In this document: one piece after another, positions 1 through 64,000 of the stretch
How positions within the stretch are numbered: the stretch's first letter is position 1
Layout of the letters: every line of letters starts with the position of its first letter
Assembly: GCA_028023455.1 (NCBI GenBank)
Contig: JAQFVV010000009.1
Location: forward strand, 8,494,001 to 8,558,000
Direction: 5' to 3'
Length of the DNA stretch: 64,000 nt
From: Epiperipatus broadwayi
Taxonomy: Eukaryota; Animalia; Onychophora
Notes under the pieces: generated by a model
Seen by the model: the letters and a program-made list of their open reading frames with translations, nothing else
What the model was told of the DNA's origin: nothing
Databases searched by the model: none
Made by a program: the position numbers and the translations under genes

Positions 1-1356
1 ACAGCTAGGCTCATTTTATTAGAATACAAAAATATAAAATAATATGTAGCTGTTTCTATAGCTTATGTGAATTATCAACAACACTATCGCAAAAAAACTT
101 TTTACAATCGGTTACACTACAAAATTTGATCAACTTTTAGGATTTTAGTTTAAATATATTTCTCATGTGATACACTAATTAAAAATGGCTATTGTGGTAT
201 TTCATTCAAGCTCCACTTGCAAGTAAAAAATTAAACATGTGGTACAAATGAAATTTAATTAATTTAAAATATATTTACGGCATCAAATTTTATCTCGTTT
301 TACCAAAAACTATTTTTTCCATTTCTGTAGTATGATTTTCAAATTGCAAACCACAATATACTTTGTACCCACTTAAAAAACTTTCCAATAACTATAACTT
401 TTTAGTCAATGCTTACCCTCGTTTTGTATTTGTATAAAGTCATTTCGAAATGGTTACAATTTAGACACATTTTTATATTGCAAATTACCAAAGATTTTCA
501 AATAGTTAAGTATCATAAAACAAAAATACATAACTACATAATTGTCCAAAAAAAAAAAAAAACTGCAAGATTCATTAAGATTGGTACAATATTTGCTGAG
601 TTATTAAGAAACAAACAAACTTTCACATTTATATAGTAGTAAAAATTTTATGTTATTAATAATGAACATAATCTTCATAAATACAAACAAATAATAAGCA
701 TTGAGCAGGTTAAATAAAAAAAAATCAGTTATCCATCAGAAAATTCTTTACTTTTTTAAAAAAGAATTGCTAATGGTGAGTATACTTGTACAAATGATAG
801 CAAATAAAATATTTTGTTATAAATGAAAAAATATTTAAAATATTTATTTTAACTTGCATATGAGAAATTGTATCACATTGTGCTGCAGTCACATTTTTTA
901 AGCTAATATAAACAGAGCTTTTGCATATGACTATAACATTTCTTTTATTATATTGTGAATATTTCATGTAAATATAAAAATATTTAATTTATCATAGCAT
1001 GATTATTTTACAATTTTACTTTTCAATCATTCTATATGACAATGCAATAGTATATATTCTCATTACTGTGTCCTGCATCGTTTAGAGCAGTAGTAGAATA
1101 GTAAAACTTGAGAGCTCAATGGATCACAGCTTGGCTGTCATTTCCAATGCTCAAACTTCTTATAAACTTCTGATCAATAAATCATTCAATTATTTATTTT
1201 TTTTGCTCATTATTGTAATACTGTACATTGTCATTAGTACTTTCTTTTTATCATGTTCCCCAAAGATTTTTTTTTTTTTTTTAGGTAACTCATAAACTTG
1301 TGCAAGCCAAAATAAGTAAACTCATTAATCTTTTCTTTATTTATAAAGTAGAAAAT

Positions 1357-1645
1357 AAACAGGCAAAACTCTCCATACAGTAGTGCCACTCAGTGCAAGC
1401 CAGAGTAATCAATGGATGCCAGAAGGCTTGTGTGTAAAATCCCTATCTAGTGGTACTTATCCAATATCCCCAGACTAGTTTCTGGCTTGTGGCCTTTATC
1501 AGTGAAAAGTCTTGGATCTGAGAGCACTGCACCTTCTGGCATCCGTTGATTACTCTAACTTGCACTGAGTTGCATTAGTCTATGGAGAGTTTTTCCTGTT
1601 TTAATAACAGTTATGATCAAGCATAAGAAATGATGATCATGTGAT
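1357..1645 (-). mobile_element. Hammerhead-bearing short repeat (PLE pseudo-LTR-like), copy 1, with inverted (fold-back) duplication
   Basis: Arms AAACAGGCAAAACTCTCCATAC..GCCAGAAGG (from 1357) and CCTTCTGGC..TATGGAGAGTTTTTCCTGTTT (1532-1602), then a tail ending GATCATGTGAT. Minus-strand core is CTGATAA..GAAACTAGTC (one core substitution). Confidence 0.75.
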
Positions 1646-2804
1646 ATTTATTGGTTTAATATTTATATTTATAATAATCGAATTAGTTCTAAAGGAATAT
1701 AATTAAATGACTGCTATTTTGTCAAAAAAATTTTTAGTATTATATTTAACAGATAATTTTTTAAAAATAAATAAATTCAATAGTAACAGTTAAAATAAAA
1801 ATGATAGCTCAAAGTTTGAACATAAAACTAGCAAATTATCATGATTTGCACAAAAGTTAGCAAGTATTCATAACAGGTAATATCTACAAATAATTTTTCT
1901 GTCTAAATAATACATGATTTTAAAAACTTGCTTTTACTTTTAAGGAAAAATAAACTTTTATAATGAGATTGAATAATAAATATATTATAAATAGAATGTT
2001 ACATACATCAAAATACTAGTCAGTTTGGAATCTAGGATAACTTTAAAATATCTTAGTAATCAAAACATTTCATTTAGAATAATTTATTAGATAATACATA
2101 TCATGAGATTAAACATAAGTCTACTTTTTATACAATAATTACACAAGATATAAGAAATTGAGACATGTCTGAGAGGATAAGATTACTGACATAAAATTAT
2201 TTTTGAGATCATTAAGAACTACGATAACAATTTTCTCCATTTTATCTTAATCAATTATGGTATTATTATACTGCTTCTAATGTTAGTAATGTGTTTTATC
2301 ACAATCTACAAATGTTTTTGTCTTTTAAATTGAAAGTTTTCAGTGAATATAAGATGAGTTTCATTAGACAGTAATATATATGGCATGTGTCCAAGGTTAA
2401 GTTGATTGAACAATATTAACATTTATTTCACAAAGATAATGTAAACTTTTTTGTTGGAATAATTAAATTCCATAACTCAGTTTTGTAATAGCTTTATATT
2501 TTTATATAAAGTCCCTATGATATATATTTTATTTATCACATGCACATCATTATATTACTATATTTTGTATATATACATTTATACATAACAATCTATAATT
2601 TTTATTATTGGCTCCTTTTGTTTTTGTAATAAATAATCATAGCTAAAATATAAGTAATAAAAATGAGAGTAATTGTATATCAACACCTATAAAAACTGTT
2701 ATATATGAATAGGATAAAATTATATGTTCATGTATATTTATATTCATGTATTTGTATTGTTTGTTATAGTTCTGAAGATTGTTGGGGTAATCAATGGGCT
2801 GCAA

Positions 2805-5800
2805 TTATAATGAAGCGGAAAATATATTACACATATTTTTGCATCACTGTCTGGTGATTCAAAACCTTGAATCAGAGGTTTAAACCCAGCTATATATGTG
2901 TTAAATCACTAGAGAATGAAAGGACGTACCTACAAGTTTTAAAACCCTCCTTTATTTTTGTACTTTCATAAGTTAAACATTTTTATTATAAAAGAATATT
3001 TAATAAATTTAAGTCGGAAATATTTAAATTTCCATTCCCTTTAAGTAATCATGCATGTGTGTTCAAGATTTGCAAAAATACATTATTGATAAAAAAATAT
3101 TTTTCGTTATTAAATATTATGTATATTTATTGTACAGTTCGCGTATTTTATTTTATGATGCAATACCAAAGAAAGTTCTAGAGAGTAATTAAAATAACTC
3201 TGAAATGTATAAATAAAAGAATATTCTAGATTTAATTTAAAAAGGGTAATTAATAAATTAAAATCCCTTAGCAAACAGAATACTAATGAAAATTATATCT
3301 TTTAAATCTATTTCCATTCTCGAAATAGATTAAAACAATACTCTCTAGAACTTGTCGCATCATCGTTGAAAATAAACAATAGGTGCAGTCTGGCCACTTA
3401 ATGGACATCCGGGCCAAATAGAGCCGAAATTTTAGGCTGTCTCTTGGTTCGGCATCTTAAACAGTGTTGCAGAACGGACCCACATCAATTTAAATTTTGA
3501 AATATGAATCCGGAATAGAGGGTCTAAATTTGCTTCCTTTTTCTTCTCCAAAAATCGTTTCCACACTGCTATGCTAACCCACCATCTCCACTTATGGACT
3601 GCCTAATTTAAATGCTGTAATAACTATCTCAAGAAGCCAGCCATTATTTTTCAAAGCTTTGCCTTGCTTAACCGTGTTGTCCTCATTTATAATTTTACAT
3701 TTTCCAATCCGTACGTACGTCAAGACATCAGGAAACGGAAGGTAAATCCTAATCATGCCACTAATATGAACTCTTTCAAAACTTTCATTTTAAAATCTAA
3801 ATCATTTGTAATATAACTCTTTTATTTAAGCATGACATTGTAATTCTAATTGTAACCATTCTATAACGTAATGACTTTCTCTTTCTGTTATAAAAATCTA
3901 ATGCACGAATTTATAATTTTGTTTTTTTGTAATGCATTTCTTTAATTGGTTTCACAATTTCTATTTTTAATATTTTAAATGCGGTAAACTTTTATTTTTA
4001 ATATTATAAATTTCGTATGATTTAATTTAATATGCTAATAGTTTAATCGAGCGAACCAATCCTAAATTTTCTTATATTAGATATCCTAGATATTATAGGA
4101 TGTTAAATCGTAAATGTAAGCTTTCTTACCTAATTAAAAGTTCGCTCGATTGAGTAACATTTTTAAGTTATTCTATTTGCTTAGTGGCAGATTATTCGCT
4201 GCTACATTTTACTATGTCACTTTATTACCATGTTTACGCTATTGATTTTATTTTCAAATTATATTTTAAAGTAAACTTAATGACCTACCTTTGCTGTTTT
4301 TTTTATTACATGGTCAATCATTTGCCCATAACGCCATCTAGTATGCTAATTATTTATGAATTAATTACTAGTTAGCATATTAATATTTGTTTAATGAAGG
4401 GAACAATATTCCCTCTTTTATGTGTGACATCCTAACTAATATTAAAGGTCATTTGCGTACCTTTCGAGAGGGATCAAATTATTTCATATCATTATGCTAG
4501 ATTCTATTAAATTACGAGGGCCTTAATCCACATATCGGAATTATTAAGAACCCGATTTATATTTGTTATTAGCGTTGCTTGGCTTACATAATGTTATGAA
4601 ATTACCTCGCTTTGCTTTGTCAAACTAAACCCCGGAGAAACGGGATTCTTTTACTTAATGGCATAACCGTGAATGGAACTCGGAAGCACCGGCTCCAGAA
4701 TGTCAGGTTATCATTTAGGCTCTGCATGGGTTAACACTGGAAAACAGACCGTGATAATTCCTACGAGACCACCCTTTTCAAATGCTAACCTGTCACGTGT
4801 ACAGGCACATTTCATATTCTTATATTATTGATGAAGGGTTCGTCCTAAAATGAACTCGATCTATTCTAGAGTTATGATTTAATCAGCACCGCAATTCTTG
4901 TTTAATATTTTAATATTTGCCCATTTTAAATCTGTAAGACGTAATGCCATGATTTCTAAATCCAGCTCATATTTTCGTTTATATTATAAGTTAGGTAATG
5001 TCATTTTAAAGCTTACTTAAGCTAACCGCCCTCTCATTGAGACAATGCTGAATGCGCTAACAAATAATGCTAAGTAAATCTTTTCCAGTCAGAAAAGAAT
5101 AGAATAAAATACAAATAACTTTTCTATTTTAAGGTCTAATGACTATTGAAGTGAATAATGTAAATTATAAAATATTTTTGTACGTGGTTCAAATGAACCA
5201 TAATAAATTGATATAACTTATATCCTATTTATGTTTTAAGGTCACTCAATTTTAATAAAGTAATCCTAGTGACCACGTTATATAATATGGTAAAATTGGT
5301 ATCTACTATTAGCATATTAAACCGCATCTTTTGAATATCTGTATATTTTTTTGAATCATAATATCCAATCACAGATTTGCGCATTATTTAATCAGTAACT
5401 TATGTTCTATTATATAATTTTTCAATACGCAAATCAGCATTAATAACGTAAAACCCATAATTCTATTAGTGTCATATATAAATAGATTCGCAACTGTTTG
5501 TAAAGTAAATATCTGTTTATTCATTTTTTTCTAATTAATCTTAATAAATTATTAACTATATAATTATTATTTAAGTCTGCTTTGCCTCATGATTTATGCA
5601 TACACATCATTAATTAGATTGCATTATATATAGCTGATTTCCATTGACCTTAAGCCAATTTCTAGATTTATTAATGAATTTTATGAAAAGTCTAATTATA
5701 ATCTTGAGCTAGTTCATTCTGTTGGGGGGCTGGGTTTGAAGCCTGGTAGTTTATAATTCCCTGTAGATCTCGTTTCTCCGCTGTTGCTCCGGAACGGGTA

Positions 5801-5982
5801 TGAATAAAATTTCATTTGTTATCATCAGAAGTGTTGTTCGTAATGTTATAGATCTGGAAAATAGGCAAGAGGGCAGAGTTCATGATTGTTCCTGATTTAT
5901 GTATCTTGCACATGATTGGATTCGAGGTAATTTTGCCTAGATGCTAGCTCGTTAAGACGAACATACAATTCTGACCGGTACA
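2805..5982. mobile_element. Unclassified ~3.2 kb non-coding unit 1 (candidate giant solo LTR)
   Basis: Collinear similarity to 6509-9687 in many blocks. Both share the sharp end CATACAATTCTGACCGGTACA. CpG-rich relative to flanks; no long ORF. Left boundary approximate. Confidence 0.5.
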
Positions 5983-6508
5983 ATAAGAAGCATTATAAAA
6001 GTAATAAAGAATGTAAATTATATTAATATTATATGAGTAGGGTTTACTAAGCATATTAATAAAAAATAAATAAGAAAAAAAAGGTAGGTTAAAGGATTTA
6101 GCTAGTCAAATCGAAGCTGCAATGGAATATAATCAGTAATTTAAAAGAAGTAGTGGAGGACTATTCTCATAAAAATCTGCTTGTCTTCTAAATCCATACA
6201 AAGAGTGTAAATACTTTGCAATATAAGATATAGCGCGCGCGTACACATGATGGCATATAACAGGTAGCAATGAACACGTCAGAATAAAATAAGCATTAGA
6301 TACATAGCATGGCACTAAGTATATTGTATGAGCTAACTATTGCATAAGTTGGATCAGATGAAGATTCAGATCAAATATGAAGATGTTGCTATTGAAATAG
6401 CATATTAAAAGGATTGTATAAGTCCATCTCCAACACTGAAGAGAAGGTAACACATACATTGTCTGAAAATTGTATGTACACATATATATATTAAGACTGT
6501 GCAGGTAG

Positions 6509-9500
6509 TGTTCCAGCTTAGCTGCAGCTGTTAAGACATAAACCAAAGTGGAGTAGTGAAGCACTCAAATCTGTTGCACACATTTGGCTTCACTTTCTGG
6601 TGATGTTTGAGACTTGCAAATATGGGTTCAAACCCAATCATTTAATTATAAACCACTAGGGAGTGAAGGTATACCAATGCCGTGATTGTTTATGTCTCTG
6701 TAAACTTCTACTCGTCTAAAGTTAATATGCATATAAATTATATATTTCTATTACGGTAAACAATGGTGCGTATGTGTGTGTAACAGATAAAGCTTAATAA
6801 TTAAAAGCGTTATACTATGTATATTTTTATTCATATATATTCTAATAGAGAGAAAGTTCGAGAGTGTAATGCGAGTGTATTAAATAAAAGACATACCGTA
6901 TTTTAAATTCCGGAGGAATCTGTTTTCATTCTGATACAGATTTATTTAAATTTCACATTACTTAACATTTATTCCGCAGGTCTATTTTCATCCTAAAATA
7001 GATTAAGACCAACACTCTCGAACTTGATCTCGTTTGTATTTCAAAATTTTCTGTATCATTGTAACCATTAACGCATCTGGGGATTACCTAAAAGCAATAA
7101 CAAACGAGTATAAATACCACTGCATTTCCTAACTAAGGAGCTCTACATATTAATTTCTAACCCTGTTGCTGGGGGAAGTTACGTCACTCAGAACCGCAAA
7201 ATGACGAGTGAGTAGTATTTAGATTTGCTTCCCCGGTCCTTCCAAGATCCATCCAATGCCACAATACTCGTAAGCCATCGTATCCAAAATACTGCCGGAA
7301 TGAACTATATGCTACAGAAAGAACGGACTGAAATGAGAATTTCGTCAAAATACTGCTAAATTAACTAGATTTCGTCAAACATGGAACTAACACATGTGCA
7401 CACGGCTGTAAAGTCATCGGAAAGAAAGGTAATCCCCTGCCACAAAACTGAACTCTAATGCTTTCGTCCTAATAAACCTTTTAACTATAAAACGTAAATT
7501 TCAACTTTCGATAAAATTAATTCCAACCACCTAATGTATGTCTTATTAAACATTTCTAGTTTTGTACTCTTTGTAATGTAAAAATGTAATTGCTTGTTTT
7601 TCCCATCGGTAATGCTACACCGATTAAATGCTTAAATAATGACCTCCTTTTGATTTCTTATTGCTTTTATATTTAAATTGTATTTTACTCTCTAAACTTG
7701 AATACTAGGTTTTCACTCTTATTGTATTTTTATTTTAAATGCGGCAGTTTTTCGTTATTTAATATTGTACAAATCATACCAAATTTAATATGCTAATAAC
7801 TCAATCTGGCGAGTCAATCCTATTGTATTTTTGCTATTCCGCAATTAAGGAATATTTAACCGTAAACGTAAGTCTTCTTACCATGCTATAAAATTCGCCC
7901 GATTGAGAAGTACTCCTAAATTGTGTTTTATTAATTAATATTATGCCATTCGACAAAATTTAAATATATTATGTACTATTATTTCACGCTATTGATCAGT
8001 ATTATAGAAATTGAGTAATAAATAAATTTAGTTCAGAATATGTATTTCTAAATGATGATTCATTTGATAAGTAGCCCGCCATCTAACAATGATTTAAGAA
8101 ACTTATTTCTCAGGCGGATTAACATGCATTTAGCGAAGGGATTCTTAATTTTGTTTTATATATTCTATTATTAATATATCAAATAAGTTCTTTAAGTAAA
8201 TTGTATGCCCCCTTTTTGGGATTGCTTGGATATAATTATTTCATTACGCTAGGCTTGATTACCAATTAAGGCCATATAAATCAGGATTAAGACAAACCTG
8301 AAAGCCTTCGCCACGTGTCCCGATGATAACGTTCAAAAATCAAAAGTTGCTTCATCATACTCTCTCTCATTCTTGGAATCCATATAGCACAATTCTCGGC
8401 GGAGTGTGGAGGTCCCGACTCCCACAGATTGTGTTGGTTCGGTAAGCGCTGCTATGGGTTAACATTCGACAAATCGGAACCATGGTATCTTGCCAACCAC
8501 TTCGGATGCTATCCGTCACAAGTGTGGATAAGCCTATATTCTTCGTTATCAAGTTGATGAAGCTCCTCGCCCTCTCAAGCGTTATCATTCGGTCCGCACG
8601 TTATCGTTCATACTCCCCATACATATTTTAAATGTCTGTAAGCCGTAATGATGTAATTCTCCTAAGCCTTCCCAAAGTTTTCGTTATAAAATAGATTAAA
8701 TTTGCCCTTTTTATATACGTCATCGCCTATTAGCGCTATCCACCCTTCGTTAACCGCTATTAAACACGTTAATCATTGATTATTAATAAAACTATGAATG
8801 CCAAGTCATATGACCATGTTAAAATAATTATGTTTTTCCTCATTCTCTTCATAATATAATAAATGATGAATCATCTCGTAATGTCCCAAAATAACTGATT
8901 TATAGTTAATGTAACTCTTAATAAAATCCAAATGTAATCCAAGCTCGCTAGATCATTTATTGTTTAAAATGTGATGGTTAGAATAAAAGCCCACTCACAA
9001 CTATTGAATTTTGTTATATTCTATGTAATTGGAAATCATGTCATTACTCAATCTAATAGCCAGGTATGGCCATTGCAATCCATTATAGTTTTCATGATTG
9101 AAGAATGTCATAGCGTGAATAATAGAAACCCGTTAAATTATATTAGCATATTAAGCCGCATCGTTCATATAATAAATTTATTACCATGTATGTTTAGTAA
9201 TGCATATCCATCAAACCTTGTTATGCCATTAAGGTTAGTATGGAATGCATAGGTGACCATAAGTGAAACCTAGATCAGGTATTCTTTGTATAATCAAGGT
9301 TCTAAGTCATTGTAAATCTCTATATCTAGCTGTTCACATATAAATCGATTTCTAATATTAATTTCATGTTAAATAAATTTACATTTAATAATCTATCTTT
9401 TGGAGATTTTATTGGATCATGCGTACACATCTCTTATTACTTTGCGTTATCATTTAGTTAAGCTTAAATCTCTTGTGTCTCTGCTGAACCCTCTGGGCCG

Positions 9501-9687
9501 GAGATAATTGGAAAGTAGGTTGCTATCGTCAGAAATGTTGTTTGTAATGTGATAGATTTGGGAGGTGGGCAATAGGGCGGAGTTCATGAGTATCCCTGAC
9601 CTGTGTATCTCGTATATGATTGAACTCTAGGTACTTTTGCTTAGATCCTAATTCTTGTTAGATGAACATACAATTCTGACCGGTACA
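6509..9687. mobile_element. Unclassified ~3.2 kb non-coding unit 2 (candidate giant solo LTR; TGT..ACA, 4-bp GTAG flanks)
   Basis: gtag|TGTTCCAG at 6505-6516 and CCGGTACA|gtag at 9680-9691. Homologous to unit 1 at an offset of ~3.7 kb. Confidence 0.5.
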
Positions 9688-12487
9688 GTAGGGGTGGACA
9701 ACAGTCAAATATAGAAGAATATTGGTCTTCGAGTCAATACCATATATAGCAGTAAACATACCATCACAAAGAAATCAAGGTCACCATGGTGAAATGACCC
9801 AAGATAAAAAGCACCAGACCACAGTAATCTAAGCTGGATAAACAACAACTCTGCAATCATCTGTTATTTGAGCAAAATCTGAGGAGTGATAACAGAACCA
9901 CAAACTGCACATTCTTGCAATAATCTTTATGTTTATATGAATAATAAATATGTTAAATTATAATTGGAGTTTGTATTATAGAGATTAAGTTGCAGAACAC
10001 AACAGATACAATCTATCTTTTAGTTCTATGGTAATATAAGCTATTTTAAACTAAAGGGCAAATTTTGTCTATTATTTTATGTTCAGATTAAATAATCTGA
10101 AATCATAGTTATTTCAATTACTTATATTTGTTTTTATAAATTCAACAAATTTTCTCTTGAATTTGAAAAGCAACTTATTTAAAATATCTCTGCTGTTAAT
10201 TTGGGTATTGATTTTGTGTTAAATGCAGAAAATTCATGCAATACCTTGAAACTAAAGAGTAAAATTGTACAAATTCTGATAAATCCAAGTTGTTAAATGA
10301 ATGGATAATGAATTATAATCAAGTACAATTAAGTTTTGCTGATGCTGATTTAGACTAACTATTAATGAAAGCTAGATAAATAATTACTCTGAATAAATAA
10401 AAAAAATTGCACTTTTCTCCATAAGTAAGGAGATAATATGACATAAAAATAATATCTTGGATATTTTTTTTGCTTTAATCAATAATCTATCTAGAATGTG
10501 ATTTTTATTAATAATTTATCTGTTTATTAATATTAACCAAAACAAAATTTTAAAAATATATGTGATTTTATCTTATTTGATCAATTAGAATTTTTATGTT
10601 CATATTATGAAATAGCTAAAGTAAATATACTAGAATATTAAATAAAAGTTACAGTATCATGAAATTTAATGAGTGATTATTTTGCGGAGTGATCTTATTT
10701 CAAATATAATATAGTTGTGGAATATATGGATGTCATTTTGCATTTGAGATAGTTGTATCTTCTGAATTAAAGATGTTAAAAGGTTTAAAATAGAAGGCAA
10801 CTTGTGTATATATGTAAATGAAACTATTTGCATTAAAAAATGTATAACAAATAATGTCCATAACCAGGGCCAAGGAAGGCAGTAAGCAAAGCATAAGGGT
10901 GCTGAAACGAAGGGTGCAAAAATGGTGTAGAATTAAGAATACATTTTTATTGTTACGAATATTAGTAATTTACAATTATTAATTAATGTGGCTTGATTCA
11001 TTATTTCTACAAAAGAAGGCAATATAAACATATTAAAATAAATAATAACTTCTTGAAAAATGATTTGCCAGTTGTCTTCTTATGCTGGATTTACACAATT
11101 CATATTTCACATCAACTTGCTGTGATGTGAAAATAGAAGCCCATTTTACTATTACTATCCATGCCTTTACATATATATTTTATAGTTATTTGCTATCTCT
11201 AAAATAAAAATAATAAACATAACATCAAAATTTTTATTAGTTTATTATAAAAATATCTTAAATTTCTGTGTCAAGCAAAATTTTAAAAAAAAAAATCCAA
11301 AACGTCTCTGTATTTTTTATAGCAATTGATATTCTTGTAATAATTTTGGAAAAATCACGGTTTTCTATTTAGTTTTAAAAACAACACAAATATAACTTTA
11401 AAGAGAAATAAAAAGGGGCAATTGGACTAATAAAATACATAATACTGTATACATGTGAATAAATTAGTTAAAATAAGATTAGTAAAGCAATATTTATATT
11501 AATGTACACACAATGATAAAACTATTTATAGTAGTGACATAAATTTTTAATGCAATAATTAAATATGAATGTGCATATATATTTAAATATAAAGCAGTAC
11601 TATTTAAAAATATTTAGGTAAAGTTATTTGAAATAAAATCTCAATTATTGTGAGAATGGTAAATAAAATAATCATTTATTTTAATACCTGTAATATAAAT
11701 ATTTATTGTAATTTTGTGATTTGTATATTTAATTTTATTAAAGTATAATATTTATTTAAATGTTTTAAAATTTTATGTGCATACCTCTCAATTGTTCTAA
11801 TAAATAAACAAAGCAACAGAAAAATATTTATCAGGTAAAATGCGTTCAAAAAAAAAGGAAATTTAAAGATGTTTTTGAAATGTAAAATTATAAGCTATTT
11901 TGTCAATTGCTATAGTTTAAAGCAAAAATTTAAAAAAAATGGTACACACCTGCATTTTAAAAATTAATAGAATTACTTTTTGTAAACAATTTTCTCAAAA
12001 ATGCTAGAAAATTTCACCTCTAAGGAGATTACTAATTATCTACTTTACAACTATACAAATGAAGAAAAACAACTTATTGTAATTTTCTTAAGGATTATCT
12101 CATAAACGGACTGATTCAAAAGATAAAATTTCATCAACATTTATTGTTCTATCAGACTTAATTCTTCTCAGTTCTCTGTGATTTTATAATTAACGCCTCA
12201 AAGATTTTCAATCATTTTTATTTAAAAAAAACATTCTAAAAGATTTCATCAAATAAAAATTATTCAAACTCTTAAAAGACTTTAAGTGAAATTTAGGTTA
12301 TAAAGGATATTTGTTATTAATTATTATTATTATTATATATAGTTGCTCAAGTAAAAAAAAAAAAAGATTCTGTAGATAATATAATTTAAATTATATGGTA
12401 TTATAATTTCAATATCATGACTTGTTATGAGTGTAATATGTTTTGATGAGATTGTTAATATTAATTATTTATTCATAATTTAAATAT

Positions 12488-12779
12488 ATCACATGATCAC
12501 TATCTTATACTAGCATATAATTGTTTATAAACAAAGCAAAACTCTCCATACAGTATTGCCATCCTGTGCCATCCAGAGTAATCAATGAATGCCAGAAAGC
12601 TTGTGCATAAAATCCCTATCTAATGCCTACTCATCCAATATCCCCAGACTAGTTTCTGGCTTGTGGCCTTCTGGCATTTCATTGATTACTCTGGATGGCA
12701 TAGGGTGGCAATACTGTAAAGAGAGTTTTGCTTTGTTTATAAACAATTATGTGCTAGTATAAGATAGTGATCATGTGAT
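12488..12779. mobile_element. Hammerhead-family repeat, copy 2: ~290-bp palindrome including the tail on both arms
   Basis: ATCACATGATCACTATCTTATACTAGCATATAATTGTTTATAAACAAAGCAAAACTCTC.. is mirrored by ..GAGAGTTTTGCTTTGTTTATAAACAATTATGTGCTAGTATAAGATAGTGATCATGTGAT with a few substitutions. The ribozyme is truncated at the fold-back junction (12666-12670). Confidence 0.8.
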
Positions 12780-12974
12780 GCTTAATGGGTTAACACCAAT
12801 CCTGCCTAATAGGATAGTGGTGGCTATGGTTGTTAAAGAGCCAAAGACACCAAAATGTATGGGCACTGAACTGAGTTCAGACCCATATGACTATATAAGC
12901 TATTGAGCTTAGATTGAAAATATTTTTGTGTTTTCAATTTCATTCTCATAGTTTTGTAGTTAAGTAGAGATAAA

Positions 12975-13196
12975 AGGTGGGTGCTGGAGGGTTGCATTAG
13001 ATCCTAAGATCTAGGTGCAGTGCTCTCAGATCCAAAGCTCCTCACTGACGATGGTCACAAACCAGAAACTAGTCTGGGGATATTGGATGAGTAGGCATTA
13101 GATAAGGATTTTATGCACAAGCCTTCTGGCATTCATTGATTACTCTGGTTGGCACAGGGTGGCAATACTGTATAGAGAGTTTTGCTTTGTTTATAA
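12975..13196 (+). mobile_element. Hammerhead-family repeat, copy 3 (unrearranged, contains the intact ribozyme motif)
   Basis: Reverse complement of the bodies of copies 1 and 2. Ends GAGAGTTTTGCTTTGTTTATAA without the longer tail. Confidence 0.8.
13030..13088 (+). ncRNA. Minimal type I hammerhead ribozyme
   Basis: Stem I TCCTCA (13039-44)/TGGGGA (13075-80); core CTGACGA (13045-51); stem II TGGT-cacaa-ACCA; GAAA (13065-68); palindromic ACTAGT stem III; GTC cleavage triplet ending 13074; outer helix ATCCAA/TTGGAT. Confidence 0.8.
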
Positions 13197-13319
13197 TTTA
13201 AATATATTTTGTTTATTCTCTAAAGTTGTCTATACTGTTATTAGAGGCCATAAGATAATATAGTTTGAAATATTCTATAAGAATTGCCCCTTTTGTTTAT
13301 CAATATAGGCATATTAAAT

Positions 13320-13490
13320 TTTTTAATTTAGCTTTAAAAGTTTCCCCCACCCCTCATGTGTCATAGCATCAGCCGGGAAACGAACCTGCTAACCCGGGGC
13401 AACTACTTGTAAAGCAGCTGTCATTGACCTGATGCTATGACACATGAGGGGAAAAAAAATAAAAAAAAACTTTTAAAGCTAAATTAAAAA
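13320..13490. repeat. 170-bp interrupted palindrome around a tRNA-like core
   Basis: 24-bp outer arms TTTTTAATTTAGCTTTAAAAGTTT / AAACTTTTAAAGCTAAATTAAAAA. 23-bp inner arms CCCCTCATGTGTCATAGCATCAG / CTGATGCTATGACACATGAGGGG. The loop has a B-box-like GGTTCGTTTCCC on the minus strand. Confidence 0.75.
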
Positions 13491-14589
13491 GGTATATTAA
13501 AGACTGTATAAATAATTATATAATTAATTACTTTTGTGGCAATAAGACTGACATATAAATATTGTTTAGTAGAAGAAAACTTCTAGCAATATGTGACAGT
13601 CTTTTATTGCTGTTAGCTTAGATAAGCACTTTATGCAATAAAAATTTATTTTCAAATGAATTACTTCAATTCAAAAATGCACTTGATGTTCTAACTTATA
13701 TTCATGAAAATGATTTGTCTATTTCATATCCAAATTTGAGCATATCATGAAAGATCATTTTCGAAAATAAAAATTATAAAAATATTGACTGGTAAATTTG
13801 TAAGTGATAGCTATAGAGAATGATGTATGCAATACTTTAAGTATTGATGATATTGCATCTAAATTTAGTTCTGTAAAAGGCTAGGAAAGTAAATGTATAA
13901 TAATGTAATAGTAATTTTTTTCATTGTTACCTTTAAAAAATGTATATAAAATCATGTAGAATTTTTTTATTTTTAAGGGGTGGGACACCAATTACTGTTT
14001 TGCATAAGGACACTGACAATCCTCCCACTGACTTTATTCATAACAGTATTTAATCAAATTGATAGAATATGCCTGGAAAGTGGCAGAAGGGGATAATAAA
14101 TCTTGCCCATAGTTTCAGGAAATAATTTATAAAATGCATACAGGAAAAAGTTGATTCCTCTATTTGAAAATGATAAAAAAGAATTTGGTTTCTTCTTATT
14201 TTTACAATAAAATATTAAAAGTTGAATCAATGAGGTTTTGGTTATGACTTAAAGATCTTAAAATGTGAATTAAATAAGGTTTGAACATTTGTGGTAAATA
14301 CATCTAGTGCATAATAGGTGATCGTTTGATTGTTGGTACAAGAAGTAAATTTGATGTTATACAAAAAATAACATGTCAATGTTTTATTAAACAAATCATA
14401 AGTTTAAATACAGATCTTGGAGGGATGAAAAAATATCAAAACCAAAAATTCCCCATGTTGAAAAGATTCAAAAAAAAGATATTATTATTATACATTGTTT
14501 ATATTCATAGTTTTCTAACTCATTTATAACAAAAAAAAGTGATTTAAAATACAAAAAACAGGCAACTAAAATTCACATTATTGTTAGTA

Positions 14590-14720
14590 ATTTTAAATTG
14601 GTTGCACAGATCCGTATTTGGTGCTATATTATTTTTGATTTCTATAAATGATATTTTTGATTTGCTTTTACACTCATATGGATTTGCTGATAATATTGTA
14701 AGTTCTTCTGATGCAATTTC
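14590..14720 (+). pseudogene. Short LINE RT relic (CR1/L2/jockey type)
   Basis: HRSVFGAILFLISINDI..YGFADN resembles the PQGSVLGPILFLIYINDL..FADD motifs. Confidence 0.5.
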
Positions 14721-14974
14721 ATATGATCTGCTTAACAGGCAATTAATCAGGTTTTGGTTTTAATTAATAATTAGCTTATGCTAAACTCTCTAAAAGTCAA
14801 TCATAATAAAATGAGAAGTATTTTTTTTAATAAAAAAATATATTTCAAATTCATTTAAAATCTTCATTTGTAGTAAATATCAGCTTGATGACATAGCATA
14901 CTTTTGGTATTATTATATATTTTCATTATTATTTTGGAGTATTTATTGATTCTAAGGCTGCAGAAAGGAGCTTG

Positions 14975-17900
14975 CTATTAATTGAAAGAACACTCTTTGA
15001 TTCCTCTTGGATGCCTTAAAGGAACCTAGCAGGGCAAATTCATAATGTCCATTCCATTGGTTCTTGTTATTGCAGCTGTGATTACTATGTGATTACTCAT
15101 ATAGTATACGAACATTGATGGGCTGCTCACCAACACACATTAGCCAGCGTAGTGAGTTTATTGGCTTTTTACCTCTGAGTTTACAATCAAAAAACACTAT
15201 GGTCTTTCTTCTCAGTTGCCTGATAAGGCAGAATAAATGTTTGTGTAAATGATAAATATTTTTCTAATATATATAATTATGACAGACAAAAATAAATCAT
15301 GGCCCTTATTCCCAGAAGGCTGTAAAGTCACCAACCAAGGCAGCGGTTGGTGGCTGAAGGCAGAGTGCTAAAAATCCCCTGATTGTGGACCCAGGCTGCC
15401 ATTTGATGACGACTTTTTATTTAGGTACTTACAATTGCAGATTGCAAGAATTAGAAAAAGAACAGTCTTATATTATATAAGACATTATTGGACTTTGTGA
15501 AGTTAAAAGAAAAGGTGAAGAGACAATTTATTTAAAGAGTGGACACATGCTCTATTATAAAGGTACAAATGTTGGAAATACAAGTGGAGTAGGATTTATT
15601 ACAAATAAAAAGTGAAAGAACAACATTGTGGAAATTGATGGTGTATCAGACAGAGTGGCAAGATTAGTTATACAACTTAATAGCAGATACCAAATGCAGA
15701 TAATTCAGATTTATGCCCCAACAAGTTCTCATAGTGATGAAGTAGTAGAAGATTTTTATATGGATGTACAAAAGGCTTTTGATCAGAGTAAACAACCTTT
15801 TAAAATTGTTATGGGAGACTTTAATGCTAGAATTGGTAAACAAATGAAAGATGAAAGTGCTATAGGTAATTATGGTTATGGTAATAGAAATGAGAGAGGA
15901 CATAGACTTGTGGAGTTTGCAGAAAAAGAAAAACTTTATATTATGAATTCTTTTTTTGAAATGTTAAAAGGAAATGTACATGGAAGCATCCAAATGAAGG
16001 TGCAGCAGAATTGGATTATACTTTAACTAACAGAAAATAAATATTTCAAGATTATAATGTTCTTAATAAATTTAACATGGGAAGTGATTATTGATTAGTA
16101 AGATGTAAGATACATGTTAATGCAAAACTAGAGACAAAAATTATTGAAAAAAACAACAATATTTACAGTTCATATTCCTAATCTTCAGAAACATTCTAAT
16201 GAATCGGTTTCAAGTATTAGTAGATTTTGAACATGATACAGATTTGAATGAAATTAATATGAAAATAACTGATACATTTTTAAAAACTGCAACAAACATA
16301 GGTGGTAGAAAAAAGCAGTAATTGACCAATAAAATTTCTACTGAGACTAGAGAATTTATGAAGAAAAGAAGGACTATAAAGATATACAAAAATGATGCAT
16401 TAAAAAGGATTGAATATCTCAAATTTTGTAAAATGGTGCGGAAAAGAGTTGAATATGATATAAGAAAGTATAACTGTGAACTAGCAAGGAAAGCAGTAGA
16501 AGAGAATAAAAGTTTCAAGAGTATAAAACAATATTTTGGTATTGGTAGGAAATTTATATCTGCAATAAGAAAAAAAGATGGAATTATACTAAAAAGAGAG
16601 ATGACATCATGAAATGGGTAAAACACTTTTATCAAGAATTATATAGTAATAAAGAAGAAGTACCTCCTATATCTATTACATCTTCCGAATTGCCCAGAAT
16701 TTTAAATGAAGAAGTGAGACATGCAATTAAATGTATGAAGAAAGGAAAGGCTTCAGGTAATGATGGAATTATAATTGATGTATTAAAAAAAAGCCAGAGA
16801 AGAATTAGAAAAAATATTAGCAAAGTTATATACGGAAATATCTAAATGACAAAGATGTACTAGATATTTGGAAGAATGCAGTATTAATATTAATATTTTA
16901 AAAAGGTGATAAAGAAGATATTAGAAATTACAGACCTATTAGCCTTTTATCAGTTTTATACAAAATTTTTACCAAGATAATTACAACTCGTCTACAGAGA
17001 ACATTGGATTTTCACCAACCAAGAGAACAAGCTGGATTTAAAAATAGTTTTACTACAGTAGATCATATCCAGGTATTGAGAGAAGTTATAGAAAGGACAA
17101 ATGAATATGAGTTGCCATTATGCTTTGGATTTGTAGATTATGAAAAGGCATTTGATTCCATAAACATTTCTTCAGTGATTAAAGCATTGAATCATCAAAG
17201 TATAGATCCAGGATATTGTCATATTTTAAAGAATATTTATAAAAATGCAACAGCAACAAACATAATGATATTAGGAAAGTTAACATTGAGATGGGTGTAA
17301 GACAGGGTGACTCCATATCTCCAAAACTTTTTACAGCAATGCTGCAAGAAGTATTTTATGGATTAAAATGGGAAGCTAAAGGAGTGAAAGTAAATGGAGA
17401 TTATTTAAGTCATTTAGATTTTGCAGATGATGTAGTTGTTTTTGCAAATAATACTTTAGAGCTGCAGGAAATGTTGCAGGAGTTATAAGATGAAAGTAGG
17501 AAAGTAGGACTAGAGATAAATGTTAAAAAGACTAAAATAAGGTTTAATGGATTTTCTCAAAATATGAAAATAAAGATTGATTATGATGAGTTAGAAGAAG
17601 TTAACAATTAAAACATGTTGGTCAGATTATTAATACAGATGGAAACATAATGGATGAAATTAATCATAGAATTAAACTTGTTTGGAGTGCTTTTGGTAAA
17701 AATAACTTGATACTAAAAGGAAATATGCCTATGTGTTCGAAAAGGAAGGTTTTTAATAAATGTGTTTTACCTGTTCTTATTTATGGATCTGAGACTTGGA
17801 CACTTAATAGAAGAGCAATACAGAGACTTCAGACCACTCATAGAAGTATAAAAACATGCATATTGGGAGTAACAAGAAGAGATCGAAAAAGCAATATATG

Positions 17901-18187
17901 GGTAAGAGAACAATCAGGGGTTACTGACCTCATTGAAAAAATTAAAAGACTGGAGTTGGGCTGGACATATTGCTAGAAGAGATGATAATAGATGGACAAT
18001 TGAAATCTTAAACTGGATTCCAAGAGATTGTAAAAGACCTAGAAAGAGATCACATGTGAGATGGATGTATGAAATAAGAAAGTGTGCAGGGTAATGTGGA
18101 GAAGAGAAGCTAAAGATCGGAGATGGATTGAACTTGGAGAGACCTTCATCCTACAGTGGAATGATAATGGTTGATGATGTGATGATG
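14975..18187 (+). mobile_element. Full-length but inactivated RTE-clade LINE (APE endonuclease + RT)
   Basis: Fragmented ORFs with QIYAPTS, VMGDFNARIG, REQAGF, GFVDYEKAFDS, GVRQGDSISPKLF, HLDFADD, VLPVLIYGSETW; TGA-rich tail at 18162-18187; many stops and frameshifts. Confidence 0.92.
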
Positions 18188-18189
18188 AA

Positions 18190-18720
18190 TTATAGGTTGA
18201 GAGATGTATATAAAACTATATGTGAAATTTGTAAAATGATTTACTTTGGTCATACAGGCAAACAATTAGAGGTAAGAGTCAAAGAACATAATAATGCAAT
18301 TAATAGAAGAGATGATAAATCTGCATTATACACTCATTACTTGAAATATGGGTATAGAATAGATGCTACAAAATGTATTAAATGTTTAAAAAAATCCAAA
18401 AAAAGACAAATATATGAAACATACTATATTAAAAATAATTTAAGTAATTGTATATTTATTTACAAGACTTTATAAATTTGGTTAATAATTGGTTAATTAA
18501 AAATGAATGGAAAATTATATAAATTGACATATATATAATTGTAAAAAGTACATGTAATTTATTTTATTTATTGTATTGTTATGATATATTCAATTATTTT
18601 GTAATATGCAGATTTTGATTTATTTATTTTTAATGATTTATATTATTTTTTTGTTTTAATTTCATTATTGAACACTAGATGGTTTTATATCTGAAATAGT
18701 TCATTAACGTAATAGATTAT
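18190..18720 (+). mobile_element. 3' end of a Penelope-like element: GIY-YIG endonuclease fragment and AT-rich 3' region
   Basis: YKTICEICKMIYFGHTGKQLEVRVKEHNNAI..SALYTH..RQIYETYYI matches the PLE GIY-YIG pattern. A decayed hammerhead-like string lies at 18674-18702. Confidence 0.75.
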
Positions 18721-21699
18721 TAACATTTGAAAAGGGCACCAAATCAAATTCTGAAAAAGGCTTTTTATGTATATTAAAAAAAATTGATATTTATATAGCT
18801 GTTGTAAAGAATTTATTATTTTCTGATTATTATTTTATGGAAGAATAGCATAAAGATATTTATTCTTTTCCAATTTCAATTATTACTATTGTTTTATACT
18901 ATAATAGACTAATCATTAAAGACATTTTGTCATTATCAGGTTATTTTGTAGTATTGAGACTGGATTGCATTAATATCAATATTAATGCTCTTATTAACTT
19001 CTAGTTATTCTAACTTGGGAAATTCTGGGTATAATTAAGATTTCTTATCTTTTACTTATGCATTAGAAAATACAGTTCACAATGAGGCAATTGGCAGAGT
19101 AGGTTAACAATAAATTCTTAGTTATGGATTCAAATGGAATTCTCCCATACCTACCATTTAAGCTATATTAACCTTTTCTCAGTTGCCATTTTATTGTGGG
19201 TACTTTTTATTACAGCACTAAAATTCTAATCTACATTGATTTGTAAATTCTAGAAAGGAAATATATTCTACTTTTTTTAGTCTATTGATGGTGCTTTTTT
19301 AAATTTTTTTCGTGTAATTCATATACTAATCGTTTTTACTATTTTGATTAAATTTTCAATCAATTTTCTATTAGATAACTTTGTTTGACTTTTTATTGAG
19401 TAATTTGATAATTTAAATTTATATCAGTTATGATTTCGGTAATTACTTTTTAAAACGATATCAATTAGTGAGAAGTTTAATATACTATTTACATTAAATT
19501 AAATCTCCAAGAGTCAAGAAGTGCACCAATTTAAATGAAAAAAAGTACATTCAAAGTTAATCCATATTTTGAAATTTCTTTGTAACCCCAATTAATATTT
19601 CTTTTTAATGTAAGAAGTAAACTAATTACAGAATTCAATTGAAATATTCTATTTTATTTAATCATAGTTAATCAATCATTTGTAGATTTTTTGTAGTTTT
19701 TTTTTAATCTGTATAGTTGGAATATTTTATCTATAGGTTTAAAACTTAAAAAATTTTATTTGCTGTATTACGACATTTGTTATTCTACTATATCACCTTA
19801 GCTGTCATCATTAATTTGTAACCAATACTTTGAAAAACAAATAGCTATTTACTGTAGCAATTTTTAAAAAATATGTACCATTTTTGTAAAAAATGTTTTT
19901 TTTTAATGTTAGCCAATTTATATTGCTGACATAATAGATACTGGCATTGTACAAGTAATATATCTTCTTCACAGAACAAATGGCAAGATTTACATCAAGA
20001 AAAAAAAAGCAAATTGTAATTTATTTCTAAATTAATAAAAACTGTGAGCATATACAATAAATTGAATCAAAGCAAAAATATGATCTACTTAAATTAAGTT
20101 TTATGTAATAATTAGATGACAATAAAATTGAAAACCAATATATCTTTTATCACAAAATATAAACATTCTTGCCAAAAAAAATATGAAGTTTTATTTATTA
20201 TATAATCAAAAATTATTCTGATTTTATGCACTGTATCAAAAATAATTTTATCTTAAACTATTTAGTACTCCTATAGTATATAATTCATGCTTTTAATTGA
20301 TCAGCATAATCTTAGTATTGAGTAAAATAAAAAATAAAATGTCTGCATTTATTTTTGCATTTATAAATAAGTATATATTAAATAACATATATTTATATTG
20401 CAATAAAAAATATTAAATAAAACAAAGCAAAAGGTAGTTTGTGTACAAAGTGTATATAAAATAAAAACAAGCAAAAGATTAACACTTAATAAACTTTTGT
20501 ACCAATATATTCAACAATAAATGTGGACATTTTATTTTTTATTAGCTCCAGTTTTACTATCAAGTTCCAATTTCAGTGATTTTTTTCTTTTTGTTTTACT
20601 TGCTGAAATGTAATTCAATTCAATGCTTTCATTTGATAGGTTTATATGAAATGAAAATAAGCAAAAAGTAGTCCATGCACAAAATGGATATTAAATTAAG
20701 GAAAGAAAAGAAACTTAAATCTATGGTAATGTCTTAAATAAAAGCAATAAACAAATCAGATACACACGTAAGGCTAAATAAACAATCATTTATTACAGCC
20801 TACAAATAAAAGTATTTAATCACTGAAATGAAAAATTAACACTATAAAATAAAATGTTCCCATTTACTGTTGAATTTATGGCTACAAAATTATGTTAAAT
20901 ATCAAGCGTTTGCATATTTTAATTTCATACATACTTTATGCATGGATTATCTATTATTTTCTTTTATTTAATACACATATTTTTTGCAGAGTATATTATT
21001 TTCATTTTATTTAATATATACTTGCACCATAAATTCAAGAATAAATGCAGATATTTTAATTTTATTGATTATTTTTACTTTCACTCAATTGTAAATCTAA
21101 TGTAGCTCCATCAATGTAGACTACACTATACAAGCAATCAACTATTCTTTATGGATGTAGGAAATAAAAATTACCTTCATTTTTTAATTTCACTTCATTC
21201 ACACAATATATAATGCAACAATTGCCATTTTTTCCAAGTCATAGTTTAAAAAAAAAAAAATTGCACCTCAACCCAGGAAAGTTAAGAATTTTTTTTTTTA
21301 AGATATGGAATAAAATAATGAAACATTTCATTAAAAATATTTACATATTTTTTAAAATATTATTTACTAATATTGAAAAAATAATTTTAATTAATGACTT
21401 TTATTCTTGAACTATCTCAACATCAGGCTAGTAGGCTATAATTTTTATATTTAAACCTGTAAAAAGACTCACATAATTTTCAATGTTTTGATTTAATTTT
21501 AATATAATTGACATTTGAAAATATTTAATCAAAGAAATATATCAAACAAAAAATTGAGAAAAATTCATATGAAAAAATTTCCAAATGTATATGCATGCCC
21601 TTATTTGATTTACATTTATTAGAAATCATTTAGAAACAATAGGACATTCAAATTCCAGTAAAAAAAAAAAAACATTGAAAAACAAAGCATAAAAAGATA

Positions 21700-22263
21700 A
21701 AGATGAGTTTTGCAATGACTATATAAATTAATTCATGAATCACAATTGAACATATTGATCTTTTAAACTGTTTGTTGACATTTTCTAAGACTGGTTTTTA
21801 ATTTCTTCAGTAGCAAACATTTATTTTTTGAAAGATTTCAATGCCTTGCCTAATAATTCTATCCAAAGACATATTCTTTTTACTGTTTCTTTGAAACTTT
21901 TTATAATAAATAGAATATGACTCTTCTCATGAAATTAATAGCACTGTGTACATTTAATTTAGTTGAGGTAGAAATATTAATATCATTAAATATCCTATTT
22001 TTAAAATTGTTAAATGCAGGAGCATAATATTAGAATCTATACTGCACTATCTATCTAAGTCTGTATCTAAAAGGCTATGGTATATTTAAATTGATTTTCA
22101 TTCACATGCTGATAACAATTCAAAAAAAAAAAAAAAGCTAAAGATATTTTTTTCCATCACTGACAGATAAAGCACCTGATTTATTGAAAATTAATTACTA
22201 CACCAAAATGCTTATATGTTTCAAATATTAAAAATATTAATTGCAAGAACATCATAATTATTA
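21700..22263 (+). pseudogene. Upstream part of a decayed hAT transposase split by the foldback unit (tentative)
   Basis: LKGYG at ~22067-22081 resembles hAT GQGYDG. Its distance to RHDAI (32341), after removing 22272-32244, is ~290 nt, as expected for hAT. Weak on its own; start approximate. Confidence 0.3.
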
Positions 22264-22276
22264 GAATTTTGAGTAC

Positions 22277-24013
22277 TCTAACCCGACCTGCTATGTGGCT
22301 GCTAGAGGCGCTGTTTCTGTGTTAGCACACAGAACATACAGGGTAGGTGCCTCAAAAGCAGATGACGCATTTTCCTGCTGCTAGGTGGCGCTGTTCACCA
22401 TGTGTACGCACAGGAACCTTCCACAAGCTAGCTGGCGCTGATTGCCATAAACACATCTAGCTTAGGTGTCATCTGCTATCAGAAACTACCAAGATTCTAG
22501 CCCACTACGTGGCGCTGTTTCTCCATGTTACACACAGTAAAAACAGCAACCTCTAAATGCCTCCTTGCTAGCGTTTATGAACATAGTACTTAAAGCATTC
22601 AGGGCCTATAAGGTACAGGGGTGAATAATTTATAAGTCATAACTATTTAAATATAGGGTCAAACGTAATAGTTTTACATTCTATTTCACCATTTCATGAA
22701 TCAATGTATTTTTAAATTATGACTTTGTAAAAAGCGATCTGTTTTTTTTAATTATTTACTCTAAAAGTGTTTTTTTTTAAAAAATAAATAAAACAAAAGG
22801 TAATTTTTATGACAATCTAAAAATCGGTCTGTTTTTTTTTTTTTTTTTTAAAAAAAGCTAATTCCTACGGCAGTATTTCTTTCAAAACTGTATTATTTTA
22901 AAAGATTATTGTTTGTAAAACTTTTTTTTTTACACTTTCAATTAATATTTTCAATAAATTTTAAAATAATACAAATTATATTTCGGTTTATAGATTACTA
23001 TTTCGAAAAATAAAGTGTTATTTGCGTGCTGGGTATACCGCGTGCTTGTTACTCGCAAGCAATATTTCGAAGATCTGTTTATCAAAACTTCCTTTCACAA
23101 TAATATTCAAGGCATAAATATTAATTGAAATTGTATTTAAAATTTTAGAATCATTTTAATAACTAAAAATGTCATATACTCACAACGAAATTTCAAAATA
23201 ATAAGTACCGTATGAGAAAGGTAAGATATTATACAGAGGCAGAAAAAAAAAAAAGATTTAGAGCAAAATATATATACATTTAATATCTTTATTGATGGTT
23301 GGAATTTAAAAAGTTTCTTTCAAAACTGATGCTCTTGTTAGGCTTGTATACTGTTAAAATTAAAACTATTAGTCCTCATAAATAATTTGGAAGACATTGC
23401 CTGTAAAAATTGGATGATCATTGAAAATTATATATGATCTTAATAGCCTAAAATTCAGAAGCCTGATAGTACTGTCTTTGCCAATGCACTGTTTCTTTCT
23501 TTCATTATTGATACATAAGTAGGAACAGGTAACCACATTTATTAAAAATCTTCCTTTACAGACACATAGGTATATTTCCTTTTAGTAGCAAGTTATTTCT
23601 ACCAAAAGCACTCCAACCAAGTTTAATTCTATGATTAATTTCATTCATTATGTTTCCATCTGTATTAATAATCTGACCAAGGTGTTTGTAAGTGTTAACT
23701 TCTTCTAACTCATCATAATCAATCTTTATTTTCATATTTTGAACAAATCCATTAAACATTACTTTAGTCTTTTTAACATTTATCTTTAGTCCTACTTTCA
23801 TCTGATAACTCCTGCAACATTTCCTGCAGCTCTGAAGCATAAGTTGTAAAAATAACTACATCATCTGCAAAATCTAAATGACTTAAATAATCTCCATTTA
23901 CTTTCACTCCTTTAGCTTCCCATTTTAATCCACAAAATATTTCTTGCAGCACTGCTGTAAAAACTTTTGGAGATATGGAATCACCCTGTCTTACACTCTT
24001 CTCAATGTTGACT
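22277..24013 (-). repeat. Left inverted arm (GC-rich terminal module + unique AT-rich DNA + RTE RT fragment)
   Basis: Reverse complement of 30454-32231 along its length, roughly 90-95% identical by eye. ORF 23556..23840 is the RTE fragment. Confidence 0.92.
22297..22517 (+). promoter_or_regulatory. Cluster of CTCF-like motifs in the left terminal module
   Basis: GCTAGAGGCGCTG (22301), GCTAGGTGGCGCTG (22380), GCTAGCTGGCGCTG (22427), CCACTACGTGGCGCTG (22502), compared with the CTCF core CYAGRKGGCGC. Confidence 0.45.
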
Positions 24014-25750
24014 AATAATCTTTGTTAAAAAATAAATTTACTGATAAAGATTTCATAAGAGTTTTCCAATTAGCTTCTAAAAGCTTATAACTAAATCCTC
24101 TAATTCATTCCCAGACAGAATTATTTAGACTGCAAGTGAGACTTTGTTAAGAGAAAGCAAAATTATGCTGGAAAATGAGACACCAACAATACAAATCTAA
24201 TATCATTTATGTTGAGAGAAAAATCTATTAAATCTTAAACTAGACAAATCTATAAGCATTCTTCCTGCTAACAAGAGCAATGTAACATTTGTAAATGGAT
24301 AATAGTAATTATAATACAATAAGAGCTTCTCCCAACAGAGCTAAAAGTCTCATACTAGCTATGAATCACAACTGTAAATATTATTCAGAAAGCATCCCTG
24401 ATCACAGCTATTTCAATGATTCAGAAAAAATTAGATTGACATATTTTGGCAAAAATTCCATATCTTTATGGTCATCTAAAATCAATAAAGGCCAGGTTCC
24501 ATTAAGATCTATTGTTAATTCTGAAAACTCACTACATCAAAAATTCTAATGTTCTTAGTCCTTTGGCATACAAGAGACAGTTCTGTGTTAGAGATTCTAA
24601 GAAAATTGTAGAATTAATCAACATGAAAAGTAAAAGAACTGACATATTGGTAAATTTTGATGTGAAAAACTTAATCACAAAAGTACTCTGTGATGAAGCA
24701 TTATCTAACGTAAAAAAAAAGATTAAATAACAATAGTAGTGTACAAACCAGAATAATTCTTCCAATTGATAGTTTAATTACACTTAACATTCTGCACAGC
24801 ATACTATTATTATATACTATAGAATTCTTCCAACAAAATCAAAAGATGCTTTTTGAATCCTTATTGCTATCTCTGATCAGCAATATTTACATGGAAGAAC
24901 TTGAAATTACAACCATAAATAAAATTCTATCTACAATTAAAGTCTGGCTTTTCTATGACCATATGGTAAAGCATTACTACAAACATTCTGGATACTATCA
25001 ATAATTATGTTCTTTTAATTAAATTCACAATAGAATTAAAACAAGAACAGACACTACAGTTCTTAATTTTCTTTTGACAAGATTCCCTCATAGCAAAATC
25101 AAAATTACAATCAACAGAAAACTGACACCCTCTAAGCAGAATAAAAATTCTTAATCAGAAACCAATAACTTGGAAAAAGAAAAATCATATAGCATAAACT
25201 CTCATGAAAAATACTTATCCATCAGCTATCATTATGAAATAGCCAACTAAAAGAAACACCATAAGAAAAAACAATTATAGGTATTAAAGCGTATCCATAG
25301 ATATTACAGCTAAACTAAAGAAAATCTGCGATCAGTATATTAAGATTCCTTTCCAAAGTCATAAGTGCCCTATGAAAAATTCTAACTTCTATAAAACACA
25401 AACTGCAAATATTGAAAAACAAAAACCGCATCTATGAAATACCACGTGAATTTGGAAGAACATATATGGCTGAAATCATCTGACTTATTTCAAAATATGT
25501 AATTAAAAGAGCAAAAAGTAATGATTAAAAAGAAAAACCAAATGCACCTAAAATACATTGGACAAAAAAAATAACGGGCAGAAAGTACAAGTAAAATTTG
25601 TATAAACCATTTACATTTATAATAGATAACTTCACAAATCAGTCTAATGTAAATAATTACTAATATTTCAAAACTACTCATTAACCTTGCCCTTAAAAAA
25701 ACTGGAGAAACCAAGAGAATCTTCATAGATAAATATATAAAATTTCTAGT
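24014..25750 (+). mobile_element. Decayed Penelope-like retroelement (RT + GIY-YIG)
   Basis: ILPANKSN..MDNSNY (PADKGN), SKINKGQVPLRSIVN (PKIHK..PLRPIV), VNFDVKNLITKV (FDV.SLFT), SNIYMEELE, IYEIPREFGRTY (GIY-YIG). Confidence 0.85.
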
Positions 25751-25764
25751 AACTTGATTTTTCA

Positions 25765-25860
25765 GAATAGCCTAATTAGTAAGAGCAAGCATTACCTTAA
25801 ATTCACAAAACTAAAAATCCAAGGTTCAATTTCCATGCCAGTACTGTTACTGGTAAGGCC
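25765..25860 (+). mobile_element. tRNA-derived SINE head (tentative)
   Basis: A-box-like TAGCCTAATTAG and B-box-like GGTTCAATTTCC. The same AGAATAGCCTAATTAG string recurs near 62197. Confidence 0.35.
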
Positions 25861-28122
25861 AGCAACATTTGAAGAAGAAATGAAAAAAAACAACAACACT
25901 CAAAATGTTGTAATAAATTAATCTGTATGCTTTGCTAACAGTTGAATGTATTTAAAAGTTTAAATAAAGTTTGATATCTTTTAAAAATATTTCATAATTA
26001 ATAACAGATGATGGAAATAGTTCAATATATAATTACAGGTAAAATCCCTATCATCACAAATTTTCAGATAAACATTTCCTGTTTTCAAGTCAATATGTAT
26101 AATGCTTGGGACTGTTTTTGTATCTCCAGAATAGTCCAAGACTTATTTGAACTGAAACACCTATTGTAGTAAGGAATTTGACTGCAATGGTATGTTGACT
26201 AGATATTTTGAGGTTTTATTAATCAACTATCTGGCTGGGGGATTTAACTATTAATGGAAAGTTGTTTATACACGTATATCATATTTTGAAATTCTGAAAA
26301 AAGCTAAAATCGATAACTTTTACTAAATTCATTTACTTTTGTTTTTATAGAATATTTGCTTATCAATAGTTGTTCTTTATTAAAATTAAAACTGCAAAAT
26401 TTTTATATGTTCATTCATCACCTGTGTTATTCACCTCCAAATCATAAGTCTTTGACTTAGTAAATGCAACTTATGCAAAGCATTACAATCAGAATGACAT
26501 TGCTTTGGGCGAGATGAAAATCTATCAGAAGATAAGCCTGTTTTATAGCAGTCAAGATAATTTCAGGTCTAATGATGTATATTAAAATCACTGTTATTAA
26601 AAAGCTAGTAATTGTATTTGAGTTGACCGAATGCCAGTCCATTGATTCTCCCTCCCTCAACACACACACAAACATTAATTTTTTGAATATTTAGCACTGC
26701 ACATCATGCTCTTGATTGAATGCCTCCAGTAGTTAAGTGACTAAATTTATACTTAAATAAAATTGGAGTGAATAAGGCATGGGCATTCACTATTTCATCC
26801 TAGCTCAGATTAATAAAAAAGGATCAATGGTCAAAGGTTTTCTCTGTCTGTTTCCTTTTTTTCTCCTGAAAATTTTTTAAAATTATTTGTTCCCTAATTG
26901 TTTTTTAATTAAGATATGAGCATTGAAAGTCAGAAATCCAATGCACACAGTAATTGTTTTTACTATAAAGTGCTATTAAAATGGTTTAGTATCTTTGGAC
27001 TTCTCCATAGAATTTCATTTATAACTTGTACTGCAGCTACACCTTAATTTTGTAACTGGGCAATTATGTAGCCTACAACTATTATAACTATCCAATTTTT
27101 GTATACTTGAACCTAAATATTTAAATTATTTGACTAATCTCATAAAAATAAAAATTACAAACATCCTCAAACTGCATTAGGGAAGGGGGGAAGCATAATT
27201 GGTGATTCATTTTAAAGATAATAATATACAAAATAAAACTCTAATTTCATTCATAATCTAATTATGTACCAATAAAAGCTAAATACCTAAACATATAATA
27301 ACCTCTTAATTCTTATGATATTTAAGATAATTTAGAGTTGAACCTAACAATATGAAAAATTTGGTAAAAATATTATTCATTAGTAACTCTTTTGTCTTAC
27401 TTTCAAATAATTCAAATTAATGATACGAAAAAAGATATAGAAAGTATCTTTCATATTAGGAACAAAGAAATTATAATTCTTTAACATACCACTCAAAAGA
27501 AAATTACTTCTTAGATTTATTTATATTCATTAATTATAAAATTGTTAATTATAAAGCATCCATTAGAAATATACTTCAAATAATATATATAAACATGCTT
27601 TATAAAAATGTTTTCAATTTAATAACTCAAGGAAATTACTTTAATATGTTGACTTTCCCAGTATCATTATCTAATCTAATTGTTGCTGTTGCATTTTTAT
27701 AAATATTCTTTAAAATATGACAATATCTTGTATCTATACCTGAATGATATCTCTAGAATTGTCATTATGATGTATTGTAGCATTTTCCGGTAGATTTCAA
27801 CAATTATTAACTTATGGGGTTGTGATCAAACAGAAAACAGTGGCAAACTTAAAGGAGATAATAAATATACTTGAATTTATTTACTGGTTAGAATCTCTAC
27901 AGATTTTCTAATATAATGTTTGTGAGTAGTTAGGTGGTTTAATGAATCTATAAATGAATTTCTAAATAGACAAATTTTAATATATATCACCCAACAGAAA
28001 CACTTAAATATTTACCAATTTCACAATATCAAATAAACTATAATTTACTTTGATTAATCATTAAGATTTGATTTAATGCAAGAAATTGTCTACACTCAGG
28101 AGGTTACAAATTTCTTGCCATC

Positions 28123-30958
28123 CTATTAATTGAAAAGAAACCCTTTGATTCCTCTTGGAGGCCGCCTTAAAGAAACTGAGCAAGGCAAATTCTTAATGTC
28201 CACTCCATACGTTCTTGTCATTGCAGCTGTTATTACTATGTGATTATTCATATACTATATAAACATGGATGGGCTGCTCACCAACACGCATTAGCCAGCG
28301 CGACGAGGTTATTGGATTTTTACCTCTGAGTTTAAGATCAAAAAACACCATGGACTTTCTTCTCAGTTGCCTGATAAGGCACAATGAATGCTTGTGTAAA
28401 TGATATTTTTCCAATATATATACAATTATGACAGACAAAAATAAATCATGGCCCTTATTCCCAGGAGACTGTAAAGTCACCAACCAAGGCAGGAGTTGGT
28501 GGCCGAATGCAGAGGCTGCTCAGAATCCCCTGATTGTGGATACAGGCTGCCATTTGATGATGCCTTTTTTTATTTAGGTACTTACAACACCAGATCACTT
28601 TCAAGTGAAGGAAGCTTGCAAGAGTTAGAAGAAAAACTGTCTTATATTAAATGGGATATTATTGGACGTTGTGAAGTTAGAAGAAAAGGTGAAGAGACAA
28701 TTGTTTTAAAAAGTGAACATGTACTCTATTATAAAGGCACAAATATTAGAAATACAAGTGGAGTAGTATTCATTATAAATAAAAAGTGGAAGAACAACAT
28801 TGTGGAGATTGATGGTGTATCGGACAGAGTGGCAAGATTAGTTATACAACTTAATAGCAGATACCAAATGCAGATAATTCAGGTTTATGCCCCAACAAGT
28901 TCTCAAAGTGATGAAGTAGTAGAAGATTTTTATGTGGATGCACAAAAGGCTTTTGATCAGAGTTAACAACATTTTAAAATTGTTATAGGAGACTTTAATA
29001 TTAGAATTGGTAAACAAATGAAAGACAAAAGTGCTGGTGGTAATTTTGGTTATGGTAATAGAAATGAGAGAGGACAGAGACTTGTGGAGTTTGCAGGAAA
29101 AGGAAAACTTTATATTATGAATTATTTTGAGAAAAATGTTAAAAGGAAATGGACATGGAAGCATCCAAATGAAAGTACAGCAGAATTGGATTATATTTTG
29201 ACTAACAGAAAATACATATTTCAAGATTGTAATATTCTTAATAAATTTAACAGAGGAAGTGATCATCGGTTAGTAAGATGTGAAATACATGTTAATGCAA
29301 AACTAGAGAGACAAAAATTATTAAGAAAAACAATATTTACAGTTGATATTCATAATTTTCAGAAATATTCTAATGAATTTAAAATAGAACTTACAAATAG
29401 GTTTCAAGTATTAGTAGATTTTGAACATGATTCACATTTGAATGAAATTAATAAGAAAACAACTGATTCACTTTTAAAAACTGCAACAGCACTTGATCAA
29501 TAAAATTTCTACTGAGACTAGAGAATTTGTGAAGAAAAGAAGGAATATGAAGATATACAAAAATGATGCATTAAAAAGAATTGAATATCTCAAATTTTGT
29601 AAAATGATGCAGAAAAGATTTGAAAATGATATAAGAAAGTATAACTGTGAAATAGCAAGGAAAGCAGCAGAAGGGAATGAAAGTCTCAAAAGTGTAAAAC
29701 AACATTTTGGTATTGGTAGGAAATTCATATCTGCAATAAAAAAAAAAGCTGGAATTATTACTAAAAAGAGAGATGACATCATGAAATGGATAGATGACTT
29801 TTATAAAGAATTATATAGTAATAAAGAACAAATACCTCCTATATCTATGACATCTTTTGAATTACCCAGAATTTTAAATGAAGAAGTGAGACATGCAATT
29901 AAATATATGAAGAAAGAAAAGACTCCAGGTAATAGTAGAATTATAATTGATATATTAAAAGAAGCAGGAGAAAAAATATAATTTTTTTTAGCAATGTTAT
30001 ATACCAAATGTCTAAATGATAAAGATTACCAGATGATTGGAAGTATGCAGTATTAATATTATTATTTAAAAAAGATGATAAAGAGGATATTAGAAATTAC
30101 AGACCTGTCAGTCTTTTATAAGTTAAATACAAAATTTTTACCAAGATAGTTAGAACTCGTCTACAGAGAACATTGGATTTCCCTCAACCAAGAGAACAAG
30201 CTGGATTTAAAAGTGGTTTTAGTACAGGAGATCATATCCAGGTCTTTAGAAAAGTTATAGAAAGGATAAATGAATATGAGTTGCCATTATGCTTTGGATT
30301 TGTAGATTATGAAAAGGCATTTGAATCTATAAACTTTTCTTCAGCGATTAAAACATTGGATCATCAAGGTATAGACCCAAGATATAGTCAAATTTTAAAG
30401 AATATTTATAAAAATGCAACAGCAACAATTAGATTAGATAATGATACTGGGAAAGTCAACATTGAGAAGAGTGTAAGACAGGGTGACTCCATATCTCCAA
30501 AAGTTTTTATAGCAGTGCTGCAAGAAATATTTTGTGGATTAAAATGGGAAGCTAAAGGAGTGAATGTAAATGGAGATTATTTAAGTCATTTAGATTTTGC
30601 AGATGATGTAGTTGTTTTTGCAACTTATGCTTCAGAGCTGCAGGAAATGTTGCAGGAGTTATCAGATGAAAGTAGGACTAAAGATAAATGTTAAAAAGAC
30701 TAAAGTAATGTTTAATGGATTTGCTCAAAATATGAAAATAAAGATTGGTTATGATGAGTTAGAAGAAGTTAACAGTTAAAAACACCTTGGTCAGATTATT
30801 AATACAGATGGAAACATAATGGATGAAATTAATCATAGAATTAAACTTGGTTGGAGTGCTTTTGGTAGAAATAACTTGATACTAAAAGGAAATATACCTA
30901 TGTGTCTGTAAAGGAAGATTTTTAATAAATGTGTTTTACCTGTTCTTACTTATGTATC
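28123..30958 (+). mobile_element. RTE-clade LINE, same family as 14975-18187; intact 5' end, 3'-truncated
   Basis: Shares the 5' start CTATTAATTGAAA. Motifs LGTYNTRSL, QVYAPTS, GSDHRLV, FVDYEKAFES, RQGDSISPK, DFADD. Homology stops after CTTACTTATGTATC; multiple stops. Confidence 0.92.
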
Positions 30959-32231
30959 AATAATGAAAGAAAGAAACAGTGCACTGGCAAAGACAGTACT
31001 ATCAGGCTTCTGAATTTTAGGTTATTAAGATCATATATAATTTTCAATGATCATCCAATTTTGACAGGCAATGTCTTCCAAATTATTTATGAGGACTAAT
31101 AGTTTTAATTTTAACAGTATACAAACCTAACATGAGCATCAGTTTTGAAAGAAACTTTTTAAATTCCAACCATCAATAAAGATATTAAATGTATATATAT
31201 TTTGCTCTAAATCTTTTTTTTTTTTTCTGACTCTGTATAATATCTTACATTTTTCATATGGTATTTATTAAACCTATTATTTTGAAATTTCCTTGAGTAT
31301 ATGACATTTTTAGTTATTAAAATGATTCTAAAATTTTAAATACAATTTCAATTAATATTTATGCCTTGAATATTATTGTGAAAGGAAGCTTTGATAAACA
31401 GATCTTCGAATTATTGCTTGTGAGTAACAAGCACGCGGTATACCCAGCACACAAATAACACTTTATTTTTCGAAATAGTAATCTATAAACCGAAATATAA
31501 TTTGTATTATTTTAAGATTTATTGAAAATATTAATTGAAAGTGTAAAAAAAAAAGTTTTACAAACAATAATCTTTTAAAATAATACAGTTTTGAAAGAAA
31601 TACTGCCGTAGAAATTAGCTTTTTTTTAAAAAAACAAAAAACAAAACACAGACCGATTTTTAGATTGTTGTAAAAATTACCTTTTGTTTTATTTCCAAAA
31701 AAAAAACACTTTTAGAGTAAATAATTAAAAAAACAGATCGCTTTTTACAAAGTCATAATTTAAAAATACATCGATTCATGAAATGGTGAAATAGAATGTA
31801 AAACTATTACGTTTGACCGTATATTTAAATAGTTATGACTTATAAATTATTCACCCCTGTACATTATAGGCCCTGAATGTTTTAAGTACTATGTTCGTAA
31901 ACGCTAGCAAGGAGGCATTTAGGGGTTGCTGTTTTTACTGTGTGTAACGTGGAGAAACAGTGCCGCGTAGAGGGCTAAAATCTTGGTAGTTTCTGATAGC
32001 AGACAACACATAAGCTGGATGTGTTTACGGCAATCAGTGCCACCTAGGTTCTTGGTAGCAGACGATGTAAGCTGCCAGTTAGCTTGTGGAAGGTTTGTGT
32101 GTATGCATGGTGAACAGCCCCACCTAGTGGCAGGAAAAAGCGTCGTCTGCTTTCGAGGCCCCTACCCTGTAGGTTCTGTGTGCTAACGCAGAAACAGCAT
32201 CTCTAGCGGCCACATAGCAGGTCGGGTTAGA
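30454..32231 (+). repeat. Right inverted arm
   Basis: Begins inside the RTE at AGTCAACATTGAG and ends GGTCGGGTTAGA. Carries an extra ~35-40 bp subunit near 32042-32080. Confidence 0.92.
31955..32212 (-). promoter_or_regulatory. Cluster of CTCF-like motifs in the right terminal module (opposite orientation)
   Basis: Minus strand shows CCACTAGGTGGGGCTG, CCTAGGTGGCACTG, CTACGCGGCACTG and GCCGCTAGAGATGCTG. Confidence 0.45.
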
Positions 32232-32244
32232 ATAACGAATTTTG

Positions 32245-33400
32245 TAAATCCACAAATCAAAAATAATTCTTATTTTTGAATTTAATCAGTTCAAATTAAA
32301 AACTTCATCATCAAACCTAAATTGCATTTCCATAAACTGCGTCATGATGCCATCCATAACTGCTCTAACACATTGGTAATAAAAAGGTATAACAAAAATA
32401 GAAGAGCTGATAAACACTTATTTATAAGCGTTCTTTTTGTTATAAGATCACCAATCCTTGGCTTATCAAATCAATAAAAGCAATAAATAAATCACATTTT
32501 TGAATTATGACTCTTGTTGTTACATTTGCAAAGCAGCAAAAAACATGTCTATGGTGTTAAACATATCTCTAAAATCATTTGATTTATTGGTTCATTCTTC
32601 TAAAAAAAAAAGGAACTCATCATTCAATAAAATCCTTGAAAAGACCTTTTCTCTAATGAATAACAATGCTATTCCAGATAATTATTGCAAAACTTTTCTA
32701 TCAAATATGTTTTTATAAATTGGAAGGAAGCATTCTTAAAATCAGATGGCTCTTTTCCATATGTCCATATAATTCTAAACAAAGTCCAATAATTTTAAAG
32801 CTAATATATAATGATCATTTAAAACTTTACATATATTATCAGGATGTGCAGCTTTTCTATTACAACTACAAAAAGCTATTTGGTTGGATATCTCTGCTCA
32901 AATTTAAATGAATCAGTAAGATGTATGCATTATTAAAAACAAACACTTGAAATTTTGAATCATTATTCAGAAAATGATCAAAATACCTCGTCATCTTGAA
33001 ATATTACTTCTATGATACAAAAGATTTATTATGAAGATTTTTTTAAATTAACAGATGAAGCATATATAGAATTAAAACAGATTAAAGCTGACATTATTCC
33101 AGCTGATGAAGAAAGAAGTTAAAAATTTCAAAAATATTTCTGATGAATTGTCAAAAAATTCAACAACATTCAATAAAAAAAAATATTAAATATTATGAAG
33201 CAATAATCTCTTACTGTGAATGTGAAAAATGCTTCCAAAAATTTGACAGATTAAAAACAATTGAAATGTTCATGTTTTACCCACGTCACAATGTTGCTAT
33301 GACTAAAAAATACATTTTCATTATTTATAGTGTAAAATAAAGTCCTTCTTCAAAGTAACATAAAGTTAAAAGCTCATAATCCAAATCTTAGCAATCACTT
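32245..33400 (+). pseudogene. Decayed hAT transposase (downstream part)
   Basis: RHDAI at 32341-32355 (TRW..RHDA motif), QKIYYEDF near 33018, CECEKCFQKFDRLKT near 33212 (resembles S..AERSFS.L.R.KT). Confidence 0.5.
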
Positions 33401-35499
33401 TTATAAGATAATGAATCAAAAAAGTTACATTTAACATCTTAACATTATTTTTAGCTCTATCCATTTAAGTGAGACTGTATTTTCAACAATTATATATAAT
33501 TATGTCAAAATATATTGCTGCCTGTCTCACAGATTACCACTTAGAATTCTATGCAACATTAATAGTTAGTAAATAATATAGAAATATTCAAGATTAGAGG
33601 ACAGTATGTAGTCCAAGTCTTCCATGAAAACTTTATGAAGTTTCATAATTTCATTTTAAATTTACAGCTATTATTGAACTTTTGTTGCTTTTTGATAATG
33701 AATACATTATTTGACAAATGATGTATTTATTATTTATACACTGTAATAAATTCAATGAAATATGACAGAAAATTAGAAATAACTCTTGCCTTGCAAAAAT
33801 CTACTCTGGATTCTTGTGCACTATTTTCTTGATAGCAAGATTAAAAAAAAAGACAATGAAGTTAAAATTAATTTGAAATGCAACTACCTAATAAATCAAA
33901 TGATAGTATCCGTAAGTGATTAAATACAGTGAACCACAATATCTATTATATTTTGTTTCCCCCTCCCCACCCTATTTTGTTGATAATCTTCGATTATAAC
34001 AGAATATGTATTGTTTATTGAACTGCAAGTGTGCAGTGCTTTACAAAATGCACATACATATAACAGACCCTTTTTTACATGTACAATATGCATATATAAA
34101 TTAAGATTACAGAATAAACAAAATTTTAAAAAAAATTAATAATAATTATTAGTAATAAATTTGAAGGGGCACATTTACATATATTTTAGTGTGCTCACTT
34201 ATTCATTCACTAAAACAATAAGAATAAGGGGAAAAAATTCTGCACTGTATTTTTATTTATTTTTTAAAATGAATAGCAAAATGTCTCCCTTTCATCACAA
34301 CCATATATGCTGTTGGCGATATTCTACTTATTTCAATAACTATTTTGGAAAAATACTGCTCATTAAATTTGAAAAAGATAATAACGAAAAAATAAAAATG
34401 GCTTTTCACACATTGAAAAATATATTAAATTTATGAATTTTAATGTTTTTGTTTAATTATTTAAAGTTTTGTTTGTTTGCTTGTTTACACTTTTTATTGG
34501 ATAGTGTATAATTGAATTCATATAAAATGATCCAGCATAATTCACAGCTTCACTGTACTCCCCAAATCACTTGCAAAGTCATTCTAAAAAATAGTAAAAA
34601 AATTCTAGAAAAAAAATTAACACTAAAAGTAAACCATTCAGCATCCAGAGAAGTATAGCAACTTCACAATTTGTAATGATCATCATAATTATAATGATAT
34701 TCTTTGTTTTTAGTCAGAACATTTATAATCATCGATCAATTCAGATTAAATTGAAACCGTTCCTTCTAACAAATAATAGCTACTCAATTAATCAATTACA
34801 AATAACAAATAGGTAACTAGCATAGATGTAAGCCAATTATCTATAGTAGAATTCTAAGCATGATAATGACTGAAATAATTTCCAAGATTCCCCAAGATCT
34901 AGATTTAAACCCCATGCTGTGGGAATTGGCAGGTGGATATATTTACACTATGATGAGACCTTTTTAACAAATTAATTATCACAAATATATGTAATTGTAA
35001 AAGTTATATTATTCAAATAAAATTACAATGGTGACCTTAAACATTTTACAAGTAAATAAATTAATAATACATATATTTAAAAAAAAATTTAAAAAAAAAA
35101 TGGGTTCATTAAAAACTATAAATTAATGTAACTAATTATAATGAGTATTTTGACTTTATCTTAGTCCATTAACACTATTTATTCATGATCTATAATTAAC
35201 CTATATTTAAAAAAAAAAAAGATTACATTAAATTTCCTAATGGGGGTGGGGGAGTACAGAATGAGTTTTTCAAAGTCTTCGATTTTTAAAAGCATTCACT
35301 GAATTGCTAAGTGAATAAAATAAACTGCATTTTAAACTAGTAAAAAAGGAGGGGTAATCAGTAAAAGTTAATTGTTTTGATTTGTTGATTTAATTATTAT
35401 TGTATTTTTTTTTTTTTACTCTTATAAAATAAATTATTAATAGAATAAATTTAAACAATATACAGAGAACATTTAACATACATATAAAACTATGGACAA

Positions 35500-36540
35500 A
35501 ATAAAGAATGCATAAAGCTAGATGAAATCTATATAACAATAATATACAATCAACTGCTAAAGGTTCCACTATGCCATCTATGTTCAAAAATCCAAGTCTG
35601 AATAAAGAATCTTTCATTTTTAAACATAGGTAACACACCACGAAACTATAGCAGTTGGGTTTGTAGAGGCCATCTATGTTCAAAAATCCAAGTCTGAATA
35701 AAGAATCTTTCATTTTTAAACATAGGTAACACACCACGAAACTATAGCAGTTGGGTTTGTAGAGGAGTGTGGAAATGAATACTTTTATGGACATTGCATA
35801 CTGATGAAGTAAAAACTTGACATGATATTCAAATGTGAAACAATATAGTGTGGAATATGAAGTTGTAGGAGAGAATTATATAATAAATAAAGATGATAAT
35901 GGGGGTTGACCTAAGTGAAGAAATATATAAGTAGAAGGAATTGTAGTGATTGTAGACATGGTTGGTTTACATGGTATGTAATGGAGGGAGTTGGGATGTA
36001 AGATAATTATTTAAGAATAGATGCATTAATAAAAAAAAATAGGGAGATGAAAAAATGGAGAACTAGTATGGAGAGTAAAAAGAGTTTAAATATACATAGA
36101 AGGAAACACAATATTGGATGTGAGTTAATTTATGATAATAGCAAGGAAAGTAGTTCATTGTTAAAGGCTCGAACAGAATCGAGGGAATATACACATAAAT
36201 GGAGGAATGTGGGTGATTTAGTCTGCAAGTTATGTAAGGAAGACATGGAAAATATTAGGCGACTGCTAATCAAATGTAAATGCTTATTGGCAGAAAGGGT
36301 ATAAATAATGTTGTGGAAGAATAAATATAAACAAAGTAATTATACAGAAAGTTGGTTCTTGGTTTTTAGGCTAGATTTGGAAAAAGGGGGATCTAGATCT
36401 AAAGGCCATAGAGTGGACAAAGATGATGATGTGGAAATGGGATGGAGCAGGATAGAGAAAAATATGGGAAAAACTTGGAAAAGGAAGGTAAGTTGGCTAG
36501 ATTTCTCTGGGTATAGGCTGAGAAATTACTGATGTTGATA
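35500..36540 (+). mobile_element. 3' relic of a non-LTR retrotransposon (C-terminal Cys/His region)
   Basis: WRTSMESKKSL..YDNSKESSSLLKART..CKLCKEDMENIRRLLIKC..L..ER is typical of LINE ORF2 C-termini; clade not assignable. Confidence 0.6.
35573..35764. repeat. Perfect 96-bp tandem duplication
   Basis: GCCATCTATGTTC..GGGTTTGTAGAG at 35573-35668 and 35669-35764; no differences seen. Confidence 0.95.
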
Positions 36541-37433
36541 AAGGAGAAGTCATATCGCATCACATCATATGGTTGTATTCTAAAACTTTAGAAAGTAAAA
36601 TTAATGTATATTCAAATATTCAACAGTCATATAGTAGTTTTTTTGTTTTATTTGTTTTAAAAAAAGAGTTTTAACGAAATAGGTCTATCATTGAAATTGA
36701 AAAATTCACATTCTAAAAATGTTGAAAAGGACTGTAAATTGTTTAACCAATTTAAACGATGATATTGCAGTATTAAAGTTTAATTTGTTAAGGAATAAAA
36801 ACTATCACTAATAATGCTCAGGTAAAAGTCACGTTCATGAGCATGTAAAAGTAGAGTTTCATATGACTTAGTAGTTTAAAATACCTATTCTTATTTTTAT
36901 TATAAAGTTGATATAATATAACTCTTAATTCATTTATTAACTTTAAGATTTGCTATTACAGTAATTTAATAATGGTTTTCCAACTAAGGGGCTATTCTAT
37001 AACAAGACTAAATTTTTTCACAATTTAATTTATATATTATTAATATGAATTTACTCATTCATTTCTAAAGTGGCTTATTTAATCATCATACACTTTTGCT
37101 AATGGACTTGTGCATTAATGTTTATGAATTTGGATTAAGAAAAAAAAAAACCCAAACATTTCATTTTTTAAAAAGAAGTTTCTTATTCAGAAATCAAACT
37201 AAAACCTTTTATATGGATAGAAAATTTTAATCTTACAGCAACCCTAGTCATCTAAATGTTCAAACATTAGAATTTTTCACAATTTATTTTTTTGGTATAC
37301 ATTTTCCAATTAATGATTTAATAATTGTATGATGTATGAAAATTATAACCCTATTATAATCCAAGCTTTTAGGATATTTTATTATTAACCATAATATAAT
37401 TTAAACACTACAAGTATAAATTGGTTTCTCATA

Positions 37434-38084
37434 AAAAGATAATTTAATAATCAATACAGAGACATATTAAAATATTTACAGATTCTGTTTAGTATGCGTT
37501 TTCTCTGCCAAACAATATAGACTAGCAATATGCTACATGAAAGCCATCTTAATTTATTTGCAGGGTTCTATGCAAAAGAAATGCAAGGCCTTTTATTTAA
37601 AATCAAGAGTGTGACTAAATATAATTGCAATAATAAAATAGATTAAAAAAATAATGCATTTTTAAAACGCAAGATTAAATTATATATTATATTATGCACA
37701 TGTAGAGGCATAGATTGTTTTACGTGCATAAATATATACAGTAGCAGACATAGTACAAAAGATAATTTAATAATCAATACAGAGACATATTAAAATATTT
37801 ACAGATTCTGTTTAGTATGTGTGTTCTCTGCCAAACAATATAGACTAGCAATATGCTACATGAAAGCCATCTTAATTTATTTGCAGGGTTCTATGCAAAA
37901 GAAATGCATGGCCTTTTATTTAAAATCAAGAGTGTGACTAAATATAATTGCAATAATAAAATAGATTAAAAAAATAATGCATTTTTAAAACGTAAGATTA
38001 AATTATATATTATATTATGCATATGTAGAGGCATAGATTGTTTTACATGCATATATATATATACACAGTAGCAGACATAGTACA
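37434..38084. repeat. ~323-bp tandem duplication
   Basis: AAAAGATAATTTAATAATCAATACAG..CAGACATAGTACA starts at 37434 and 37757; a few substitutions and a longer TA run in copy 2. Confidence 0.95.
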
Positions 38085-38662
38085 TAGTTTATAAATGTCT
38101 TTATTTAATTAATTCATTTTTATGTTTTTATAAAACAAATATATTAAAAAATTAAAAAATCTACTTTAATCTGTTCACAATAGAAAATATTTTGAACTCT
38201 AATTTGATGATAATTTGTCTTTTAATTATTTCACAAGCTGCATTGCTAAATGCTATAATTGTTTAAAAAACATTAGCATATTTTTTGAACACAATCATGA
38301 TGACAGAACAAACCATCTGCTCTGGATACTAATATATATGAAAATTATATTATTATTTTATACAAAAAGTTCTCTGCAACTTCAAATTAACTCTGAACTA
38401 CTATAATATTATTTTTTAATTTCTTGTGCAATCATTTATGTGAAAAAATTAACATTCATATATATTTTCTTCCCTTTTAAAAAATAATGATTGTACTAAT
38501 TTTGAAACCCGATGCAATCATGTCTTTCATTTTTTTAATATACTCCTCAACAGCCCTGGATACTATTGATTTGGAACCTTTGATAGGCAACATTGTAATT
38601 ACTTCATTAATTTTAAACTAACAATTTCCAACAAATAATGCAGATATTCACACAATAGCAAC

Positions 38663-41600
38663 TTTTTTTTTTTTAATAATGATAAGCTTTATTTGTCTTA
38701 AAGGGTTACAAGAGTTTACATAGCATGGATTGCTGAGTTTACATGGGCAATCCGTAGTTGTAGATTTACATATATAAAAGTTGATTTATTATTTTACACC
38801 GGATTACATGAATTTTTACATACTGTGAATTAGTTACATGGTTTTACATAGTTTGGGTTGCTTTGGTTACATGAGTAATCTGTAGTTGTAGATTTACTTA
38901 TGTAAAAGTTTTTTTTTTTTTTTGATCAAATTTTGTTTATTTTAAATTCAAAGTAACAGTATATTTCTTTATTATAGGAAAAGTCTTATTTCCTATTTAA
39001 CAATAGGTATTTTCTATATTTTTTTTGTATTAAAATAATAATACTAATCATTTCCATGATAGAAGATATGAATTCAGGTATGAAAGGGATCCGCCTTAGG
39101 GAAGCAAATCAATTAGCTTCCATGTGGCATCGTAGATGTAGGAGGGGGCCAAATTGTGGTCCCTTTTCCGAATTTTTTCCATTTTGTCAATGTATAAATC
39201 AAGAGGGTGCTCCAGTACATGATTAAAGATTGAGCCAGCACAGGATGTACCATAACGAAAACAATAAGAATGTTGATGATGTATCTCTGGGATGGATAAA
39301 CACAGTATATTGTCAATGAGAGTAGATAAGGAAGGCGTTTTGTCATTTAATATGGCAGCTATAAAGTCTCTGTAGGGTTAAAGGGAAACACAGTAGCAGA
39401 GGAGGTGAAGAGAAGTTTCTTCTTTGAGGCATAGGGTGCAAGTGGAATCTATGTTTGAGCATCCTCGGCGATGTACAAGAAAATGTTTAGTAGGCAATGC
39501 GCTGAGGTTTATTTTCAACAGGAAGTCAAAGAATTTGGGTTCAAGGAACCATCGCTTAAATTTCTTGATTAACAGATGGTTGTTAAGCCAGAGGAGAGTT
39601 GATCCTGCAGAAACATCAGGATTAAGAATGTAGTATGCTTCCCAGAAATTGGATTTTCATTGAGGATGGCTTGTTAGAAAGAGTAGTAAATTTGGAGTTA
39701 AGAGATGTGAGAGTTGCCAGCCAACCTGTGTTAATAGGGCGGGGGGCTTGTCTGTGGGAGTGATCTCCTTAAATGGCAAGGAGTTGGGATACCGCAGGCA
39801 CATTCTGTAGACAGTTGTAGGAATGTTGAAATATAAATGTATCTATGGAATGTAGGGATAACCTATTGAACTTTGTGTGTTTCTGCAGGCTTCTCAAGCT
39901 GATGGTTGCATTTCTGCCCCCTCTAATTAGATCACTATACATCTTGTGTATCTTCCTGATGAAGACTGGTGAAATTGACCACTGGGGTGAAATAGGATAT
40001 TCTGGGGAATATTAGCATATTGATAATGGAGGACTTGGAGAACATGGACATATAAACTTTGGATACGGAAGATGTGATCTTCTGTGTAGATTGAAGTAGT
40101 TTATTTTGGACAGATCTCATGGCAGAGGCGGATTCAAATATAGGGAAGCCTAAGAAGTTCTGAGGCTTTGCCGCAAATTGGCCAGGAATTATCTTACCAG
40201 AATATAAATACCAGGCAGACAACTTGGCTATATTAAATTGGAGGCCAGTTTGATCCGAGAACTCTCTAAGTACTGAAAGAAGTCTGGTGATTAGTTTTTT
40301 TGAAGAAAAACGGCCAAGTCATCCATATAAGTGATGTGATAAATTTATGTATTTAATGTTGGTATATGGATGCCAGGAAGAAAACTCTCAATTTGAAGAA
40401 GCAGAGGGTTGAGCTAAGTGATGAAAAACGGTGCTGAGAGGAGAGCCCTGTGGAATGGAGGATGTGGTGGAGAAAAGAGGGAAAGCTTCCCATTCAGCGA
40501 GATTCTCACGTCATGATTGTAGTGGTTCCTAATAATATTGATGATTCCAGGAGAGATGTCATGTTCGTCAAGTAAGGTTAAATGGGTATTGATTTGGATA
40601 GAATCAAAGGCAGTGGTGTTGTCGAGCTGCACAACCACCGGTCTATATTGCCTGGAGGATCTGATGTGTTCAATACTGATTTTAAATAAATTGATGGCAT
40701 TTGCAGTTGAGCTGCCCTTTTTCGCAAATTGGTATTGCGAAATAAAGGGAAGAATTTTGTTTTGAATTTTGTCCTTAATAATAGACTCAATGACCTTGAC
40801 CATCAGTGGGATCATAGAGATGGGCCGCAGATTCTCCAGAGAAGGAGACATCAGAGGTTTTTATCCTATAGAGATGGTGCCATTCTTATCAGTAGGAATC
40901 GAGGGATTGCATGTAGCCCCGGATGGGTGCATTCAGGCATCGAGGTTAATTTGGCCAAAATATCTCTTTCCGAAATGCCACTGTCAGAGGGTGTAGAATC
41001 CCAAGTTGAATCCTGTCTGTAGTCAGATGGAGGGGTAAAGAACTTTCCCCCGAAGTATGAAAAAATTTTGAGAAACATTTTAGATCCAGAATAAAGTTCA
41101 TTTTAAACAATAGTTGATGACAGTCTCTTGTCTCTATGGCCCAGAGCCCACCTAATGTAGCCTCTGGACCAACTGTGGGGATGACTCATCTGTCAAAATT
41201 AACTGCTTATTCTTGTATTGGGATTTCAGGTTAATGATGGATTCCACTGGGATTGTATTAAGGGGAAGATTTCTAGGGTGTTGTTGAGTGATTCAAGTTC
41301 CAAGAGGAGAGATGATGGCCCTTTATTATGTGAAGTATAGTTAGAGATTAGGGACATTAAAATGTGGACAAAGGAAAACCAGGCATCGACCAGTGGCAGA
41401 GAAAAAAATATGGATCTGGTGAAAATTTATGTATGCCTCAGAGACAATGGCTTCAGGCGTTGTGGACTTGAGAAGGATTCTCATGGTTGTGCTAAGTCTT
41501 GGAATATTGCATGAATCAAGATTTAGAGATAGTTCAAGGGATAATGCCAAATGGTCAAAAAAGGCTATAGGTTGGAGTGAGGGATCAATTAAAAATTGTA

Positions 41601-43914
41601 GATCGGAGTATAATAGATGAGGTCTATGAGAGAGATATACCTCCTAGTATAGAAGGCATTCAGAGGAAAGCAGCCTTCTCCACTCATAAAGGCGATGAAT
41701 ATATTTAGCAGTAAATTCCTGGTAGGAGGTGTTAAAGTCTCTGAGAAAAATGGTCAGGTAAGGGTTGGAGGCAAGTGTGATGTTGATCTGTTGGATGAGC
41801 AAATCATTTCAGTAAAGGTATATATATATATATATTATATTTAAAGTGAAAGCCTTGTGAAATAGGGTGGCAATAACTATGTGGGTTTATATAATTAATT
41901 TTAAAGGATTCAAATGGGCTACTATTGGAGATTAAGATCGCCACTCCAGCAGCAGATGAAGGAGAAACTCAGCGACGAAAGTAGCCAAGATTGCTAAAGA
42001 GGCTAAGGATTTTGGAGTTTGAAAAATGGTGTAATTTGGTCTCAGAGAGACACACAATATGTGGTGAGTATTGTTTATACCATTTGGTCAATGCATCCAC
42101 CCTATTTAGGGAATTCAGACCCCGTATATTAATTCCCGATATTTTGGCTTCATGTGGCTTTGCTTCCACAGAAAAATTGTAATGTTTTAATTAGCCAAGT
42201 GGTGGAAATTTGGAAATGATTAAATGAGCATTTAGCGTATATGTATTCACACCCTCAGCAATTACTGGTCCTGTTAAGAGGACAGATACTAGCTTTCACC
42301 CCTGATGGTCTGGATCGCAGGCCATCCATGAAAGATACTCCAGCACTAGGCTCTTGAGGATTCACAGTCTGGCTAGTGGTCCCATCCCTAGACTCTTTGT
42401 AAAGCAGGCCATCAGTGGAATTAGGTTCAGTACTTGGTGTTTTGAAGACCTTAGGTAGCCGCAATTTATTATTCTTAATTGGAACAGGGGTTTGAGGTTT
42501 GTTTAGATCTTATTGGGTGATTCACAATTGTTTCCTTGGCTATCTTCTTTAGGAATAGGCTTAAGTTTTTTTCCTTTGTTGCTGGGAGACAAGGTGTTCT
42601 GTGTCTGAGGAGCTAATGCTATTGCTGCTTGTATTTTTGGAGCATGTTTTGCTCAGTAAAGATTTGGTATCTGTGTTTGGTTCCTTTGCCTTCCTTTTTG
42701 TGGACAAAGGCAACTGGGGTGTCTCCTCTATGACTGAAGATGCAGACCCAAAAGACTCATCCAATGCACATACAGAGAGTGCAGGCAATGGTAAAGAGTT
42801 AGGGGCAACCCCGTCCACAGGAGTCGATAGAGGGTAGGTGGAATTTTCCATTGCTTCAGATGCTGTAAGGTCAGGCTTGGAAATGGGTGTATCTACCATC
42901 TGCGCCGCTGGAGCAGAGTTACAGTGGTCTGTTCTGTTTTTAGACCTTTTGCAAATATGGCAGATTCTGGCCGGGTAGTCCCTCACCAAATGGCTTCTCT
43001 GGTGGAAGAAAAAACACTGCGGAGGAATGCCACGGAAAGTGATGACAAGAGGGGAAGTGTCCACATAGTAGAGTAGGAATTCCATTTGGGTTTGGAGAAA
43101 GTTCAAAGAAGGCAGTATTAGTAAAAACTGGAAAGTCTATCACCTAAATCATTTGATATCCAAAATTTGAGACCCTGTCATAGGGATTAAGCAGTTGCTG
43201 CAAATCATTTTCTTTTAAATTTAAGATAACCAATTCTTGAATTTGCCTGACAAGATTGTATGACGATTCATGTTAATATGGCAAATACTTTTCCAATCAA
43301 GATATTTGAAAGTTTTCTGGTTTCTGAGTGAGGTTGTTAAATTCAATTATTATGTAACGATTATTAGGACGTAGCAGAATTTTATGAATCAGGTTCCATA
43401 GTTTCTTCCTAGTTATAATATAGCTCATTGATCGGAAATTTATATAGATCACATGAAGGGTTGGTGACAGCCAAGATTGAGGTGTTTTCACTATGGAAGT
43501 TAAGAATGGATTTATACAAATTGGGAAGGAATAGCATTATTAAATCTGTTTACTATCAAGTCAATGTCCGTTTGCTCCAAATTTAGATTAAAACTATTGG
43601 ATTGCTGTAGCTATCAGCAAAGTTCTCTTCAACCTCTTCATCAAATAAATTGAATAAATCTTAGTGCTTTTTTGAAGCCTCCCATGCCATAACGTTAAGC
43701 TCTCTAAGGCCTGCCTGTGTAACATTAGCATAAGAGGGCTTGCTATTAATTAGTATATTGGGTTGGTTTTGGAAAGGGGAGGCATTTAAATTGGAAGACA
43801 CTATGTTAGTTTTCCTATTTTTATCAATTTTATTATTAATATTTTGAGAAACATTAGAGATATGAGGAAAATTAAAAGAAAAATTACCGTTGCTATTTTC
43901 CAAACTTGGGAAAT
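38663..43914 (-). mobile_element. Near-full-length, decayed L1/Tx1-like LINE (ORF1 with CCHC knuckles; ORF2 APE + RT)
   Basis: ORF1: SYANV and CFF(F)HQRSHLVRD(Y)PARICHIC. APE: INIRGL..VCLSETK, GVAIL, DFNT. RT: LRPISMI, AFDSI, IPQGSPLS, YMDD (40318-40329), TGLQFNIAK, FLG. Poly(A) at 38663-38674 with AATAAA. TSD CACAATAG(C/T)AAC at 38651-38662 and 43915-43926. Confidence 0.88.
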
Positions 43915-43954
43915 CACAATAGTAACTTTCCCCATACAATATTATCACTTCGCA

Positions 43955-44120
43955 CAAGCTATAGTAATCAATGAATGCTAAAAAGTTAATGCAGAAATTT
44001 CCTATCTAGTGCCTATTTAGTCAATATCCCCAGAATAGTTTCTAGTTTATAGCTTCCATCTGTGAAGAACCATGGATCTAGAGCCCAGCAAACATCTTTG
44101 GATCTAATGCATCACTCAGA
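43955..44120 (-). mobile_element. Hammerhead-family repeat, copy 4 (old, core decayed)
   Basis: AGTAATCAATGAATGC..CCTATCTAGTGCCTA..AATATCCCCAGAATAGTTTCTAG..GGATCTAATGCA aligns to copies 1-3. Confidence 0.7.
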
Positions 44121-47100
44121 GTAGTCATCATAATATTTTTAGTTAACTTTAAAGCTATGAACACAAACTGAAAACCTAAGGATGCTTTCAATCCAAGCTA
44201 ATTCACCTCTATAAAAGTGCTACTATGTTAACAAATTATGTAAACATAAGAAGAAATGGTGATCATTTATGTTATAATAGTTAAATGCAGATATTCATAT
44301 TCTATTCCACAATAAAATATTATTATATACAGAATTAGGTACTCTGAACATAATGCTCTTGAGAGTAAAGATTCTGTAGCTCTCGAGTCAAAAGCCTCTA
44401 TAAATGAAAATATAAATACTTTTGTTTTTTTATTTATATTTAAAACATTGCACAAATAGTCATTCATGTATTAACTAGATAATCGTGATCAACATCCCAT
44501 CTTTTTTCACTTGACATAAACTTTTATTTATTATTATTAAAAGCTACTTTTTCCTTCGTAACAATTTTGTGAAATGGCATTAATCATACTTTTGATAAAC
44601 ATCCAATATGGCCTCCTAAACTGATATCACTCTCGAATTTATTCATACCTTTTAAATATATTTATTTTATTAAGAGAAAAAATATTTCTTTATTCGAGAA
44701 GCACTTGCATTCTATATTCTACCTCAATTTTCTTATTCCATGATGTACATCAACATTTATTTAACCAAAATAAAAATCATTTTTCTTCTAATATATCCTA
44801 TTGGTGAATAGATGTTTTAATTTTTGCATGAATGAATTTAATTAACTAAACAAATAACTTTTAAAAAAAAATTGATCCATTACTTCCAATATACAAAAAT
44901 TATCATCCACACATATCATTTTCTTTACAAATATTGTTTATTCTACAAATCAAATTTTAACTATATACTATAATTTCAATGTTTTCAAAAGTTTCCATCA
45001 TATAATTTTTGAGATCTATTTCCAGTTATTCCTAATTGGAAATAGATTATATAGAGATTTATAAAATTATAAACACATAATAATTTCCTAAACATTTACA
45101 AATTCATACACATTTGTAATTTGTTTACAAAATGATGTTCATAACTAAATAAATCAACAATAACAATAATAAAAAAACAATTTAATCTTATAAATTTATA
45201 TCTTTAAAAAACATTTTTTTTTAAACACTGATTTTATTTTTATATAGTGACTTTCATTTCATTTTTACTTAATTTATTTGATGAAATAAATATAATAGTA
45301 TACAGTAAAATGAATATAGAAAAAAATCTACATTTGTTATTTTTAAGGATACAAATGTATAAGACTGAATTCTTTTTATTATTATCATATATATATAATA
45401 TTAGATATGAATGTAAATAAAATTGGCTGATGGAATAACAAGATTTTACAGAAAATGGTAATAATGAATATGTGATTAAAATTTTTTATATATAGATTTA
45501 ATTTACTATTACCCTAATCTTTTTTTTCTTAAATGTTTTTGTTCTCATAGGAAAATAATATGCTAGACAGATCTATATTATAACCACACCTTGTAGATGA
45601 TTATATTTGTGCAACTTTTTTTCCTATTACATTATAAATCATATTTACTTAAACTCCTATCCATATATTTCCCAAAACTACAGTTAATGTTTTTACACTT
45701 CAAATATTAAGTTATGGCAATGAAAAAAAAATCTTTATGTATGAATTAAAGATGGAAACTTGTTTATAGTACTCATGTTTAAGGCTTTCAGGCTGCTATA
45801 ATCAGATTACTGAATCTCAATCAAATCTTTTTTCTTTTTAATATAATTGCTACAAACATTATTAATTTTTACTATATTGAAATTTTTCATATTAATAAAT
45901 TATTTTTGTAATCCATTAAATGTATAATTTCCATAATTTAGAAAAAAAAAAAATTAAAATACTACACAGAATACTATATCTCTGCTTTTAACTAGTCAGA
46001 CTGCTTAACATCTAAAATTGTGATTTTTAATTTCATTTAATATATATATTATTTGTGCATATAAATTTAAAAAAAGTCTTTAAATAGTCCATTGTAATAA
46101 AATTCCTTCTAAAAAGTAGTGAAAAAAGAGGCACTGCTCTCCAGGCTTTTCAACTGCTTGATAATGAGGATCTTAGCAGTTTTCTATTATTTTATTCTCT
46201 AGCTAAAATTACTAAGTACTCACATACTAAGACTAAATTATTAACACAGTATTGATGACAAATTTTTATTCATGAAATAATAAAACCGTTATATTTCAAA
46301 TTAAGCAAATTATTTTTAATTGATAAAACTAAAACCTGTCCAAATGGAAACTTGTTCTAAATAAAAAAATACTAAGGAACTGTTCATTTCTGTTTTAACA
46401 GGTTTTTAATCTGTCCTTCATTAATAAAATGTTCAATGTAAACATTACAATTCAATGTTTAGTAATTACTTCAAATTTCCTGATAATTATTTATTATAAA
46501 TAAGAACAGTTGAAGAAACAAGCATTTGCATATGATTCTCACTGAAGTGTTGCCAGTCTTGCATTGCATATGACACGAGTTTACTGCTAAAAGAAAATAC
46601 AGGCATTAGTATATTTACCTTCAATAAGTTATAAATTCTACTTTCCCAAAATATTATATCACTGAACTTTTGTTTTATATATTGATTATTCATCTAATAA
46701 TAACAATTAAAGATATATTTGTTATTGCTATATCAGAAGCAATAAATAAAAGAGAGCTGTGTTTTTGGTATTAAAAATTCTTTGATTGTTCAGTCATTTG
46801 CAAAGTCCCCCCACAAATACCAGTAAACTTAATGAATTACTGACAATTTTAGCAATAAATTTTTTTTTGGTATTTACTAGTGAACTCATAATGGTACTTT
46901 TTTTTTTTTTTTACCAATAAATGTATTGATCTGGAAACCTCTAAAATCTCATATTGTTTCATTATGATTAAAGTTGTTTTTACGTAGTAAATAGGTTCCG
47001 AAAAATCCATATTAAAAAAGAAATAACCACATGAAAAAAACAGAAGATTGATTACAGATATGATAAACCAATTAATATAAATGAATGTGTGTAAACAAAT

Positions 47101-49058
47101 CATATGAAAATCTTTATGTGCTTACACAAATTTTTTATTTCATAAACATAAAAACATATATATATATGAAATAAATTGATATCTATAAAGAAAATAATGT
47201 CATCACTTTATGAACATAAAAATTGGACAAAAAAATATGATATACATATATAAGTAATAACTAGATTTTATTCACTGTCATATTCTATTGTGATTAATAA
47301 ACGAGAAAATGGAAAATTTTATCAGCAAAATTTAATGAAATATATTTTATTTCACTTTTTGAATTAAAATAAAAACATTTCTAATTTTTAACATCAAATA
47401 TACAAAAACTATTCAACTTTTCTGACTGCTTCACTCAATATGATGAAATAGGAATGCAATATTGACTATAGAACACACATTTACTTGAGTATGTATAACA
47501 CTCTTAAATGCAAATTCTATGATTTTTTTTTTTTTTAAATAAAAGTGATCTCCCAGTAAAGTAAATAGGAACATTTTTTTCTTAGAATTAAACCTAAGTG
47601 ATTTTAAAAAGGTAAATTTATCAGACCATGTTAGATCAAAATAAATTTTATAAAGAAAATCTCCCACCACACTCTGCTGTGTAATATCAAAATTATCTCC
47701 AAAAAAAAACTTCATAGAAAAAGAAAATTAGATACACTCTTAGTAGGGTTTTATTATAATTATTTACTTATAGTCATCTTCTATATTAAAAAATTGTAAC
47801 TTAAATCATACAAAAAATGACAATATCATTGTAACAAAAACTAATACATTAAATAATAAAAATAATTTTAAACTAAATAAACTTACAATATTTATTATAA
47901 AATAACGTATTAAAAGATATGCTTGATAAAATAAGTGTTTCTCATTAGATTATTAAGCTGTCACTTGAAATTGAATATTTAATAATATAGCATTCACTAT
48001 TCCAGTAACTTTCACTTTTTTCTTATATATTCTTGTTTTTATATTTTTCAATTATCACTATTTTTCTTTTTAGAACATAATTTCAGGCTATTCTTATTTC
48101 TTAATAAAGTCAAATCAATTTCAGGAAAGTTTATATTCTCTTTATATTATTGTATCATTTACAGTTTTTTTTTTTTTTAAAGATATTCTGTAGTAATAGA
48201 ATTCTCTCAATTTTAAAAGAATGTCCTTAATTTTTTTTGGATTGCACTGCCATATTTGATATTTTATTATCTTGACACATGACAACTAATTACTCCTTAC
48301 TTTATAGGATGAAAAAAGCATTTCTTACAATAATCAGACATTATATATTCTATTTCTTTCCAGAATAAAGATTCTTCAAAACTTAATGAAATTATGTAAT
48401 TAACATCTAAATGTATAAGCATAAAATATTCCTTACAATCACATTATTTCTTATATATTTAAAACTATAAATTTACACAAATATTAAATGTAAATATATA
48501 TAGTAAATATAATAACTATTAACTTTAGCTTTGCTTATAATATACATTTATAATAAGCTTTTGTACATAATATCAAAACACTTTTTTATGGATATAACAT
48601 CTTTATGATAAAAAAAATAAAAATTTTCCAATTAGTTTTTTTATTATTAAATAATAATATTTAACTTTAATATTTACTAAATCTACAATTACAATTTTTT
48701 TTTTCCTTTGCTTTCTTCTTGCAATATTCAAACTAATTTTTTAATGATATTTAATACTAATAGACTTTTTTTTTGAAATAAAATGTATTTAATCTTCAAC
48801 TGCTAAGCGCAATATCCCATACTGGCATGTGTTTGTCGGCTATTAATTTAAAATATAATCCCATCGGGTTGTGTGCACTTGTCCTGTGTGGTTTAGTTTT
48901 CAGTACTATATATTTAATGCAAGCAGCATCTGATACTAGCACATAGTATTGGTGTAATAAATTTAAGCTTATATTGAATTTTAATCATAAGATAAATGTT
49001 AGTTTTCTTTGTAAAATATTTGCATTTGTAATTTTTTTGATAGTAGATTGTTATAAAA

Positions 49059-49550
49059 ATGTTGCAGAGTGCTAGCCCTTTAAAAATGAACTTGCTGGGT
49101 CTTAGATTTAAGAAATGGTATAAACAACTTCTAGATGATAATGATGAACTAAAGAGTGACAAAAAAGATGTTTATGAGAGATATAAGATGATAATATCAA
49201 TTCTGCAATTTCAAAATCTAAAGATGATGAACAACCAGAAGATTATGTTGAAATAGAAAAATATGAAAATAAAATAAAATCATTAAGAAAGAGTGAAATG
49301 CTTTTAAATGCTCTACAAAACCAACTGGTAACAAATGTTACAAGAAGGATCAATATAGTTTTCTCCTTACCTGAATTAAGAGATCCTGCTAAATAATTGG
49401 AAAATGCTCTTCTAGCAGAAGATGTATGGAATTTGCTATTTACTGAAATTATATTAAACCAACAATTCAATTGTACCAATATAAAAATTTCAGCTGTGCT
49501 CAAAAAATATAGACAAAAATCATCCTTGCCACAAAGATATTGATATGTTG
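49059..49550 (+). pseudogene. Decayed coding-like sequence of unknown origin
   Basis: A 65-codon ORF overlaps a ~70-codon open frame (DNINSAISKSKDDEQPEDYVEIEKYENKIK..RDPAK*) that continues ~45 codons after one stop. No family recognised. Confidence 0.3.
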
Positions 49551-51399
49551 GAATCTAGGGTATTTATTGAGCCAATGTTTTGTATAGAAATCTTCAAATC
49601 TGGTAATAAAAACTTGAATTCTCTGTTCAGCACATATGGAATTAATCAGGATATTTTTCCTTGCACCTCTGCTGTCTATGATTTGATGACTTTTATTAGG
49701 GAAAAGAGGAAATAATAGTTACTGTGCAATAGTAATTAATTATTTATTTGAAATATTTATAGCTACTGATAATTATTAAACCAATGTCTCACTTGGCAAT
49801 TATATCACAGTAGATAAAGTTTCATGAGATTTAAAAACTGTTGTTCATTCAAATAGTATATGTCAAATACACCATCAAAATATAAAATAAAAATTAAGTA
49901 TTTGGCAGATTTCAGAAACAATTATTTTTATAATGCCTATATTTAGACTGGAAACAATCTTGATAATAAAATCTTATTTCCAGAAAAAAAAAAAAATCAA
50001 TTCCCATACATTAAATTATCAGATTAATGAAATTAATAGAAAAAAGCAATATACACATAACAGGACACAACTGGTAAATATCTGTAGAACTTGTTCAACA
50101 GTTGGAAAGTGGAGAATATACTTTGGAAACTCTGAAGAAAATAAAAGGTACAAATTATTTTCTTTTTTACTCCACAAAAATAAAAAAAGTCAGTAGTAAT
50201 ATTTATGAATTTATTGGAGTATTGCTTTATATTCTGAAGAAATCCAAAGGGGTAATGATGATCTCTGATTCATAATTCTGCAAGCATTGATGTTAAAACT
50301 GAAAAACCACAGACAATAGCCAATTACAATTTACCAAATCATGAAATCAATAGTTTATAGATAGAAAATGTACAAATTGTTCACCTGATAAAAGAATAAG
50401 GCAATGGCCTGTGGTAATTTTCTTTGCAATAATAAATATATGTGGAGTAAATATAGATATATATATATATATCACTCAACACTGCAAAGAAAGTCAAAAC
50501 AATCAGTTTTTAAAAGAACTGTCAAAAATGTAGCTACACCTCGCTGGCAAAGAAGTTATGAAGCATTTATATCTAGTAGGCTGAAGATTTATCTAATAGT
50601 ATTAGTTGCATATTTGAAAAACAAGGAAAACAAAGAAAGCCATTAGATGAGCATTTACAGATGAAAAAAACATTATGACTGTCAGAGCGCATTAAAAAAA
50701 AAATTTACACATTGTTGGAAATGTCTTAAACCCACTTGTTTCAAACATCTTTAAAAATTGTGCAATTAAAGTTTAACAATAATAAATAAAAAAATTTAAT
50801 ATCATAAATTAACATTTTTAGAAATTCCTTTTATAAAACATAAAGTTAGTTTTTTATTAATAATATTATATACAACCTCAAAAACAACTTTTATTGAATG
50901 CTACCTAATTAATTCCTTGACTGTATGTGACACCAGCACATAAGTTCTGTGGAATTTTTATAGTGACAGTAACAGTTGAGGGTTAATCATGTAAAAGAAA
51001 AAATTAATTATTCATACTTATTTTTTAATTGTTATTTTCTAGGGAAAAATTTAAATCATATAGTTCAAAATGACAAATTAAGGAAAGAAAAAAAAACACC
51101 TACTGATCACATCAAGCAGGATACTGTATTAATTTATTTATCGTGCAATATTATTAATTTGGAACTTTTGGTATCCTATCTTTAATGCATTGATAATTTT
51201 TGCTAGATTAAATGAAAGCATAATGAAAACTCACCAATACATCTTTTACTCCAAGTCTTTAAGCGTATTTTTATATTTTAACATATACACTATATATGGG
51301 TGTATTTTTTTTTTAAAAAAAAATGTAAAAGTGTACCAGAAATATATAGAATATAATGTATACTATTTTTGGAAAAAGTCTTTAAAATCTGCTTTTAGT

Positions 51400-52790
51400 A
51401 GTTCAAAAAAAGCAACAGGTTTTAGACTTTTCATTTTTAAACAAACATAAAAGTAGAAATAAAATTGAGAAGTCATTTTAAAAAACAAAATAAGTCTTAA
51501 AGATATAAATTTTTATCTTGGTATTAGGAAAAAAAATTATTTCAACAATATAAAAACATAGCATGGATAAAAACAGGAATGATATAATAAAATATGTGGG
51601 GAAAAGATCTACAGTGAAATTATATAGGACTAATGAATAGAAAATAAAACAATTTAAATAATATCAAATGTCATATATTCTAAATGAAGTTGTGATACAA
51701 GCCATTAAATCTGCAATTAATGGAAATGCTCAGAGAAATGATAAAATCATTATAAATATTATAAACGAAGTACATAAAGAAATGGAAAAATTACTAACAA
51801 AGGAAATGTCTTAAATACAAGATGCCATTGGAAGAATGTAAAAGTAATAGTGATATTTGAAAAGTAATATATTTACTAAGATTGTTACAAATCATCTACA
51901 AAAAAATTTGGATCCAAGTCAACTAAAACTAACAAGTTTAATTTAAAGTGATATGCATTATAGATTAAATCCAAATATTAAAGGAATGTTGCAGAAAAAA
52001 GACACTGAAAAAATGAAATGCCATTTTACAGATTATGACAAGTCATTCAAATCTGACAATTTCTTCTACAATTAAAGCTTTTGAAATATGACATATGCAA
52101 GATTTGTGATTATACTACATGGTAGCATCTCAAACTTTTTAAATTATTTTAAGGGAAGCATTCTGTGAATTAAAATTAAAAAGCAGAGGAAAATAAATAA
52201 ATGAAAATTACTTAAGTCAAATAAAGTTCACAGATATGTTTATTATTATAAATAAAACTTCATAACTACAGAAAATACTATTAAAGCTATCAAATAAGAG
52301 CAAAAGTAATTAATAATAAAATGCTAAAGGTTAAAATAATATTTGATGAATTTTCAAAAACAGGAAAAATAAAAACTAAATTAGAAGAAATTAAAAATTA
52401 AAATATCTTAGTAAAATTTTAACATAGATAAAAACAGCGGATGAAATCAATCGCAGAATTAAACTTGAATATAACTTTTGATAAAAATAATTTAATATTA
52501 AAAGAATATTTTGGCTATCTATGAGAGATTTTTGCTAAATATATTCTGTATGAAGATCCATTATTTGGATGCATAACTAATATAGAAATTGCATATTAAG
52601 ATAACAATAAGGAATTAAAAGTGAAGTAAATAGGTGATTGACCCAAAAAATAAAATCACTGCCATCATTGATTGAATAAATAGGATGAAAAGGAATTGAA
52701 CTAGATATGTTGAAGCTCTATATTGGATCCCAAAAGATGTTTAAAAGGCAAAAGGAGGCTGAATGCGAGATGAATAGAGAAGAAAAATTG
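51400..52790 (+). mobile_element. Ancient RTE-like LINE relic
   Basis: ILNEVVIQAIKSAINGNAQRNDKI, FTDYDKSFKS and DEINRRIKL appear in the same order as in the younger RTE copies. Confidence 0.6.
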
Positions 52791-55633
52791 TGGAAATAAC
52801 ATAGAAAAGCTATCACTTAGACATACTGAAACAAATTCTGATAGACATACTTAGTGATATCATGTTTGACAAAAATAATGATACTGCACGAGCATATGAA
52901 TGTCACTATTGATATCATTATTGACAACATTGAAATTAGTAATTTAAATATATATATAGGTAGGGACTTCATTTGAAATTTAATTTTATATTTATGTATA
53001 ATTATAATCCAAAGTTTAATCTATGGAATCCCCAGATTAGTTCAAAAGTTTTTGCAAACTATTTATGAATGCATCATAGCTAGAATTTGATATGACTCAT
53101 CAGAATTGAGATTTAATAATGTTTTATCAAAATATTTATAGATATGAGTTTTTTTCTAAATAAAACTGAACCAATATTATTAAGTATTTTTTGATATAGT
53201 CTATTAAAATACATACTTTTCGACATTTAAAAAAACAAAATTTTTGGCACTAAATGTTTTTAATATTTTGATTGCACATAAATAAGTTCTAAATAAAAAA
53301 ATAGTTATCATTTTCCACAACCTAACCATAAATAAGAAATTTATTAATTAAATTACTGCATTCTCAATTTTGTAAAATATTTAAACCTTCATGCAAATTC
53401 ATCATATAAGTTTGTTATTGTTGTAATACATTTAGTGTTTTAATTATTCTTTACATTTCTGCAATGAACAAAATAATTTCATAAGTATTAAAAATTATAA
53501 TTTTACTCTGACTATGTAACTACGCAAATAAATTTTGTTAAATATTTAGATTTGATTAGCAATTATTTAATAAATGTTTATATTCTTTTCTTAATACATA
53601 TTAACTAAGTAATAATATCTGCATAAATTGTTTGGCTACTTAACTTATTGAACAAATTACTCATTAAGATACTTTTTTTTTTATTTCTAATAAAAACTTT
53701 TCATTTTTAGATGAATGCTTTATTTTATAAATAAACAAGTTACTACAAATTTTTAATATTTGATCATCATTCTCCACTGACTTATTCATTTTAATGAGAA
53801 CTTCAAAAAAAATTTTAATTTAAAATATTTAAAGATTTAAATTTTGCAAGAACTATAATTATAAACAGAGATAGAGCATAAATTATTTTGCATACTAATC
53901 AGAATTCAAAACTAAAAAGACATGTTATCTAATGTAGCACTGGAATTTTAATTGCACTACAATGGCAACAGATTTATAATCAGCTAGCATTGGAAAAAAT
54001 ACCCAGTTTCATCAAATATCAAGAAAGCTATCAAAAACAACTAATTGTATAAGTCTATGTGGATTCTATATTTTGCCTTTCAGTCATAAGCATCATTTTT
54101 AAAAATTTAATTAAGTTATAAAAATAAGTGAAGTAAAATACTGAGAAATCAAACAAAAAAAGAAAAACTGGCATTTGAATATTAATCTATTTTCTCTTAT
54201 AACTAATCTATTTTTACTTACAGAAATTCTATTATGACACAAATATACATTAAATAAGTTTTTAAAGAACATAAACCTTTACAATGTCAATATTAATTAT
54301 CAAATATAAACTAATTTGCAAATGTACATAATATGCAAAAAAAAAAAAAAAAAGAATTCAGCATTAATTCTACTACATATATCTTCTGTTGTTTTTTTTT
54401 TACAAATATTATATAAATAATATAAATTACAAAGCACAGAACAAACAATTTTATCTTTAATGTAAACACTTCAATGTTTTAATACTCATATTTATTAGTA
54501 GCTTTATTCTTCATAATACTGTTAATTTAAATGACTCATTCATAAAAATTCATGATAGTTTTCACTTGCTTTCTCCATAGAAAGAGAATGACAATTATAG
54601 ATATTCTCTCCATGAGCATTCAATGTCATTTATTCTAAACCTCAATTCATTAATAGTATCGATTTTTTTTTTTAATTCCTTTTTTTTAAATCCTTCCTTG
54701 AATGGCAAATTAATTTCAAAAGTCAAGGGTAGGGATAAAAATTGAACAGTGTCCATTAGATTTGTTATACCATTCATATTAATTATGAATTTCTAAAACT
54801 ATTCAAAAAGATATATATAAAAAGTTATATCAAAGAAGGCATTATTCTTTTTAGCTTACAGAGAATAAGCAACAGTTTGGCAATTGCAATTCAAATTATG
54901 CTATACATCAACAAACAAGCTGCTGGTATTAATCTTTCTCAGTAGAGAATTTTGACTTAAAAATTTCAAACCATGCACATCTACTATAGCCTTTTATACT
55001 ATTAGAAAAAAAGTGCCTACAGGATAGCTATATGCAAAACAGCACTCCAGAGTAAGCCAATGGTCAGAAATAAATTTAAATATCCATTTAACATTACAAT
55101 ATAGTTTTCATTATTTAATTAATCATATAAGTGATTCTAGAATAATGCTGCTGTCAAATGAGGCCTAATTGTGATTCATCTGCTAATTTATTATATACTA
55201 TTCTATTTGTTCTTTATATATATTGAATTCAAAAAACTCTTTACTATATTATAACTGACATCATTAAAATATAATTATAGATTTACTATAAAGCTTATAT
55301 AATTATAAAGATAGATGGTAATTAAGATAATTTAGATAATTATGTGCAAACCAATGCTCCCCTGGGGAAGCTAAAAAATACTATGGAAATATATTTGGTG
55401 CTATTATTAGGCATCCATTTATTACTCATATTTTCATAAAAATGTTAAATTGAATTGTTATTTATCAGATAAAGTTTTTAAACTACTGTTTCCCCTGAAA
55501 ATAAGACCTAACCAAAAAATAAGCCCTAGCATAATTTTTTAGGATGTTTGTAATATAAACCCTACCCAGAAATTAAGTCCCACTTAAAAAAAAAAAAAAG
55601 AAGATAGGTCTGTTTTCTTTCTTTATCTCGCAG

Positions 55634-55760
55634 ACGTGTTAGAAGAAAAATCGCAGTGGTGCTGTTTCGCCAATTTAAAGAAACTCTAAGATCATTCAGC
55701 CATACTTCAATCGAAGTGGAGACACAACCCATGTGTGAATTTCTGGCAATGGCAAAATAA
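55634..55760. other. Orphan exon-like, CpG-retaining island
   Basis: Plus strand: acceptor TTTTCTTTCTTTATCTCGCAG then an open frame RVRRKIAVVLFRQFKETLRSFSHTSIEVETQPMCEFLAMAK*. Minus strand: ATG at 55732 giving MGCVSTSIE|gtatgg. Confidence 0.35.
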
Positions 55761-57458
55761 TACCTATTGTCAAATAAATTAGATATCTTTTTAAAACAGA
55801 AGTGTTCAAGTTTTTTGAAGTTACTAATACTTATCATAATACACTCATGTAAAAGAAATGATTTCAGAATTTTGGTTCCTGCAATTTTTCGTCTTTTTTG
55901 TGTGGTCTATCATTCTTATGTAACAATTTTATAGATCCAGAGACAGGTGCAAAAAAAAAAAAAAAATGTAGATTGTTGTGTATGAAAAAATAATATCTCC
56001 TAAAAATAAACTCTAATGTGTCTTTTGGAGCAAAAATTAATATAAGATCCAGTCTTATTTTGGGAGGAACACTGTATGATAAATCTTTACAGGTGGGTTT
56101 TCATTATACCCTCCCTCTCCCTAACTTCTTTAAAAATAGCATGAAATTTTATTTAGTTATACGTTATTATGGACATTGTACACATGGAGGATAGTAGCTC
56201 AATTTATTCATAAAAATATTTAGTAATTATTGTAATAAAAATGAAATCATTAACTATGCAAATTTCAAATTTATAAGTTTGGAAATTATTCACTAAAATA
56301 GTTTATGATAAACAAAAAAGTTAATATTAAATGTACGCATTACTGAAAATAAATCCACTATATACTATATCATTAGCAGTGAGATCAGATAAACTGATAA
56401 TCAATATAGTTTGTGATGATGCTTGATATATTACATACGGTTTGGAATGCTTATAGAAATAGTAAACCGTTTATTGTACAATTTAAAAATTAATTTATCA
56501 CTGTTTCAATATATTTTGAAAAAATGCATTAACTAAAGATTTAAATTGCAATGTGGAACTATATTGGACTAAATGAATTTTTAAATTAAAATGATTTGTC
56601 ATGGGAAATTATCATTTGAAAAAAAGTGAAAATATGACAGGGAAAAAAAATTGCATCAAGATATTGTATTTAGTATTAGATTTACAGCATTCTTTAAGAT
56701 CATATTGGCTTATCATCTATGACTTTAAAGTTATGTACTTAAGTGTTTTCTTATCTCTTATGCAGATTCAAGTAAGATGCTGAAATGATAGATATGTTAG
56801 AAGAAAAATTAAGGCAACAGAATGATTTTCTTTGTATAAATTACTCATTTCTTTGAAAATTATTTTACCATCAGTAACCAGTTTGTATACAAATATTTAC
56901 AAATCAAAAAACAATATATTCTAACTACTACTTATCACTCTTTGTGCTTTTAAAAATAAAAATGTTCATTTATAAAATAATTATTTATTTCCGTCTTTTT
57001 TAAAGTAAAAATTGCAAAACTAGAAGCTATTACACTGAAACGAAAATAGTACGTGATTAAAGTTTTAAATGTTCATAAAAATAGTCATCAAGAAAGTGTA
57101 TTGACCGCTTTAAATACAATATTAACATTATTAAATATATTTTTTAATTAAAATATTTTACTGCATATGCAAAATTCATAATTTTATTTTAAAAAATGTC
57201 TGACAATGATTTGTATCACATAGACAATAACGAAAGATTTGAATCGCACAACTTGAGACAAGAAAACAATTTAAAAAATAAATAGAAGAAACTTCAGGAT
57301 TTTAAACATGCGCGCGTACACACATGTACACAAAGTCAATGGTACAAATTTCATTTTGTAAAATATGTATTTATTTTACAAATTATTTTTTCAATATTTT
57401 AAGAATCCGGACAACGGACTAATTCAAAATTCAAATCTAGATAATTTTTTAATTTTTA

Positions 57459-57736
<278 letters not shown>

Positions 57737-57802
57737 CTTTAAAGAATTTAAATCTATATCATCAAGGCTGCAGTTGACGCTCGGAGTAGTACTGATCGCC
57801 AT
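57737..57802 (-). CDS. msn: Misshapen/MAP4K4-TNIK-MINK1 kinase, first coding exon (MAISTTPSVNCSLDDIDLNSLK)
   Basis: Minus strand reads ATG GCG ATC AGT ACT ACT CCG AGC GTC AAC TGC AGC CTT GAT GAT ATA GAT TTA AAT TCT TTA AAG|gtattt. PSVNCSLDDIDL..LK matches the N-terminus of Drosophila Misshapen as I recall it. Phase-0 donor, in frame with the next exon. Confidence 0.93.
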
Positions 57803-58460
57803 GTTGGTGAGTGAGTATTCCAGTAAATTTCTTCAGGCTTTCCAACAAATACTTCAATTCAAACAAAAAATAATTAAACTAATTTACTATATCAACTAAA
57901 AAGACACATATATTTGTTCTTTATGTTAATGTTCTTTCATTTTCCAAAAATAAAGTTAGGAAAGGAGACGCCTTTAGTAGTACTTAATACTTCCTCCCAG
58001 CATTGCTCCCCCATCTGTATTTACTCGAAGTGCATCATGGATTTCTAATAAGATTGCACTGCCATCTATTCCAACATTTTTTTATTATAAAAATGTATAT
58101 TTGTCCAATCTCTATCTTTTAAAGTGTAACAAACTTCTTAATTAACTTACTAAATCTTCTAGAGTAAATTACTTTAATTTGTATACATAGCAGTATGTAT
58201 GTGCGTATGTATATGAAATATATAAAATAGAGGAGAGTCAATAGTATCCGGGATGTTTGTATTCCTATACATACAATTATGTAAATATATTACTGTACTA
58301 ATGTATTTATTTTTCTAAAATGTTCTTCATTTTTCAATCTATTTATTTATACGTGAAACCGAGAAAGTTTAAATTTCAATCAATTTTACTTCGTCATGTT
58401 TATTAATTAAACTGATGAACACTCAGAGAAAGCAGCACACCAAAAAGGACGTAATCTCAT
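57803..58460 (-). promoter_or_regulatory. Putative msn 5'UTR / promoter-proximal region
   Basis: Immediately upstream of the ATG. CpGs are visibly more frequent around 56950-58460 than in most flanking DNA. The TSS cannot be placed. Confidence 0.4.
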
Positions 58461-58989
58461 TCTGTAAATCCAATCCATAAGAGGACAATTCCAAGGAGAT
58501 TAATTACATATGCTGAACAATTTATATCATTAACATCATACAGACTGATAATATGTGTACATCATTTTCTTTAGTTATATTTTTCTTAGTGGGTAGGGTA
58601 GTAATCTTATTGATTCAGACTACCTCCAAATCTTTTGATTTATACACTAAATAAAATCCCTATTGCTACTGACTTATGCCTGTTTCTTTACTACTACTGC
58701 TATTTTTAAGTATGTACAGCATATTAGGCTAAAAGGGCAAATTAAATATATAAGTTGTAACACTCTACATCTTTCCAACTTTGCCATACACATTGTAGAT
58801 TAGATAATTATATTCTATAATTGACCTAAAGACTTGCAAGGTATTGTAATGGATAGTAGACATACTAATATTGAATATTAGAGGATGTTGAATATGAGAG
58901 TTTATGGTGAGGATACCAAATATAAATGCTTACACAGCTGTACAATCACTTATAGATATTTAAAATTGCCTACAGATTGTGGAGAGCAG

Positions 58990-59750
58990 ACATTCTTCTG
59001 GAATTATCATTTGGCAAAGCAGTCAACAGTACACAAGTGCAAAACATCTAACAATAAACAAAACAAAGATTATTAGTAGTTCAAATACAAACATATTTCC
59101 ATTATAATTGCCCGATTTTATGTTAGTGTAAAGTGTCTGATATCTGGCAGCCTTGAATATTACTATTCACAAACCTTTCCATTATAGTACTGCACCATCT
59201 CTGAAGATTACTGAGTACTCTATTATTTATATGATTATATTAGATGTGTTCAAAGCTAAGATGCATATATTTATACATATTTCATTTTTGCATTAAAAAA
59301 AGGCAATAACAGAGCAGTTCAAGCCATTACAAAATTTAATCTGTACATTGTTCATCTAATTCCACACCACTTTAAAAGCAAAACAGCAACTCACCAAGTA
59401 TTAAAAGTAAAAATCTGAACCCAAATCAAAATCAAATGCAAGTACCTCAAACAAAAATAATATATAATATGGTGAGGCAAGTAAACATACAAAATCCAAA
59501 TGTAGGTGATAAAATATCTAAAGATCACTATATGAAAATGCACACATCTACATATCAATCTTTAATTTCAGATGTGTGTATGAAGCAAACAAAGTAAATA
59601 GAGCAAACTGCCTACAGATTTAAACACAATGAAATCAGCTTACTAAACTATTTATATAGCTATGCATACATTGCATTAGACAGACATATATTGACATATA
59701 TTAAAGATTTTTTAAAATATCTTCAGAGACACTCGCATTTTAATTATAAA
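58990..59750 (+). mobile_element. Old repeat, possibly a PLE RT-end/GIY-YIG relic
   Basis: 58990-59325 is similar to 63680-64000. 59470-59640 has weak GIY-YIG-like remnants (YKIQ, KQTK, RFKHNE). Confidence 0.35.
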
Positions 59751-60403
59751 TTTAAACTATTGAAAAATTAACCAAGAATTATATTTTTTTGCTAAAACTT
59801 TTCTGTATGAGAAAGATTGATCTAAAACTAATTGTCAATTATTAACAATCACAGAAAAGAAAACAAAAAAATTAAAAAACAAAATTGATTTTTTTATCTT
59901 TTGAATATTTAGAAATATAAACCATTTTTACTCAACTAAATTTTAAAGAAAATGTCATTTGTTTTTTTTAAATGCTATGATTATAATATGTTATATATTG
60001 AAGGTATGCTAAGCATGAATAAAAGATAAATTAAAATATATAGTCTACCTTTTCTGTATAAATGTCCAGAACATTTATATGAATATTACAATTACCCAGA
60101 ACAGAGAAAAAAAAAAATGGTATTGAGTTACCTTTAAAGTAGAAAATATTTAAAATGTATTCAAAGCATACCACACCCTCAAATACCCTGAAAAAATCAA
60201 GTTAATATTGTCTAAGTACTAAAATATGTTAATATAAAAGATAAATATATAAAGTCATCTAAATTAAATTGTAGATATAACTGGCTTGTTGAAAACCAAC
60301 ATTTACAATTTTATTGAATAATTCAATAAATCATCTTTAAGTCCAAAAATATGTCTGACTGAAAATTATTTTTTTTTATAAAAATGGAATTATATATCTA
60401 TAT

Positions 60404-60950
60404 GTCAGATTATTAATACAGATGGAAACATAATGGATGAAATTAATCATAGAATTAAACTTAGTTGGGGTGATTTTAGTAAAAATAACTTGATACTAAA
60501 AAGAAATATGCCTATGTGTTTTAAATGGAAGATTTTTAATAAATGTGTTTTACCAGTTCTTACTTATGGATCTGAGACTTGGACACTTAATAGAAGAGCA
60601 ATACAGAGACTTCAGACCACTCAAAGAAGTATGGAGAGATGCATGTTGGGAGTAACAAGAAGAAATTGAAAATGCAATATATGGTTAAGAGAACAACAGG
60701 TGTTACTGACCTCATTGAAAAAATTAAAAGATTGAAGTGGAGTTGGGCTAGACATATTTCTAGAAGGGATGATAATAGATAGACAATTGAAATCTTAAAC
60801 TGGATTCCAAGAAATTGTAAAAGACCCAAAGACCACATGTGAAATGGATGAAATAAGAAAGCGTGCAAGGGTGATGTGGAGAAGCTAAAGATTGGAGATG
60901 GATTGAACTTGGAGAGACCTTCATCCTGCAGTGGATTGATAATGATGATG
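60404..60950 (+). mobile_element. 5'-truncated RTE LINE 3' end (same family as 14975-18187)
   Basis: MDEINHRIKL..VLPVLTYGSETW..; terminus GAGACCTTCATCCTGCAGTGGATTGATAATGATGATG. Confidence 0.92.
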
Positions 60951-62099
60951 TATATTATCAAAAATAGATCTCTTTAGTTATTTACTACTAAGGTTTTTCC
61001 ATTCACAAGTTTCAAATCTTAATCACAATCAGATTATGTTTTCAAGTAGAGTTGCCATGATTTTTTCCCTTTACTGTTGAGGAGCATATCTGTTTAACTG
61101 CATATGTGAAGATAGTTGGCACAGTGTTGGATCAAATTCAGCAAGCAGAGTTCAACATTCTAATGGTTATTGCATTCAGGCTGGAGTGAAGTTTGTGGAA
61201 GTTAGCAATACATATTCTTTCAGCTGCTGGGTTAGAGGTTCAGTATTCTTCATGTTAAACTGGCAAAAATCAAAAGGACAAAATTAGTGTCAATGTTAGC
61301 CTTTTTATATAATTACTAGCTTTGCAAAACATTTTTTTGATTGATAAGCCAGCATGTTAATAAAATTATTTAATTAAACAAGCCAGTAATTACTTTAATT
61401 ATTCCTGTCTAAAAAATTCTTTAATTAAACAATATTTTAATTCTTCATGTTTACCAAAAAATTAATTAAACCAGCCCATCTTAATCCCCAAAAACATTTA
61501 ATTGAAATTTAAAACACCTGAAAGAAAGCTTAAAAGATTATTTTTCCAAAAATTTTAATTAACAATAATAATACAAACCAACTGAAGAAAAAGTGAATTA
61601 TTTAATGAAGCTTTGATCCTATAACATAAATTTGTAAACAGATTTTTGAAATACATTTAGTGAAAATAAATCAGTTTCTTCTTAAAACCAAAATAATTCT
61701 TAATTTAATTTTAAATAGTTCTTTATTGATGTATGAACTTATATAATACAAACTTATATTTAAAAAACCTTAATCCAATTTGTGAAACTTAAATTTGATT
61801 TACACTTGCCAACTACTATTTTTAAAATAAATTATAGATTGAAATGGATCACTATCTAACTCAGCACTTTTTTCTTTAGGTAAAAAATAAATAAAATTTA
61901 CTATTAGTTGTAACTTGTTGCATTAAGCAAATTTAATTTTTTAAAAAATTAATATTATTTAATGTTTACTACAGTCTGCCATCTAGATGCACTATCAAAT
62001 ATTTTTATTAGACATTGTTTCTCTGGTTTGGGTCATATATCAGTTTCCTCAGCATGTTTAAATCTTTTTAGTGGTTCTTTCTTTCATTTGACATCTTCA

Positions 62100-62680
62100 A
62101 CATCATTGCCTAGTATTGTTTCTAAGCAATATGAATTCAACTGATTCATCTTCATTGCAGAAGTTTCATACTCCATTATCACATCTTTTTTTTTTAGAAT
62201 AGCCTAATTAGCCTCAGATTAAAATATATTCTTTAATTGGCTGTGAAAAACCAGTTTTATAAGACAATGTCACTTTTTGTTGTAATATGGCACATTTGTC
62301 TATTGCCATTGTTTTGGATAAAAATTCTGCAAAAAATTTTGTTTCTGAGCTCAAATTTAAAGTAAATATAAAAAGATATTATGAAAAATAGCTTTGTTGT
62401 CCATCATGTAATCTTTGAGCTATCCATTCAATGTTGCCTAAATTTTCCTCTAAAACATAAATATAATTATTCATCTCATTATATTCAGTATTTTTTAATT
62501 GTACATCTGTTATGTAAAGAGTAATGAAGTGGTTGATAAAACCACAACTCTGCTCTTTACAGGAAGCAAATTTCTTTTGTAAACACAAAAGTTCTCCATT
62601 AGCTAAGTCTCTAAATAATGTGTTAATACTTTGGTTTTTGTTTATGCTACTACATATCATCTGATAAATCATCACGTGTG
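62100..62680 (-). pseudogene. Very old RTE-like APE relic (tentative)
   Basis: LEENLGNIEW, SCGFIN and TSA..DESVEF remnants resemble RTE APE motifs, but their order is not fully collinear. Confidence 0.25.
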
Positions 62681-63679
62681 ATCATGACTCACTTCCACAT
62701 GTTTTAGAAGATTTAAGTATGTTTTTCCTCATTTAGCTTCTCAATTTCTATCATTTGATCTGAGTGTTCAAACACAGTTCAGTAGGACCAGTGTTAACTT
62801 CATCTATGTCTCTCTTTATATCAACAATCTCTTGAATATTATTTGAAACTTTGCTCCATCCTCCATTGTGTTGGTGTTGTCTTACTCTAATTATTTTGGT
62901 GGAGCAACATTAATTTATTCACTAATATAATCATCTTCTTGATATTAAGTACTATACTTTTTTTCTCTATTTTCTTCATCCACCTAACATCATTATTTTT
63001 TATTCTCTGGATACTTGTCTATTATTTGTTGTATTGAGTGTAGATCATGTTCAACTTTTGTTTACTTGTTGGCTTTGTTTTAATGCTTCTACTGAACATT
63101 GGTTTTGATCAATCTTCTGCTACATGGTCTTTATTGAGTGCTGAATTTGATCTAACTCTTGCTTAATAACCTGATCATGTCTCTTAAGTGATTGATATTC
63201 TTTGATTCTGTATTGTTTAGAGAAAATAAAAATGTTGATATTCCAATATAAAAATTTTAACTATGCTATACCATTTTTCTTATACTTTATTTTTTAGATA
63301 TGCATATGTTGAACTTTACTTTTAATGTATTAAACCTTTTATATCTTATGTCAAACTTTACTTCATAGCATCATACCCACTCCCATGAATGCCATTTCAC
63401 TTGCACTATTCAACTACTTTTAAGTTATTTGTGGTTATCATATGCAACCATCATCAAATTAATAAATCCACCAACTGTTTTTCAATAACTCATGTTATTT
63501 ATATTTGAGCTTCAAGTTATGTAACCTTTATGTATACAAATCACTAAACCAAATCTCAATCATTTCATAGTTGGTTGTGCGAAAAGAAATATCATACCAC
63601 TGCAGGATTTGAATAATTATATCTCATGTTGAAAGACCAAAAAGAATAAAATATACTACTGGAAAAAGCCTATGTCACT

Positions 63680-64000
63680 GAGATTTTTAGAATCTAAGAT
63701 TGGCAAAAGGCAAACTAGTAGCATGTCTAATATTAAATAAAACCAAATTTATTAACAGTTCAAATACAATTGTAATTTAATTGTAATTATCTTTTTGAAT
63801 GTTAGCACATAGTATGTTTGATATCTGGAAGTTTTGAATATTACTACTCACAAAACTTTCCCTTATAATGCTATATTATTTCTGAAGACTACTAAATACT
63901 CTATTATTTATATGATTCAATTAGATATGTGTTCTAAATTAAGATGTGCACATGTATATTTTTCACTTTTGCATTAAAAAAATAAGCAATAATAGTGGTT
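63680..64000 (+). repeat. Second copy of the 58990-59325 repeat (runs off the window)
   Basis: Shared blocks GATATCTGG..GAATATTACTA.TCACAAA, TACTCTATTATTTATATGATT and TTTTGCATTAAAAAAA. Confidence 0.75.

Follow-up and report, generated by a model that had tools for sequence, protein, structure and literature searches.

The two large non-coding units in the window, a stretch of 64,000 nucleotides from the onychophoran Epiperipatus broadwayi, are solo LTRs from two related LTR-retrotransposon families, here termed F1 (unit 1) and F2 (unit 2). The explanation as a whole, to which we assign a probability of about 0.7, is that these solo LTRs carry base-paired features inherited from lineages that were once active. 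The copies in the window are decaying fossils, and are not expected to function.

Identity and boundaries of the units

The units and the short duplications around them are located as follows.

2807..2810, no strand: ATAA target-site duplication 5' of unit 1 (identical 4 bases at 5983-5986)
2811..5982, + strand: unit 1, solo LTR of family F1, 3172 nt, TGAAGC...CCGGTACA
5983..5986, no strand: ATAA target-site duplication 3' of unit 1
6553..6556, no strand: GTAG target-site duplication 5' of unit 2 (repeated at 9688-9691)
6557..9687, + strand: unit 2, solo LTR of family F2, 3131 nt
9688..9691, no strand: GTAG target-site duplication 3' of unit 2

The units have identical orientation and are separated by 566 bp. 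TG...CA termini (TGAAGC...CCGGTACA) are shared by both units and by nearly all of the 23 copies for which both ends were readable, the exception being one that begins GGAAGC. Other copies are also surrounded by 4-bp target duplications (GGTT, GTAG, ATAC and ATAT). Since each unit has its own target duplication and TG...CA ends, and belongs to a dispersed family, the units are solo LTRs and not a single locus that has been duplicated. An F1 and an F2 copy would thus have inserted independently at this distance from each other, and recombination between LTRs would have deleted the body of each retrotransposon, leaving a single end-repeat per site.

Neither unit contains a long ORF. A search of the window with Rfam covariance models at gathering thresholds gave no match (rRNA, ribozymes, hammerhead retrozyme, introns), and in the region 2700-9800 there was a single snoRNA match with an E-value of 0.67, which is chance level.

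The earlier note on this DNA had judged the units to be two-thirds to three-quarters identical. The measured identity is lower: columns aligned by MAFFT are about 61% identical, and BLAST alignments between the units are limited to three blocks. The conserved blocks at the two ends of the LTR are:

2825..2923, + strand: conserved 5' block (matches 6572-6671)
5765..5982, + strand: conserved 3' block (matches 9466-9687, about 80% identical)

The 5' block forms a similar branched hairpin in both units, but with z-scores of only -1.9 and -1.7. The 3' block, which appears to hold R/U5 and the integrase end, folds no better than shuffled sequence.

Genomic copies and a complete element

F1 and F2 are dispersed through the 5.6-Gb genome, with about 1,000 or more copies each. 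There are at least 2841 candidate matches to the 3' block of unit 1 and at least 984 F2 candidates, and the exact 3'-terminal 18-mers occur 1211 times genome-wide, compared to 0 in the control. Ten of the 12 F1 copies fetched align essentially full length, with 87-94% identity and sharp ends; one of the other two is interrupted by an insertion near its 5' end, and the last is without the first ~290 nt. All 12 F2 copies fetched align end to end, at 96-98%. Many same-strand LTR pairs lie 4.9-9.9 kb apart, and those spaced 9.6-9.9 kb suggest elements of autonomous size.

One complete F2 element (C6833) consists of two F2 copies separated by an internal region of 3217 nt, with the duplication ATAC at either outer end, and the same internal sequence also adjoins other F2 copies. 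The internal region starts GTGACATTTTTTTTCTCCGGGTTGGACGCCCAAC.., with TGG-starting candidates for the primer-binding site 22 and 37 nt in, for which no tRNA was matched. At its other end ...GGGGGAATA immediately precedes the 3' LTR, the polypurine-tract junction being ...CTGGGGGAATA followed by TGAAGC. Within it is a gag-like ORF with a weak match to Retrotrans_gag (E 0.0019, below Pfam's cut-off). This region, the single one examined, is non-autonomous with a gag remnant, and no RT or integrase is linked to the LTRs. For F1, the role of LTR is indicated by homology with F2 together with six polypurine-tract junctions, at which a PPT-like GGGGAATA stands directly before an F1-type 5' end (TGAAG[C/T]GG; 6 genomic sites, 0 in the control). 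The occurrence of these sequences as direct repeats, enclosing an internal region with gag and a terminal polypurine tract, marks the units as solo LTRs.

These results bear directly on the reading given in the earlier note, in which the units are diverged copies of a gene for a large, structured non-coding RNA or single-stranded DNA, of a class that could not be named. The lack of a long ORF and of an Rfam match, and the presence of conserved stems, would agree with such a gene. Against it, both units are insertions of mobile elements, each with a target duplication of its own and with dispersed copies that number hundreds to thousands, and retrotransposons carry this sequence as their direct terminal repeats. 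The target duplications, the dispersed copies and the direct LTR pairs around an internal region led us to reject this class, which we regard as scarcely credible. The element can be named as a solo LTR, from its TG...CA ends, 4-bp duplications, copy number of around 1,000 or more, and occurrence as direct repeats around a gag-bearing, PPT-ended internal region. The candidate "undescribed system" is therefore removed, and is replaced by ordinary repeat DNA in an intron-like, repeat-rich stretch.

Local folded domains

The proposal that these non-coding units contain several stems selected for pairing is borne out by compensatory changes, folding z-scores and conservation in many families. Structural selection in both units holds for the elements a, e and b; of the other stems included in the same claim, c is wrong and d is weak. 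Two of these elements are local domains.

3168..3358, + strand: domain a, unit 1 (15-18-bp closing stem around three hairpins)
6849..7030, + strand: domain a, unit 2 (fold and alignment covariation)
4042..4154, + strand: domain e, unit 1 (14-15-bp stem closing two small hairpins; z -5.4)
7800..7907, + strand: domain e, unit 2 (z -4.7)

Domain a, of about 190 nt, has an MFE of -41.4 kcal/mol in unit 1 (z -5.9 vs shuffles) and -47.8 kcal/mol in unit 2 (z -5.8). Its stem is perfect in both, as had been described, with a 15-nt inverted repeat at 3173-3187/3339-3353 and a 14-nt one at 6854-6867/7012-7025, the latter extending to 20 nt at 90%. The compensatory indel noted previously is instead two compensatory substitutions, T-A to G-C and A-T to T-A. 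In this domain 15% of paired columns differ between families, compared to 47% of unpaired ones. Domain e (about 110 nt), which was overlooked in the earlier note, starts directly after the left arm of b, and its closing stem has three compensatory changes.

Taking domains a and e together at the level of family majorities, both families keep 48 of the 49 pairs. Two-sided compensatory changes are seen at 7 of the 49 pairs and one-sided wobbles at 3, where slid controls give 0-2. Base-pairing in domains a and e was clearly under selection. The comparison is of two families and their sub-families, and the independent compensatory events are for this reason few (about 7-8).

A long-range helix

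Stem b is of a different kind, in that its two arms are far apart. All four arms pair in the MFE folds.

3979..4042, + strand: stem b left arm, unit 1 (ATGCGGT, 40-nt spacer, TTTAATATGCTAATAGT)
5305..5327, + strand: stem b right arm, unit 1 (contiguous complement)
7739..7798, + strand: stem b left arm, unit 2
9141..9161, + strand: stem b right arm, unit 2

The pairing originally described is confirmed in both units: in unit 1 there are 17 perfect nt at 4026-4042/5305-5321 plus ATGCGGT/ACCGCAT, and in unit 2 there are 14 at 7785-7798/9141-9154 plus ATGCGGC/GCCGCAT. The helix is 21-23 bp and spans 1.3-1.4 kb. No other inverted repeat of k>=10 is conserved in sequence between the units (control mean 0.09). 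The domains that it closes, of 1.36 kb and 1.43 kb, have z-scores of -6.0 and -4.9 respectively.

The sequence of helix b is unchanged in at least 10 LTR families. The unit-2 left-arm pattern has 546 exact genomic matches and the unit-2 right arm 641, with 0 for each in the control, and both arms are exact in spacer types A, A2, B, C, D, D', E, F, G and I, where they are 1.21-1.53 kb apart. Both arms being invariant, helix b has no family-level covariation. The T-A to C-G difference that had been read as compensatory is private to the F1 copy in the window, other F1 copies having C-G like F2; genome-wide, the left T occurs in 16 copies and the right A in 29, and both occur together only in the copy in the window.

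This invariance raises the question of whether the conserved inverted repeats, and chiefly the arms of b, are bound as double-stranded DNA by a sequence-specific protein rather than forming helices. Candidates would be an enhancer or transcription factor acting in U3, and the core ATGCTAAT resembles an octamer-type motif. The constancy of the arms over at least 10 families that are otherwise ~60% identical would suit a protein site, as would the missing covariation and the occurrence of the 8-mer core at additional positions in F1 copies. However, the right arm is a contiguous 21-nt complement of two left-arm pieces with a variable spacer of 28-46 nt, and a contiguous right arm facing a split left arm suits a bulged pairing better than a fixed protein site. 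In addition, most F1 copies and the G-type copies retain b pairing through sense-strand U.G wobbles, and a protein site cannot account for the compensatory changes in a and e. We consider this explanation unlikely, and favour helices inherited by the solo LTRs.

It is also conceivable that the stems have no function of their own, being relic terminal inverted repeats (TIRs) left by old DNA transposons or MITEs inside an ancestral LTR. In outline, domain a (about 180 bp, inverted ends of 15 bp) and the 1.3-kb segment between the arms of b do resemble TIR elements. Neither arm pair is flanked by a target duplication, however, and the interiors have diverged like the rest of the LTR while the arms are still paired, with compensatory changes, where unselected relics would be expected to decay. 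This makes a relic origin very improbable.

The remaining two stems were proposed to be nested within b. Stem c does not hold, since its left arm has a local partner: GATTGAG pairs with CTCAATC ~100 nt upstream, with covariation, and in unit 1 this arm falls inside domain e. The right arm of c is not conserved within F1. Stem d is weak. A 7-bp A/T-rich core is common to both units (4318-4324/5190-5196 in unit 1), but the 11-bp helix is present in the unit-2 fold only.

8054..8064, + strand: stem d left arm, unit 2 (pairs with 8865-8875, 11 bp; weak)

Strand and possible role of the folds

At the family level G.U pairs are present on the + strand and there are no A.C pairs, and the + strand folds better than the - strand in all four comparisons. 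The folds are most likely cis-acting structures of the sense retrotransposon RNA. The same helices could also form in plus-sense DNA, which tolerates G.T wobbles and is indistinguishable from RNA of the same sense by the present data, and they might therefore act in single-stranded DNA during reverse transcription. Folding in the minus sense is disfavoured. Plus-strand U3 DNA is copied from a minus-strand template, and should not stay free for long. A role in DNA is therefore improbable, and we return to the sense RNA.

R-U5 is probably the conserved last ~200 nt, and the folds would therefore sit in U3. The U3/R/U5 borders are guessed from conservation, and which arms share one RNA is therefore likewise a guess. 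On this basis we hypothesise that U3, as the long 3' untranslated part of the retrotransposon RNA, would carry the folds as post-transcriptional elements that act in cis on the export, stability or packaging of the unspliced RNA, and that helix b would hold the 1.3-kb domain shut. Alternatively, if transcription starts between the b arms, the 3' U3 would pair with the 5' R/U5, and the RNA would be cyclised for strand transfer.

A bolder proposal is that the 1.3-1.4 kb closed by b is a large structured RNA module with a job as yet undescribed for LTR retrotransposons, such as a scaffold of RNA in place of a protein function, or an unusually long device for 5'-3' cyclisation. It is prompted by the invariance of b in at least 10 giant-LTR families and by the flanking covarying domains a and e. 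We give it only a small chance; if true, it might partly account for the great length of these LTRs.

Whichever role applies, this is an animal LTR-retrotransposon super-family whose 3-kb LTRs contain discrete covarying RNA-type domains and a strictly conserved helix of 1.3-kb range. The domains and helix b are testable candidates for cis-acting elements in long LTRs (export, stability, packaging, strand transfer), and the b arms and termini can be used as markers for annotating these families in this genome.

Comparison with known systems

The units resemble Ty3/gypsy-type solo LTRs in their TG...CA ends, their 4-bp target duplication with a preference for TA-rich sites, their many solo copies, and the direct pairs that enclose an internal region with gag and a polypurine tract at its end. 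The superfamily is defined by the pol order PR-RT-RH-IN together with a gypsy-type RT, whereas the likeness here is in the LTRs and one non-autonomous internal region. At 3.1-3.2 kb, the units are at the upper end of LTR lengths in animals. The arms also recall MITE-like nested inverted repeats, in being short, perfect and bounding a discrete segment, but differ from these in being without a target duplication and in being maintained by compensatory changes.

Conserved RNA structure in the LTRs and 3' regions of retroelements is already known (PMC4588558, PMC3681743). Structured post-transcriptional elements include the HTLV-1 RxRE in the 3' LTR, the musD MTE beside the 3' LTR, and the PTE of MLV/XMRV, which is ~1400 nt (PMC4588558). 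Like the folds of F1 and F2, these are non-coding multi-stem-loop domains in or beside a 3' LTR; long-range contacts matter in them, and one example is ~1.4 kb. The F1 and F2 folds have no sequence or Rfam relation to them, and their position within the transcript is inferred. In the CYC5-CYC3 cyclisation of Ty1, the RNA has one motif of ~7 nt in its 5' region and the other close to its 3' end (PMC3681743). These too are short, strictly conserved complements placed far apart, a model that would fit b if transcription starts between its arms, although helix b is 21-23 bp and has both arms inside the LTR. These solo LTRs with their conserved folds thus illustrate well a kind of element that is already known, rather than a new system.

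Two solo LTRs

Judged from their sequences, units 1 and 2 are solo LTRs that inserted independently 566 bp apart and belong to two related families of LTR retrotransposons (families 1 and 2). Reading of the junctions places them as follows, the plus strand being the sense strand of the element, with TG...CA reading into the internal region:

2811-5982, plus strand: unit 1, solo LTR of family 1, termini TGAAGC...CCGGTACA, ATAA flanking both sides
6557-9687, plus strand: unit 2, solo LTR of family 2, same termini, GTAG flanking both sides

The assignment follows from observations made across the genome (a 5.6-Gb assembly of 18,588 contigs). Contig C6833 carries two copies of the unit 2 type in direct orientation, 96.5-98% identical to each other, with 3217 nt between them and a common outer duplication, ATAC. 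The intervening sequence includes the remains of a gag-like ORF (Retrotrans_gag, E 0.0019, below Pfam's cut-off) and ends in ...CTGGGGGAATA, a polypurine tract lying immediately 5' of the downstream TGAAGC; no primer-binding site or pol gene was recognised in it. The same internal sequence also adjoins four further copies of the unit 2 type. Many same-strand pairs 4.9-9.9 kb apart were present in the genome pattern listings. Exact genome matches to the 18-nt 3' terminus number 1211 (reversed control 0), and GGGGAATA is found immediately 5' of unit-1-type 5' ends at six sites (control 0).

Several other readings were considered and rejected. Tandem duplication of one locus is ruled out, since the units differ in family and are each flanked by a separate target duplication. 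A reading of the ends as SINE or LINE tails, or as the ends of Helitron or TIR transposons, is ruled out because the copies end in TG...CA, have 4-bp duplications, lack terminal inverted repeats and include LTR pairs. Neither unit contains direct repeats of the kind that a whole TRIM- or LARD-like element would have. An rRNA, tRNA or known RNA gene is ruled out likewise, as the window has no tRNA (ARAGORN) or Rfam match at gathering level.

Copies and relatedness

Between the two units BLAST aligns three blocks only, namely the last ~170 nt (80% identity), a central ~200 nt (71%) and 25 nt (92%). In a MAFFT alignment of 24 sequences ~61% of aligned columns are identical between the units, and there are conserved islands in the first ~100 nt, around 3309-3349, 4014-4174 and 4922-4962, and over the last ~220 nt.

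Both families are abundant. The 3' block of unit 1, used as a genome probe, gives at least 2841 candidates, the best 40 of which are 94-97% identical and have a common end base; a probe specific to unit 2 gives at least 984. Twelve copies of each family were fetched. All 12 of family 2 match the entire unit 2 at 96-98%. Ten of the 12 of family 1, fetched with long flanks, are near full-length relative to unit 1 at 87-94%, with sharp boundaries; of the other two, one is missing its initial ~290 nt and one is interrupted by an insertion near the 5' end. Duplications of 4 bp at other copies include GGTT, GTAG, ATAC and ATAT, and (TA)n targets are favoured. A metagenome scan for relatives in other species returned 14 hits, all of them due to chance and none similar to the LTRs.

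Some individual copies may be noted. Unit 1 lacks, at 3415, ~45 nt that are present in other family-1 copies. A segment of ~110 nt in unit 2 (8984-9093) is missing from two of the 12 family-2 copies (L056 and L059) and from several genomic copies; it lies between stem d and the right arm of stem b (both described below) and marks an insertion/deletion sub-line. Family-1 copies L002, L006 and L010 (contigs C8247, C7914 and C14063) share a 600-nt 3' flank at 98-99% and an identical internal deletion, and are probably a single locus in triplicate, through segmental duplication or uncollapsed haplotigs. On contig C4 (4313300-4325500), three same-strand LTR copies spaced by ~4.76 kb look, from coordinates only, like a tandem LTR-internal-LTR array. 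Contig C775 (L067 and L069) has three family-2 copies within 15 kb, in mixed orientation and with pieces of internal region in between.

Setting in the window

The window is repeat-rich eukaryotic DNA of animal type, with a G+C content of ~26-30% and almost no long ORFs. Other repeats within it are:

15013-18475, 22261-24013, 28164-31082 and 60404-60826: decayed LINE copies, with endonuclease (below Pfam's cut-off) and reverse transcriptase domains
22425-24013 and 30454-32050: inverted LINE partners, arms 94-98% complementary
39935-43957, minus strand: higher G+C (38-40%), with an RVT_1 reverse-transcriptase ORF at 40414-40851; a separate retroelement with no relation to the two LTRs
1357-1628, 12488-13196 and 43929-44079: short palindromic repeat family (fold of 1401-1600, z -5.6); no hammerhead match in Rfam at gathering level
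35573-35764: tandem duplication, 96 nt x2, 100%
37434-38056: tandem duplication, ~323 nt x2, 98%

Two of the LINE copies are direct repeats, ~90% identical and 13.17 kb apart.

Local domains a and e

The earlier note had proposed that both units preserve a set of inverted-repeat stems (a to d), as an undescribed folded RNA or single-stranded DNA. The units are an ordinary class of element, solo LTRs, and their secondary structure is real and selected.

Stem a is the second-longest perfect inverted repeat of unit 1, and its unit 2 counterpart is among the best there. In each unit it closes a domain of ~190 nt (domain a) round three hairpins, with z-scores of -5.9 and -5.8. The pairing is thus upheld, and what had been described as a compensatory indel proves to be two compensatory substitutions. 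In an alignment of 20 copies, one pair of the 14-bp closing stem is G-C versus U-A; a second is A-U in family 1, U.U in one sub-line of family 2 and U-A in the other, a series that looks like a two-step compensation. An inner 10-bp hairpin has U-A versus C-G between the families, and two G.U pairs in family 2. Differing columns in domain a make up 15% of paired positions versus 47% of unpaired ones.

Stem c does not survive, since its right arm is unconserved within family 1 and its left arm pairs locally. About 100 nt upstream of this arm (GATTGAG, or GATTGAA in most family-1 copies) lies its partner, CTCAATC (TTCAATC). Together they form a hairpin domain, here called e, which is not in the earlier note and is located directly 3' of the left arm of b. 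Its 14-bp closing stem, with a single constant mismatch, encloses two small hairpins; the z-scores of the domain are -5.4 and -4.7. Compensatory changes number three in that stem, with more in the part it encloses. Stem d is weak, with a 7-bp A/T-rich core common to both units and an 11-bp helix in the unit 2 fold only.

Domains a and e have 49 helical pairs. With each family represented by its most frequent state, 48 of them pair in both families and one is broken; seven have changed on both sides yet still pair, and three have changed on one side to a wobble. When partners are slid by 1-3 columns as a control, only 0-2 double changes are seen and pairs are mostly broken. The independent events are few, coming from two families and a handful of sub-lines, yet the pattern on the aligned copies is unlike unselected divergence. 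Wobbles at family level are G.U on the plus strand, with no A.C, and the z-score is better on the plus than on the minus strand in all four comparisons.

A sliding 200-nt z-score scan gave only scattered signals in arbitrary frames, and the structure is therefore limited to discrete domains, not spread along the LTR. The conserved 5' and 3' blocks give similar folds in the two units, with no significant advantage over shuffles. Genomic copies decay freely, for example by CpG changes in the stem arms, so that selection acted on the replicating lineages and not on these fossils.

The long-range stem b

Stem b (3979-4042 with 5305-5327 in unit 1; 7739-7798 with 9141-9161 in unit 2) is well founded. 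It is the sole inverted repeat of k at least 10 that is conserved in sequence between the units (control mean 0.09), and the minimum-energy folds of the 1.36-kb and 1.43-kb segments both contain it (segment z -6.0 and -4.9). Exact genome matches number 546 for the left-arm pattern and 641 for the right arm, with none for controls. The right arm lies 1.21-1.53 kb downstream of the left in at least 10 spacer types (A, A2, B, C, D, D', E, F, G and I, LTR families told apart by the spacer between the two pieces of the left arm), as paired from listed coordinates, families beyond 1 and 2 being represented by 80-nt stretches of sequence and coordinates.

The change from T-A to C-G in this stem had been taken as a compensatory difference between the units, and this part does not hold. 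Family-1 copies other than unit 1 have C-G at that pair. Genome-wide, the left T occurs in 16 copies and the right A in 29, and both together (C-to-T at 3985, G-to-A at 5321) only in the window copy, where the double change may be due to chance or to an unsampled sub-line. Copies of type G with the left T retain the right G, giving a wobble, and TGTTAG in the right arm of most family-1 copies gives a U.G wobble on the sense strand. Genome-wide pattern counts show no association at this Y/R pair. Because the T-A state is private to the window copy and the left T of type G keeps its right G, stem b is conserved, not covarying.

The arms are as strictly invariant as the termini, which fits a helix whose sides cannot easily co-change. 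The same invariance leaves room for the arms as a protein-binding site, as does the presence of the core 8-mer at additional family-1 sites.

Possible function and comparison with known elements

Conservation in the LTR is highest over the final ~200 nt, which, going by conservation only, probably contain R-U5 and the integrase end. On this basis the arms of b and the two local domains would all lie in U3, which in the genomic RNA is confined to the 3' untranslated part. There the folds could serve as a cis-acting element governing export of unspliced retroelement RNA, which we consider their most likely role. Poly(A)-tailed retrocopies ending just past the right arm of b, which would mark the poly(A) site, were sought and none found, an uninformative result. 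The significance is modest, and lies chiefly in the study of cis-acting RNA elements in retrotransposons.

Control of the export of unspliced retroelement RNA by structured multi-stem elements in or beside the 3' LTR is well documented, as for the RxRE that HTLV-1 has in its 3' LTR, the musD MTE and the bipartite ~1400-nt element of MLV (PMC4588558). Alternatively, if transcription starts between the arms of b, each end of the RNA would carry one arm, and their pairing would cyclise it. The arms would then resemble the CYC5-CYC3 pair of Ty1, which aids reverse transcription (PMC3681743), although the Ty1 pair is much shorter.

Follow-up and report, generated by a model that had tools for sequence, protein, structure and literature searches.

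The segment at positions 22272-32236 of the window, the 64,000-nucleotide stretch of Epiperipatus broadwayi DNA analysed here, is very probably an old, inactive copy of a family of non-autonomous cut-and-paste DNA transposons of about 10 kb, whose long inverted arms are ancestral to the family. This high confidence covers the element, the family and the arms, and leaves the superfamily aside. The unit measures 9,965 bp, with inverted arms of ~1.8 kb, and its parts are collected in Table 1.

Table 1. Features of the element and of its insertion site (window coordinates).
Feature	Position	Strand	Basis or remark
Entire element, A-type copy of the ~10-kb non-autonomous long-TIR DNA transposon family	22272-32236	.	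Full-length matches elsewhere and empty-site paralogues
Left 8-bp target-site duplication, GAATTTTG	22264-22271	.	Read directly; adjoins the family terminus from the multi-copy alignment
Right 8-bp target-site duplication, GAATTTTG	32237-32244	.	Read directly
Left arm, outer part, 1,742 nt	22272-24013	+	Repeat search, blastn, global alignment
GC-/CpG-rich terminal module with decayed GGTAC terminus and repeated GCTAGnnGGCGCTGwTT-like subterminal motifs	22272-22600	+
Non-LINE outer module in the left arm	22272-23509		LINE boundary set by homology to the LINE relative in L040
LINE RT segment, inverted duplicate within the left arm	23510-24013	-	97.4% identical to 30454-30958
Secondary insertion, 3,632 bp, RT-like, possibly a Penelope-like relic, splitting the left arm	24014-27645	+	RVT_1 cluster lead (Atlas)
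9-bp duplication ATGTTGACT around the 3,632-bp insertion	24005-24013 / 27646-27654		Single ATGTTGACT in the uninterrupted right arm
Left arm, inner remainder	27655-27748	+	Inverted match to 30360-30453 (repeat pair I7, 103 nt, 94%)
Unique centre: 27749-28474 without assigned origin, then LINE 5' part	27749-30359	+	No inverted partner
LINE fragment (APE endonuclease and RT), stop-interrupted, 3'-truncated at ~30958, from the centre into the right arm	28475-30958	+	Pfam
Right arm, 1,877 nt, uninterrupted	30360-32236	-	Repeat search, blastn, global alignment
Older repeat (insertion target), left half; probably a LINE RT relic, not hAT	21932-22263	-	Junction-spanning alignments; weak RT signals in paralogues
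Older repeat, right half	32245-32360	-	L051 aligned to empty-site position 687, ~window 32359

The arms were recovered by three methods. The repeat search returned five collinear inverted blocks (22261-24013 against 30454-32247, 86-98% identity), blastn matched 22274-24013 to 32234-30454, and the global alignment counted 74 mismatches in 1,733 aligned columns, an identity of 95.7%. The sequence-only reading of this DNA had placed inverted arms at 22277-24013 and 30454-32231; they are real and in fact longer, the terminal inverted repeats (TIRs) comprising 22272-24013 together with 27655-27748 on the left and 30360-32236 on the right. The same reading had located an 8-bp direct repeat 5 nt outside each arm. 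The repeat stands, with perfect copies of GAATTTTG directly flanking both ends, and the gap disappears: the family terminus reads GGTAC..., of which the window copy retains the decayed forms AGTAC (left end) and GTTAT (right end, reverse complement), so that the 5 nt are the element's own terminus and the duplication adjoins its ends.

Within the arms, identity rises from 88% outside to 98% inside. The terminal module reaches merely 89.9% between arms, with CpG-type transitions accounting for 12 of its 33 mismatches, and its GC content is 0.47 in the window copy versus 0.53 in a young copy. A two-stage origin of this gradient was considered and rejected, faster CpG decay of the GC-rich terminal module being the preferred explanation. 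The arms of the window copy have drifted to their present identity, fastest in the CpG-rich ends, and the terminal GG has gone too. The subterminal motif occurs four times in the window, where chance would give 0.01, and every occurrence lies within the two element ends; the repeated copies (GCTAGnnGGCGCTG) are presumed to be transposase binding sites.

The whole unit, arms and interior alike, has full-length matches at 12 other places with 92-97% identity. Across the 5.6-Gb genome, 1,352 termini were counted with up to 3 mismatches (506 A-type and 846 B-type; none with reversed-pattern control searches), corresponding to at least ~670 copies. The two subfamilies, A (the type of the window copy) and B, differ in the terminal ~30 nt, and the sequences of more than 30 ends begin with GGTAC... 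(A) or GGTYG... (B), the 5'-GG being conserved. Many inverted pairs of termini are spaced ~10.0-10.5 kb apart, and the same ends are found on mini derivatives of 121-380 bp. Copies lie on many contigs with differing flanks and their own 8-bp duplications; the duplications are perfect in seven of the eight complete pairs, the window copy included, and C15 is the one pair whose flanks do not match. B copies are 99.2-99.5% identical across 10.4 kb, indicating that this subfamily was recently mobile, and their two arms match each other at 97.8-99.1%. The earlier proposal, that the unit is a non-autonomous DNA transposon and the direct repeat its 8-bp target duplication, is borne out by the duplications, by the empty site described below and by the multi-copy family.

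Removal of the unit rejoins one older repeat, as had been proposed. The reconstructed empty site is spanned by alignments to five paralogues (L051, L048, L049, L054 and L045), that to L051 being gapless and containing a single copy of the 8-mer; the left half of the repeat has 446 first-look candidates in the genome at 68-77% identity. The accompanying identification as a hAT transposase relic was not upheld, no hAT signal being found in the rejoined flank. One flank paralogue gave an RVT_1 match beside the junction-equivalent (E 0.015) and a second an FKYLG-type RT motif match (E 8e-4). This weak motif match was all that Atlas and BLASTP gave towards naming the repeat, Atlas being uninformative. 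The rejoined flank looks like an old LINE RT relic.

Pfam placed RVT_1 in both arms (30122-30691, + strand, E 4.5e-20; 23776-24024, - strand, E 4.9e-08) and Exo_endo_phos_2 at 28967-29500 (E 5.6e-06). With the identity of the two LINE segments, the RVT_1 matches confirm the earlier observation that the arms include a truncated LINE piece with the same truncation point. The LINE relative in L040, 72-79% identical, runs beyond the equivalent of 30958 into the RT part containing 'YGSETW'. For the 3,632-bp insertion, the 'PLE relic' of the sequence-only reading, an Atlas score of 0.93 to an RVT_1 cluster weakly favours an RT-like relic, and Pfam gave no match. The 'SINE-like head' described in the same reading found no support in ARAGORN or Rfam, which returned no tRNA or Rfam family in the element. 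The statement that the unit lacks a transposase held: Pfam found no transposase domain in the open frames of the element, and a search of 58 window frames and 51 locus frames returned just RT, APE and chance matches. The longest frame in any family copy does not exceed 263 aa.

Arm limits, the 3'-truncated LINE piece and the 3.6-kb insertion with its 9-bp duplication are shared by every other copy examined, indicating that all three are older than the amplification. The arms would therefore have grown once, in the family ancestor, and not at the window locus, where the sequence-only reading had placed their growth. Comparison of four B copies with four A copies, the latter offering just two usable sequences per arm, gave 17 substitutions and 2 indels that separate A from B on both arms, no arm-specific difference common to A and B, and single-arm changes numbering 1+1. 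Considering that the A/B differences fall at the same sites on both arms, the arms appear to have evolved in concert in the active lineage.

A course of events can be proposed on this basis. From the structure we infer an inverted-duplication origin of the arms, in which a segment of ~1.85 kb from one end, with 0.6 kb of the internal 3'-truncated LINE in it, would have been copied to the other end as an inverted duplicate. The RT-like element would then have inserted into one arm, and only afterwards would the composite have been amplified. A transposase supplied in trans would bind the subterminal motifs, cut at the GG ends and insert the element with an 8-bp stagger; its source would most likely be one of the many intact Merlin (IS1595-type DDE) enzymes of the genome, a superfamily assignment to which the high confidence in the family does not extend. 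The arms would be kept alike in the transposing lineage and drift in dead copies. A further step, conceivable yet rather improbable, is that the arms are actively kept identical, including a coordinated A-to-B swap of the terminal ~30 nt, by a regeneration coupled to transposition in Merlin-type elements, for example if one arm served as template for the other in gap repair or in a hairpin intermediate.

Two structural alternatives were weighed against a transposon family with ancestral arms. Replication errors can yield long, highly similar inverted repeats, and some small contigs of the assembly break ~100 nt inside such arms; both points would suit a single local event of inverted segmental duplication, or an artefact of assembly, that mimics a transposon. 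The probability of such an origin is nevertheless negligible: the complete 10-kb unit occurs on many contigs with differing flanks and its own 8-bp duplications, paralogous empty sites are present, the genome-wide termini contrast with none in the controls, and the window copy sits within a multi-Mb contig. The simple inverted segmental duplication, which the sequence-only reading had named as the outcome that would refute it, is excluded by the multi-copy and target-site data. It is also very unlikely that the unit is a composite (macro)transposon, in which two independent inverted 1.2-kb elements flank LINE-rich DNA and the whole moved from the outer ends. In its favour, each arm has on its outer side 1.24 kb of non-LINE sequence that could form such a unit, and the solo arms L020 and L026 end within ~50-80 nt of the boundary between outer module and LINE. 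Against this, in the window element the subterminal anchor motif beside the terminus marks the two outer ends and is absent from the inner boundaries, and no stand-alone 1.2-kb element with both ends and its own target-site duplications (TSDs) was found among the loci examined. Moreover, arm homology passes unbroken out of the outer module and continues for 0.6 kb within the LINE, both arms sharing a single truncation point; two independent insertions are not expected to give such arms.

Which superfamily mobilised the single long-armed family is a separate matter. hAT elements have short TIRs starting with YARNG and the target consensus nTnnnnAn, and the P superfamily has 7-8-bp TSDs, CA ends and a THAP/P-type transposase. 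That a hAT (or P) transposase mobilised the same non-autonomous family, the suggestion of the sequence-only reading, is unlikely, even though 8-bp TSDs are typical for hAT and occur in P and the genome holds intact hAT-like frames of ~612 aa. The ends read GG..CC, neither the YARNG of hAT nor the CA of P, the 8-bp TSD being compatible with P and the GG ends incompatible; the target sites have A at position 2 and T at position 7, at odds with the hAT consensus, a comparison covering 7 sites only. A hAT-like C-terminal relic does lie 1.1 kb inside the A-type end of L014. It belongs to a much older family, its closest other copy being 78% identical at the protein level and its copies mostly carrying stops; no other A- or B-type end on the list coincides with a listed match of this family, and the relic received no Pfam call at E <= 0.01. 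It was accordingly rejected as a partner.

GG..CC ends with 8-bp duplications are instead a hallmark of Merlin elements, defined by terminal 5'-GG and 8-9-bp TSDs (PMC8101967). Merlin, a candidate superfamily, fits best the GG ends and the 8-bp duplication of the present family. The two differ in arm length, the TIRs reported for Merlin being 24-462 bp (Feschotte 2004 as summarised in PMC8101967) versus ~1.8 kb here; if the link were proven, the known TIR range of the superfamily would be extended about four-fold. The genome contains 5,573 first-look candidates for DDE_Tnp_IS1595, many with intact frames of 318-386 aa, and no Merlin ORF was found inside the family. When 150 PF12762 matches were compared with the lists of termini and with a B-specific arm marker, just two Merlin ORFs coincided by coordinate with B-type arms, at C14 (3.3 kb inside the end) and C6233 (~5 kb inside), and other members of both Merlin groups had no perfect B end on their own contig among the first 100 places listed. 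The unequal distances and the group members without listed B ends suggest that these ORFs may be nested insertions, and the two coincidences were not accepted as proof of a Merlin link, their distances being inconsistent. The coordinate comparison identified no autonomous partner with matching A or B ends. Candidate places for such a partner are C12:3869795-3874843 (B-type termini spanning 5,049 bp) and C61:7068871-7074975 (A-type, 6.1 kb), two pairs of termini whose spacing is atypical for the family, as is that of a third pair at C6225:~6196600-6204000.

For annotation, the copies form a single family whose ten-kb elements, at least ~670 in number, add up to roughly 7 Mb. The young B subfamily, 99.3% alike and present at contig breaks, bears on assembly quality and on the risk of ectopic recombination (compare Galileo and inversions). 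The family also offers a clean, datable case of a long TIR growing by internal LINE capture before an amplification burst, with ends that change together. If the coupled regeneration and the Merlin affinity were true, the family would be the first case of Merlin-type elements that combine TIRs of ~1.8 kb with a 10-kb load of retroelement sequence.

Current understanding is not overturned, the family belonging to the Galileo-like long-TIR elements, a known kind. Drosophila Foldback (FB), Tetris and Tm1 Mutator/Foldback elements likewise have inverted arms of kilobase length, code for little or nothing and are mobilised in trans, and FB-type arms consist of tandem subrepeats (PMC4079207, PMC3169594). 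The present family differs in lacking tandem arrays, TRF having found none in 22000-32500. FB and MULE elements have 9-10-bp TSDs, whereas the TSD here is 8 bp in all seven matching pairs. A close likeness is to Galileo, a P-superfamily element of Drosophila with non-autonomous 2-TIR copies, which shares foldback-like long TIRs (longest in non-autonomous copies), TIR extension from internal sequence, subfamilies with the same centre and different ends, several binding-site motifs in the TIRs (putative in the present family) and fixed short TSDs (PMC3573991, PMC4168063). In Galileo, internal sequence is taken up into the TIRs, and ends and centres are swapped (PMC3573991). Galileo's own features are 7-bp TSDs, TIRs of up to 1.26 kb and a P/THAP-type transposase (PMC3573991, PMC4168063), whereas the present family is marked by an 8-bp TSD, GG ends, 1.8-kb arms with a LINE fragment and a 10-kb body.

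The unit at window positions 22272-32236 is a real element that belongs to a family rather than a local event, and the window copy is dead. The window (C9:8494001-8558000 in an assembly that totals 5.6 Gb in 18,588 contigs, where C denotes contigs and L loci taken from this genome) is AT-rich, with a GC content of ~27%. A repeat search of the window showed that 22261-24013 and 30454-32247 form five collinear inverted blocks with 86-98% identity; blastn set the arm limits at 22274-24013 and 32234-30454, and a global alignment of arm against arm, with 1,733 aligned columns and 74 mismatches, put their identity at 95.7%. The inverted arms, the GAATTTTG repeat and the inverted RT piece in the left arm, as described in the sequence-only reading, were all recovered. 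The 9-mer ATGTTGACT occurs twice on the left (24005-24013 and 27646-27654) and once in the right arm, indicating that the 3,632 bp between its left copies were inserted secondarily into a formerly unbroken arm. This insert gave zero Pfam matches, and a 130-aa frame from its copy in L037 fell in an Atlas neighbour cluster that was 68% RVT_1 (score 0.93); it could plausibly be an RT-like relic, conceivably a Penelope-like one. Just upstream of the element, at 20411-21081, lie two more short inverted-repeat pairs, I6 and I11 (131 nt at 76% and 55 nt at 71%).

Features of the window element and of related loci
Feature	Location	Strand	Basis or remark
8-bp direct repeat GAATTTTG	22264-22271 and 32237-32244	.	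sequence read
Left arm, full extent	22272-24013 + 27655-27748		resumption after insert is inverted-repeat pair I7
Inverted RT piece (as at 30122-30691) within left arm	23776-24024	-	Pfam RVT_1, E 4.9e-08
Secondary insertion, 3,632 bp	24014-27645		ATGTTGACT on both sides
Unique centre	27749-30359		
LINE fragment	~28475 to ~30958	+	spans centre into right arm
APE endonuclease piece	28967-29500	+	Pfam
RVT_1	30122-30691	+	Pfam, E 4.5e-20
Right arm, full extent	30360-32236		
Mini-derivative, 121 bp	C6218:4493890-4494010		perfect A- or B-type ends
Mini-derivative, 229 bp	C69:1105306-1105534		perfect A- or B-type ends
Mini-derivative, 380 bp	C9:656328-656707		perfect A- or B-type ends
Mini-derivative, 1.8 kb	C6295:174357-176150		perfect A- or B-type ends
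Merlin match	C14:14071942		3.3 kb inside end at 14075648
Merlin match	C6233:4445446		~5 kb inside arm marker at 4449983

With the terminal 377 nt as query, 3,326 first-look candidates were found in the same genome, many as inverted pairs ~10 kb apart, and 12 of thirteen sampled 10-kb stretches matched the whole unit, arms and interior, at 92-97% identity. More than 30 ends, aligned together with flanking sequence, fell into two end types, A (GGTACTYTAACCCGACCTGCTATGTGG...) and B (GGTYGTGGTTKGCAGACTGTACTG...), which become alike beyond ~35 nt; the window copy is of type A, and through decay its first five bases now read AGTAC at the left end and GTTAT at the right end. The 5 nt that had been placed outside each arm are thus the element's own decayed ends, and the 8-bp duplication directly abuts the element. 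Perfect duplications flank seven of the eight complete pairs (GAATTTTG, AATGCATT, AAAATTTC, CATAATTC, GAAAATTC, ACTTTTTC and GATTGATC). The exception, a full-length B copy (L013/L021, C15:1883664-1894053), has differing flanking 8-mers, AATTTCAA and ATTTATTT, and may be a recombinant of two copies, like the chimeric copies described for Galileo.

Pattern counts allowing up to three mismatches yielded 846 B-type and 506 A-type ends, corresponding to at least ~670 elements, and the reversed-pattern controls found zero ends genome-wide. Four stitched B copies measure 10,415 bp or nearly so, and their mutual identity of 99.2-99.5% indicates that they moved very recently. Natural mini-derivatives of 121, 229 and 380 bp retain the family ends and, with one of 1.8 kb, behave as MITE-like members of the 10-kb element family. 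Several small contigs begin ~100-140 nt inside a B-type end (C595:100-123, C608:127-150, C899:116-139, C1177:96-119, C2103:142-165 and C4907:91-114); the assembly appears to be interrupted by these near-identical 10-kb copies with their long arms. Near position 230 of L006 (C74:~3258489, minus strand) there is a third end type (GGGTAATGTTACCCGAC...), further diverged but with the subterminal motif region in common, which suggests that related elements form a broader group.

The flanks of the window element are parts of an older repeat (446 and 529 first-look candidates, 68-77% identity). When the empty site was rebuilt by joining 21700-22271 to 32245-32800, five paralogues aligned contiguously over the junction, and in L051 ~30 nt ran through it without a gap, the 8-mer position being present once. 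Removal of the element therefore rejoins one repeat, as had been proposed, and a contiguous paralogous empty site is standard evidence for insertion with target duplication; a simple inverted segmental duplication is ruled out by it. The rejoined repeat had been taken for a hAT transposase relic, a reading that was not supported: no hAT family matched in any flank frame, and RT signals were found in the paralogues instead, namely RVT_1 adjoining the junction-equivalent of L051 (E 0.015), a FKYLG-type match to LINE RT in L048 (E 8e-4), and a continuing frame in L050 that we take to be a LINE RT C-terminus. Atlas and a single BLASTP comparison gave no informative identification of the repeat, which is probably not hAT.

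A related LINE in L040 (72-79% identity) runs beyond the ~30958 equivalent into the YGSETW region, so the element's LINE fragment is 3'-truncated, and truncation at this junction would not be what target-primed insertion yields. Since the LINE is continuous on the right side only, the left-arm segment is a duplicate. Arm limits, LINE truncation point and the 3.6-kb insert are common to all copies. We infer that an ancestral element containing LINE sequence would have undergone inverted duplication of ~1.85 kb of one end, followed by entry of the RT-like element into one arm and amplification of the composite. Within the window element, the subterminal anchor motif beside the terminus is confined to the two outer ends, which argues against descent from two complete smaller elements joined together. 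An additional 455-bp insertion in the LINE part is shared by all four B copies and lies between two copies of the 14-bp direct repeat GAATTATATAGTAA (L034:8494-8948 = C15:1891183-1891637). It is absent from A-type copies, the window's among them (29808-29821), and is probably a small retroposon marking the B lineage. Solo B-type arms in L020 and L026 stop at the same point, ~50-80 nt beyond the boundary between outer module (the non-LINE part of the arm) and LINE, with unrelated sequence after it, and in L026 a ~98-nt direct repeat (3-100 / 3023-3120) brackets the region. At L004:2413-2786 (C8211), an A-type copy lies ~500 nt from a LINE of the embedded LINE's family (80-85% identity) that extends beyond the element's truncation point; a preference for such targets may be responsible, or just the abundance of LINEs.

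The window arms are 89.9% identical over their outermost 330 nt, rising to 96.7-97.4% towards the centre. This outermost segment is rich in GC (0.47 in the window, 0.53 in a young copy, where the segment's CpG count is at expectation), and CpG-type transitions make up 12 of its 33 mismatches, so the gradient is attributed to faster CpG decay, and two origins for it were set aside. The window arms are 95.4% identical to each other and 94-97% to arms of other copies, showing that they were not homogenised in place. Between A and B, 17 substitutions and two indels differ on both arms, as do the terminal ~30 nt at both ends, each B arm has one change on that arm alone, and arm-specific differences common to A and B number zero; this pattern indicates that the arms of the active lineage evolved in concert.

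Family copies contain no transposase coding, the longest frame in any copy being 263 aa and part of the LINE. The window holds four GCTAGnnGGCGCTGwTT-like motifs, where chance alone predicts 0.01; every one lies in a GC-rich terminal module, and they are plausible candidate binding sites. One frame 1.1 kb inside an A-type end (L014:478-822(+) = C12461:132285-132629), which we presume to be a hAT-like C-terminus, received no Pfam call at E 0.01; its family is old and decayed (4,378 first-look candidates, mostly with stops; a few distant relatives intact at 612-613 aa) and was found at no other A- or B-type end among the matches listed. DDE_Tnp_IS1595, the Merlin transposase domain, gave 5,573 first-look candidates genome-wide, a very large load, many with intact frames of 318-386 aa; dozens of the candidates score identically and have intact 318-aa frames, further groups have 325, 351, 370 and 386 aa, and several Merlin families look recently active. 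Among the 150 Merlin matches compared, only two lie near B-type arms (C14 and C6233), at unequal distances, and other members of their groups had no perfect B end on their contig among the matches listed; both may be nested insertions. GG ends and 8-bp duplications, hallmarks of Merlin, whose reported TIRs span 24-462 bp (PMC8101967), are common to Merlin and the element family. The chance that Merlin is the mobiliser is about even, hAT is unlikely, and some other or unknown source takes the remainder. Among well-studied systems, the nearest analogue of this 10-kb long-armed family is Galileo, in which TIRs are longest in the non-autonomous copies; these take up internal sequence into their TIRs and, between subfamilies, swap both ends and centres (PMC3573991).
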